A DNA stretch of 64,000 nt from Takakia lepidozioides (Eukaryota; Plantae; Bryophyta), in the NCBI GenBank assembly GCA_030704615.1, contig CM060733.1:26040001-26104000 (forward strand), given 5' to 3'. Both the position numbers and the translations under genes were made by a program. Under the pieces are notes generated by a model. It saw only the letters and a program-made list of their open reading frames with translations. It had not been told where the DNA came from and did not search any database. Shown here piece after piece: positions 1 to 64,000 of this stretch. Positions within the stretch are counted from its first letter, which is position 1, and the number at the start of each line of letters is the position of its first letter.

Positions 1-381
1 TCTATGTTGGATGTCAATGGTGACCGTGGTTGTGAGGTCTACTTGTCACCTACATAAACGAATTTCCAAGTCCCCCATGGAGAAGGTTTGACCCGCGTTG
101 TTACAAACAAGTCCACCTTTCGAACAGCAATTTATGGTGTAGTGATATCATGCTTTATGGTTGCTTCATCAGGATTAAGAGGTTTATTTATTTATTTATT
201 ATTTATTATAAATAATTTTTTAAAAACAAAATGAACAGGGGACAGTGGCCTTGGATGAATGGTTTTCTTAAGAAAAAATCCAGCCTAAGTTAACACATGT
301 TATTTTCAGATCATTTACCATCTAAAGATTTAGTCAAATTCTAAATAATATATAAATTTAAAAGATGACAAAAATACTAAC

Positions 382-1735
382 CCAAATGCTAGTTGTGGGC
401 GGCGAAGAATCTGTCCATTGCTAGATTTCATTGGAATATAGTCCAACATTATAATACCTTCTGAGGTCGTTGAATCAGCATATTCAATATAATACGGACA
501 TTCAAACATATTATTATTTCTAGAACATTTATGCTTTCTACTTGTTTGAAATGCTTTACATATATGTTTTCGACAATTCAATCTCTTATCAAAGTTTGCT
601 ATATACAAATCATTTGGTCCCTATAAAACAATGACAATGCAAACAATGAATACATAAATATTAGATAGTATACATGTTTTTGCTTTCTATATTATATTAC
701 ATACACCATAATATGATTAATTATACATATAAATACGACTTAATACGATAATTAAAACTTGAGAGGGATATATAAAAACAGAAATAGGAATACAATTTTT
801 GTACCATAAAAACAAAAAAAACAAAAAACAAAAAAAACATTGGAGAATGAAAGACATTGCACGAGATAATTATACAATGTCATGTTCTTATGAGGAAATT
901 GTATCTATTCAATATTGCCTATCTATTCCGATGTGGACATGACCCACAAATATAATTTGTGCAAAAATTGACAAATATTAAGTATGTAATGTGCTTTATT
1001 GCAAAAGTGATCCAATGGCATATGACTGACTGAAGGAAGTTCAACTAAGCCGATCACATATGTTCCACCCTACCAACAATAACATCTTACCTTCTTAGGT
1101 ATTTTTCCTTGGAATTTGCAAGCAACCCATGTGATTTCGCTACCGGTATCCACATCCAAATGATAAACTTGAGGAGGGTCGCCAATCTCCAATTTTACAT
1201 AATATCCTGACAAAGAACTGACATGTTTCATCATAATTTACGTGAGTACTAATATAACGTCACATAACATATATTTTAAATTCAGAAAAAATATGAAAAT
1301 AACTATGCAATGTTTTAAATAATGACTCTTTGACGTACTCCAAAAAGATGATTATTGCTCGATTGTAACAATGTAATAATAGCCTAAATAAATTTTAGAA
1401 AAAATTTACCCATCCGTAGTCATAGCACGAGCTCCAATAAATGAGCCATAGAGGGGCCATTGAGGGACAGGCGATGGTCCCTGTTGCATGACATGCCTAT
1501 TATGATGTAGGGTTTCATTTTGCAATAGGCCCATGGAAATGTGATTTTCTTTTCTGTAATATAATTGAAGTAGAATTGACTGACGATGACGTGGGTCGGA
1601 ATAACTCATATAATTAAACAAACCATACAACATCAAGGTCAAAACTGAGATGATTATCAATAAGCTAGTGAGTCTGAGTTGGCGCAATCTGTAACGTAGT
1701 GACACCAACAAATTACAATGCTGTTGCTGGCCCAC
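382..1735 (-). CDS. Nucellin/APCB1-like membrane-anchored aspartic protease, partial (3 exons seen: ~1735-1410, ~1217-1091, 620-382); may be a pseudogene
   Basis: Exon ~1217-1091 reads YYVKLEIGDPPQVYHLDVDTGSEITWVAC (first catalytic DTG) and ends AAG|gtaag. Exon 620-382 (tag|GGA...TTTGG|gttagt) reads ...CPYYIEYADSTTSEGIIMLD...LRRPQLAFG. The upstream exon has a hydrophobic TM stretch. The second catalytic motif was not found in the window. Confidence 0.75.
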
Positions 1736-2797
1736 AAAGGTAATTGAATTGTTATTAATATATACCTCAATATATAAATAGACACAAAAGTCACATAGCT
1801 TTACTGAGAATGATATATATTCTTTCAGCTGTCATGATTAAACTAAGAAATAAATATTAGGATTTGTAATTGAAAATGTCTGCAGGTTTTAAGTGTTTTC
1901 ACGTATCTCTGACATTAACATCAGATTTTTTAGAGAATATCCACTTTGAAATCTTCATGATAAAGTTAAGATAATTATATACATTCATTATATACAAATC
2001 AAACTATTATTTGAAAGACGTGAACATTATAAATAAAGTTATAAATTTACATAGCAAGAGATGTAATACCTACTTTGTCAAATGGTTATTATTACCATGA
2101 AGAATAAAAATAATTGTTTGTAAATCCATACCACGCTCAAACTTTACAAGCAATGTCATTTCTTTCTTTATTCTAAATTTATCAAAAATTGAAAAACAAT
2201 ATGTTACTGAACTAAAACTAAATGAGAAAAATGTTCATAAGAAGTTATTTCTTTATAAGCTTCACCACCTCATTTTCTAATGCGTCAGCACTTGAATGTG
2301 TCAAACTTTGCAAATGTGGTGCTGATGGTCCATGAGAATCTATATGTGATCGCCTCATTACCATAAAATAGTTTGGGCTAGTTGTTGATGTGCAATTTTT
2401 GAGATCAGTTTACAATTTACAGTGTTTTGCACTTGTGGATCTTGCCATATCTGAGTAAAGAATTTAATAAGATATTAAGCACAGCATATTCAATAATATT
2501 TAAAAGGCGTCATAACACACTCACAATGAATTTTAATAAATATTATTATGAGATTGTGGTCGACAGCTTATAAATATACAAATTAATTACTTAACTTCAA
2601 ATTACATTCTGAGAGATACATTCAAGGATTGTTCTTGGAAAATGAGGAAGGTGAGAGAGATAGGGAAAGTCACATCCATCCAATATGACCTCTTGTATTT
2701 AAGAGATAAAAATCAATTTATGTGCATTCCATTTTTAAGTGTTAATAATTGTGTTGATATGAAAAGCGGGTTTCATATATTTTTGATACCTGCCTGG

Positions 2798-3051
2798 CAG
2801 TGTTTTTCTTTTCTGGCTACCTGAAAAAGGGTCAGCTACTTGTACAAAGGAATTATGGGGTTAAAAATTGAAAACAACGCCAAAAAACGCCCGGAGTTGA
2901 ATATCAGGAGCCTGATTTTGCAATCGTGGACCCGTTAAAATGTGCCACCTGTTATACAGCCACTTTTCTAACCCTGCCACCTGGTTATTTTGCCACATGG
3001 GTGCCAGGTAGACTTCAGCAATTTTTGTAGAATAAAAAAGAAAAAACACTG
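2798..3051. mobile_element. Non-autonomous hAT-type MITE (254 bp)
   Basis: TIRs CAGTGTTTTTCTTTT (2798) and AAAAGAAAAAACACTG (ends 3051); degenerate 8-bp TSD ctgcctgg / ccgccggg (6/8). Confidence 0.7.
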
Positions 3052-3699
3052 CCGCCGGGTCCGATTATATAAAAAAATTGCCAGTTTTAAATAACCTTCG
3101 CTAACAGGTAGTACCCGCATATAAACTGGCTAGGATCAAGGTATGCATCTGGATATTGAATTTGGCCCGTTGTTGGCTGGCCGAGACAGCATATATGGAA
3201 TCATATTGGTTGGTTATATCTCTAATGGACAACGAGTGGATAACCAGTATTGGGCGGGTATATTGATTTCAATATACCCTCAGGGTCCGGGTTACCCCTT
3301 TTCAATTAAAAAATGGACCCTCCGGGTCCGGGTTTCAAATTTGTGTGCACATACAATCCGGGTCGGGTCAGGGTAAAATAAGATCTGAATAATGAGCCGG
3401 GTCAGGATATGTCCGGGTATTCAAATAACATACCCTCATGGCCAGGGTAAATTAAGGGTCCGGGTAATAAGATATACCCTACCCTTATCCGTCAGGTATA
3501 ATAGGGTAAAATAAGGGTAGGGTAGGTTGATATTGTGAGCTTGTTTAATTAACTCATAGAAAATTGAAAGATCAAATGAAAATGAAGAATAAAATTTTCA
3601 TCTACATTTCAAACTCATCCAGGTTTTGGTCCACCATTTCATCACAATCCATCTGGAATTCCTCTTCTAATTCATCTAGTAAGTCTTCTTCCGCCTCAC

Positions 3700-6021
3700 C
3701 AAAGTCATCCAAATTATTGCATACAAAACCTTCACATCCAACACGTGGGTCATCTGGCTAGTTTTTCACAAGAAGAACAAGCAAGTCGAGATTGCGTGAT
3801 TCGACATCGCCGTGGCCAGTAAGAAGACCAGCAATAGAGAACACACGTCCTGTCTCAATCTGACTTCCAGGGATGCCAAGGATATGTCGTACTAAAAATG
3901 CGACCATAGGGAATTTGCTTTCATGTACCTTCCACCATTCGAGTGGCTTCTCGGCAGATTTTGGTGGCACTACCATGTAACAAAAACAAGATAACTCGCG
4001 GCGTATCTGAAAAAAACAAAACAAAATACATCATACATAACCACACATCAGTCATCATAATGACATCTCGATCAAATAACAAATGATGACAACATTAGTA
4101 AATGAGGCCTTGCACATGAACTAAAAAGTTTTGAACTATCTACCAAGCCTAAAGTCAATTCCAACTCAATCAATTAACAATGCATACATATTAATTCAAC
4201 CAACAAGATGCATAAATACATAAATAACCAGCTCTTACATTTTCATGGGTGGTGTCATCCTCTGAAATTCCAGTTCCAAATACCGCATGGGCATCTCCAA
4301 AAATACCTTGGTCATTAGGTTCAATTGTCACATTTAAATCTGGATCCACCACTTGATTGTTTTTTTTTGTATATTGACGTCAGTAGCGGTAAAAGCATAT
4401 GCAAGTCATAGATCTGAGCAATCTAAAATGCATTTGCACGACCCACCAAACTCCCTATAAGAGTCAAATCCTTATAACGGGGATCAAGCATCAAGGCGAG
4501 CATGTTGTGGGCTTTCCTCGGTTTGTAAGTCACCGTAAAATCCAGAAAAGGGGCAAGAACTTTTATGACTTGTTCACGCATCCGAGCTTTTAAGAGCATG
4601 AGGTTGGCGGGCAAATCCATCCTCGGTGCGACCGACACTTCCGCCTCCAACACAATCCTCTCGCTCTGCAATTGTATACTTAAAGTGATTGCCGTTGCCA
4701 ATGCATCACTAAGTAGCCAATAGCCACGGCGTTGATTTATGACACAAACAGTTACCACACGGGATTAAGTTGAGGAGATTGCCTCTGCGACAGCCCAAGT
4801 TTGTGCGGATGGATCTCGGCCTTGAAGGGCAACCGTTTGCCGACTATAGCAAAGCGATATTGCTGGTCTATATTGCAAAGCTTGTTGAAACACTACCACT
4901 TTGGATGCAAACCTTGTTTTCACTGGTGTATTTAATTTTCGAGGGCGCAAACTAGCATCTTCACATGCTTTGTTCCATTCTTGTCGTCCTTTACCTATGA
5001 CACAAATGCAAACTCAATGTGATTAATGTGAATTTTGACCAGTAATGTGCTCGATTATAAATGAAAACATAAATACTACAAATTGCTCAACAACTCAGAT
5101 ATATATTAAAAGTAATTGCAGTGTACCAGATTTTTTGGGCCAAGTAATGCACGATTGGATTGCCGATTGTGCGCCTTTGATGGATATGGGCTCCAAGTTA
5201 TGAGACACCTGCTCATCATTTGTTGCATATTGACAAGCCTTGCTCATTGCGTGTCCAAAACAAATGCCCTCAAATGGCTCGGAGAGATATAATAAATCGC
5301 ACTTTATTACTGCCTTAAGAGCATAAGTCATTGTTGCCAAATTCGCGCCCTCATCCTTCACGTAGCATAGATTTGTTTTGGTCAAATCATATTTCTCCAA
5401 AAGCCCTTGGAGCTGACGGGCCAAACCTGCCCCGTGGTGTCTTTTGCCAGTAATGTGTTTTGGCTCCCACTCTTGTATTAAGAAATTTATGACGAGTGTA
5501 AAAGTGTCATGTGCACCTTTACTCATCCATAGGTCAAAAGTAGCAGTCGCTGTAACAGCCGTAGCCAAATAAGGACGAACATATGTATTCAGTGTATGCT
5601 TGACCATATTAGGCAAGACCTCCGAGGTCAATGGTCTACGAAATGGGAAAACAAGTTTCGGATCTCGTCGAAGGTAGCTGAGAGGTAGCTGCGTCTAACC
5701 CATCCATTCTCCACTGCACTAAGAGGCATATATCCCTTAGCTATGCATAGCATCAAATCTTCAGCAAAAGATTTTTGTTGTTCATCTTTTTTTTTTGTAA
5801 GGGATGGTACTTCCAAAAAAACTGGAAATACTGCCAGGTGTGACCCGATTTCGCTTTTTATGCGGCTCTCGATGCGTAGTACATGCATCTCCACTTGCAG
5901 TAATATTTGCTACGAACCGAGCCATCACCTCGGCATGCTCATTATCAACATGCTTTTTCTTTGCATTAATGGAAATTAGGAACGACGTCTTCACAGTCCT
6001 AAAGCTAGGACAGGCTAACAT
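3700..6021 (-). pseudogene. hAT (Ac/Tam3-superfamily) transposase, fragmented
   Basis: ATFDLWMS and YVKDEG (catalytic D, D), CFGHAM (CxxH), KTRFAS, ALMLDPRYK, and the C-terminal dimerisation domain PLEWWKVHESKFP...IPGSQIETGRVFS. Multiple frameshifts. A CGGGT-rich subterminal-like region lies at ~2765-3530. Confidence 0.85.
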
Positions 6022-6789
6022 TCCCTGTAAGGCTACAGATGTACTTCTTGCTCTACTCTCAGGCGACAGAGTACTAGCTCAAATAGTGAGATGAGAGTAC
6101 TATTCCCCATATGTACTTCTTGCCCGTTGGGCGGGAAGGTGATTACATGATTAGAGATTATGCTGAGCTCTTGGTTTTGAACTAGCAAGTTGATCCATCG
6201 ACGTAGAACACTAGAGGCCTAGCACTCTACCTCGTACCTAGCTAAGTAACTGGCAATGATAGTTTACTTCTTACAAAGGACCAGTTGAGGATAGGTCGAG
6301 AGAGAGCTCAGCTAGGGCGCAAGCAGTTGCGACAACAACTATTGCGAAGGCCTCATTAGAGAGAGCCAAAATGATGTCGGATCAATCAGCATTGCAACTC
6401 TTCCCCATGCCGCTTGATATCGCGCAACGGGGGGACGCTCGTGAGTACCTATTGCTGCGAAGGCATGAAAAGCTGAATAAGATTCGCCGGCGCATTGTGG
6501 AGGATGCTGCAACAACAGCTACGGCCAAGGGAGCAACTACGCCGGTCGAGACCATGCCAATTGCACCTCTACCGGCCAAGTTGCCTGCACCTAAGCGAAT
6601 CTCAGCACCTATTCCTCACATGAAGCACCTAGATGACATTGAGGACAATCCGAGCCAAGCTGTGGAGGATGATTACCACGTAACGCATTTAGGTGATGCC
6701 AATTATTTCGAGTATTATTGTGTGCAAAGGCTGCACCTTTTCAATGATGAATAAAATCAATTGGTGTTTGATTGTAGCGTAATATGGAG

Positions 6790-7993
6790 AGCAGTGCATC
6801 ATGCACAATATGATTGGCAAGTGCATCATGCCCCTTTCTAGCATTCAAAATTGCCGTCAAAGTCTTGAATTGGCCAAGTACGGCCCCCTCATTAGGGTGA
6901 TCAAGTCTGTAGGTGCCTCGAAACTTGCAGAGATGGCATCAGCTCTGAGAGGGGCCAACCAAAACTATGGAAAAAAATCAAATGCCTAAAGGGCATTTGC
7001 CTGGTGCTTCATGCCCCTTTCTAGCAATCTAAAATGCCATCACACATCAGAATTGGCCCAGTACAGCCCCCAAGGTGTTCAAGCATGTAGGTACCTTAAA
7101 ACTTGCAGAAATGGAAGAGTCACTGAAGGGGCCATCCAAAACTACTAAAAAAATCGGATGCCTAAAAGGAATTGGCAGGTGCATCATGCCCCTTTCTAGC
7201 ATTCCAAATTGCCATCAAAGTCTTGAATTGGGCAAGTATAGCCCCCCCCATCAAGGTGTTCAAGCATGTAGGTACCTTAAAACTTGCAGAAATGGCAGAG
7301 TCACTGAAGGGGGACATCCAAAACTACTGAAAAAAATCAGATGCTTAAAAGGAATTGACAGGTGCATCATGCCCCTTTCTAGCATTCCAAATTGCCATCA
7401 AAGTCTTGAATTGGCCAAGTACAGCCCCCTCATCAGGGTGATCATTTGTAGGTGCCTCGAAACTTGCAGAGATGGCATCAGCTCTGAGAGGGGCCAACCA
7501 AAACTATTGAAAAAAATCAGATGCTTAAAAAGCATTGTCTGGTGCTTCATGCCCCTTCTAGAAATCTAAAATGCCATCATACATCAGAATTGGCCCAGTA
7601 TAGCCCCCCCCCATCAAGGTGTTCAAGCATGTAGGTACCTTAAAACTTGCAGAAATGGCAGAGTCACTGAAGGGGGCCATCCAAAACTACTAAAAAAATC
7701 GGATGCCTAAAAAGAATTGGCAAGTGCATCATGGCATTCCAAATTGCCATCACACATCAGAATTGGCCAAGTCACGTAGCCCCCCCATCAAGGTGTTCCA
7801 ACATGTAGGTATCTTCAAACTTGCAGAAATGGCGGAGTCACTGAAGGGGACCAACCACAACTATCGAAAAAATCAGATGCCTAAGAGGATTTTTCAGGTG
7901 CATTATGCCCCTTTTTAGCAATCCAAATTGCCATCAAAGTCTTGAATTGGCCAAGTACAGCCCCATCAAGGTGTTCAAGCATGTAGGTACCTT
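6790..7993. repeat. Tandem satellite, ~181-bp unit, ~6.5 copies
   Basis: The motif catcatgcccctttctagc...aaacttgcagaaatggc recurs at about 6825, 7008, 7184, 7366, 7546, 7728 and 7901. Confidence 0.95.
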
Positions 7994-8567
7994 CACTACA
8001 AGAGAAACTGGTTTTTTTTACACCCATTTTTACACCTGCAGGTATAAAAAAAGCCACCTGCTCACACCCCCCTGGGTGTAAGGTAAACCGTATTGATTCC
8101 GTCCCCCTGTAGAAAAAGCCAGTGGTGTCGAAAAAGCCATCTTACACCCATCTACACCCTGACGTGGCGCCCGGCCTATCTCGCTTTTTTGACATGATTT
8201 TCTTTACACCCGTTTTGACTGGCTTTTCTTCATCCATTTCGACTGGATTTTTTGACGGCTTATCTTACACCCTGCTTGACAATGTGGCGAATTCAAAATT
8301 CAAAATTCAAATTAAAAGTTTATAATTAAAAATTTATAATTAAAAATTTATAATTAAAATTTTGGCGGTTCAAAAATTCAAAAATTGAAATATGCGTTGA
8401 CCGTTGACCCCGCCCCATCCCAGGTCAATGGTTGATCGTACACCATCTAACACATTACTAGACAATACACACTTGAACCTAAGACCTCCTCATTATAACA
8501 TCACTAAGTCACTATACACGAACCAACATACCAATTACACATACATATACATTGTATATAAATATAA
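7994..8567 (+). mobile_element. CACTA (En/Spm) left terminus and subterminal region, truncated
   Basis: CACTACAAGAGAAA starts abruptly inside a satellite unit, followed by TTACACC subterminal repeats. No matching right TIR was found in the window. Confidence 0.65.
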
Positions 8568-8613
8568 CTAGGGCTTCGCGTTGCTCCGCACTACTAGCGA
8601 CGACTTCTGAGAA
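8568..8613 (-). mobile_element. HLE2 3' terminus (subTIR + GNA mini-hairpins + CTAG-TT)
   Basis: Minus strand reads GTCGTCGCTAG-TAGT-GCGGAGC-AAC-GCGAAGC-CCTAG|TT; 8566-8613 is 45/48 identical to 29539-29586. Confidence 0.75.
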
Positions 8614-8847
8614 GGACGTCCGGACGGATGGGCCATACTGGAGGAACTTGAGAGAGAGTTGGAGGTGTTTTCCATGGGTCGTCTTGGTGCAACAAGTAGA
8701 TTTGGACTATGATAAATCAGTATTTTTTTATTATTCGTTGTGAGCATGCATTGGAAAATATAGACTTTTTGAAAAGGAGAAGGAGGATGGTCTTTATAAA
8801 ATATGGTGGCCCTTACATGGAACGTTTAGAAGTGTCTAATTTAAGCT

Positions 8848-9582
8848 CTACCAAGCTATGCTTTTGCTCCAGTTGTCGTCGTTCGATTCTGTCTCTTCTG
8901 GTGCTTTGGCCAGCAGTTTGACCCCTTTTAATTGGAATGAAAGCCCGTGTTTCTTGTGACGGAAATTCATCCAATATCGGATGTTACACTTGATTGCAAC
9001 AAGATCCCCTGAACGTACGGATTGTCCATCCATTTTTTGGCCATTTTCGTTAAGGACTTCTATTGTATTGTACATCCCGTCATTGTTTGTTTTGTGACGT
9101 TTGTTGTTATTGGACGTCGATCGAGAGTTGTTTGTGTTGTTTTTTAGGAGCTTTTTCGTGAAGCTCATGTTGTTTTCACCCATCCACCTCATGTCCTCGC
9201 CTCTCCTCTTCCAATGATCGGACCATTCCGTTATTGTATTTGCGTAGTCGAACTGGAAATGGCTGTCTTCTATCAATAATGTGAATTTTGCGTCTTTTAG
9301 TTCTTCGGCGAAAGTCACGAATCTGTAATTCCCGGTTTTGCCAAGGTAGGGGAATTTTGCAATACCTACGAAGATTGCTATTTCTTCACGGTCCGAAGGG
9401 ACGTTCCACAAGGCGCTGTGGAAGTTTGTACTGTTGGGCAGGCGCTTCCACGTGTTCCCCACCTTAAGGGCATGATGGTCATTGGACGTGAAACTGTCGT
9501 ATATCACGTTTGTCATGTCTTGGTGGGTTATGTCTTTGTCTGTTACAGTGTCGATTGTGTCGGCTATTTCTGATGTTGACAT
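8848..9582 (-). CDS. Intronless 244-aa protein, putative T7 gp2.5/viral-type (OB-fold) single-stranded DNA-binding protein
   Basis: Uninterrupted ATG-to-stop ORF. The C-terminal pattern IEVLNENGQKM..VRSGDLVAIKCNIRYW...GLSFQLKGVKLL followed by an acidic tail ending in an aromatic residue resembles gp2.5/DUF2815-like SSBs. Its CpG-rich style is like the RepHel ORF. Confidence 0.6.
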   Translation of the reverse strand: MSTSEIADTIDTVTDKDITHQDMTNVIYDSFTSNDHHALKVGNTWKRLPNSTNFHSALWNVPSDREEIAIFVGIAKFPYLGKTGNYRFVTFAEELKDAKFTLLIEDSHFQFDYANTITEWSDHWKRRGEDMRWMGENNMSFTKKLLKNNTNNSRSTSNNNKRHKTNNDGMYNTIEVLNENGQKMDGQSVRSGDLVAIKCNIRYWMNFRHKKHGLSFQLKGVKLLAKAPEETESNDDNWSKSIAW

Positions 9583-9638
9583 GGTTGTTTGTATGTATGG
9601 TGTAGAGAGAGAGATAGAGAGGCGGGGGCAGATGAAAG

Positions 9639-9676
9639 TATATATCGGTGGATTTTTGAGGAGAATTAAACCCTAA
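9639..9676 (-). promoter_or_regulatory. Putative promoter of the 244-aa ORF: TATA box and telo-box
   Basis: TATATA ~57 bp upstream of the ATG, CT-rich leader, and AAACCCTAA at 9668-9676. Confidence 0.4.
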
Positions 9677-11459
9677 GAGTGCGACTGTAAAATTAATCAC
9701 GTTAATCTATAGAACTGTGGTTGTCTCTCTCAGATCGAGGTTGATGCTACACCGCTTTGTTGGGAAGTTAGGTGCAAAGTGCAATGCAACAATATGTTAT
9801 ATTTTTTTCTGCTCCACCTGCACTTGCAACAAGATGTCACTGTTAAACCTTATGGCTATATTTCTTTGCTTGTGTATTGTGTGTAATTCGGTAATTCTTT
9901 GGCTACCCAAAGACTGGATCTCACAACTGGCTTGTTTTGCAATTGCCCTTGGGAAATGACCATCTTAATTGCACATGTCACGTCACTTCAAACAATTATA
10001 TATTCAAGACTTCTAGTGCAGGGTTTGAGACTTACTGTCCAGTGGCATTAGGGCAAGCGACACTGTGAGCGAGAGAACCACGAAAGTAGTTAGATCAGCA
10101 GGTTGAATTGAACAACTTAGAGAGGAGTAGTGCTTAGGGCCCTGCCCACTTGCACTTTTCAGTTAGTGTCTGCAACAGTTAGTTAGTGTTCCAACTTACA
10201 GTTAAATGCATCCCCCCCACCAAAAAAAGAAGAAGCTTGCTTCAGGTTCGCTGAACTTAAATGTGATGATACCCGTTATCTTAAACTGTCTTCGACACAA
10301 AATCCGCCACCTGGCTAATCGGAAGTATCGAGTAGCCTCAAGTCTTGACTAAGTTTTGTAACTCACCAAGTTCCATCAAATCCAGCATTTTGAAGCAAAT
10401 TGTTCCACATACATGAGGGGAAATCTGCTATGGGCCTCGTTCAGTTGAAAGCTTCTACTTCCTCTTAATGTGGAAGTTGAGGACCTTTCATGGACTTCAT
10501 GCCGCAGATCTGGGAGGAGAGAATTTTTTGTCTCCTTTGGCAAACTCTATGTTCTTCCAAAAGCAGGGTCGACCAAACTCCCAAATAAAGCACACTAAGT
10601 AACTAGAAAACTGACCTGCCAAGGATAGAAACAAATTTGCAGTAATTTTCTTTCTATGAACTGGGAAGCAGGAAGGTAGCTTCAGAAAGCTCCAAGGTTC
10701 TCAGGTTCTCAGGTTCTCTTTGAAGCTTCTGAGAGGACGTAGATAAGAGGGACGAATCGCGTTTAAAGAGACGAGAGGTTTGCAAAGTGGAGTTTGAGGC
10801 CGATTGATAACAAATCAAGCAGTAGGATGCCCTGGCAGAGAACAGGTCTTGTTGGGTTTCACATCTGTCTCTGCATCCATAATCACTCCACCAATGCACC
10901 CTAACTTGGTTACAGCTTTTGGTGAACAATCGAGATCCTAAACCCACACTTAGACCAGTCTCTTGTTGGATATTGCTGAGACCTGCTGATGCAAATGTCC
11001 CACTACAATTTTTAAGCTAAGGCTCATACATTTGTAGCCAAGAAGTGCTTTCAAAGTGGAAGTGGAAGCACCAATTTTGGTTCTTATCTCACATGACAGT
11101 CGTCCTTTTGACAAGCAGCAACTACCCAGTCACAGCTACAAGGGAGCTAAGTGTTCATCCAGTGCTGTCAGAACCTAAAGTGATATGTGTGGTTTATAGC
11201 ATATCAAGATAGGAATAAAACCCAAAATAATGTGGACTTTAAGCCTATTAACTCCACATCTAGAACAGGAAACCCCGGTCAGTGCTGAGGACTCATAATC
11301 AAGACTCTGATGGTGTTGTTGTGACTGCCAGCCACAAGATGGAAAAGATGTTGTTTGAGAGAGAGAGAGGGGGAGAGAAAGCCAGAGAGGCCAAAATCAG
11401 GGTAGCTAAGAGGCACCTTCTACTTGATGATAATTCCCTCTTTTGACAGTGGCCTCATG

Positions 11460-12550
11460 ATGAGTTAACTTGTGTGTGGGGTGTCATCACTTTCGCCGGC
11501 TACTCAAAACAAATAGAGACACGGACTGGAGACAGGTGAGTGAGCTCACTAGATATAAGAGCCTTGGGTCTGGTCTTGAAGGGGAGCTTGTGCCGAATAA
11601 TGCCCACAACTTGCATTCCCACATTAACAGGAGCTGCCTTGACCGGTGAATCAAAGTCCATGACATGGGAGGGCTTCAGCTTTTTGAGAATCACTAGTGG
11701 CTTCTTCAGTGGAACTTTTGTGCCCTCCAGCTCATGGTAGCCAATGACAAATTTATATTTTTTCTGTGAGCAACAGTACATAATGCCTCAAAATACAGAA
11801 GTTTGCTCGAGCATTTCCCAGTTTCTTTCAAAGAATAATGTAGGCATGAAATTTCTGCTCCGAGTTTTTCAAGTCATTCATGTTTCCAAATGGCTAATAG
11901 ACAGATCTTTGTTATCAGGTACACAAGCTTCCACAAACTGCTTGGGCTGGTACATTTGGTTGCCAACCCTCATAACTGCTCACTAAGATTCTGCAGCCCC
12001 AGCTTTTGATGGCTGACCAAAGGAGCACTTTTAATGTGATAGAGGAATATGACTCTGAAATTTCTATTTCGAAAGCTCCAAATGTGGCAACTTCACACAA
12101 GTTATGCATCTGGAGAATTTACACCAGGGCTAAGTCCTCCCATTATTCTGTGATGAGAAATTTAAGAATGCTTTATGTATGTTATTAACTTTTCCACAAG
12201 CAAGTTAGGCCAAGGGACTGAACAGTACACCCATCTGCTGTGTCCAGCAAACCTGGATTAGATGCATCGAACCCTGGATATTGCATGAGCCACTAATGTA
12301 GCCAGGACACAGTCTAAAATCTTGGTGTCTCCTCGAGACAAACCATAGCATGGAGGCTCATTGTCAAAACTGATGTGAACACGTAGCGAAAATGAATAAA
12401 GAAAAAATGAAAGCATACCTCAGACGTAAAACACAGAGACCCGATGGTCAGATTGTGCGGGCTGGCAGCATGCTGGATTTCTAGAGAATCCTGGAGCTCC
12501 ACCATAGCCCACTCTTCACACTCTCCGCAGCCGCACTTCACCGGTATCTG
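11460..12550 (-). pseudogene. CTF8: Chromosome transmission fidelity protein 8 (Ctf18-RFC subunit), probably damaged copy
   Basis: Exon ~12550-12419 reads QIPVKCGCGECEEWAMVELQ...; exon 11763-11550 reads KKYKFVIGYHELEGTKVPLKKPLVIL...VVGIIRHKLPFKTRPKALIS. No in-frame ATG at the expected start (TGG), ELQG reads ELQD, and the last intron is very short. Confidence 0.8.
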
Positions 12551-13465
12551 CCACCTTTCCCATGGACTGCATAGGACATCAAGAGTCTTTTGACATGGTC
12601 AGGGTTGCTGAATACTAGAAGAAAAAACATCTGATTTGTGATGATTTCAATTGGTGAGAGTCACCAACTTGTGGACAGGAGGGATTGAGCAAACACAACA
12701 GGGAAGCATTTCCTGCAGAAACAAAAACCATTACCCTGTAGACTGAAAATGGTCCTTCACTACAGAAGATGGATTATCTGCCAGACTCTTTCTTCATTGT
12801 GACAAAGTGAACTCTGGAACCATCACCAGGCTTATTCTCATATCAATGTCATGAATAATAGGGAAATGGAATGAATCTAAGATTGAGATCCACAGACAGC
12901 AGCCTTAGTTACTGAGTAGGAAGAGAATGCATTAACCTTTCAGACAACTCATCTACATCCACCTAAAGTTGGCATGATCAAGAATGCTAGCTGCAACTAT
13001 TTTGCTGCTTATTGAACTCCTGACGTCTTCCTTCAAACAAACGGAGAGGAAACAGACTATCAAATAGACTGAAATGGGGAGGAGTCCATACTATATCCTC
13101 CTTGTGACCCTCAAGGCCTAGACTAGCCAAACTCGGTTTCCAAGCCAGGTTATTGCAGGCATGCAGCACTTACAAGCACTGCCCCTTGTTTCACAACAGA
13201 TGTTCTGACAAATTGTACTCAGTAGCATTTATCGTACAGGGATGCAAACAAACGCATATTGAGAGAGAGAACTCATCAAAACATAGTTTATGATAGCCTT
13301 GTGACCATAGACCTGCACCTAGTTTGCGTGGAACAAGAGGGAATGGATCACATTGTCTTTGTGAGGCTCAATCCTCTACTGGACTTACCTTGGTATAAAC
13401 AATTATTCAGGCTTTCCAGATGTCTTCTAGAAAACCCTTCACAAGGATCAATCTGCTGTGTGTGA

Positions 13466-13825
13466 CCTACCCAGCAATCTCCATGTGCGTTGACTACTCC
13501 ATCTCCCCACCTGTTTATTTCTCTCTCTCAAATCAATCTTTCTCTCCCACGCGTTTATTTCTCTCTCTCTCTCTGCGTTGACTAGTCCTCTTCCCCACTT
13601 GTTTACTTCTCTCTCTCTTTCCCTGTGTGTTCACTACTCTCTCTCTCCTTTTGCACATTCACTACTCCCACGCGAGCGTACCTACATAAATCAACTGTTT
13701 TTCTCTCTGCGTTCAAGGAATGACATCAAGGAGTGACGGTTTAAAGCAGTTCAAGAAGTTTTTAGACAGTTTAAGGAGTTCAAGAAGTTTTTATACAGTT
13801 CAAGGAGTTAGAGAAGTTATAGTTA
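13466..13825. repeat. CT-rich ~40-bp minisatellite followed by ~30-bp tandem repeat
   Basis: gcgttgactact/ctctccc..gtttatttctctctc units, then cagtt(c/t)aagragttcaagaagtt units. Confidence 0.6.
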
Positions 13826-14553
13826 TTGTTCTCATGGCAGATGACTGGTATAGGAACTCTGACCGGGAACTCCGATATTACCTCTTTTTTGTTTCAACTA
13901 AAATTAAATCCCTAGATATGATCACATCCCTCACACAGCCATAAACTACCGTACTTACCTAGCTTATTAGGCACTTCCACCAATAATAATTAATAAAAAT
14001 GGAATATTTTTAGGCAAATCCATTTTTATTATTTAGGCACATCGCCTAGGTTATTTCCAAATATAAGGCCCTTTGGATGTTGTGTGGACATGTAAAATGG
14101 TATGTTTTGTTTTCATTTATTTGGATTTTAAATAATATAATTTATGCATTGTTTCCACATATTTGGAAATTTTGGTATTTGTCAAATTTTTGGACTATTA
14201 GGCACTATTCAGGAAAATTTTCCAAGTTTTAGGCATATTTTTCAAAAATGCTCCAAATTTAATTGTGTACTTTGTTTAGGGTCACCTTTAAAATGAGGGC
14301 GAGGGAAGATCGGTAATAGTAATTCAATAATATATATTTTTAATTATTAAATATAGACGAGAGACAAAAATCTAAATCAATATTATTATGAAGTTTTAGT
14401 GAATTGAGACGTGTTTATCACTAAATTGAAGTGATATTTGGAAGTGATATTTGGAAGTGCTATTAACATTTAATACCCCCAGCCCAAAAAAAAAAAATGC
14501 ACCCAAAAAATCGAGAAATTCACTGAGGTGGAAAGATAAGAACAAATGTCACG

Positions 14554-17500
14554 TCATATCGGGTCTTCGTATTGTGAATGTTGTTTTGGAAATGGATCGA
14601 TTCTTCGATTGTTTATGCAATCTCTCAAGTGGGTTCTCATGGCGGATGTTGCGTATCGTGAATCTGCGATAATCCGAATGCTATATCCGTGGCATAAGCT
14701 ATCGTAAATACGCCACAGGATGAACTGTCACTTTGTTGCATGACATCTGCATAGAAATAATTGAATTGTGGGACTGGGATTATTTTTTGTAGATGTTGTT
14801 CTATTTCGCTCGGTAGCTTCTTATCCGCGGGCATGCTGGAATCAAACACCGTACATTGATGATTCGTTCCGTTCGGGTTTATCATGGTTAAAATCCAATG
14901 GTTGTTGTTCACGAACACGTGCTGCAGACATTTCTTGATGTATTTTGTTCTGCCCAATAGAGTCGAATACACATGTTGCTGGTAGTTTTGTGTTTCCAGT
15001 TCCTGATCAAATAGTATTTGCATCCCAGCCGCCAAATGCTGGTCACACAACCATCCGTTATCATCCAACAGGATTTGTTCGTCGTGCATCGTCAATATAA
15101 GATCTTCGTGCCAATATGTTTCTTGATGTATATGTGCGTGTTCTATGTTGGATTGTTTGTCTTCGGAGTCGATTTCTATGATTTCGACCGGTGTGGGAGA
15201 TAATTCTGAGCAAGTTTGGTTTTCATTTGGTTCTATTGGTGTGGGATGTTTGGCTTCAGAATCGTTTGTCACTTGTATTTTTTTGGACACATGTCTCGGT
15301 TGGATTGGATGTGGATGTGGATGTGGCGTTTTGATGGCAGGGTTGGTATTCACTGTGTTGATGTGTTCCGTGGTCTTGTATGATTTTTGTTCTTGGACAT
15401 TACAATCGGTTTGTGGAGTTATGAACTGCAGTGAGCCTGTCTTGAATTTGGCTGCTTGGATGTCTTCAAACTTGATGTCTCGAAGTATTATTAGCCCTTG
15501 TAGGGAACGCAAACGAGACAGTGTGACGTAGATATTGTGCATGTTCAACGGGTGTTCATCTGGTGGTTTTTGTAAGTCGATGACTATTCTGTCGAAAGTT
15601 TTGCCTTGACATTTGTAGTCGGTTAGGCAATAGGCGGGTATCAAAGGCAATTGGTGTCTGTTGATTTTGAATTTCTTTGGTTTTTTCTGTTCATCCTCCG
15701 TGTGGTGATAATCGAACGTTCTTGAAACGGGTGTAATCGGCACTACGTTTTCTGGAAGATTTTCTAAATTTACGTTGCTCAATGTTTGATGTTGACTGAT
15801 GAATTCGCTGAAGTCGATTAATACGTGATGTGGCGGGTGCATTAAGTTATCTTCCCGTACGATCCAATCGTCATCTGTTGTTGAGATCCCCACTATTTGT
15901 CCAACTGCACCGTTTACAAGCCCCAATCTAGGATACAAATTGTCGGTGAGCATGACTGTCATTCCTTTGTATAATCTCAAAAATGGAAGAAGATTGTGGC
16001 TTCTATTCTCGGGTACGGTCTGTCGGATTGTGAATTGGATCTCGTCGTGGAGTGCGTGCTTCTTGTAGGTGTCTGTCGCCACTATGGTGTAGGATGCGTG
16101 GTTAGATTTACGTGTGTAATATTCTATCATTTGGTGATTGATGGCGTTCTTTAACTGGTTACGAGGTACGATGTACGTTGCTTTATCCCAGGGTTCGTTG
16201 AGCGGGTTGACTTTCAGATTCGACATGAATCTTGTCTGTAATAATTTGAAATCCGTTTGGGTAAAGTTGTCTTCGCGTAGATTCTGTAGCAATTTTGCAT
16301 ATTGTACATCGTGGACTTGTCTCATTTGCTGGGTCAATATGATTGTGTTAGGGCGTATGTAATTTTCCCATAGGCTTTTGCCTATAATCTTTTTTTGTGT
16401 GTATTTTGTGAATGTGAATATGGGCTGTATGTTCGTTGAGTAGAGAGGCGCGTCGGTGACTGGTGGGAACTGCATGAAATCGCCCATGAACATTATGTTG
16501 AGTCCTCCGAATGGTAACATGTTTGATTTGAATTTTTGTAATTTCAGATGAATATCAGCGATCATGTTGCATCCGACCATAGATACTTCGTCTATAATCA
16601 AATAGTTAGTTCCCGACCATTCGTTTATGAAACTTTTTGTGTCGGATTCATTGATGCTCTGGCTGATTTTGAGTCCCAATAAAGTGTGGATGGTTGATCC
16701 CCCTATGAGGGTTGCGGCGTTGGCTGTGTAAGCACCGATTTTCAGGATTTTTGGTCTGTTGGTTTTATGAAGTACGTTTGCATTGCTTTAATTATTTCGG
16801 TCTTTCCCGTTCCGGCAGCACCTCCAACGTACATTAAAGTTTGTTTCCTTACATCGAGATGGTGATTTTGTGGGTCTATGAAACGTTCAAATGCTGATTC
16901 CTGCGAAGTGTTGAGCTTGTATTTTTTCATGACAAAATATTTAGCTATTTGATGTTGATCTGCATTGTGTACGATATCGGGATCTACATCGTAATTGTTG
17001 TCATCTGGGATGTCCATTGGTTTGTTTTTTGAAATCTCCCTTAATTCTGGATTTTTGTGGTGAAGTTTATCATTTTTAGATGACTGATTTGGATTTGCGA
17101 ACTCGTACAGTTCGTTGTCAATGCCAACGGGTGGATTTTTGGATTCGCGTAATGTTTTCAACCATTTATTGATCTGGGTTCTATTTGATTTTTTGGATGC
17201 AGTTTGGACCATTCCTATTTTTGGTGCGGTATGGGGTTGTGGTGATATTTTCCCGTTGGCATCTGTAACGAGCTTGTTGATAATTTCGGCCACGTAATTG
17301 TTTTCGCTTGTATTGCACATAAGATATTCGATTTGTAACTTCTGGCCATTTGTGACTATGTCTTCTGTATGTTTCGACGCTGAATTCTCGTCCACATATA
17401 TATCATCGTCATCGTCTCCGTGCATTTCGTCTGGCATCTCATTGTATAAGGGGTCGATGTTGATGTCTTCTGGGTTCTCGTCATCGTTTGGATTTTCGTT

Positions 17501-20500
17501 CTTCAGTAACAGTCTGTCGGAGTCTCGTGATTCTTTGCATTCATGTAGCATGCCGATATTTGCGATGATTTTGCTGTTGAATTCCGAACATATTGGATAT
17601 AATTCGTCGAGAGCGTCTTCCCAACTTTGTTGCGATCTTGGCTTTAAGTCGTGGATAGATCTCCATGGCATGAACAGAATACAAATAGCGCGAGCGTGCG
17701 TTGCCGCATCATTTTTTTTCGAAGGTATTTTGTAGCCTTGTATTATTGGCACTTTGGTTACTTGAGATTCATATACACTGTGGGTGTCACTTTGCGGATG
17801 TTCATGCATGAATTTGTAGTAGTACGGGCTTCTCACTTTGCACGATTTACTGCAGAACTCGTAAGGTGACATTTCCTTGAACTTGTGTGGCCTGCTTTGG
17901 TAGTCGATGCGAAAATTATACATAATCAACTTGTCGTTCTGTTTGGATCTTTCAACTTTGAATGTTTCGAAGGTGTTTTCGGGGTCGTTATCGTCAGGTG
18001 TGCTGTTCAGATCGTTGTTTCCATCTTTGTTCGATTGAGATTTTTCTTGTTCGCGAATCCATGCTGATAAACTATACCATGGCAAATATGCAAATTGGTG
18101 GTCTGTCAAATGGTCTGGATATTTCATAAGGTAACTGACTGCCCTTGTCGCCGAGATTTCTTGTTGCGATCCGATCGTGTTTAAACATCGAATTAGCAAT
18201 TTGCGGCTTTTCTCAACTGAATATTCGGAATATAGATCGTCATAAGTCGTTTTGATCTTTTTTACGGCTATTTGCAAAAGCGAATACATGTGTGATGTGT
18301 AGACGGAAGATTTTGTGATGTAATCCGTGATGTAGTATATTAGAGCCTTTGCGTCTTTCCCTGAAGCACCGATGAATTTCAAATCGTGGTTGCATCTTCC
18401 TGATACTAACATCCATATATTTGCGTTGTTCAACCATCTGTCGGTTCGTTTTATATGCAGCAGCCCGATTTCGTCGTCGAAATGCGTTTTTTCAACTAAG
18501 ACAGCGGGAAATCCGTATCTACAATTCTTTTTGAAAACGTCTTCGTTGGTTTTGTAACACGCAGGATTGCAGACGTGGCGATTGCATACATTCAGCAATT
18601 TTGAAACGTCGCGCGCAAAGTGAGCATAAAATTTTTTAGAGTGAACATCGGGAGATCTAGTAGTGCACGGATGGATTTCGGTGTTTACATTGTTTTCTTT
18701 GTTCTCGGAGTCAGTGGTATTGGTGGGTATATCGTCGTCGATTGGTATTTCGGATGTGAATTGGATCAAGTCGCGTACTATGATGTTGTCCAAATATGCC
18801 AGCATTTTTCGTTTGAATTCTTCGTCATCTTTTAGTTTTTGTACGAGGTCGTTTGGATTTGGGGCATTTTCTAGCCACAACAATGTGTGTATGTGAAGTG
18901 AACCATTTTTCGCGGTTTCATAACAACCGTAATATGCGTTTATGTTTCCAAGTACTCCTGTATTTGTTGTGGTAGTTTTGGCAGTCTCTCTGACACGGAG
19001 TAGGTATTTAAAAATTGCATTCACGATGATGTGTACAAATTTAGCTTGAGATCTCGGATTCGTAGTGGCAATTGCACGTCTTTCATTGTGGTCCGGGAGG
19101 TTGTCGTCGAAAAAAATGTCGAGATTGATGTCGTTCCCACTTAGTAGAGACACTAGAGGATGATGTACGAATGCTGGATTCAAAGTGAAGAATAAACTTG
19201 GTGTTCCCAACTGCTGCATCATGCTAAATATTTCGTTTCTCTGTGTTGCTCGACTGCTTCCAGATGCCATCACGTGTTTACTTGATACTTTCAAGTGTCG
19301 CAATAACTTTTGTATTTTCGGTTTGTTGTTTATTGATTTCACGTCGTCTATTATGTCGTTGAAGTCTTCTGAACGGATATTGTCAAGGAGTTGTGCTTCA
19401 CTTTGAAATGTCGATCTCGACACTGTCAATTTTGCGCCCAGGCATATTTGTCTACGTTGCATCAAATTGAACATGAAGAATGGAAACAAGTGGTGTTTCG
19501 AAAAGTCGTGATGGATATCGGTCAAACTCATCAAATACTCAACGTGGGCCTCCAAAGTTACTTTAATTGGACGGTTTTTCATTTCGGTTACGCCGATTCC
19601 AAACGGAAATAACGTTGGAAACATACACGCGATCAATTTTGGGTTTGCGTATTCGTTCACCATTTTGGTTTCATGCGTGTATGACAGATACATATTTTGT
19701 TGTAGTTGCAATCCATTTAAAGCGTTGGAGATTAGGTCGTTGTGCTTTATGTCAATTCCGTCAAAATCGATGAGTCCGGACGTGTCTATGACGGGCTGGA
19801 TCGTAGCGTCATTTTTGTTTATTGGTGTTTTTTGGTTGTGCAAATCCGTTATGTTGGTACGATGTTCAGCGTTGGCGAAGTCAATGTCCGTGGATTCAAA
19901 CACCGATCTCAAGATTGATGGTGGAATATCGTTCTCTGGTAGTCCATCCAATATGTCGTTATCAATTTGAATGTCTTTGTAACCCGTGTGATTATTTTTC
20001 AGCCATGTTAACCATGTCGTCACTGCAAGTCTACGTACGTATAGTAAATTACATGTTTTCACGACGTTAATGGGTGGATGTGAAGTGCCGACGAAGTGGA
20101 CGGCAACAATATCGGATAATGAATCTAAGGGTGGTGGCAATTTGTTTAGCAATTCGACCGCACGACCTGGATTTTGAGTAAAACTCACCAAATTTCCTCT
20201 CAATGCGCGTTGCCCCTTTCCGCCCTTATTTACATAACGTAATTTGAACAACATCACACGACAACGGTATCTTGCTATTAACGCTTCTTCAACCATGGTT
20301 AATTTTGGCAAAATGTCGTGAACTTTTCCAAACCACAAACCGTTAGCGAGTGCAAATTTTGGCATCTTGTTCTTTTTCAAGGTGGAACTGCAGTTTTTAC
20401 AAATGAAGATGGTGCGTGCATTATTTGATACTCCTCGTTTGTCCAATAACAACCCATTTAATTCGTCCAGCTGATGTTTTGTGTCATTGATCAATTCTTG

Positions 20501-21478
20501 GGGAACCTCTTGTAGGAGAATATGTTCTTCAAAGTGGTTTTCTACTTGTAAGCTGAGCCATTTCTTCATGTGTTTTAAGATCTCACTGTGTAATTCATCG
20601 ATTCTCCATTTCAACATGTTAGAGGTTACTATGTCTCTGCTGCAAACACAACAATATAGATTTGTGAAAGTCGCATTACTAATGTATTCGTTGAAGTTGG
20701 ATAAACAAAACAAGTTATTCTCCAGGCATATTTCTGGTGGGAACTCATGATCGTTCTTTGGTTTTTTTGCAAGAGTGCAATACATTTGTTCTCTTTTTCT
20801 TTTGAGTTTTTCCTTTTCTTCATTTTCGTGTGTAATATATTTCTGAATTTGTGCTGCACATATTTTATTTTTGATCAATGGATCTTGGTTTTTTTGGAAT
20901 GCATATTTTGCCCTTCGTTTCGCATTTGTTTCGTTTGGATCTATTTCCGTGGTTTGTGGTGGATTTTCGATTCTGAATTTTTGTCTACGTTTAGCATTTG
21001 TCTCGTCTGGATCTATTTCGGTGGTTTGTTGTGGATTTTCGATTCTGAATTTTTCCCTGCGTTTAGCATTTGTCTCGTCTGGATCTATTTCGGAGGTTTG
21101 TGGTGGATTTTCGATTCTGAAATTTTCCCTGCGTTTAGCATTTGTCTCGTCTGGATCTATTTCGGTCGTTTGTGGTGGATTTTCGATTCTGAATTTTTCC
21201 CTGCATTTAGCATTTGTCTCGTCTGGATCTATTTCGGAGGTTTGTGGTGGATTTTCGATTCTGAATTTTTCCCCGCGTTTAGCATTTGTCTCGTCTTGAT
21301 CTGTTTTGGTGGTTTGTGGTGGATGTTCCAGTTTGTATTTTTCCCTTCGTTTAGCATTTTTTACGTCTAAATCGAGAGTCGGTTGAGATTTACATTTTTT
21401 CCGTCGCTCATCATTTAATTTCTCTTTATTTAAAGCATACTTTGCCCGTCTCTTGGCATTAGCAATTTCTTTTTCCAT
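14554..21478 (-). CDS. Helentron/Helitron2-type RepHel polyprotein: N-terminal repeats, Cys-rich domain, HUH Rep, Pif1 helicase, Ulp1/C48-like cysteine protease; two frameshifts
   Basis: Rep motifs PSLFFTLNP, ETAKNGSLHIHTLLW and YYITDYITK; CKNC..KMPKFALANG. Pif1 motifs GAAGTGKT, AYTANAATLIGGSTIH (other frame), IIDEVSMV, GDFMQFPPV, LTQQMRQ, AYCLTDYKCQGKT and YVTLSR. Protease motifs HW..D..QQSDSSSCG. Frameshifts at ~16765 and ~14670. Confidence 0.93.
20900..21360 (-). repeat. 72-bp (24-aa) coding tandem repeat in the RepHel N-terminus, ~6 copies
   Basis: ETNAKRREKFRIENPPQTTEIDPD units. Confidence 0.95.
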
Positions 21479-22669
21479 TTTAACTTAGAACTATACACAT
21501 CTGAAAATATGAATTATAAATAAATAATTATATTGACGGTGGACATATTATTATTATTATTATTATATTTTGTTTTTCAGGATGAGGGGGATTGTAGCCC
21601 TGTAAATGTATTAAAAAGGGGATAACATTCGCGTTTTGATAAAATAAATAATAACTGTTCAGATTTATATAAAATTTTAATGAAAATAGTTGTTTTTGAT
21701 AAAACTCATCTCTTGATAAAAACAATTATCATTGTTAAAAATCCAGGTTGATAAAAACAAACGTTTTTGATAAAAATCATTTGTCTTGATAATGATGTTG
21801 ATATTGATATTGATAATGATAAAATTGATGATAAAATTGATATGATATTGATATTCATAATCAGTCTTCATACCTTCTTGCCCTGAATCATCACCCCACC
21901 CTAAAACCATAAGTTTGCAATCATGATACACAATCTCAGAAAATTCTAAAAAGTGTACTATTGTCACCGCTCAATTGTCTGAAAAGCTTGCAGACATTTA
22001 TGCGAGATCAGGAATGAGCTTTTAGGATAGTTTCGAGATCCTCTCATACGAAGATATGAGTTTGGTGCACTGTGAGAAATTTGGGCTGGCTGTGGACCCA
22101 CCAGTATCTCCCAATGAGTTTTCTTTTGGTGGTCCAACCGTCTATCTAGCAGACATGTCGGTAGAAGTAGAGCATGATGCAGCCAGAAGAATTTTCAAGA
22201 GGCAGTGGACAACCATGGCTATGGTAGGAGGCAAATGCTATGCTTTTGAGTTTTAGCTACTACTTGTTGGCCAGTAATCTAGGGGCTTGCTATGCAAGGA
22301 TTAGGTGTTGACCTAAGGGACCATAATCAATGAAATCTGACTGTACAACAAAGATATTTTCTCTTGCCGTAAATGCATAATAGAAAATGTACCTGGAAGC
22401 ATCATTCGATTAGGGACCCTCTCACAATCGGTTATTTTTTGGCAGCAACACCTAGTGAAGACGAAAGGCATAGTCCATTGATGTTTGATTCAAACCCAGC
22501 TATGCTGATTGAGGAATTCCAATAGGAGATGGCCCTTCATAAAACCAGGAAAATCCCACATCAGAACGTATAGGCTTACAAATACATACAGATCCATTTC
22601 CACTTTTTCAGTGCTCAAAGACTGGCACATGCATCAGAATACACATGAGGTTCACCTACCAGGCATAAT

Positions 22670-23880
22670 TCATTCACTCAACCAGTAACTTGCAGATTTC
22701 AATAAGAGGGGAAAACAGGGTGAAATGTTTTGAAGGCACTTCATCTGCCCAGACAATCTTCTCAGCTCAGCATGGATTTCCTTAATTCTGGGATGCCATC
22801 TACAGCGAAGGTGTGCACTTTTGTTGCAAATCTCAATGCAGCAGTGACCTACCTCCTTTCTAACCCTTCTGACCTTCATCATTCTTCTCACCAACTCCTG
22901 TTTTTGCGATGCAACCATGCACCCCTTCACTCATTTCCAAGGCTGCCAGGATTTGCACAAGCATTGCAAATGCACACAAACATGATGTGGCGAGGCTTCA
23001 CCCCTTCCCCCATAATTTGCTCATAGGTCTCCGAAACCTCCATCCCACGTCCTACCCTGCAAGCAACGCGTTCCACGACATCACATTTCATTCAGCATTA
23101 TAGTGGAACACTGCCTTCGCATCCTTGATGCTCCCACATTTGGCATACATCTCCACGAGGGCATTGTTAAGAATAACATTGGGTACAATTCCAGCTTTGA
23201 CGATGTCACCATGGACCTCTTTCCCCTTTTCCAGGGCTCCCAAGCTTGCACATACAAATTACGGTGATGTGGTTGGGCTTCACCCCTTCGCAGAATACAC
23301 ATAAGTTCCTTTGGTTTGCATCCTCAATGCACCCAAATTTGGCATACATGCCCACAAGGATATCGTACAGAATCACATCTGGTACAATTCCAGCTTTTGC
23401 GATACAACCACGCACCTCTTGCCCTTTTCCAGGGCTGCCAGGCTAACACAAGCATTGGAATCACAAACAAACGTGATGTGGTTGCCCTCACCCCTTTGCA
23501 CATCATTTGCTCATAGGTCTCCAAAGCCTCCATCCCGCGCCGCTGCTGTGCATACCCTACAAGCATCGCGTTGGGCAGTGTTCATAATGACATCTGGTAC
23601 AATTCCAGATTTGACGATGTCACCATGGGCCTCTTTCCCCTTTTCCAGGGCTGCCAGGCTAGCACACGCACTGCAAATGCAAACATACGTGCCTTTAGTT
23701 GACCATCTACCCATGCAGGTTACTTGTAGCTATTGATCCACAGAGAATCATAGGTAATCTGGAGCTTGAAGTCCGGTCCCCTTGGATGAATCTGGACCCA
23801 CACTCTATCCCTGCTCCTTCAACTATCCATGCCTCTGCACAAATCATGCATACATCCTTGCCTTGCTGCTAGCAGCTGAC
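22670..23880 (-). pseudogene. PLS-class PPR pseudogene (copy B) with E+/PG-box remnant
   Basis: Frameshifted PLS motifs; VRKEVGHCCIEI..HPRIKEIHAELRRLSGQMK; its 5' segment 23695-23735 matches 28880-28920 of copy A. Confidence 0.75.
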
Positions 23881-24403
23881 AATGACAGCCTGTGACAGGC
23901 TCAATAAACTCTGGAATAGAGCTCCAAAGCCTCCATCCCGCGCCCCTGCTGTGCATACCCCTGCAAGCATCGCGTTCCACGACACCACATCTCGTTCAGC
24001 CATAATGCTGAAATTAACTCCATTCGCATCCTTAATGCACCCACATTTGGCATACATGTCCACCAGGGCAGTGTTCAGGATGACATCTGGAACAATTCAA
24101 GCTTTGACGATGTCACCATGGACCTTTTTCCCCTTTTCCAGAGCTCCCAGGCTTTCACACGCATTGCAAACACAAACAAACGTGATGTTCTTGGTTTTCA
24201 CCCCTTCACACATCATTTGCTCATAGGTCTCCAAAGCCTCCATCCCGCACCCTTGCTGTGCATATCGTGCAATCATCACACTCCACGACACCACATCACG
24301 TTCAGCCATACTCCATTTGCATCCTCGATGCACCCACATCGCATACATGTCCACCAAGGCAGTGTTCAGGATGACATCTGGTACAATTCCAGCTTTGACG
24401 ATG

Positions 24404-27400
24404 CAATTCCCTTAATAAATTTGAAGAGAGCGTCTCTTTGGTAAGAGAACCCCGGACAGTGTATCAGAAAATGAATACTATCTTCAGATTGCCCACACAA
24501 CGGGCAATTGCACTCTCCCTTTCCTCTCTGCTTCAGTTTGCTGTTCAAAGGTAGGCTTCCTGCCCTGAGTTTAAATTTCAGTCTAGTGCCGAGAGTGGGT
24601 AGACCCTTGAGGTCATCCAAGATGTCCTCCCCCATGTCACAGACTGGAAACAAGTTCAGGGAAGTTTTCTGCCTAACTTCATTTTCATCAGACAATCTCA
24701 TGGCAACAGACATGGCTGAGGACACTACAGCCTCTAAGTCAGATTTATCCAGCAGGGTCAAGACTTGCGGATCCAAGTCCAGGTCCTTGAGGATCTCTTC
24801 TACTCTCTTCTGCCAGGACTTAGCCTGTTTGACAGGGCGGTCCTGTTTCCAAGATATAGAGTCGATTAACTTAGGATATCTGGTGTTGGGCATATGTTGC
24901 AGCTGACCCCACCATCTGACCTTGAATTCATCTTGTCGGGAGCTTAAGGACGGAATGCCAAACTCACCCCGAACAGCCACATTGGCTGTTTTGGAGCATG
25001 CTGACATACACTCCTTAAGCACCCCCACTTGAATGGATTCTAGAGACTTAGCCTGGTTGGAGTTATCAACCCATATAGCAGATCCGTACTCCAAGGCAGG
25101 TCTAATAACGCGACAAAGCATGGTTTTCTTAACCTCAGAGTTGACCCCTCTGCAGTGGAAAAATTTAGTGAGCCCCAGAGCTTTGCCCTTGCCAGTTTAA
25201 ACAACTTTCCGGATATGTGCATCCCATTACAATTGGAGGAGAACTCAACGCCCAGATAAGTGTAGGAAGGGAGGACCGGGATCTCTTGGCTACCCCACTG
25301 CCACTTAAGATCACTTCCTCCCTCTCCTCTGTCGTTGAATGCTACCACTGCACATTTGCTGACATTAGCCTCTAGCCCCCAAAGATCAAAGTATCTCTTC
25401 GCGCAATCAATCAACTCCTGGAGATTGGTTGGAGTCTCCCCTATGCCTGCGAAGTCATCCGCAAACATAAGAACTGGTATGGTGGTATCACCCACCCTTA
25501 ACCCAAATCCCTCACTTTCCACATCCTCGAGGAGTTGATTGATGAAAACATTGAAGAGCAGAGGGGACGGAGTACATCCTTGAGCTACACCTTGGTTGTC
25601 AAAGAAGTTGGACTTCTGTCCGTTAACAGTGACACAGCTTTTGGTGTGAGCATACAAGTTGCAGCACTCTTTATAGAGGGCTCGTCTCTCAGCTATCTTG
25701 AGTTTAATCTCATTGGTCCACCAATTAACTGCTCTACCGCAGACAATTAGTTTCCTCCCAATGATCTTGTCAGCCACGGAGGAAACGAAACTCTCCCAAG
25801 AGTCCACTGCTCTTTTGACTTCATTTCTTGCGTTAACAGAGCGTGACTGAAGTTCTTGGAGCGATTGGACAAAATGAGGGAGAGCCTCTTGCAAGGCCTG
25901 GACGTACTCAGCCTTGACCTCCTCATTGTGGAATTCTTCTATGCGCCACTTCCGAATCGAACGTTTCACAGATCTCTTGGTGGTGGGAAAACACCTTTTG
26001 ATCTCAGTCCAAACCAGGAAGTGGTCAGAGGTACCAATATCAGTTCTGTCGATCAACACATTGGCACACTGGGGGAACAAAATTTTGTCCATTATGATAT
26101 AGTCCACAATGGAATGTTCCCCAGTTTGGGATTTCTCACGAGTCCACTGCACTTGGTCACCACTTGTCCTGTTATTCAAGGTCAAAAGCTGAAGCTCTTC
26201 TAGACAGTTAATTAACCATCTGCCATTAGAATTCAGCTCGTCCTCACCAAAAGGTCCAATGATATCGTCCTGATGGATCCCTTTGCCCACCCAGGCATTG
26301 AAGTCCCCCAATAGTACCACCTGACCTTTGGCAAGGAACGAAGCACAGTCCAGCTTTACATCTTCGAAGGCCTTGTCTGCGTCAGCACTAAGGGTCCCCT
26401 CTGTGGGCATGTAAACACAACCAACAAAGAGGTCCTTTGTACTCATGCCGCCCTTCAAATTCAGTTTTAGCCAGATACTATGCTCGTACCTCAAACCCTT
26501 GTTGATAATTTCACAATTGTCAAACAAGAAATCACGGACAAAGAATCCGACCCCTTTTTGACCGCGTTTGGCAGAGGCTGCCTTGAGAGTACACATCTTA
26601 CCTGCCCATTTATAACCAATGACATCTCCAACCAGTTTATCCGACGTTTCCCATGTTTCTTGCCCAGCACAGATATGAATATCATTAGTCCGAAGAACTT
26701 GTCCCACTTCAAGTTGTTTCCTTTGGTTGGTCAACCCTGAGAAGTTGAAAGTGGCCAGCCGCAAGCCAGCCCTTTGCGTGTGAATTGTTTGTCGTCTAGG
26801 TAGCTTGTGATTGCTCCTGGACGGCCAACCGTTCTGCAAAGGGGGGACAGTTACCCCATGTGTAGATTTTGCTCGTCTTGTGTAAACTTTGAGAATTGGT
26901 AAACCATTCAGGGTACCAAATCTTTCAGTTACACGACGCACAGGCTCCGCACACATAGGGGCAGATTGTCCGTCAGACTGCTTGGGGACAATTACCCTGT
27001 GTATAGATTTTGCTCATCTTGTGTAGACTTTGAGGATTGGTAAACCATTCAGAGTACCAAATCCTTCAGTTACACGACGTTCAGGCTCTGCACACTTAGG
27101 GACAGACTGTCTATCTGACGGCTTGGGGACAATTACCCTGTGCATAGAATTTGTTCGTCTTGTGTAAACCTTGAGGATTGGTAAGCCATTCAGAGTACCA
27201 AATCCTTCAGATTCAGGACGTTCAGGTTCCGTACACTTAGGGGCATCTTGTCTTTCTGGCTGTTTGGATTCAACCTCATCCAGAGCATCAAACCGATTAG
27301 AAACTCTCAAGTTGAAGTTGTTGCCCTTGGTTGTCTTCCTAGAGCGCCCGTTTGAATCACCAATGTCTAAGACCGCTCTCCAGCCAGTCAAGGGACGAAC

Positions 27401-27632
27401 GTCTTTGAGATTGAATTGATGCGGGACTCTATTAGAAGCACTTTTGGTCATTGCAACCTTCAACGTACCCCTGTTATCAAGTCTCGAGATGGTACCATTA
27501 GCCATGAAATCCAAGCCTAAGCTAGAGCATGTAGTTTTAAAGGACACATCGTCCATCCTGGGATTCACCCCAAAAACTACACATGAAGCCCTAGATTTGG
27601 CATAAGCAACCAATTCCCAGGGATCACCCTGA
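24404..27632 (-). mobile_element. Non-LTR retrotransposon (APE + RT + C-terminal zinc knuckle; RTE/RTEX-like rather than L1), defective
   Basis: APE motifs ATFNFSGL, QETW, GDFNA, VDYI and SDH; RT motifs QGCTPSPLLF, FADD and YLG; CPLC..HFLIHC. In-frame TGA at 27014, a frameshift at ~25230, and the early RT subdomains are missing. Confidence 0.88.
26850..27250 (-). repeat. 141-bp (47-aa) tandem repeat, ~3 copies, in the LINE N-terminal region
   Basis: The FGTLNGLPILKVYTR-coding motif recurs at 26881, 27022 and 27163. Confidence 0.85.
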
Positions 27633-29510
27633 GGCATACATGTCCAGGAGGGTATTGTTCAGATTGACAGCTAGTACAATCCCAGCTTTGATGATGTCAC
27701 CATGGACCTTCCTACCCTTTTCCAGGGCTGCCAGGCCCGCACAAGCATTGCAAACACAAACAAATGTGACCCGGTTGGGCTTCACACCTTCCTGCATCAT
27801 TTGCTCATAAGTCTCCAAAGCCTCCATCCCACACCCATGCTGCACATATCCTGCAATCATCGAACTCCAGGACACTACATCTCGTTCAGCCATATTGTCA
27901 AACTCTCTCTTTGCACCTCTGATGGTGCTGCATTTGGCATACATGTCCACAAGGGTATTGTTCAGAATCAGATCTGGTACGATTCCAGCTTTGATGATGT
28001 CTTCATGGACCTCTTTGCCTTTTTCCAGGGCTGACAGGCTCGCGCATGCATTGCAAATGCAAGTGAATGTGACCCGGTTGGGCTTCACCCCTTCCTGCAT
28101 CATTTGCTCACAGGTCTCCAAAGCCTCCAACTCATATCCATGCTGGGCATATCCTGCAATCATTATATTCTAGGACACTACATCCCGTTCAGCCATATTC
28201 TCGAACACTCCCTTTGCATCTCCGATGCTGCCACATTTGGCATACATGTCCACGAGGGAAGTGTTCAGAATGACATCTGGTACAACTCCAGCTTTGATTA
28301 CATCACCATGGACCTTTGCCCTTTTCCAGGGCTGCCAGGCCCACACACGCATTGCAGACACACACAAATGTGATCCGATTGGGCTTCACTCCTTCCTGCA
28401 TCATTTGCTCATAGGTCTCCAAAGCCTCCATGCCACACCCATGCTGCACATATCCTGCAATCATCGAACTCCAGGACACTACATCTCGTTCAGCCATATT
28501 GTCAAACTCTCCCTTTGCACCTCTGATGGTGGTGTATGCTCCCGCATTAAACATACATGTTCACAAGGGTGTTCTGTAGAAAAACATTTGGTTTGAATCC
28601 ACTTTGGGTAATGTGAGAGTGCACCTGCTTTCCCATTTCCAGGCCTTTTATCTTGACGCACGCATGCAAGAGACAGACATAAGTATCTGTACCTGCTGAA
28701 ATGCTTCCTTGGTTCAAAATTTGAAGAGCCTCTTTCAGTTTCCCTGCCTCACATAGTGTCCTCATATACCTGGAATTTTCAGAAGAGGTCCTGTGGACTC
28801 CCTCTCTTGGTCCTCTTTTGGAGGCTGTGGTCATTGTGAGAGTGCCTGATTTTATCAATTGTGCCCCTACTGCTGCTTGCAGTTGACCATCTACTCATGC
28901 AGGTTTTTTGTAGCTATCAATAAGACGGCCTCCCAAAACCAAGAAGACCCTCCCAAGTACCTTGTAAACACCAAGAAAAACCCTTGCGCAATGCAATTTC
29001 ATGGCCTGTTTAGGAACAACAACCTATGATACAGACAGAGACAGCCACTTTTGCAGAACAGAAAACCTTTTTCACATCATGTAAGAAGAAAGAGAGGCGT
29101 CCTAGGGGTAAACCCTCTAAACCTTGATATGTAGGTTGTCCCACCATTGTGGAGGATAAATATGCTCACCTTTTTCCCTGGAATTCTCACTGGAGAACGC
29201 TCTCCTGGATGCGCCGTTTGAAGAAATGCCCTCCGCACAGTCGAGCTCTGCCAAACCTACCAGGCCTTATCAACCTATGTAGCCATTGCGCTCGCGCTCT
29301 CTCTCTCTCCTTTGAACATCAAACAGAAGCAGGGAGGAAAAGGGTCAGTCTCGACGAAGTACCGTTCAAGAAGTTATTTTCGGCTTTTTCGGGCAATCCG
29401 GGCAGATAGAAAGAAATTGACGACGTACGAAACGTGGCTACGACATGTGGCGACGACACGTGGCGACGATGATGTGGCACTATGGCACCCTATTCCTGCT
29501 CTACGCTAAA

Positions 29511-29586
29511 CTAGCTCTCGACCTTCGGTCGTCGCTAGAACTAGGGCTTCGCGTTGCTCTGCACTACTAGCAACGAATTCTGAGAA
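29511..29586 (-). mobile_element. HLE2 3'-end / TT / 5'-end junction
   Basis: Minus strand reads ...GCAGAGCAACGCGAAGCCCTAG|TT|CTAGCGACGACC-GAA-GGTCGAGAGCTAG. Confidence 0.75.
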
Positions 29587-30099
29587 CTATGTTCAATTTT
29601 TCACAAGAAAGGGGTGGGTCATCCCCACGATGTTACATGCAGAGATCCCGTGTTTTGTTTTTTTCTAGAAGAAAAATGACGGATCTACATTTCAACATTT
29701 AATTTTCACAAGCCGCATCAATCAATAACAACATACCCAAATACCCTTACATTCATTATATGAACTTTCACGCATCCACCATGGGATTGGATCTTGGTGG
29801 GTTAAGGCTAGCTTTTGACAATATTCATGCAAGTTCATCAAGGGCTCCATCCAAAGCCACACTACAAGAAACAAACGAACATGTCCAAATTTAAGATGCT
29901 GAACAAACTTGTGCATAGGGCTGCCCCTCTCATCAAGCTCATTAAAATTCGTATTCACTTTCATCTTCAAGCTTTGGAAAAGCTCCACCACCCAAACCCA
30001 GAATTAGGACATCACCAGAATCAGTAAAAAATCATCCCTTCAGTCAAGTGCAATTGTGGGCTGACTTAGGCGGGATGATACTGCAAAGGTGAGAATAAT

Positions 30100-30352
30100 G
30101 ATGAGGTCAGAGGGGTTAGAAAGGAGCCAGATCACAAGTTGCATCCCAAAATTAAGGAAATCCATGCTGAGCTGAGAAGATTGTCTGGGCAGATGAAGGA
30201 GGCGGGGTATGTGCCTGACACACGTTTTTTACTTCATGATGTGGAGGAAAGGAATTTTCTCTTTGCCACCACAGTGAGAAGCTGGCCATTGGTTTTGGGC
30301 TGATCAACACAACTCATCAAGAATCTTCGAGTGTGTGGAGACTACCACACCT
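30100..30352 (+). pseudogene. PPR DYW-domain remnant
   Basis: HPKIKEIHAELRRLSGQMKEAGYVPDTRFLLHDVEE..HHSEKLAIGFGL..KNLRVCGDYH, with frameshifts. Confidence 0.8.
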
Positions 30353-33300
30353 AATCTTCGACTTAGTAATTCCAGCCTCCACTGGGCTTCCACGCTGGTC
30401 TCTTAGAAATAGGGTTTCTCTACTTCCCATTTCACTACCCGCTTCATCTCTCTCCCTTCCTTCAAACTATTTTAGCTAGTTTGCCATGGTCTAGGGGATG
30501 TTCCCCCTCGGTGAGCCTTCATGGCCTCCCCGGTGGTTATTTTTTCCATCTTATGTGAACTCTTATTTATTTAATTTGACTAAAAGGGCCTCTGTCCCCT
30601 TTCTCTAGAAAATAAAATAAAAATAAAAATAAAAAAAATCCAGAGAAAGTACTGTACTTAAGTGTTTGCATTATTCCTGTTGTTTGATTAATTGAGTTTT
30701 GAGAACCAGCTTCAAATGGTCCGCTTTGGATACCGCTTTATTATACTGTCCACCAAAAAGGTCAAAACATGAGGGAGCTAATTTCAAGGTATGAGTCGTC
30801 AGCTATTGGAATATGTGGATTTTGAATGTATGACCTACTTGTGCAGGAATGTTGATCGGGAGCAAATTAGCTTATGATGCCAGTATCCCTACAGAAGATC
30901 CGTTCTGCTTTACAGAGCTTACTTTCCCTATCAAGCCAATGTACTAGAGGCAGGAGAATGTGGGAGTCCAAGAGGAAGACTGGGAGCACAAACTAGCTTG
31001 AGACGAACCTACAGTTAGGATATGCTAAACGGTCTATCATGGGAAGGCTCATGTTGTGGAAATCTCTTTAGACAGGATGCCCCTCCACCCCAAATAATGC
31101 CCAGATGAGAATTGGGCACTATCTAAGCAATGGTAACTATACCAAATCCCATTCCACTTTTTGAATAAGAACCATCTAAAGTGCGGTAGCAACTGTAATG
31201 TAGAGAGCAGAAATGAAGTAGGAACAAGGTTGGAGATTGAGAAGCTGAGAGAGTGGGTCAATGATACACAGTCAAAATCCACTCAAAATCAGTCAAAATC
31301 TACAAAAACTGTAAGATTCCCAGAGCTGACCTCTCTCTCACCGCACATGTGTTTTGGGATATCGGCAAGTATCTAAAACATGAAGGGAATCGCAAGACGA
31401 CTGTCAATATTGGTATTGGGTGATGGGCCGTGGCTGGAGATGTCACGGTAGTGTAATGCCAGCCTGAGGGTGGTGATTGCAAATTGGTGTGAAGATGGGA
31501 GCGACAGCTTCGTAAACTCAGAAATAGGAATTTGATCATCGTGATGCCAGTTTCAAATCCGCCATTTGTGAAGGATTGACAGGATATGCTTATGCACAGG
31601 CGCCCAAGTGCTCAGGCAAGAGTGATGAAGGTACATAGTAGGTAGCTGGAAGAGTTTATATTTTCACCAAGATTTATGGATGGTGGGTGCAGCCACGATC
31701 TGACCGCGCGGTACAGGGGCTCGCTACCGAAGGCGAAGGCTGCTCGGCTGCCATGGATCCGAGCGAGCGAGATTTATTCGGGATCCTGCACTTCAAGGCC
31801 GTCTTAGTAAGTCAACGTACGGCACCTCGTAAGGCCCTTGAGCTGGGGCTGGTTTTCCGCTAGGTATGCTCCCGGGCTCTCGCTGGCTGATTTTATTTTC
31901 GAATGATTGGGGGTGCTTGTTATTGTTTCCTCGATTTTTGTTGAGACTAAAGCTTGCATGGGAGCTCCCACGAGAGCTGGCTGATTTTATTTTCGAATGC
32001 AGATTGGGGGTGCTTGTTATTGTTTCCCTGATTTTTGTGAGGAGACTTAAGCACGGGAGCTCCCATGAGATGATGTACAAACTACAAGGGCGGTAGGGAC
32101 AGCAGTGCTAACATGGGCTTGTGGAAACATTCGAACGATACATGCAGAGAATGTAATGAACTCCAGGGTGAGGTCGGGATTCGGAAGGGTGGGTAGGGAC
32201 GGCAAAAGGGCCTTGGGCCCCAGCGTGCACCAATTTGCAGCTGCAGACATATATATCCACTTCTTTTAACATGAACGGATAGCTACTAGTGACCTGGATC
32301 CCCACTTTTAGCCCTGAAGTCGTCCATATACATATAGTCGATCGATAGCTAGCGTGACCGCTTCCCACTTTTCGAAAGATAAGCCAAATTTACTGGTTGC
32401 TCTGATTCCCTCCTGATACTGGGTTTTTATGATTGGAAGTATGAAATCACACCTTGCAGACCCACTCGAGATTCCTACCAATCATGAAGCGAAATATATT
32501 GACTGACCAGAGCGCAAATTTAACACAAAGTTAGTGCCATTGCGACCTATGAAGGTGGCCTATGGGTGTTCCACCTTTACGTCGCTGGACTGCTTCCATT
32601 CACCCTGAGGTTGTTTCAAGTTTCAACCCAGCAGCTTAGTGCTGAGAGATTCGTTCAACGGATTCCATCTGATCCCAGGGCCACTAATCCCACTTGCCTC
32701 AAGAAGCGGCGCCAGTTCCCTCGGCGAACACTCAGGCGGCGCAGCCCACATGTATGCCCACATGCAGCACAGAACCCAGCCCAAGTTCAAAGCTTGGTCC
32801 CAGCCGGAATCGTCCTCACTCGCTCCTGTTGTTAATACATTCGTTCTAAGCTAATTCCCCTCCTAGAGTCTACAGTACGGTGATGTTCAAGGATCAAATT
32901 GTGCAACGCCTGATGATCAAGCTGCATAATTCTAAAAAGTGCTGAATTACGTACAGATCACACTGAAACGACGAAAGTCAACTGATGATCAGCGGGTATC
33001 AACCCCCTCAGGATACCTTACTTTAGACTACATCCGAGGTCAACTATAATTCTCGGCTTTTTTTGTACTCTCACCTGTCCAGTTCAACCGAAGGTTTGAA
33101 GGGTTATTAATAATTATACGAGAGAAGACACCACATATGCTTTGCATGTTCAGCAATGGAGAATCGTGGCCGAAAAGCGAGTTTACCGGCATGGAAATGA
33201 TCACGTGAGGCGGTCAAACCAAAGATCAGACTCCACCATTCCGATTGTTTTATACGAAGTGTGACAGTTTAGAACCCGACTACTAATCCTGTTTTTTCCA

Positions 33301-34433
33301 TAATATGTTACGGTGTCGAATCTCCAGCTTGTCCTTTTCTGCATCAGTCTGCACAAGTGATGCAGCAGCACGTGATATGGTTTATGCTAGAGCATTGATT
33401 CGGAAACTACACTCATCTCATGCCCATCTACGTGTCTCATCCATCATGTGGGTAACCAGGGTTCGATGTGGGGTGGACGCTGCAAACAGCTCCCAGGGAA
33501 TTCAATTTGTAAATACCGAATGAGTGTGTGTGAAATGATCCAACAAGATGTAAGTTAACTCTGCCCTTCGGGCTGCTTTCGAAGTTGGTGCAGATCGCAT
33601 GAGTTCTGACATACAATCCACTTTGCGACTCTCACCTCTTTTATACAGTCTGGACTCTGCATCACAGACAAGACCACATGTTTGTAGTGTTTACCTGCTG
33701 CAAATGCCCTCGTGGAACACTCCCACTATGTTTGCAAGGCGCTTGCAAAGGTGCATGAACATGGCACACCATGTATCGTCAGATTCCAGAGATCCTTGTC
33801 GAGTGTCGAGTGTTGTCATTGGATTTTGTTTGAGGTCAAGTCCAGTGGGTGGAGTACATACGGGGAAGGTGGTCGTGGGTTCAAATTGAGACAGGTACGG
33901 AGAGAAGGCGGCAGTAATTAGGAAGCCTGTGCGGCCCCAACTCTGAGAATAGGAAAAGGCGTTGAAAAGGATAGTCGGAAAGGTCGGACACGTTGGCAGG
34001 AAGAGAGAAGTTAGGGGGAAAGGAAGGAGGGAAGGAAGGAGGGCGAGAAAAGATATTGCGCAGATGCTCCGCTGCGCGCGCTGCGGTCAGAGCAAGTAGC
34101 GATGGCTGCTCGCTATTCCTTCCCTTTATGTCTCTCCTCCACTCCCCTGCGCGTCGGTGTGAGGGTCTGGCCTCTGGCTCCGGCTGCACAACTATTGTTG
34201 CTTGCCCTCCGCGGCATAGAGATAGGCAGCTTCAGTTGTCTTCGACAGAGATAGGTGCCTGAGGGAGAGTGGGTCGCTGAAAGGGTGGATGGGTCTCTAA
34301 TCTAGCCTGTGATGGGATCCATGGACATTGAAATTTGCAATCTTTTCGTAAGCTTAGCTATTCTCTAACAAGACCAGAACAGCAAAAAGAACAAGAGAGG
34401 CAACCAGTATCTCGTTGTTCTAGATACGTGAAG

Positions 34434-37400
34434 ATGGTGTCTAATACTTCAACATGTATAAAGCCGATGGCGGCGACATCCAATGGGGTGTGGCAAGGAG
34501 ACAATCCCATTCACTTTGCTCTCCCGCTGCTTATAATTCAGATTGGGATAGTTCTCATCATAACCCGCACGCTCGCGCTCGTCTTGAAGCCTTTGAAACA
34601 GCCCCGTGTGATTGCAGAAATTATTGTAAGTTGCCAACATCCCTTTTCATTGGGAGAGATGGAGTGAGAACTGTGCAGTTTGAAAAGATTTTCTGTCCAA
34701 GGATTTTCTTGGGTACATGAGATTTTCTGAGAGTCAATGGAGTTGTTGTCGAACTCGACGCTGCTTTCACTCGATGTGGGAGCCTTTACTGTGTAGGATT
34801 GACTGGAAAGAACACAAGGTAATTGTGGAGAAGGTTGTCTGGCTAGCATCGCAATTGGTCTGGAAAGCCTTAAGCTATCAGATTTCCATCTCCAGCAAGT
34901 GTAGTCGTCTGATACGCAACTCTCGCATGAGTTAAATATGCCTTAAGAAACCTTCGATGTGAGTTGTAACAAGCTACCCAATGCTGGTGAACGTGTGGAT
35001 TGCAGGGTGGAGTCCTGCTGGGGCCCTCAGCTTTTGGCAGGGATGCATCGTACTTGTCGAAATTATTCCCAAAGCAGAGCATCACAGTGCTGGACACCTT
35101 CGCCGGTATGGGTCTTCTATTCTTCTTGTTCATGGTTGGGTTGGAGCTGGACATGAGGCAAATTCGCAAAACAGGAGGCCAAGCGATGGCCATTGCTGCT
35201 GCCGGAATTTCGTTGCCATTCGCGGCCGGAGCTGGTGTCTCATATGTACTCCACCAAACTATTGCCCCAGCAGGCAAATTTGGTCCCTTTTTGGTGTTCA
35301 TGGGGGTCGCCATGTCCATCACTGCTTTCCCGGTGCTGGCACGTATTCTGGCAGAGCGCAAGCTCTTGACCACGGAGGTGGGGCAGATGGCTATGTCAGC
35401 AGCAGCAGTGAATGACGTTGTGGCGTGGGTTTTGCTTGCGCTTGCCGTTGCACTGTCAGGTTCCAGTAAAAGCCCCAGCATTGTGGCGTGGGTGCTGCTG
35501 TGTGGGATTGGATTTGTACTTGTCATGTTTCTTGTGGTGGGGCCAATTATGGACTGGATCGCGAAGCACTCTCTGGATAACGAGCCTGTGAAGGAGGGGT
35601 TTGTCTGCTTCACACTGGCCGGGGTTTTGGTGGCAGGATTTTGCACGGATGCAATTGGAATCCACTCCATTTTTGGTGCATTTTTGTTTGGTCTGGTCAT
35701 TCCTAAGGATGGGCCGTTTGCTGGGATTCTTGTCGAGAAGTTGGAAGACTTTGTCACAATACTCATGCTACCCCTCTATTTTGCATCAAGCGGGTTGAAA
35801 ACTAACATTGGGAGCATCCATGGTGCACGATCTGGTGGCCTGCTGGTGTTGGTCATCACAGTGGCCTGCCTTGGCAAGATTACTGGCACATTCGTAGCTG
35901 CCAAGGCCACCAAAATAGACTTCCGCAAGTCACTAACATTGGGCGTGCTCATGAATACTAAAGGCTTGGTTGAACTCATTGTGCTCAACATTGGGAAGGA
36001 CCGTGGGGTAAGCTGCTCCTCCATAAAACTCACAAGATGTAAGGGAGCCGATATTTTTATGAATCTCAGGAGTGGTTGATTTGTTATTGTAGCCATCTAA
36101 ATGAGCAGCTTCTTTCAACAGGCGTGTGAGCTTGCAAAGTGTTTATGGAGTAAACTGAATTCATATCCTGGGTGGTGTAAATGTATGGCTGGTGTGGCAT
36201 CAGAATAAGGAATGGGGTAGAGTTTGGTCCTGAAAAATTCTGCTGCTCGAGTGGATGGCTAATTGCCAATGTTTCACTAGAAGATTTAGATATAAGTGAA
36301 GCAGGAGAGCATTTGACATAGATCAAAATTCTTGTGCTTTATGGAAACTTTCTGCTTTCTTGGAGGCAGTCCTCCAAACAGCAGGGTGGGGTGTTGGAGA
36401 ATCCTAACTATTGCCTTCTACTACCATCAATTGTGGCTGGACATAATATCAACTTCAAACCTTCTTAGTTGTGGATTTGCCATGTTAGAATGAAGCTCTA
36501 AAGTCTGGGGGGATGTCTACTGAGCAGGTTCTGAATGATGAGACCTTTGCAATCATGGTCCTCATGGCGCTCTTCACAACCTTCATCACAACGCCCCTAT
36601 TAATGGCGTTGTACAAGCCTGCCAGGACGCCCATACCCTATCTTCGGAGGAAGCTCGATATGGAGGACCCCAAGGATGACTTGCGCATTCTGACGTGCGT
36701 GCATGGGATGAAGAATGTCCCTACCATGATTAACCTCACTGAAGCCACCCGGGGTATGCGCAAGCGTGCTCTCCGCCTCTATATCCTGCATTTGGTGGAA
36801 CTCTCAGAGCGCTCATCATCTATCTTGATGGTGCAGCGCGCCCGACGAGATGGGCGCCCTTTCTTCAACCAAGGGAGGTCGGCTGAAAGCAGGGATCAAG
36901 TTGTTGTGGCATTTGAAGCATATGGACAGCTCAGCAAGGTGCGTTTTGATGCATTGCTCTAGATTTTGGACAAATGAGCTCAAGCCCAGATAATTGCCCA
37001 ACCGCTTAGGCATGCAGTGCATATTTTCTTACAATCAATCTGGTGGTGCTAAGGAAAAAATCATTGAGGCGCTAGAGAACAGAAACCAATTCACTCCTCT
37101 GAAATATTTATGTCTTGTGTCAGGTGACTGTACGTCCCATGACTGCCATCTCTGGATTTACCGACATGCATGAAGACATATGCGCGACTGCAGCTGATAA
37201 GCGCACAGCAATTATAATTCTGCCCTTCCACAAGTATCAAAGGCTTGATGGCTCCCTGGAGACCACGACTCCAGGTTTTCGGATGGTGAATCAGAAAGTT
37301 TTGGAGCATGCACCATGCTCCGTTGCCATTCTAGTGGACCGTGGTGTTGGAGGGTCCGCACAGGTGGCTTCCAGGAGTGTGGATCACAATGTCGCTGTGT

Positions 37401-38080
37401 TATTCTTTGGGGGCCCTGATGACCGGGAAGCCCTTGCCTATGGCTGCCGCATGGCGGAGCACCCAGGTGTCAGACTCCATGTGTTTCGATTTTTGCCTGA
37501 CACAGAAGAAGGAACTGGGTATGTTGGGATCAATGTGCGGCCCCCTTCACTGCCTGAACTAACGGAGCTGGTGAATCCTAGAATCTCAACGAGCGCAGGT
37601 CGTGCTTATCACTTTGCAACGCAAGGGATGGACCAAGACCTGCAAAGGCAACTGGATGAAGATGTGCTTGCAGTGGTGGGGAGTCATGAGAGAGACAAGG
37701 ATGCCAAGGCTTCCATGAACATCTCATATGAAGAGAGCATTGTTGCAGATCCTATTGAAGCTGTGCTTGAATTGGGCAAGATGAATAGATTCAATCTCAT
37801 GTTAGTAGGCCGGTCTCGGCGTCCAACACCCTTTGTGGCAAGTTTAGCCACCCACCTTGCAGAGTATTCAGAACTGGGTCCAATTGGAGACGCACTCATT
37901 GGACCGCAAGTCAGGGCCTCAGTGCTGGTATTCCAGCAGCATGATCCCACACTGGTGGACCCTGTAGCCAAGTATTCAGCTCCCTCTTCTAAAATCTTGG
38001 ATGCTGCACCGACAGCCAAGTCTCCAGCAGCATCCCAAGTCGTGGATGCTGCATCTGAAGGGAATCTGAGTCCAGTTTGA
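34434..38080 (+). CDS. CHX: Cation/H+ exchanger (CPA2/CHX family), ~853 aa; exons 34434-34625, 35006-36007, 36528-36938, 37124-38080
   Basis: NGVWQGDNPIHFALPL, PLKQPRVIAEI, ITAFPVLARILAE, AAAVNDVVAW, MNTKGLVELIV, FFGGPDDREAL and ELGPIGD; all introns GT-AG, phase 0. Confidence 0.95.
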
Positions 38081-38769
38081 CAATCAATCACTGTCTAATT
38101 GTTCATATGTACAAAATACAGAACCTTGTTATTTGGTCAAGTTGCTAAATCACCAGATCAAGCCAGGCATGACCCTGCAGCAGTCCTAAATATTAGTTAT
38201 TCTCGACATTGGTGCGTAGAACTCTACGGCTGTTGCTTGTGGTCTCTTCAAGCCTGCGAGTAAACCAATCTGCACTTCAACAGTTTCTCCATTGAAACTG
38301 CTAAAATTGAGGACATTGTGTTCCAGCTTCTCTCACTACTGGAACAACTCTTTGGGTAAACTTGTTTTGAGGGTGTTTTGCCCCACCTGAAAGATTTATT
38401 TGAAAAGACTGTTGGTGGTATCTTACTTGCTGAGTCAATTATACACTTACTCTCCACAATCATCCTCACAACAAACCTTGAATCACAATGTCTGTTCATA
38501 CACCTTGGCAAGACCTGCTGTAGAAAGGATGTACTTGCCAACTCTATAATCATCTACTAAACATTGAAAATCGTTGGCGTGGAGATTACTATCTCGCATA
38601 CTTGTCGTTGGGGAAGCATTTTGCAAACATGTCTGTAGGGTAACATAGAACTATTGATAACAGACAGAAGTCAAACTTAAATCCTTGTGTCATCGGACTC
38701 CACTTCATCTTGCTCAGCCATATCGTCAAACACTCCCTTGGCATCCACCTTGGTGGCCATGAAGAAGGC

Positions 38770-41760
38770 GGAACGAAAGAGCCAAGGCAAGTCGGTTTGA
38801 CTTATCCACTGCACGATGACTACACTGCAGAAGCTTTACGAACAGCATTAGGTGAGCACCCCTTGTTGATCTGGGACCAAAGGTGCATGCTGACATCAGA
38901 AGCTGGAATTACATCAAATGGGATTCCGAACAATACCCTCCTGCGAAATATGGAAGTATCCCATTTCTGTCAGATAACAAGCATGCACGCTGGCTGATAT
39001 GTTGGTGCAGAATTAGCAGAATTCCAGAAACTGGTGTTGGTCTACGCAGGCATCAGCTGTACTTTGCACAGGAAGGTACTAAGATAGAAGACTGCGAGGT
39101 AGAAGCCAGGGTAAAGCTCTGTTATGTTCTTCAACATCAGTTCTGTCACCGCAGTCTTGAATGAAGTCTGAGCTTTTTGAGGGTAGAGCAAGTTCAGAAA
39201 CTGACAGCGAGTCATGTGGGTTGATACAGTCAGCCTGCGCATTATGAACAGTCTCCAATGAAGCTTGAAAGTTGAAAGGTGTCTAATTACTTGGCAGCTC
39301 AGTGTCAGTCTCTTATTGTGCTGACATGTGGTACATAGACTCTGGGGCTTCTGTACATCTTTTTCATCACATGGAATGGATCAATGATTACGAGGAGATT
39401 TTACCCATGAAGATTTACATGGGAGATAACTCAATTCCAGAAAGCTGTTATTTATGACAGTGGGAATAAAAGTCACTCATAAAGATTCTTTCATAGAAAA
39501 CTTAGTGATCTTTTCTGCGTTCATGGGCTGGCCAATAACCTTTTATTTGTGAGGAAGACAATATCTCAACGCTACAATATTGAGTTTGGAAACACTATGT
39601 GCATAGTGAAGAACAACAAGAAGCTGATAATAGTCGCACATGGAGTTCACAAGAACCGACTCCACCAGCGCTACGATGTAGCACAAAGATGAAGGTGGAG
39701 AATGTGCAACTTATAAGTACAAGAGGATTGGACACCAATCAAAGTATTGATTTGTGGCATCCATGAGTGGCTGACCTTGGTGTTGAAAATGTCGAACCGA
39801 TCTTATAGTAAAAGCTTGTAAATGGGCTATTTATAAGTAGTAAGGCAAGCCAAGGTTATGTGTTTAGTAAGCAACACATAGAGCCTTTTCCAAAGTAGGG
39901 GGCATCAAGAGCGAGTGAACTAACTGAGACTAGTGAGTATAGTTCACTCTGATGTTTAGGGACCAACCAAGTCTTTGTTTTTTAGTGGTCTTAGATATTT
40001 TGTGACGTTCACCGATGATCTCTCTTGGAAAGTATTTTGCTACTTCATGAAAAGCAAATGAGAGTGCTTCACAAAATCAAGGAATTCAAGCCATTTGCTA
40101 AAAGTCAAAGTTGAAGATTATGAGGAGCGATAATGATGGAGAATGTACACTTCCAAAGAATTCAAGAACTTTATCATGGTATCCTTTAACATCAACCTTC
40201 TGTTTACATACCCCCCAACAAAATAGAGTTGTTGAGAGGGCTAATCGAACAATCGTGGAGTTGGTGAGATGTATGTTGTACAGCCAACAAAAGTTAAGCC
40301 TGAAGTATTTGGGCAAAGATTAGTATGAGCATGACAGTCTATCTGAAGCAAGAAGTCCTAACAAAGTGATCAGTAAGAGGAACGGCGACAGATGAAGCAT
40401 GAAGTGGAAAGAAACCCTCGGTGAATCATCTCAAAGTTTTGGGTTGTGAGGCCCATACACATAGGCCACCTCAAGCAAAAACCAAGCCTGAACCAAAGAG
40501 TACCAGTTAAATGTGTATATGTGGGGTATAGCTTGGATTCTAAGGGATACAAATTGATTGATGAGATGATCTGAAAAATTGATTATCAGTCGACATGTGG
40601 TTTTCAACAAAAGATCCATTTTTAACAATCATTCCAAAGATATCACTTTAGAGGAATTTGACGATGAGACAGAAATGATTGTAGAATCTAGAGTTGTTAC
40701 GGGAGATTTGGAGCCTAACGATGATGAGAATAATGATCCTCAACTCAAGTCAGATTCTCATATTCTTTTAGACTCCATTGTCCCATACGATTTCAAAGTC
40801 ATCGTCCCAGTTTGCTCCATCATCGCTACCTAATTTGTTGCAAGACACTGAGATCTAGGAGCAACACCAACCTATGGTGAGAATTTCAATCACACTTCGG
40901 AGTGCACCTTCAAAGCTTATTCATTTTTCTGTGCTGCAGTTGTGGAAGAGCCACGAACGCTTATAGAAACTCTTCAAAGGGAGGATGCAATAGAGTGGGG
41001 GCAAGCAGCAAATTATAAGTATTCTTCTCTCATGAAGGATGACACAATATGGGAGTTTATGGAGCTTCCTTAAGGGAGAAAGCCATTGATAACAAGTGGG
41101 TGTTTAAGCTCAAGAGGAACACCAATGGAGAGGTTGCAAAGAAGATATAAGCCGAGGTAGCAGTCAATTATTACTCTCAAACTGGAAGGATACATTGCAA
41201 AGAAACTTTTGCTCCAGTGACAAAATTTCCTTCTATTTGAATAATGTTGAGTATTGTAGCTATGCACGACTTGGAGATTCACCAAATGGACGTAAAAGAG
41301 GTCAATGAGGATGTATACATGTTGCAGTCGGAAGGATATGAAGATACTGAGCAAAAATGGCTAGTTTGCAAGCTTTGTAAAGCCATCTAATATAGGCTTA
41401 AGCAAGCACCAAGGGTTTGGAATGAGAAGATAAATAGTTCTCTCATGAAAAATTAGTTCAGAAGATGTCAATCAGATTCAAGCACTTATGTGCAGTCAAA
41501 ACAAAAAAATCAAAGTGGCGTTGCTCTGACTTGTATGTAGATGATTTGCTCATCTTCAGCAAAGATCTCAAGGTGATCAACAAGGTCAAGGAGTCTCTCA
41601 CCACAGAGTTCGAAATGAAAGACCTAGGAGAGCTTGATATTAGCAGACCATCAGTCTTGGTCAATCTCAATACATAACAAAAGTGTTGAATCGTTTTGGT
41701 ATGGAAGCGTGCAAACCTCTCAATACACATGTGGATGTTATTGGCAGGTTTTGCAGAAGC
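38770..41760 (+). mobile_element. Degenerate Ty1/Copia internal region
   Basis: Order protease (WYIDSGAS, ~39329), integrase (RSDNDGE, TPQQNRVVERANRT), RT (LYVDDLLI, FEMKDLGE); many stops; LTRs not resolved. Confidence 0.85.
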
Positions 41761-42739
41761 CAAGAGGAAAGAACAGAAGAAGATATGGCTCGAATGGAAT
41801 GAGTCCCTTACCAAGAATTGTTCTCTCAGCTTTATGTTCCATCAAACGCTCAATTATTCCTACAAGAATCTTGTTCTTCCACAATACTTTCTTCACAGCA
41901 CTGTGAGACAGTTCGTTCAGTGTAGATCTTATTGTTCTCGAACTTGTATTCTACTATCTAGTTTAGTCTTGGATTTGTAAGAGAGTAGATATGGCGGATG
42001 TTAACGATTGAAGGTGTAAGAGATGAGCTTATGGAGTTGCCAAGATCCTTGATTGTAGGAGTAATTTGGAAACCATGTACTATAGGATATGTACAATGTC
42101 ATAGAATGGGGTCATATGTATATTTGGGAGGTTGAATTAGATACAATGTGCAATGTTGAGAATTCCATTTCACATATAGAATATTCTCAAAGATACTCTA
42201 TTATCATTCACAAAGTTATTTAATTTCACATAATCAATTTCCAAAATTTTCAACAATCTTTGAAATATTTTGTGTCGAAACGGCCCCTATAGTACGGTAT
42301 CTCCAATTGTCCAATCCAAATCAAAGTGTTGTTAAATTTGAGATCGCTTTGCATATTGAAAAGTAGTCAATGATTGGACTAATTTTAGATTTTGGCCTGT
42401 GGTGGACGGTTTAGAGTACATAGCCTCTAAATGAATAAGGAGACTCCCAATCCACGTGACATTGTTGGATGTACATATGACAATTTTGAATGGTCAAAAT
42501 TAAGAACGATTTTTTTATCATCCCAATAATAGTTGATCGGCCATGGGAAGGTTTTAAGTTTCCTAAGTGTTTTGCCAAACGTCGACCTTTGCACTCCAAC
42601 AACCTCTTGTCCACTCCCACAACCATCTTCGCTAGTCTAGGGCTGACAGAACAAAAGACCCGTGGCAAAATCATTTTAGGCGGTGGACAAAGTTTGTTTC
42701 AATTTATCGCATCATTCCAATGAGCGTCCAAATCAAATA

Positions 42740-43582
42740 CACTACAACAGATCGTGGTATATATGACTGTATATATGACTATTCTGTAGTCATAAACGGT
42801 ACATATGACTTCTATGTCTGTAAGTCGTGCAAACCAAGTCAATACAATGAGTACAGGATGGTACGGTCCGGATGACTACAGTCATATGAACCAAGTGATA
42901 TCTCTCACTGCAGTCATATATACCATACTGCAGCCGCCGCTGCCGCGCAACGTGGCGAGGCGCAATTGATTTAAAAAATTAAATTAAATTAAAACAACTA
43001 AAAAAAGAAAAACATATGTCAAACGCCGTGTCGCACCGCATTGTGCCACGTGGCATAATGCATTTTATAATAATGAAAAAACCACGTGGCAGTCCATATA
43101 GGGTACCACGTACTATCCCTAGCTCGCCTACTAACTCTAGGACCATCTTATCTATTTGATTGTACTTAGAGGAGTTTGAACCTGCAACCTCTTTACTATA
43201 AAAGTTATAGTTCACTACCTGTTAACCAATACACCCATTAGTCATTCATATGATTATATGGTGTTTTAATTGTATTATATACATCAAATTACAAAATCCC
43301 CAGTAGTCATCATGACTATGTAACCTCATCCATGTACAGTCATGGAAATGACTATGAATGGTGAGCTAAATCTGGTCAATTGCCGTTGACCAGCCTTCCG
43401 CCCATTCCAGAGCCATGTAGTCATACAGACGACTATTTAGATAGTCGTTCATATGACTACAGTCGTATGAACGAATGCGGGAGGTCAATTTCATATAAAA
43501 ACATGGTGCTGTCATGGTCAAAGTCATGAAAACCATGACTACCACGGTTTGGCAATCATAACTACCGCGATCTGTTGTAGTG
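42740..43582. mobile_element. Non-autonomous CACTA element (843 bp)
   Basis: TIRs CACTACAACAGATCG / CGATCTGTTGTAGTG, 3-bp TSD ATA on both sides, ATGACTAC/GTAGTCAT subterminal repeats. Confidence 0.92.
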
Positions 43583-44379
43583 ATAACAGTCCCAAATTCT
43601 GGCAGGGGTTATTTCTGAAGGTCGAAGAAAAAAAAAACAATAGAGCGGCCAATGGAAGGGAGGCTATGCTGCTGGAATGGCTGATTTGTGAGGCCTACAA
43701 TTGTCTCCGTGGTTATGGATTGTGCCTCTTTGATACTGCTATTTCTGCTGTTTTAGTGTTAATATCCCCCGGTTTTGGAGTTTGTGTTTTTTGTGGAAGT
43801 GTGGTGCCCTTGGCTGTTGTGGGCTTTGTGCGCATTTTGTTTGTTGTTATCAGTTCTCCACTACACCCTCTCTTTTCGGGCTCTACGAAATCTGTCAACT
43901 AAAGGTCTCTTTGCTGCTCGCGCAAGTTGTGGCCCTTCTTTGATTTCAAGCTTGTGGTTTTTATCGATACTTCCCGCCTTCATCTGTTTTGTCTCTTGTA
44001 GGAACTATCCCATTGGCTTCTTTGTTCCCTTCTTCTCCACCTTTCTCTCTGCCATCTTCATCACCTTTCTCCCTGATTTTGTTTTTTTAATGAGATGCTT
44101 TCTGTGTTTATTGCAATTCGGTCATTTCCGTGCCTGCCTCATGGCTTTCAAATGAGACTCTTCCAAGATGGGAAAATGGGGTGGCTTTGTCAAATGTTCC
44201 AAAGGCAGGGCAGAGTGGGGGGGGGGGAGTCTCGAGGCCAAAGAGACGTGCTTGTTTTTGATATTCCAGCTTCTTTGCTTCCCTCTTTACTTGGGCACGG
44301 TCCTAGTCTTGCTGCATCTGACGCTCCCATTGTTGACGCGGAAGAACTCTTATGGAGTCTGTCTGGTGCTGACGAGTCT

Positions 44380-45937
44380 TAGCCCATAGTCAAGCTGGAT
44401 GACGAGTGTTTCAAGGCAAACACAGCCCTCATGGAAAAGAAAAGAATCCTCATTCACTTCCCTGGCCACCCAAGAGACAGGCTCTAGATAAGGTCGTGGA
44501 TTACTCAATATCTTGGCAAAGAGGGGACGACCTCCAGTAACAATTTTGTCATTTGTTTGGAAGAGGATTCTTTTTAGTTCTATTCTCTTCCCCCGACACA
44601 GCGGCCAAGGCCCTTAAGTTAAACACACAACATTCTCATTGCCGTGTGTACATCTTCCCTTGGTCTTCCAGCTGGGGGCCATAAGGGTGGTGTTTCGCAT
44701 AAACCCCACATTATTATCCAAAATGGACCTTATTTGGTATGAAAATAAGCCCCTGATAGACCTATAATTTGACCCAAGAGAATAGAGATGCATCTCAAGA
44801 AGAAATAGCCTTTCTAAAGTTGCCTACTCGGCTAAGCTCGGATATTCACTTCTCCATCCTTCTCGCCCCATAGCTCAAAAATGGGAAAAGAAATGAACTG
44901 GTATAATCTCTGCTGGTACTGACTGGTTGGCGGTTTGGACAGATGTCTGACAGAGCAATCGTTCGAGAAAGCTCTCAGGTTTTCTTTGGTGACTAGCTCA
45001 TAGGATTCTCCCCAGCTTACATCTCCGACCCCCATCTCAACTGCATATTATGTTCTTTTAAATGACCTTGTCAAAACAATGGAACATGGACTCTTCCATT
45101 GCCACATTGTAGAGACTACATGGTCAAAGATCTGTGCCTTCTATGCTCCTCTGAAAATTGCTGATGTGGGTTCTATCTCCATTCATCTGCTCAACCTGCA
45201 GAGAGGGAGGATATGACATAAGTGCCAAGTCTAGTCCTCACTTTGTTCACTTACCCTTTGGCATATATGGAAAAAACGATGTGCCGATTGGTAATGATGG
45301 TGACTTCCCATGTGTGTAGGCTATGCTTAGGAAGATTTTTTTTTTCTGTCGTTGGGTTGAGGGGAAGAAAGCCTAGGGCTATATGTTTGCAGCTGTTTGC
45401 AGATGTTTTGAAGAGAAACGGACCCAGTTACTTCAAGAATTCGATTGAATGTGGGGATGACGCGACATCATTTGTACCAGAAGCGGAAAATAATGCACTT
45501 TCCATCATGCCGTCCCCGATCAATGGTGGCATGTCTAGCCCCTAGCCCTCGCCACTGGATTTTGAAGAAGACATCAATTTGGAAGCATAAGAAAAACAAG
45601 AACTCGAAGATCAAGGCTCATCTAAATTTTGAGGCCATTCGCTCTAAGAGTTAGTCCCTCTATAGTTTTGCCTTTGTGTCAGGTTTTATAGGTGGCAGAC
45701 TACTCGTCCTAGATTTATGTCCTGGTTATCGTTTCTGTAGCCTGGTCCTTAGTAGTTGATATTTCGGTGAACCATGGCTAGGTTTCTTTGCTTCCCATTG
45801 GGCCGTGGGAGGTTTTGGGAGGTTTCCCACGATTGTAATGCCATATGCCTCTTTACGAGGTTAATTTTTTTCGTCCTTTAATTCGACTAAAAAGGCTCGG
45901 CTCCCTTTTTATTGATAATAGATAAATAAATAAATAA
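44380..45937 (+). mobile_element. Degenerate LINE-like remnant ending in an A-rich tail
   Basis: The 3' end tttaattcgactaaaaaggctcggctcccc+(ATAA)n resembles 30570-30638; the upstream coding remnants are heavily decayed. Confidence 0.4.
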
Positions 45938-48267
45938 TGGTACCTATTGGCAATTATCTTACATGGCAGATAACTTTGAATGTGAGTAGCTCCTTCTATT
46001 GAGGAGATTGGTTCTTTTCACTGTCTATCAGTCGTGTGCCTCATGGTGGCTTGGGGGTTTAATCTTTTCTCCCTAATAATTCCAAATAAAGTTTCCGAGA
46101 GCCTTTCATCCCGGTTAAAAAAATAAAAAAAAATAAAAAAAACTCTTGAGTAGCTAAATTAGAGTGTTTTATAATCAAGCTAAAAATATCAAATAAGCGT
46201 AAATTGTGGCGTCACTTCATGCGGAAGACTACTACATCCTCCTTCTAATGGCCATAACTGGGCCGCTGCCCCCAAAAGACTTGAAAATCCAATGACACCA
46301 TAAGTTATGCTTGCTTCTGTAAGAGTCTTCCTTTGATTGGTTAATCCAGCGCCAAGAAATATTACATATAATTTTACGTTATATATATATAATAAATAGT
46401 AACTAAAAGCATCCAACAAATGGTCCGATGTAGGCTGCCTTGCCTCCAAAGCCACACATGTGTAAGTATATTAGATTGGGCCAACATTTACTCCAATACA
46501 TATAATATCATATTTTTATTACTCGATTTGTTTTTTTTTAAATGAACAGGGGACAAAGGCCATGAAAACTTTATTTGAAGGGGCACTACTCGATTTATTA
46601 CTATCCATTTTTGTATAGTGTGAATCACTTCTTAGTATTGCATAATAGTCAATATGTAGAGCAGTTTCATTCGGCGCTGATTCTAGAGTGGTCCAGGAAT
46701 TAGCGTGGTCCATGAGTTAAAAGAGGGGGCCAATGTATTAAGGCCACTTGTATTATTTAATGAAATGAAGGGTCCAAAAATTAAGGATTGACTTTCTAGC
46801 GTGGGCTTTCTAGATAGTTCTAGTTCTAGTTGATTTTCCAGTTTCTAGATAGTTCGACTAATATGTCGGTCCGGTGAGAAGCAACTAACTAGTTGCTTGT
46901 AACTTGTGTCTTCAACATGCTGGCACAGGCACTAGTAGCGTGTCTCACCAGTGGTTTAAGAGCCAGAGCCAGCGTGAGTAGTTGTTTGCTATGTTGGGGG
47001 TCGGGCTAGGTATGGCAGGTAGGATCAAAGTGGCTGCAAGAGGGAAAGACAAGGTGGCGGAGGGTGCAGAGAAGTTCATAGAGGCAAGTGTTACTATCGG
47101 TGTGGGTGGAGCAGATATCGACGTCACATCAGGTCACCTTTATTCCACTTGTTCACAGACTACCATGCATTTTAGTGACTGGTGGCTTCCTGTATAGCAA
47201 CCTCCAGTAGGTTGACTCTCAGTTCTCATTTCTGCAACTCTTGCGTTACCCACTTTTCAAACTTTCTATACTTTACTAATAAAGTTTGACACTCGACCAT
47301 CCTCAATATGTAGAGCAGGTAGTCAAAGAAGAGAGGTGGTGGCTTTTTAGGTCTCTTGCTTGGCAGACCTTTTTGCAGGGCATTTGTTTTACAGGCATCC
47401 CTGGTCAGAATTGAGCACCTACTCTATTGCGCAATGGAATATGGGCCGGGGAGATGGCATTCTGCCCGGTCGCCTAAAAAACGCATCGTGCCCGGAAAGT
47501 CATCTGCCGGCGTTTACCCTGATGTGTGAAAAATACAGATAAACACTAGTATATTAACCCTAATCGACCAGATTATGGTTGTTGGTTAGCCTCTTTCGCT
47601 ATTGTTACTGCTGATCCCAAAAATACTACAAAATCAATCTCCAACACAAGAAGATCTGGTGGCGGAGTCCAGTCCTCCGGCTCGGCACGTACAGGTTCGC
47701 CTTGCTCCGCAGCCATGGCCAAGGCCCATCAGGTTTGGCCCGAGCCTGATATGGCCATGCACTTATTGCATGCATCAGGAAGTGGGTCTTCTTGCCTGCA
47801 TGTGTGGACAAATCCTGATTTGACGACCGACATCCACAGCATTGAGCTCCGAAATTTTATTAAAATGTTCTACAACCAAAGCCTTCAGAGCTTGCAAAAC
47901 GAATAAAATGGTTGAGGCCAAGTATACTTCTTGATCATAGTACTGGGGACAGGCCACTTGAGACTAGCTAGCTTAAATTCATTAGCTGCAGTAGACTAAA
48001 GTGTCAATTACATATATGATCCATTGGCGGTGCTCTCACCAAGATGATGAGGACTCTTGACATGAGTGACCTCTGAGTGACGGGATTACAACCACCCTTC
48101 CATCATCAGAGACGTATCGTCTTTCTCCCACATCCTGCCCAACCACCTCTGCTGACAATTCAACAGGTTGTGAAACCAGCTCACTAGCAAATTAAAAACA
48201 AACAATAATCTTAGCAAGTGCATCTTATCTTCATAAACATGACTGATACTGAGAGCCCCCCATATGT

Positions 48268-48845
48268 GCAGGTATTTCACACAGAGTCTTGATTCTTTTT
48301 TGTTTCAAAGGTAAGAAAGTTGTTTGTGTTGTGCATGACGATGGTGTGACGGTCTTTTTTTGCACGACTCCAAGTGGTTGGCCATACCAGGACTCTCATT
48401 GCACGCACCTGACAAATGAGTATACCGAATACATCTTTTGAAACCACTTTGAAGGGTTCACAACTGACCTCGCTGAAAGTTTCCATAGCAATCGCGGAAA
48501 CTGCTTTCTCATAAACAAACTATGAACTCAAAATTGAGCGGGTTTTACGAAATGCTAGAATTAAAAACCTGAGAGCTGACATATCTGGTATTTCACAGAA
48601 TCTGATTCTATTTTGTTTCTAAGATAAGAAAGTTGTTCGTATTGTGCATGACGATGGTGTGACGGGGTTTTTTACACGACTCCAAGTGGTTGGCCATACC
48701 GGGACTCTCATTGCCACACCTGACAACTGAGTATACCGAATACATCTATTGAAGCCACTTCGCTGAAAGTTTCCAAAGCAATCACTGGAAAAACCCATTC
48801 CATAAACAAATCATGAACTCAAAATTCAATGGTCTTTTACAAAGT
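48268..48845. repeat. Diverged tandem duplication, ~317-bp period, ~2 copies
   Basis: ggtatttcaca...gtgcatgacgatggtgtgacgg...cacgactccaagtggttggccatacc occurs twice. Confidence 0.85.
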
Positions 48846-51800
48846 AATGCTCTAATAGAAACTTGAGAGAAAATCATCAGATTGGCCTTGCTAGAGCTTC
48901 TCCTACTTGCCACTCCATCATTTGGGACCCACTTCAAGTCTATAATATCTGGAGCCCCCATTCCACGCGGCGATTATCTAGTTGGTAACTTCACCAACCC
49001 CCAACTTCCCCTTGGTATAGTTTTTTTTTTTTTTTTTTTTTTTTTTTGGCTCTCCTCCCAACCATAGAAGCCTTATGATCAAGAACGAGATGATCGGCTT
49101 CTCCCCCGAGCTCAGAGTTTATACAGTGCAAGAGGTTCACCTCTTGAGATCTCAAACACACCTGTTTAGATCTATCTGTTCAAATCTAGAACCAAGGGTC
49201 TTAACTGTTCAGACCTCCTAGATGCTACTAACTAATAGTAACACCTAATCTGAGTATAGACTAACTACTTCTTCTACACTTGGGCCCTACCTTCCAGTAA
49301 CTTCAAGGAATGAACCTCTTAGCGACCACCCCAGAATTCACGAATTTGCTTTGGAGGCTTATTTCCACTATGTAGGTGGGCTTCTGCCTTTGCATCCCTC
49401 CTTTTGCATATAACATTGTATACCCGCAAGTCTGATCTGAAACTTAAGTAAGCTACAGCCAATATCCTTCCATTAATTGAAGCACATAGTATCCATAGAC
49501 ATGGTACCACAGAGGGAGAGAGCTCACGGGAGTATTGGGGCGAACATCCTTAGCTTTGAAGCTTTCAATCCTCAAGTCCAAAAGCTTGAGAATTACTTGG
49601 GTTCTATGAGGGTTGGGATCCTCGTCATCCAACTTTTCCAATCATACCTATTGTCAGCCATGCACAACCCATTCATCCATTCATATGTGTCAAACAAATT
49701 GCTTCGTTGAAGAAGTTGAAGTGCTCAAATTTTGGCGTACATGTTTTGTGTTAATTTTTGTATTCTGTCAATCTGATAAACTTTGCGGAAACTTTGTGGG
49801 TTATTTTATTTTATTTTTATATTTGGGTGAAATATTGAATCATTAGAGATCGCATGAAATCTATGAAAAAAGTAAGCAAGATTGTGATAAAATGTATCGA
49901 TTATGGAGTATGCATTGTAGTGCTTAATGTTGATGGCATATAGGGAAACATTTCCTCTATATAAGTAAAATGGTTGTCCCCTAAGTTCCAATAATGAATA
50001 TTCTATGGAGTAGCTCATTCTTTTTCTTGTGGTTTAAGTTTATATTTCAATTAAAATTTGGAACATGTGATAATATCATCAACACATAAATATAGTCACT
50101 CCATGAGTCTCAAACATAGTTAATTTAAAAAATAGAACCCAAATTAGAGCAATTGATAAGAAGATACGCCCATCTGAGTACCTAAACATCTGAAAACTTG
50201 AACAACTATTACAGATCTGCTGGGGCCAGACCACAACCCCCTTAAAAACATTAGAGTCTCGAGGCCACTATAAGTCTATCACGCTATCATAGTTGTTAGA
50301 AGTGTTCCAAGCTATAGCACACTAAAAACATATACTGTAGGGATTGCCACATGTGCTATGACTAGGCCAAATGACAAATCAAACATGTAATATGACAAGT
50401 GTGCATGGAGGTTAGTCAACATCGGAATAGGATCAATATTTTTTCGGGATGAGATTCGTGATGTGGATGGAACCTCAAAGTGGATGGACGAAATAGCTTC
50501 GCACACTTGGTAACTTAGTGTAGTGCAGGTCAGTCTCCCATTGGCAATCAGGATTCTTGCTTCACACACTATGGTGACTCGCTAGCGCAGGTCACTGTTG
50601 CATGAGATGACCCATAACAGCAAGATTAGTAGGTTTTAAGTAAGTTTTAACTTATGAGGTATCTTGTCCCGAAAGATTCTTTAAAAGATATCTTATGTCG
50701 CAAGATACCCCTTGTCATTGTTTGTAGTACTAGCACGTCGGAGTCAGACTGAGACTAAGTAGGGAACGTCCCGTCCGAGCCAAAATTCACAGCCAGCCAG
50801 CCCCCTTCGAATTATGGTCAGTTTAGAGAAACTGCCCGAAAAGTGGAATACGCGAGCATCCTGCGACCTACTCGAACGTTCGGCTCGTCCCAGACTGTCG
50901 GCCGGAAGAGACGAACAGGCAGGATCCTCAAATCCGGGAAAACTCTCGGGTTGATATAATCCGGTTCTATGGATGAGCTGGTTTTTTCATCCGTGAGGCA
51001 GCATCCGTTCACATCAATTCACTTTTCATCCCCTTGTGAGAGTCGACTTGCCGCTGACAGTCAGTAGTGAGAGGGTAGCGCAGCACACCCGCCATTATGG
51101 CGGGTGAGGGGGCGGTGAGCCCGGAGGTGGAGTAAAAGTGCTGTGACAGCACGGCGAACTGAGAGACTGAGCAGGTTTGAAGGACGTGCATTGGAGGCTT
51201 TCTCGGCATCTCAACAGGCATGGCGTCAGCCTGGCGCTTGCTCTAGAAGCTTCAGCAGGACGCATACGGAACTTGGAAGCTCAATGGTTCGCCCCACTGT
51301 AGCTTCCAAGCAAGACTCACAGTCGACATTGCAGATTGCGTTGCAAGAATCCCTCTACCGGGACTCCTTTTGTACCAAGTTAGCTGGCTAGCTATTAGAT
51401 GCCCACCGCAGTATCCGATCAGTTTCAAACTAAAAAGTAGATCACGATTCAAGGAGGAAAGTTTTGTTTCATGTGGCAGTGAATACACAGTAGTGATGGA
51501 TCTACGAACTTAATGGGGAGCTTATCAGTGTTCTTACAAGTAAATGGAGTTTGGCATTCCGCGTGCGCCATAGCTCTCATTACTATTCTACTCCTCATGG
51601 AAGAGCACCTTGAGGCTTGCAAGAAGACAGCCCATGTGTTGGAGAACGGGTTATCTAGATTGGTGTATCCATCTACCTACTCTCGTGAGTAATGGATTCG
51701 ACTACAGCCTACCCTGGAATTATTTTGTGCCCGAGTAGCTTTCAGCTAACAATTAAGAAGGGTTAACATGCTAACGGATGTGCATTTACGTACGTATCTC

Positions 51801-53020
51801 TCGCCTCGTAGCTTTTGGGCTGTTGGGCTCACATCTTCTGATCTAATGAGCCTTACGGGTCATCCACAAGGTAAATTTAGCTTGCTGATAAATTTGAGTT
51901 AAGGCCTCAGGCTTTGTATAGAAATTAACAAGTTAGACTGAATTTTCTTTGGATTGTGAAGATCGAATGTGGGCCCAGTGTCTGATGGCAGTGTTGTGAG
52001 AGCCCGGCCTCAACACCTGTCCTGGACTTGCACACAGGGTCCACACGCGTGTACATTCCATTTCTGACTTGAGCAACGTTCAAACGTTCAAACCCCCCCA
52101 CCTGATGTGAGAGGAATCGACATGAATATAGGGACCACTGCACGTGGATTCTCTTGTGGAAGAGGCGTGCGCGCGTGCATTTTAGTACATAGTACGACGC
52201 TGCAGCCAAAATTTCTCCTTACAAAATTTACTCCTTGGTTCGTCTGCGCGACCCCGTTGCGGCTGGCTTGCAAGGCGTCTGCAATCTGCACCCTGCAGTG
52301 CCTGGAAGCGCAGCAGCTACTCCTAATAAGAAAAGAAAAGTGCGGCTGTCTTTTTGTTGCTTTGCCTGCGGTATTTTACTGCAAGGGTTTCTCGAGAGTC
52401 GAGGTTTGACCGACTCATACTATAGGTACCTATATTTTTCTCCATCATGGCCAGTATGCTGAACCTCCGCACAAAACGTTCAATCCAACATGAAGCCTGG
52501 CACAAAAATGAAGACTGCAACTGCCTGCAGGTATTGTGCATGAAGCTCGCGGGTAGCAACAAGACGCACTGTTCAGCAATCTTGTAGAAACTGGTGGGAC
52601 CCTGGTTGCGCTTGAGGAGGGAGCAGGGGCAGCAGCAGGGAGGCTTGCGAAGATTCCGTGGATACATCTCTGCACCAGGCAGCTGCCTGCGCACGCCTCT
52701 TCCACAAGTCTCGCAACCTTGGGCCGCGGTTATTTAACCAGCGGGACAGTCCAATTGAACTGTATTCAGAGAGAACTCGAGAGGCGGGAGATAGGAGAGG
52801 TGAAGCCTTCTGCGCCGGGGCTCTTATCCATTTTTGAATCTCGAACCAGCTGCAAGACTTCAGCGGCAGTCGGCTGTGTCAGTACCTTCAGCAAGGCACA
52901 GAGGGAAAGACCTGAGCGGCAAACTTACTGCTGAGAAATCCTTCGACAGAGTCACGGCACATGATAGAAGAAAGCACAGAAAGCGAAAAATCAGCAGGTG
53001 GGCGTAAGAACTAAGAAGAG

Positions 53021-54936
53021 ATGGAGGTTAGAACCACTCAATACCACAAGGCGGTGGTGCAATGGATGGCGGGGTCGGACTGGCGGGTGGCACTTGGGTT
53101 GATGTTGGCACTATACGCAATTTACGAACAGCTAACATTTATGAAGAAAAAGAAGCAGTTGCCAGGTCCACCGCTGGTGGTGCCTTTCATCGGGAACGTA
53201 ATGGGAATGGTGTCCAACCCCACTCGCTTCTGGGAAGACCAGGCGCTTGCGGCCAAGAAGGTCATTTTCTTTTCGCTCTTCTCCCCCACTCTCCTGGTTT
53301 CTCATTTTTCTAAGTTCAATATTTAGAATGAGAAGCTTCTTGCAGTGAGATGTGACCCTACCCTACTGATGATATGGATGCTTGTTTTCGGTGATTCAAG
53401 ACAGAAGATTGATACAAAGGGGTCGTTTTCACCTAGCCCAGTCCCAGTCTATGCTGAATATGGTTTGCAGTGAGGTAATAGGGATGCTTGTTTTCGGTGA
53501 TTCAAGGAGATCCATACAAAGGGACCGTTTTCCACCTAGCCCAGTCCGAGTCTATGCTGAATATGGTTTAGCAGCGGTAATCAGTGCTTTCCGATGCCCT
53601 GGAGGCAAGTGTTGGAGGGATGCTGACGTGTGGAAACTTGCTGCAGGTGGGACTGTCATGGAATGCGCTACTGGGAAATTTTGTTCTCTTTGTAAGGGAC
53701 TCGGAGATGTCTCAGAAGATATTTGCTAACGTGCGACCTGACAGCTTCCACTTAGTGGGCCACCCACTGGGCAAGAAGCTATTTGGAAAGAACAACCTTA
53801 TTTTCATGTTCGGTGAGGAACACAAAGATTTGCGACGACGTCTGGCCCCACTTTTTACACACAAGGCTTTGGGGTTGTATGTGAGTATACAGGAAAAGAT
53901 GATTAGGGAGCATATTGAGAGATGGGTTGCTCTTGCCAAAGCAACAGATGCGCCCCTGCAGATGAGGTTACTGTGCAGAGACATGAATTTGGAAACGTCA
54001 CAGAATGTATTTGTGGGGCCATATCTTACCCCCAAGATGCGGCAGCAATTTACTCGCGATTACTATCTATTCAACGTGGGATTGATGAGCCTGCCCATTT
54101 ATTTTCCTGGTTTTTCTTTTTACAAAGCTTCGCGTGCTGTGCCGCGCCTGGTGAACACCCTTGCAATCTGTGCGCATGCTAGCAAGTTGCGAATGGCAGA
54201 GGGGCAGGAACCCGCGTGTCTGATGGACTTTTGGATGCTGGAAACCCTCAAGGAGATAAGGGAGGCAGAGTTGGCAGGGGCCCCGTTACCACCCCATAGT
54301 TCTGACAAGGAGATTGGGTCACAAATATTTGACTTTCTCTTTGCCGCCCAGGATGCATCAACGTCTTCACTTACGTGGGCAACGACGCTGTTGGAGTCCC
54401 AACCGGAGATACTGGAACGAGTGCGCCAGGAGCAGGCCCGCCTGCGCCCTGACCGAGGGACACCCTTCACACCTGACCAGCTGCGGGAGATGAAGTTCAC
54501 AGAGATGGTAGTGAAGGAGGTGCTGCGATACCGGCCACCAGCTACACTAGTGCCGCACATTGCCAACAGTGACATCCCTTTGACAGACACCTATACTGTA
54601 CCCAAGGGCACCATTGTATTCCCTTCTGTATTTGAGTCATCCTTTCAAGGTTTCACCAACCCGTATGAATTTGATCCTGATCGATTTTCGTCAGATCGTC
54701 AGGAAGATCAGGTATACAAGCGAAATTGGCTGCTCTTTGGTGCTGGTCCCCACCAGTGTCTTGGACAGCGATATGCTGTGAATCAACTCATCCTCTTCAC
54801 CGCCCTCTTCTCCACCAATGTGAATTGGACCAGAGTCCGCACTCCAAATTGTGATGACATTATCTACACACCCACCATAGCCCCCAGGGATTCTGGCTTG
54901 GTTCATCTTTCTGCACGCCCAGAATCCGCCCAGTAG
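53021..54936 (+). CDS. CYP710A: Cytochrome P450 CYP710 sterol C22-desaturase, ~509 aa; exons 53021-53260, 53647-54936
   Basis: FDFLFAAQDASTSS I-helix, EVLR, FDPDRF, heme loop FGAGPHQCLG, N-terminal TM followed by LPGP; GT-AG phase-0 intron. Confidence 0.95.
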
Positions 54937-55649
54937 ATTGGCTATGTTGTCATCCTATCCACCATTCTGGATAGGAAAAGAAGACCAGCCTAGATATCTG
55001 TGCTAGCTACCCTAGTCTGGGATGCCTTTGTGCATTAAGTCTTCAGTTTCAGATGCTAGATATTCGTTTGGTACTACGAAGGGGTAAGGCTGAAATTTTG
55101 GAGCTTGCCATTGCTAATGTGGTCTTGTAAGAAGGGAGGAACAATGGGAAGCTTTCAGGATCATTCTTTGTTGAAGTTGGTGATCAGACGTCCAGTGTAC
55201 ATGCCAACCTATAGTCTTCATGGAGACTCCCCACACTATGTCTCAGCTTGTTGTTGCTGCTGTCAGCAAACTTGCTGTTGGCTTTCAGATACACAATTGA
55301 TTTGCCCCCATCTGGGCTCCTGTAGACTACTCAATTTTGCAACAAGACTATAATCCAGTTATACGTCAGCATGGTACTGTTGATTCTCCAGCTTCATCTC
55401 TTGGTTCATTACCGTAGCAGGTGTGCAATTCACATTTAAAGAAACCAACACCGGCAGAGATGTGGCCAACATTCGCCCAAATTCATGTAGTAATAAAATC
55501 ATCAGCTGAATGCCAGCTGTTGCAGGATTCATGAATATTCCTACACTGGGCAATGCCACTTGGAGCCACCTACGTGGCATGGCAGATTGAAACTCCCGCC
55601 TGAACTTTTGTAAAATTGCTTCAATCGCCCAAGACAGAAAAGGTCCTTA

Positions 55650-56042
55650 GAGCATCACCACCCTTGAGCCCGAAAAACTCCCAGTAACAGCAAATAGTGT
55701 CATCGATTCAGTGCTTGCGGGGTTCTGTGGCGCGGCAGCCCGACTCGCGCACACCCTTGTCCCTGAAACGCCCACGCTATCCCCGCGCACCTAGCTTCCC
55801 ATTGGCCGAAAGGGGGCGAAATCTCCGCCAAGATGCTGACATGCACGCGTTTGGTACTTCGACTTGGATTATGGGACATATTCTGTGCGCAGAATATAGC
55901 GCTCGGGTTCAGTGCACGGAACGATATTCAGTGCGAGCTTTTCATGGGATATAGGGTTTAGTACATGGGTGGGGGACGTTTCCACCCACCATACCCTCAT
56001 GTTCCGTGGGCGTGCTGGATTCAGTGTAGGGTGGGGATGCTC
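55650..56042. mobile_element. Tourist/PIF-Harbinger MITE (393 bp)
   Basis: TIRs GAGCATCACCACCCT / AGGGTGGGGATGCTC (14/15), TTA TSD on both sides. Confidence 0.88.
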
Positions 56043-56681
56043 TTACAGCCACACCGCACTACTAACTCACGTTTGTGAGGTTGGGTACCGTGTGAGCAGG
56101 CTTACGCTAGCACATAGGCATATTCCACTTATTCCCCAAGAATTCATAGAATATGCTATAGTGAAACTAAAATGTGCTCACGCGGAAAGAAAAAACAATA
56201 CGAAACTATCTGAAAACTGTGCTCACAAGACAAAAGTTATGAAATTAATCGTCCAAAGCTTAACTCATGTGAGCACAAAGACCCACAAATATATTTGCCA
56301 GAACTCAAAGGTCAGCAAATATAAACAATGTGATATTTGATAAAACATTGTGTATAGAACATCCCCAAGAACCACCCAAAAAATGGGTTTCGCCAACAAA
56401 ACACAAACGCATCTTGGGTTTTTGCCAGCAAACCTTGGGTTTCGTCGGCGAAATTGACGTTTTGTTTTTTTTGTTTTTTTTGTTTGTTTGAGGTTTCTCC
56501 CTTTCAAGCTCCTTCTATATGTTTAAGATTATATTTAGACCCCATGTAGACCGTAATAATGCAAAAAGACCCTATGTCCGTCTATTATATGTATTTCCGT
56601 GCATATCACCTCCATAACCGTGGATCTTGCTCACGCAACGTTTTTTTTGTGCGCACGCCATACCAATCCCCACGTCTATTA

Positions 56682-57058
56682 GAGCATCTCCACAATGCCA
56701 CGACACTTGTCCCAAAACGGCAATCTAGTGACGCGGGGTCCAAAAAAGTAGCGCAACTTGCTCCACGGTTGGCTCACCCGGTAGATTTGCTGCCGGTCCC
56801 CGCCTGAAATCTGCCTCCTGCCACGCACTTTTGCCAATCATATCGGGACCCGCCAACCACGTACATTAGATTTGTGAGTTATTTATGAGTTAATGAGATA
56901 TGATGTCCTCGGTCAACGCGCTGCCTCAGCGCTATATCTGCCGGGTCTTGTACCGTCCCAACCGTAGAGTGTCAGCCAACTAATCTTTGTAAAAATACCG
57001 ACGCCCCTGTAACCAGGGTATATAACGTTGACGGGCCGTGCTCACCATGGAGATGCTC
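56682..57058. mobile_element. Tourist/PIF-Harbinger MITE (377 bp)
   Basis: TIRs GAGCATCTCCA / TGGAGATGCTC, TTA TSD on both sides. Confidence 0.88.
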
Positions 57059-57210
57059 TTAGGCTAGTGCCTAACTACTGCTAACTACAAAAGTACGGCC
57101 GCACGGCCCTGCTTTAAATGTTTTAGCTCTAACTATTGTTATCTACTATTAACTAATCCTTTGTAGTTTATGGTGATTTTTAGCAGTACCCCCTTAGTGC
57201 TAAATCTAAA

Positions 57211-57240
57211 CTAGCGCGTCGTTTACGGGCAGCTGCCCGC
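57211..57240 (-). mobile_element. Canonical Helitron (HLE1) 3' end
   Basis: 14-bp palindrome CGGGCAGCTGCCCG (57226-57239), 11-nt spacer, then CTAG|T on the minus strand. Confidence 0.7.
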
Positions 57241-57327
57241 GCCACTTCTCCGTTTCGCTTTGCCATCTCCTTCTCCTTCGCGCTTCCCTCTTTTGTGCTG
57301 CTATGTAGTTCATTTTGCTCTTTGTAG

Positions 57328-57456
57328 TTCTCCGTTGTGCTCCTGTAAAGATGAGCGGGGACAGCTGCATGCCTTCCACAACGTCTGTCGTCATCATACT
57401 GCAGCAGTTGCATCGGGCTTTGGTTGTGCCCACTCTTTTGTCTGCCCTTATCATGC
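57328..57456 (+). pseudogene. Isolated Rieske [2Fe-2S] exon, choline-monooxygenase-like
   Basis: ttgtag acceptor, then ..KDERGQLHAFHNVCRHH...SFVCPYH (CxH...CxxH). Confidence 0.7.
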
Positions 57457-60400
57457 GACCTCATGTTCCCATAATTTCTCCCTAATGTGTGTGCTCTCTC
57501 TGCCCATTTTTAGACAATGTCAAATCTGTGGCCAAGTAGGGTTCTCTATACTGTCTATTACTGCCATTGGGTTCAAAGTCTAGCGGAGTTTTAGTGACAG
57601 CCTTCTCAAAAGACTGCAATTTGTAGCTTCAAAACATGTTCTTTGGGCCCAATCTGCCTCATCCATAATCTGGTAAATCATTGTTGTAATTTGTAACCCT
57701 AGGTGTAATGTCAATCTGTTGTGGCAACATGATATACGTTGTCAATTGCAGCTCTTTCTACAATGAATTGCACATTGTTGAAAGTTTATCCCATTGAATT
57801 GTGAAGTCAGAGGAGGTGAGATGTGAGTTACAAAGTAAGGCATGGACTTAACCACTATATTGATCTGTAGGGTCGATGCTTGTTCTACACCACAACTGGT
57901 ACCAATGGTGACATGTTGAGAGGCTTTGTGAATTGAACCGCACATATTACAGCCATATTATCCTTCAGGTGATCATCGTGGCCTCGAATCTTTGCATCAC
58001 AGCTGCACATGTTCTACTCTATCACTCTCTGACCTCACGATGAGTTGAAGCCAATGTACATGATGACTGACATCGCAAATGCAATGCTACATTTATTCCT
58101 GAAAAGTACTATATTTCAAATAAAGAGTTGAAAATTCATAGTTGGTTTGCATGTAATGCCACAACATTATACATTTTGTGTGTGTCCTTCTTGTGTCGAA
58201 CCTCCTTGTAAACCTCATCATCTCTCCATCAACAAGTGCCGACAGAAAGAAACTCACCGAATGAGCTATGGGAACCTCAAGGAGGTGAAACCCGGCTCTT
58301 CTACCCAAACACACAGTGTGAGCTCCAATTGAAACTTTCCATACGTCCTTAGCTCACTTGAAGCAAATACTAAACCAAATTAAGGAAAAAATAAGACATA
58401 GGCTTCTTCACATATCCATTGCTGACCCTTAAGCAATCGACAGCATCCTCCATGATCCCCTTCTAAAACTAATGTCACTAGGCCATACATATTGCAGTCA
58501 AGTTTGAAGGTTGAAGTATCACAAACCAATGTTGGCCAGGGGAAGAACATAAAAGAAGTTGAGGGAGAGGTCAATAAGTCCTAAGATAATAGCTGGAGCC
58601 TAGAGAAATTGCCCAAATTCGGTCACCCTGCACAAAACCTCAAAACCTTGTCAACATTGTACCAGTCTATAGTATAAAGTCTACAGTGAAGTCTAAATCA
58701 AGCAGCCACCTAACTTTTTTCTAGCAAACAGCCCAACTCTACTTCTCCCAAGAGTGTGTGTACTTTCCAATCCTATGCCAAAATACCAAGAATCTATTCA
58801 ATTTTACAGCCTGGACATACCGAAATTCATTTCAAATTTTGCTGCAGAGCACAGAGAGGAACTAGAGCCTTGGAGAATGATTGATTGGTAGATATCCCCA
58901 TGAGTCCAACTTCCCCAAATGAAAACAGTTCCTAAAGAGAGCATGAATACGAACCCGGGGTAAAGATCGAGAGCGCTCTTCTCTTTTACTGTCAACCCTC
59001 TTGAAATGTTATCTATGGACGGTATGGAAAACATGACATTTATAGATATATAGCAACTACCTGTACTAAAAGAGGGCAAAATATCCTACCCCAACATTAT
59101 AAAGGTCACATTTAATGAGGTTAAGTAGATCGAAAGTTATATTTGTTCATTAATTGTAATTATAATTATAATTAAAACTAAAAAATGTCCTTTTGTCAGA
59201 CAAGAATTAGATATCTAGCAGCATACAACTCTTTTTGAATTGACAAACATTTTGAAAGCAAATGAGTAAATATCTTGTGGTTGTTCTTCAGTGTATACTA
59301 AATGTATAGCTGGATAAAATGGGCAATACCTCTGGAAGCGAAAGCGGCTCTTATTTATGCAAACTCCGGTTGGCGTCATATACATATATACATGGATGAA
59401 TACAACCACATTTGAAATCTCATCATCATTTGGTTAAAATGGCTTGTTTAAATAAACTTAGGCTGCAAAAATAACAAGTCCAAGGCATCCATGGTCGGAG
59501 CCTCAATGTCCTAAATGATGGAAAGCCCAATAAAGTACTGCTGCAAAAGTCCATCATTTGCATCCAATATAATGACATATAACAACCACTTCATCATACA
59601 CAAAGAAGATGCTTTAAAACCATAGAAAGTAGAATCTTCACGCAACATTTTTCTTTCAATCTTTCTAGTGTAAAATTCTACATGATATACAAAACATAAC
59701 AATAAGAGAGATATAACATAGATGGAGGTAACGTTTAAAGAGGGTCCATTGTAATACCAACACGTTGGTCTGGTATCATGTTTAGGACATACCAGACTAA
59801 TATGAGTACCAAAGGTTTCATAAAATATTCACTGGTATCTATATTGGCAAAGGTATTTTGTCTAAATATTGGTATGAATACTAAATATCATTGTTACATC
59901 AATATTGGTTTATTCAAGTATCATTTTAATTAAAAGTTTAGTATCCAAAGAGAAAAAAAAACTTTGTGAAGTACAATGTATATGTAATATACATATAATA
60001 TACATATATAATTATATAATTTATACAATTATACTAATATTGTAAATAAAATACTCATACCAGAGCAAATGAGAACGACGGTGGGGAGTATTGATATGGC
60101 AACTGGTATGTAAGAGTATATATCAGCCTCGTATGGTATCTTCCTGAGTATAACATATTCTTATACGAGACTGATCTGCATATACCAATATATATATATG
60201 TCATTTGCTTGTATATCAGACCAACACTACCTACCCCAAATTGGCACCTAAACCATCCGCCATTTAATAGTGATCGTCTTTTTACCGTCTTTTTTTTTTT
60301 ACCCCCTTGCACAACAATTATTTCTTCAAGTCCTTGGTGCCATTGTAGTTGGTGGAAAAATCGATATTTTATCAACGGATGTGGATTCCTAGATTTGATC

Positions 60401-60890
60401 ACTTTGAGAGGGCGCGACTTCTCATCAATGCCAAGTGGCAACAGATCAGAAGGCTCAAGCAAAAGTATCATAGTATGTTGCCAATAGAGCATATACATTA
60501 TGGCAAAGTAAGTCCTAAGTTATATGATACATGTGTATCAACTTAAGCCACAAATCTTTAGTTTGTGCACCTACCATTTGGCCACCCTCGTTCAAACTTT
60601 ACACAAAGATTTGGCTGAGGTGCATATTAGTAAGGAATGTAGAGATATGTTCAATTAAACAATTCAAGGATGTTATTTCATATGCAAAGTCTGAACAACA
60701 TCTTTCAAAAGATGCAGATTATGTGGTCGTAAAATGTATAGTTTCGAATGGTTCTATGGTTGCAAAGTCTTTGCTCCAAAAGTTTGGGTTACTTGATACC
60801 ATAGAGGTCAATTTGGCCTACAGCAATGTCCCCAAAAGTTGCAATCCCACCATATTGGTTGTATTATGAGACAAGTGCAACGTCGAAACA

Positions 60891-61697
60891 TTATATTTGC
60901 AAAAACATTCTAACTATTGTATCACTTCTTGTGATTTTTAGTAATCGGATGGAGAATGTTGTGATAACTAATCCACGTAAGATTCCGCCTGCAATGGTTG
61001 TTCCACCTGTTGACGCTATAAGCCTCCAATCAGGTGTCACTGCAATGGTGGCTGCTGCAAACGAAATCAACATACACACCATAGATGCTAGAAGTAAACA
61101 CACTGTCGCATTTACAGTCCTTCGATGTCGCTTCAATTCATTTCGCAATTTCGTTTGTGGCAAAGAAATTGATGGAATGACGGGCAACATGATGGATGCC
61201 ACGGCCAAATAAAATGACAAGATGTCGCACAATATAAAGATTTTCATTGGGAGTACTCCATAGTATATTGACGCATTGTTTTCGTAGCTAAGAGGAGGTT
61301 GGAGTTGCCCGACAAAAGAGGCAGTTGTGACTAATGTTGATGTCACATAGATGGCATTTGCAGCATCAGTGAGGTTTTTTTTCCTCTCCTGAGTCTCGGT
61401 ATCCACTTTTTCATACCACCATACGCAGTCGTCTTCAGACACGAAGGGTCCGATATCAGCAATATTTTCACACCAGTCTTCCTGAAATATGTCAAGGCCG
61501 GCCTGTAACAACAAGCCAATGCACGCCTTCTTTCCAACATAATTCTTATGCCTTTTCTTTTCATTTAAGGAGCTTTGTTGTTCCCATGTGTTGTGCAAAC
61601 TCTTATAATCTACAAAGTCTCCGCAATGTTCTAGTTTGTCGCAATACCATCTTTTTTCCGCCTCATGCACTAAGTTCACTCCCCCCGCTGCGCACAA
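60891..61697 (-). CDS. PGG-domain transmembrane region of an ankyrin-TM (ACD6-like) protein, partial or pseudogene
   Basis: DAANAIYVTSTLVTTASFVGQLQPPLSY..IFILCDILSFYLAVASI plus several TM helices; no ankyrin repeats seen. Confidence 0.65.
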   Translation of the reverse strand: MCAAGGVNLVHEAEKRWYCDKLEHCGDFVDYKSLHNTWEQQSSLNEKKRHKNYVGKKACIGLLLQAGLDIFQEDWCENIADIGPFVSEDDCVWWYEKVDTETQERKKNLTDAANAIYVTSTLVTTASFVGQLQPPLSYENNASIYYGVLPMKIFILCDILSFYLAVASIMLPVIPSISLPQTKLRNELKRHRRTVNATVCLLLASMVCMLISFAAATIAVTPDWRLIASTGGTTIAGGILRGLVITTFSIRLLKITRSDTIVRMFLQI

Positions 61698-62279
61698 TGA
61701 GAAGGAAGGCAGGGAGCATGTGGATGATATCGCGACAGCTTATTGATTTCCTAAATAGACCAACCACACCAATTATGGTGTTATTAAACTACTTCTCAAA
61801 ATCTAGAGGACACATTAAATTCAAATATGATCATACTGACAACAAGTGGGTAGATGTAGACTCAATTATTAGTTCAGTCACTATGACTTTTGATAGAGCG
61901 CAAACATTTATACTTTGAATGCTAATGATGCGAATGCTTTAAATGAATTTATTTCAGCCAAATAATAAATTCATTTGTCTTGTAAGAAAACATTTCTTTT
62001 ATTGTATTATTAATATAGGGCGTCTAATATTTTTTTGAAACAAAAAATTATAATTAAAATAGCATGCCAAAAAATCACCATATTACAAAATTATGTAATT
62101 ATAGGGTACTAAAAAATGCCCAAAGTCAAAGTAATACCCCCCTACAAAATACCCATTTATCTCACGTGCCCTATACAAGTGATAGGGAGTGACTTCCCCG
62201 GGACTGCGGCAGCAATATGCAACACACCATATCTTTTGACAATTTGTATAACAATATTTGGCTAACCTTTTTTTTCCAC

Positions 62280-63900
62280 TTGTCATCGCCGCTGGATTTG
62301 AAATGCGGCGCCGCATTTGCGTCCATAGGAGGTGAAAGGCAAAAATAAATAAATAAAATTTGAGTTTGTTTTTTTGATTTGTTTTTTGCCCTCTCTAGTC
62401 ATCCCGCAGGATCGAAATGCGGTGCCGCATTTCCAACAACAGGGGGTAGAGGGATAAAAAAAATAACCGTAAAAAATTTTCTTTCTCTTCTCATCGCCGC
62501 TGGATTGAAATGCGGTGCCGCATTTCGGCCAATAGGGAGTAGAGAAAAAAAATCCAAATTTTTTTTTTCCTTGTTTTTTCTAGCTCTAACCGTTGGATGG
62601 AAATGCGGTGCCGCATTTCCGACCACAGGGGGTGGCGGAAAAAAAAACCAGAACCCTAATTTTTTTTTTTCTATAGTCATGGTCGTTGGATAGAAATGCG
62701 GCACCACATTCAGAAGGCAATGGGTGTATGGCAGGTGGGATGGAAATGTGGAGCCGCATTTCCGTCCCACTGTCATGGAGGCAAGGGTAACTGGTAGTGG
62801 CGACTGAAATGCGGCACCACATTTCCGTCCCACTGTTATCGAGGCAAGGGTAACTGGTAGTGGGGACATCCGAAATGCGACACCGCATTTGCGTCCCCAA
62901 TGTTATGAATGCAAGGTCTTCTGGCAGTCCGGACAAAAATGCGGCACCGTATTTGCGTCCCCACTGTTATGAATGCAAGGTCTTCTGGCAGTCCGGACGG
63001 AAATGCAGCACCGCATTTTCATCTGTCCCCACTGTCATGAAGGCAAGGTCCAATGGCAGTCCGGACGGAAATGCGGCACCACATTTCCGTCCCCAATGTC
63101 ATGAAGGAAGGGTCTTAGGGCAGTCTGGACGGAAATACGGAACCGATTTTCCGTCCCCACTGTCATGAAGGCAAGGGTGTATAGTAGGTAGGACGGAAAT
63201 GCGGTGCCGCATTTCCGTCCTATTATTATGGAGGCAAAGGTAACTGTAGTGAACGCAAGGTCCAACGGCAGTCCGGATGGAAATGCGGCATTTCCGTCCG
63301 TCCCCACTGTAATGATGGCAAGGTCCAATGGCAGTCCGGACGGAAATGCGGCACCGCATTTCCGTCCATCCCCACTGTCATGAAGGCAAGGTCCAATGGC
63401 AGTCCGGACGGAAATACGACACCACATTTCCGTCCCCAATGTCATGAAGGAAGGGTCTCAGGGCAGTCTGGACGGAAATGCGAAACCAATTTTCCGTCCC
63501 CACCGTCATGAAGGCAAGGGTGTATAGTAACTAGGTTGGAAATGCGGTGCCGCATTTCCGTCCTACTATTATGGAGGCAAAGGTAACTGGTAGTGGGGAC
63601 TGAAATGCGGCACCGCATATCTGTCCCCACTGTCATGAAGGCAAGGTCTAATGGCAGTCCGGACGGAAATGCGGCACTGCATTTCCGTCCCCTCTGTCAT
63701 GAAGGCAAGGGTGTATGGCTATCCGAACGGATATGCGGTGCCGCATTTCTGTCGCACTGTCATGAAGGCAACGGTAAGTGGTAGTGGGGACGACCGTCCC
63801 CACCGCAAGCTTGAATGGCAGTCTGCCCACCTCATTTCCCCAAAATCCACTGAAGGGATACATATTGATGGCAGTCTGGACGAAAATGCATCGTCGGAGT
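62280..63900. repeat. Tandem array of ~60-65-bp units containing the palindrome AAATGCGGNNCCGCATTT
   Basis: ggaaatgcggcaccgcatttccgtccccactgtcatgaaggcaagg repeated about 20 times, with longer spacers at the left end. Confidence 0.9.
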
Positions 63901-64000
63901 TCCGTCCCTTGACATCCACCCATGCTCGCTCCTTGGTGGATCCAATTCGGTGTCAGTCTGCGGCACTCCATATCCATCCAGAAGTACACCCAGAAGTACC

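Follow-up and report, generated by a model that had tools for sequence, protein, structure and literature searches.

This locus raises the question of whether the 21 kb between positions 8568 and 29538 of the window (the whole 64-kb stretch of DNA that was analysed) is one rolling-circle transposon, of which class it is, and which of its genes belong to the transposon itself. In our reading, the interval is quite probably one copy of an HLE2 element that contains a frameshifted RepHel-C48, decayed host DNA (CTF8, PPR and a 3' UTR) and an intact accessory gene, designated here ORF244, that travels with RepHel and whose product is likely to bind single-stranded DNA. The anatomy could be read directly, i.e., the ends, the domains, the frameshift, the multi-copy status, the linkage of the accessory gene with RepHel elsewhere and the decay of the cargo, and the features are listed in Table 1.

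Table 1. Features of the element and its neighbour, in window coordinates (strand: "." where none is assigned)
Feature	Position	Strand	Remarks
Whole element	8568..29538		genes on the minus strand; 5' end at 29538, 3' end at 8568; ~21 kb
3' terminus	8568..8613	-	46 bp, CTAG then TT; loose ends at 8566 and 8613 in X2; homologous ends in L001-L006
3' subterminal copy of the 11-bp repeat	8594..8604	-	
ORF244	8848..9582	-	intact, 244 aa; element-borne accessory gene, possibly gp2.5-like SSB; ~110-140x single-copy depth
Captured CTF8 copy, introns kept	10083..12544	-	coding exons 12544-12419, 11763-11550 and 10870 into the 3' UTR; Pfam Ctf8 E 1.5e-6
Captured 3' end of another host transcript	12802..13181	-	X6 record 21 and X7 record 26 match, then unlike beyond 13181
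High-copy internal non-coding block	13202..14309	.	summed depth 4355-6447 vs ~60; 13202-13755 ~107 units
RepHel C-half	14637..16787	-	Pif1 helicase, C-terminal Peptidase_C48; His/Asp/Cys motifs at 630, 649 and 691 of the frame
RepHel N-half	16742..21478	-	72-bp repeats, DUF6570, Helitron_like_N, HUH (LHIH, residue 864), YxxxY-type motif (1051-1058), Walker A (1555)
Internal block	22392..22736	.	other copies have direct joints from here to 9803 (ORF244 side) and 28841 (5'-end side)
Decayed PPR cargo	22739..28894	-	303-bp repeats, stops, frameshifts; ends at E+ motif, no DYW
LINE retrotransposon (endonuclease, RT, zinc finger)	24403..27658	-	inserted in the PPR cargo; very high summed depth
13-bp tandem repeat	29427..29478	.	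just within the 5' end
5' terminus	29511..29538	-	11-bp repeat is one hairpin arm, cap CCGAAGG; TT precedes
3' end of abundant sister element	29541..~29700	-	head-to-tail, 2 nt (TT) upstream of the 5' end

The two ends are marked by an exact 11-bp inverted repeat, found at 8594-8604 on the plus strand and at 29528-29538 on the minus strand, as the preliminary description had said, and the window contains no other copy with up to one mismatch. The repeat is asymmetric, the inner copy being inset 26 bp from the 3' end. From the base composition, about 0.02 copies of the 11-mer are predicted, a figure that was obtained post hoc. TT was found at both ends, and the PPR, RepHel, CTF8 and ORF244 sequences are all on the minus strand, so that these earlier statements also stand. 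The 3' boundary was confirmed independently by the public sequencing contigs of run X2, and more strongly than by the post hoc expectation for the 11-mer: in 32 contigs with unlike flanks (agreement 0.42), the alignment continues through the TT to 8566 and diverges beyond it. A further 49 X2 contigs depart at 8613. The two departure points indicate that the terminal 46 bp form a mobile end that a commoner sister family also has. Variable flanks at the 5' end did not appear among the 24 loose ends listed out of about 7,300. Hairpins had been described at both ends. The 5' hairpin (29511-29538) was borne out, with its left arm formed by the TIR, a CC-GAA-GG cap, a folding energy of -7.7 kcal/mol and a z score of -2.9, equalled by 2 of 200 shuffled sequences, but the 3' hairpin was not, because its stem is 3 bp and its z scores were 0.06 and 0.70, with 98 and 148 of 200 shuffles folding equally well. 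The ends can also be read as TC...CTAG, and the base flanking the 5' end is T. The 5' boundary may take in one T at 29539.

The ORFs at 21478-16742 and 16787-14637 constitute a single RepHel that is interrupted by a one-base frameshift near 16762, and four X2 contigs have one extra base at this site. In the Pfam analysis, DUF6570 (E 3.9e-39), Helitron_like_N, PIF1, Pif1_2B and Peptidase_C48 were detected, and Exo_endo_phos was absent from both RepHel frames. DUF6570, which is a marker of HLE2 (PMC11417382), was present in all nine RepHel homologs returned. Helraiser, an HLE1 element, matched the window RepHel weakly and in the helicase half only. The preliminary description had assigned the element to the Helentron/Helitron2 type, and the Helitron2 part of this assignment is supported by DUF6570, the TIR and TT. 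The Helentron part was not upheld, because RepHel is without an endonuclease; the element is therefore Helitron2-type and not a strict Helentron. The EN-RT sequence at 25040-27013 is not a part of RepHel and belongs to the LINE within the cargo. Membership of HLE1, which has TC...CTRR ends, a site between A and T, a 3' hairpin and no TIR, was rejected, since a TIR and DUF6570 are present and the base of the 5' flank is T. These results support the classification as HLE2 (Helitron2-type) with a RepHel-C48. The surprise that the preliminary description had implied for such an element in a plant is outdated, since the HLE survey records HLE2 from 13 species of land plants, among them mosses, a lycophyte and onion, and gives Peptidase_C48, RPA and Ssb-like_OB among the captured domains of HLEs (PMC11417382). 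The class of element, its presence in plants, and C48 and SSB-type passengers are already published.

What is new here is a conserved, unannotated second gene, which appears from the sequence comparisons to be tied to RepHel in two lineages. No Pfam family matched ORF244 above the cut-off, and neither RPA nor PF21473 (Ssb-like_OB) was matched at E<=0.1 by ORF244 or at E<=0.5 by three homologs. A full HMMER scan with ORF244 returned 30 homologs, mostly fragments, and a profile search returned 43 proteins, four of them already among the earlier homologs. The homologs that have a record are generically named or unnamed and derive from metagenome assemblies; none was found in viral contigs and phage records. 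The nearest Atlas clusters are unnamed and mainly basidiomycete. In the metagenome scan, which covered 23 of 64 parts, at least seven ORF244 loci were confirmed among 596 pattern stretches. In six of the seven loci fetched (L001-L006), the ORF244 homolog precedes the first RepHel match by 0.4-0.95 kb on the same strand, and the seventh is on a 1.3-kb contig, too short to show RepHel. The RepHel of the six loci is ~45-60% identical to that of the window in the conserved parts, the C48 end included, and is followed by a homologous 3' terminus. The presence of RepHel and a homologous 3' end beside the homologs in six of the seven loci indicates that ORF244 is part of the element's own kit and not host cargo. 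The gene order in these loci, ORF then RepHel, is the reverse of that in the window; the accessory genes there are broken, and a search of these loci revealed no convincing 5' TIR. L001 and L002 are 99.8% alike and the other loci 78-88%. The linkage of ORF244 with RepHel thus rests on two lineages, i.e., six loci of one decayed family, plus the window. In RNA-type contigs, RepHel is barely covered and ORF244 partly, and this coverage has no bearing on expression.

A two-gene module, composed of RepHel and a viral-type SSB, had been proposed for this locus. The 244-aa gene does belong to the module of the element, but its identity as an SSB is weakly indicated by PHROG and hhalign comparisons. 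Among 38,880 PHROG families, the best match of ORF244 was PHROG 112, the gp2.5-like SSBs, with a borderline E value of 0.0039, and 3 of 42 members of the ORF244 family matched PHROG 112 at E<=0.1. The hhalign comparison with a profile of 21 gp2.5 sequences, built for this analysis, gave 52 collinear columns with a score of 23 (P 0.014, probability 3%), which was higher than those of 100 of 100 column shuffles and of the reversed alignment; this test was picked after the PHROG 112 match and is not independent of it. With single gp2.5 sequences, the hhalign probability was ~0.3%. The match spans residues 173-225 of ORF244, in which W204 is aligned with Y158 of T7 gp2.5, a residue that we take to contact ssDNA, but residues 1-170 have no gp2.5 match. 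SSBs of the gp2.5/Enc34 type have an acidic C-terminal tail with a terminal aromatic residue. ORF244 ends in W; its tail, with a net charge of -2 in the final 25 residues, is only mildly acidic, and the homologs do not conserve it. The structural model of ORF244 (pLDDT 57, pTM 0.37) is confident for residues 171-225 only, which are modelled as strand-turn-strand-strand; fold searches with this low-confidence model, in which an OB fold would have been the expected match, gave no significant hit.

Judged from these comparisons, the ORF244 protein is slightly more likely than not to bind ssDNA, and an ancestry of the gp2.5 type is possible at rather less than even odds. With the same reserve, we propose tentatively that an HLE2 clade of land plants (and perhaps of fungi) has a dedicated second gene for replication, which encodes an ssDNA-binding/annealing protein of the T7 gp2.5 type. 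Helitrons would then have a third type of SSB besides RPA and Ssb-like_OB, which would have come down from their proposed plasmid/phage ancestors or been captured from a virus, and which would have been amplified on RepHel-less derivatives. No paper that joins a Helitron with gp2.5, DUF2815 or Enc34 was found in the open-access literature. The rival that survives best, to which we give not quite an even chance, is that ORF244 encodes an accessory protein with a different role in the Helitron, such as a host-silencing suppressor or a RepHel partner, with the element otherwise as described. The likeness to gp2.5 would then be a chance match of beta-strands, as the borderline best hit out of so many families, the low hhalign probabilities, the unmatched N-terminal part and the tail that is mildly acidic and not kept in homologs would suggest. 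Against chance are the collinearity of the 52 columns with W204 on Y158 and the strand-turn-strand-strand of precisely the confidently modelled part, together with the RPA or Ssb-like OB genes described in such a role in other Helitrons (PMC11417382; PMC4683698).

The choice between these readings matters for what the locus can tell. HLE2 elements in plants were recognised recently and their accessory genes are nearly unstudied, so ORF244 offers a concrete target. If it encodes a gp2.5-type SSB, it would bear on the question of whether Helitrons are of prokaryotic origin, a descent from prokaryotic plasmids having been argued for (PMC8788227), on the protection of the displaced strand and on the capture of host DNA; the annealing activity of such a protein could promote internal gene capture. 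If ORF244 is not an SSB, what remains is an HLE2 with cargo, well formed but of an expected kind.

The element was compared with known systems. Like HLE2/Helitron2 (PMC11417382; PMC5148889), it has an asymmetric TIR with an inset 3' copy, a TT target and a DUF6570 RepHel without EN. The core CCGAAGG of the 5'-end hairpin is shared with FoHeli1/2 of Fusarium, and the head-to-tail insertion 2 bp from another copy with FoHeli4 (PMC5148889). It differs from HLE2 in its length of 21 kb, the large host cargo, the fusion of C48 to the C-end of the helicase, an accessory gene without a Pfam match to RPA or Ssb-like_OB, the ends readable as TC...CTAG and the lack of a significant 3' stem-loop, although a 3' stem-loop is missing also in some HLE2, e.g., FoHeli3-5 (PMC5148889). 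With Helentron/DINE-1 (PMC4067079), it shares subTIRs that are 11 bp or longer, an inverted repeat lying inside the subTIR at the 5' end, a preference for TT, tandem repeats in the interior and many deletion derivatives, but its RepHel is without a fused AP endonuclease, and no OTU and no RPA were detected. A putative ssDNA-binding accessory gene that is retained in RepHel-less elements is also known from Mothra and RPA-encoding plant HLE1 (PMC4683698); in the rice Mothra mother element, the RPA gene is kept and RepHel is gone (PMC4683698). Those are, however, HLE1 with RPA homologs from flowering plants, whereas the present case is an HLE2 with an unrelated gene. The cap genes of Pleurotus HELPO1 (PMC4289320), compared by description only, are likewise uncharacterised Helitron-borne genes that occur with RepHel across basidiomycetes; the mainly basidiomycete Atlas clusters nearest to ORF244 call them to mind and may point to a relationship.

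The copy number along the element was estimated from summed contig depth in units of the single-copy depth of X2, which is 60 from a 4.6-kb unique contig identical to the window; such sums approximate the true copy number only roughly, and the window may itself derive from X1/X2. The values were ~15 units for the 5'-proximal block, ~17-34 for RepHel, ~110-140 for ORF244 and ~3-5 for CTF8 (about 6 when summed at one site), so that by read depth ORF244 is about fivefold commoner than RepHel. The segment 21512-22065, between RepHel and the 22.4-22.7 kb block, has ~6.5 copies. The high-copy non-coding block downstream of RepHel has a splice-donor-like site near 13390 and is a possible promoter or first exon. 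In other copies, 28841 is joined to 22734/22736 at a depth of ~15-26 units, with a short side of only 23-31 letters, and 22392 is joined to 9803 in one X2, one X6 and one X7 contig, the last extending 106 letters to one side of the joint and 199 to the other. From these joints, other copies would run from the 5' block through the 22.7-22.4 kb block to ORF244 and the 3' end without PPR, RepHel and CTF8, which supports the pairing of the termini and a variable internal content. It is likely that RepHel-less derivatives that keep ORF244 outnumber the autonomous copies.

The depth data bear also on a second rival, which we regard as improbable, namely that the span is a composite and the 21 kb were never mobile as a unit. 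It would consist either of a shorter autonomous element (~22.4 kb to 8568) with a separate 5' non-autonomous PPR piece, or of a RepHel/CTF8 block in a small ORF244 element. The depth does vary ~100-fold along the span and falls at 21512-22065, self-insertion does occur here, as seen in the head-to-tail arrangement with the sister element, and no sequencing contig spans the whole element or reveals an empty site. Nevertheless, the window holds only a single 5' TIR, with a single subTIR to match it at the 3' end, self-BLAST detected no internal terminus, and the joints of other copies keep the order of 5' block, 22.4-22.7 kb block and ORF244/3' block. One large rolling-circle element, as originally proposed, is supported by the paired ends, the joints and the ORF244-RepHel linkage. 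Since the family looks recent, with near-identical copies, a one-base RepHel lesion and contigs without this lesion, there may be copies that are still intact and could serve in the first transposition assay of a plant HLE2.

The cargo had been described as whole intron-containing host genes, and this applies to the exon-intron layout of CTF8, but the CTF8 copy lacks a start codon in frame where one is expected and the PPR block is fragmentary, being one or more broken pseudogenes that are truncated and interrupted by the LINE. The GT-AG introns of CTF8 are spliced out in RNA-type contigs from two studies (X6 and X7), and the copy differs by ~1-2% from these spliced transcript contigs. It encodes Asp at 12488-12489, a codon that specifies Gly in RNA and DNA contigs. 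The retained introns, the low divergence, the lost start and the Gly-to-Asp change suggest that CTF8 was captured recently at the DNA level and is now decaying. That CTF8 is a resident host gene near which transposon pieces fell is very improbable: its complete layout and closeness to the spliced transcripts would fit a resident gene, but its ~4-6 copies by depth, its lost start, its Asp residue and its position wedged between ORF244 and RepHel would not.

By analogy with known HLEs, transposition would begin with a nick by RepHel at the 5' hairpin/TIR; the helicase would then peel off a single strand as far as the 3' subTIR-CTAG, for insertion at TT, here directly behind the 3' end of the sister element. 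The ORF244 protein may coat the displaced strand, like the role proposed for RPA in other Helitrons. Cargo would enter at internal positions and vary between copies, and the present copy would presumably move with RepHel supplied in trans.

The 3' end of the sister element is 92% identical over 51 bp to 8563-8613, with differences at 3 of the 46 terminal bases, and its inner flank agrees with the consensus of the loose ends at 8613. The depth of 37151 at 29630 (~600 units) indicates that the sister element is abundant; its 5' end was not found in the 64-kb window. The copy at 29541 was also considered as an over-run from a circular intermediate of the same element, and this was rejected because of these terminal differences and the inner flank, which is that of a separate sister family. 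A 58-bp inverted match between 22739-22796 and 30141-30198 was examined for a special link and dismissed, as both are PPR E+ motifs, which belong to a huge family. The host is a land plant whose PPR family is very large, and it may be a non-seed plant. The left flank, previously taken for a CACTA element, contains a relic of a hAT transposase (Dimer_Tnp_hAT, E 1.6e-10).

The gene order of the element differs from that of its relatives. In the six related, decayed HLE2 copies from metagenomes (L001-L006), the accessory gene comes first and is followed by RepHel-C48, whereas in the window element RepHel is followed by the cargo and then by the accessory gene. The 3' ends also differ, being CCAAG in L001-L006 and CCTAG here.

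The features within and around the element are listed below.

Repeats and genes in and beside the element (window coordinates)
Feature	Position	Strand	Remark
hAT transposase	3800-8000	-	decayed
180-bp tandem array	6813-7993		inside decayed hAT region
72-bp repeats (n=6)	20905-21359	-	encode 24-aa repeat at RepHel N-terminus
LINE	24403-27658	-	141-bp repeats near its 5' part
Sister HLE2 family, 3' end	29541-29700	-	head-to-tail with the element, TT at contact
PPR E+/DYW pseudogene fragment	30080-30350	+	outside the element
Spliced gene	34174-38417	+	single-copy
64-bp and 93-bp unit arrays	62290-63910		palindromic core in each unit

The LINE within the cargo reached a summed depth of ~0.2-1.0 million, as compared with 60 for unique DNA, and it is therefore a dominant repeat of the Takakia lepidozioides genome. 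On the left, the flank at 8000-8560 is repeated ~25-fold in the DNA contigs (X2), and therefore, empty sites should exist.

The sister HLE2 family at the 5' end is very abundant, at ~600 depth units (summed contig depth, a rough copy estimate), and no 5' end of it was found within the 64-kb window. A 5'-proximal stretch of the element (29260-29481) matched at ~87-88% inside two ~1150-nt contigs guessed to be RNA (X6, X7), the rest of which was unlike the window.

Unique DNA begins at 30646. From their translations, we take the spliced gene to resemble a cation/H+ exchanger, and a gene at 53581-54936 (+) presumably resembles a P450 of the sterol C22 desaturase type. The arrays near the right edge are likely subterminal repeats of a different DNA transposon.

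Follow-up and report, generated by a model that had tools for sequence, protein, structure and literature searches.

[quoted passage not shown] They include PHRPA, the RPA70-like genes carried in monocots and dicots by canonical Helitrons whose ends are TC...CTAG (PMC4683698), and, in HLE2 elements, the RPA and Ssb-like_OB (PF21473) domains listed by HELIANO, of which RPA is enriched upstream of RepHel (PMC11417382). An intact open reading frame (P0001) near the 3′ end of an HLE2 (Helitron2) element of the bryophyte Takakia lepidozioides raises the question whether such transposons can also carry an SSB of the type found in DNA viruses. We addressed this question for a stretch of 64,000 nucleotides containing P0001, referred to here as the window. 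From the sequence comparisons described below we consider it probable that P0001 belongs to a land-plant HLE2 family as a conserved accessory gene, likely encoding a T7 gp2.5-type ssDNA-binding protein with a single OB fold.

The reading frame and its HLE2 element

P0001 runs uninterrupted on the minus strand (Table 1), intact and intronless as claimed by the initial annotation, which had also read from it the motifs SGDLV, YW, GLSFQLKGVKLL and EETESNDDNW...W, all of them present in the translation. At the local base composition the probability of 244 stop-free codons arising by chance is about 1e-6, and the plus strand of the same interval is full of stops. The protein consists of a family-specific N-terminal stretch of about 65 aa, a predicted core (residues 66-228) and a short, weakly acidic tail, the last 20 aa containing 5 D/E and 2 K/R.

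Table 1. Features of the HLE2 element and its immediate surroundings, in window coordinates.
Feature	Position	Strand	Details
HLE2 3′ terminus	8567..8613	minus	subterminal inverted repeat 8604-8594, weak hairpin, CTAG-T end
Intact 244-aa ORF (P0001), T7 gp2.5-like SSB candidate	8848..9582	minus	ATG 9582, TAG 8848
Captured host CTF8 (Ctf18-RFC subunit) copy	10083..12553	minus	PF09696 E=1.5e-6, above cut-off
HLE2 RepHel	14554..21484	minus	DUF6570 (E=4e-39), Helitron_like_N, PIF1, C-terminal Peptidase_C48
Probable 5′ cargo: decayed PPR gene	22700..28650	minus	interrupted by LINE remnant (~24400-27630)
Probable 5′ terminus	29511..29539	minus	TT, then 11-bp repeat within GAA-loop hairpin
3′ end of another family member	29540..29586	minus	head-to-tail against 5′ terminus

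From the stop codon of P0001 it is 280 bp to the element's 3′ end, a distance proposed by the initial annotation and borne out by read-data contigs that break off at 8566/8567. At this boundary the contigs, taken from two runs (X1 and X3) of one sample, lose their match, and beyond it their flanks are unrelated (23, 28 and 33 contigs; agreement 0.40-0.46). The element ends with CTAG at 8571-8568 followed by TT, its terminal sequence is very abundant in the sequenced sample, and the region between P0001 and the terminus has deep contig coverage. A second copy of the 51-bp 3′ end (92%) is found at 29536-29586. The 3′ hairpin is not significant when compared with shuffled sequences (z -0.7; 45 of 200 shuffles fold equally well).

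The 11-mer at 8594-8604 has its sole exact complement in the window at 29528-29538, where 0.006 would be expected by chance upstream on the minus strand. Since this complement lies on the correct strand, after TT and within a GAA-loop hairpin, the unit is probably about 21 kb long and would comprise, in this order, the 5′ end, a PPR pseudogene with a LINE, RepHel, CTF8, P0001 and the 3′ end. That the 5′ and 3′ ends are those of a single unit is an inference, and a copy extending from one to the other was not observed.

The element resembles HLE2 and FoHeli elements in its DUF6570 RepHel, Peptidase_C48, asymmetric terminal inverted repeat, GAA-loop 5′ hairpin and TT flanks at both ends (PMC11417382, PMC5148889), DUF6570 being a marker of HLE2 (HELIANO, PMC11417382) and GAA-loop hairpins being found at the 5′ ends of FoHeli1/2 (PMC5148889). 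Its RepHel has Rep and Pif1 domains, and dispersed copies share the sharp boundary at the 3′ end. The RepHel reading frame is broken by two frameshifts, near 16750 and near 14660, and near 14667 most other RepHel copies differ from the window copy by 2 nt. A 72-bp (24-aa) tandem repeat lies at the RepHel N-terminus (20820-21395).

The CTF8 copy has exons at 12419-~12550, 11550-11763 and 10240-10870, and its two GT..AG introns are absent (spliced) from contigs of two runs that are probably RNA. Just upstream of the first conserved-looking residues an in-frame ATG was not found, and contig depth over the copy hints at multiple near-identical copies.

Several side observations concern repeats in and around the element. 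Decayed PPR sequence is found at 22486-24400 and 27630-28650 (minus) as well as at 30088-30350 (plus), and with a summed contig depth of 58,000-134,000 at 22486-23000, PPR fragments may be massively amplified in the genome. Between RepHel and CTF8 there are short high-depth repeats at 13291-13507, containing a splice donor, and at 13942-14158; as 13945 is linked to the 3′ terminus in one contig, the latter repeat may belong to a non-autonomous derivative. The head-to-tail junction at 29511-29586 is what a tandem insertion or a circular intermediate would be expected to produce. Just beyond the HLE2 3′ end lies a CACTA-type left end with subterminal TACACC repeats (7994-8300, plus); a CACTA element may have been the target into which HLE2 inserted, its possible right end lying at 33681, and there is a further CACTA start at 29860. 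At 7000-7990 there is a degenerate tandem repeat array, and a fragment at 5095-5694 (minus) resembles a hAT transposase by eye, with no Pfam match at 0.01. Neighbouring genes in the window (PPR, Na/H-exchanger, P450, PGG) point to a land plant.

Linkage to RepHel and selection in related elements

An exhaustive search returned 30 homologues at E≤0.001, mainly fragments, the best covering 231 aa at 32% identity. Linkage was analysed in the best 80 of 126 confirmed loci in metagenome contigs, found with a narrower alignment and representing 44 insertions; as these loci are drawn from few metagenomes, they do not represent independent hosts and together amount to about one additional host. Their flanks contain plant U-box/ARM, MLKL-like kinase and LTR-retrotransposon sequence (Pfam matches in 4 of 10 scanned ORFs), and these plant-type genes identify the related loci as plant DNA.

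Amongst these best 80 of 126 loci, RepHel lies downstream of the SSB-like gene on the same strand in 49, corresponding to 28 of the 44 distinct insertions, or 24 of the 31 insertions with at least 3 kb of downstream sequence, the first RepHel match occurring 0.9-3.5 kb beyond the start of the SSB-like gene. In the same set RepHel is never upstream on the same strand (0/44), is upstream on the opposite strand in one of the 28 insertions with at least 3 kb of upstream sequence, and was not found in 16 of the 44 insertions. The related elements terminate about 100 nt past RepHel with a terminus related to that of the window (9-13 mismatches in 38). All 80 loci are decayed, the longest stop-free matching stretch measuring 137 aa.

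Close copies of the SSB-like gene show a dN/dS of 0.64-0.69, falling to 0.18-0.20 at dS>0.7, and RepHel behaves alike (0.69-0.75 and 0.20, respectively); codons were chosen by an identity filter that biases dN downward equally for both genes. In the SSB-like gene, singletons are spread evenly over the codon positions (117/103/111), and shared variants favour the third (80/57/139). The two patterns are those of a transposon gene that is selected while active and decays once inserted. In 21 insertions the distances between copies of the SSB-like gene correlate with those of RepHel at r=0.95 (0 of 2000 permutations), a value fed by both subfamily structure and copy age.

The gene resides in the transposon, travels with RepHel, has its terminus type and is selected like RepHel. 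The initial annotation's proposal of an accessory gene of an HLE2 lineage thereby receives strong support from linkage, the common 3′ terminus, the distance correlation and purifying selection resembling that on RepHel, with a dN/dS of about 0.2 between subfamilies. One could argue that the ORF is instead an ordinary host gene or passive cargo, like CTF8, for the element does carry host cargo (CTF8, PPR) and the position of the gene in the window is unlike that in relatives. This explanation is largely refuted and highly improbable: the gene has a fixed place beside RepHel in another plant, it lacks introns, many diverged copies exist in the sequenced sample, and selection is visible only between subfamilies, with every one of the best 80 of 126 loci decayed.

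Profile comparison with T7-type SSBs

Out of 38,880 families, P0001 matches the gp2.5-like PHROG112 best, over residues 171-238 (E=0.0039); the homologue P0003 matches it with E=0.0018, and the remaining 53 of 55 members do not match it. No relevant match of P0001 or its family was obtained in Pfam, including DUF2815 and DUF2738, the gp2.5-like SSB family of nucleocytoviruses, nor in NCBIfam, PDB sequences or a phage tblastn search. Pfam contains no model for the SSB-like family, which a scan of that database would therefore overlook.

T7-type viral SSBs comprise T7 gp2.5 (PHROG112) and Enc34 ORF6/DUF2815 (PMC5686142, PMC4889955), which are homologous by crystal structure (PMC5686142). We compared the 55-row alignment of the SSB-like family (A9) by hhalign with T7-type profiles made from the SSBs of T7, pelagiphage, Ralstonia, Vibrio and Enc34 and from their viral relatives. 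Locally, A9 aligns to the T7/pelagiphage SSBs with a score of 33.4 (P 3e-4), against 21.0 for the next best of 27 other families, 11-12 for reversed controls and 14 for the best of 60 block shuffles scored against the pooled SSB profile. Scores at background level were obtained with the E. coli-type SSB (10.9) and with the three-sequence Enc34 family alone (12.4 local, 4.0 global). With a T7-type HMM, 14 forward members score above every reversed one. HHalign probabilities range from 33 to 75%, and no score reaches database-level certainty.

The local alignment spans residues 171-228 only, and this would fit a genuine HLE2 accessory gene whose gp2.5 likeness amounts to one common beta-hairpin motif in a protein that folds differently and does something else, for instance acting against host silencing or as a binder of the termini. 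The absence of a T7 counterpart for about 65 conserved N-terminal residues and for many conserved Trp points in the same direction, as does a tail that is non-acidic in most relatives. Such a coincidental motif is nevertheless unlikely, since a global alignment of the core (66-228) to T7-type SSBs contains every core element in order over 145 columns, scoring 30.5 (P 1e-5) against 8.5 for the next family. The scores also exceed the calibration of T7/pelagiphage against Enc34 (25.7 local, 23.5 global), and each half on its own ranks T7-type SSBs first among 28 families (HHalign probability 75% for the C-terminal half, P 0.04 for the N-terminal half).

In the alignment G73 pairs with T7 G11, Y79 with T7 Y16, helix 110-126 with the T7 long helix and W204 with T7 Y158. 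The position matching Tyr16 is aromatic in 26 of 28 sequences, and its column is conserved among the T7-type SSBs too. Tyr158 of T7 is required for ssDNA binding (PMC5686142), and its column, which also holds Enc34 Trp150, is aromatic in 26 of 26 family sequences and W or Y in 40 of 40 on the T7 side. The predicted order begins with strand 1 (G-I-A-K-F-P-Y), continues with strand 2 and the long helix that follows it, and closes with strand 3 and two C-terminal strands. AF2 models of the protein are of low confidence (pTM 0.27 and 0.32), and structure searches with the pTM 0.32 model were uninformative; the model places helix 110-126 after a strand at 99-103 (pLDDT about 65-71), the strand numbering being taken from the T7 alignment.

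A ssDNA-binding OB fold of a different or very diverged lineage, be it RPA-derived, hSSB/archaeal Ssb-like or from a giant-virus branch, would leave the function intact and render 'T7-type' and 'viral origin' too specific. HLE2 elements with RPA and Ssb-like_OB domains are already known (PMC11417382), and RPA, PF21473 and DUF2738 lie outside the set of profile-profile comparisons. This possibility is a rather improbable one, given the background score of the E. coli-type SSB and the predicted long helix after strand 2, a hallmark of T7-type SSBs that is missing from other SSBs (PMC5686142). Moreover, none of the 55 aligned members matches the Pfam models of RPA or Ssb-like_OB, in agreement, as far as these models reach, with the non-RPA nature claimed by the initial annotation.

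Homology to T7-type SSBs is supported at the profile level by a moderate match in controlled comparisons, and a T7-type OB fold is likely. The acidic tail with terminal aromatic residue is not a trait of the family: of the 12 aligned sequences long enough to include the tail, only 2 have a clearly acidic one, most of the others being decayed copies. The family shares with T7-type viral SSBs the core profile match, the aromatic residue at Tyr158/Trp150 and a single domain of 200-240 aa, and a long helix after strand 2 is predicted for it. It differs from them as a plant nuclear transposon gene, with the extra conserved N-terminus, a low-complexity loop ahead of the C-terminal strands and a weak or absent acidic tail.

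Gene order, proposed role and origin

In relatives the order is SSB-like gene, RepHel, 3′ end, whereas in the window it is RepHel, cargo, SSB-like gene, 3′ end. The place usual for the gene in this family is upstream of RepHel, similar to that of RPA in HLE2 (PMC11417382), rather than near the 3′ end, and the window order looks derived. Elsewhere in the sequenced sample there are copies with the end of RepHel linked to the 3′ terminus, at joints 8613-14571 and 8613-14600, which are defined by their two sides. As RepHel is joined to the 3′ end without the gene between them in the window's own species, gene and RepHel are not inseparable. The simplest reading, and a likely one, is that the window element is a composite, formed by end-bypass or nesting from a RepHel copy and an SSB-plus-3′-end unit. 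The composite would run from the 5′ end through PPR cargo, a RepHel without its usual adjacent 3′ end and CTF8 cargo to the SSB-plus-3′-end unit, which resembles the RepHel-less Mothra mother element (PMC4683698). Alternatively, a subfamily may have its own gene order. A rearranged copy is seen in metagenome loci L058-L060 (10028-16433), where the helicase region contains, 6 kb downstream, the SSB-like gene's C-terminal half.

As the profile best matches T7-type SSBs and the gene is a long-conserved second gene, it is likely that these transposons are copied with the aid of a virus-style helper that they carry themselves. In such a peel-and-paste replication, RepHel would nick the 5′ end and its Pif1 helicase would peel the strand off, while the putative SSB would coat the displaced strand, protecting it and preventing it from closing up before circularisation and insertion. 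The SSB would act in cis or in trans, replacing host RPA, and the window copy could supply it in trans despite its broken RepHel. The same strand-coating role has been proposed for the RPA-like genes of other Helitrons. Like PHRPA, the SSB-like gene accompanies RepHel as a second gene for which ssDNA binding is proposed, and RepHel-less derivatives, known as semi-autonomous elements in the Mothra family (PMC4683698), may exist here too; unlike PHRPA, it has no RPA Pfam match and is located in HLE2 elements.

In the HELIANO supplement, DUF2815, DUF2738 and gp2.5 have 0 occurrences (PMC11417382). The literature searched, with subscription journals and Repbase reports mostly outside it, yielded no T7-type SSB in any transposon and no Helitron with gp2.5, in keeping, within this limited reach, with the initial view that a virus-like SSB in HLE2 is undescribed.

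We know of no report to date of the T7-type SSB family from outside viruses. The gene would have been captured from a DNA virus, likely as a further independent SSB capture by Helitrons. A broader and more tentative reading is that of an HLE2 lineage, old and widespread in seed-free plants and in basidiomycete fungi, with a T7/giant-virus-type SSB as core second gene, which would be the first such family resident in cellular genomes, holding a viral replication module and repeatedly spawning SSB-only helper elements. If the assignment is true, a T7-type SSB under purifying selection beside RepHel represents a further, non-RPA acquisition and a direct connection between DNA viruses and Helitron evolution. 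Being small, single-domain, intronless and intact, P0001 is expressible and assayable, unlike its decayed relatives at the best 80 of 126 loci, and it makes the question of what Helitron SSBs do a testable one.
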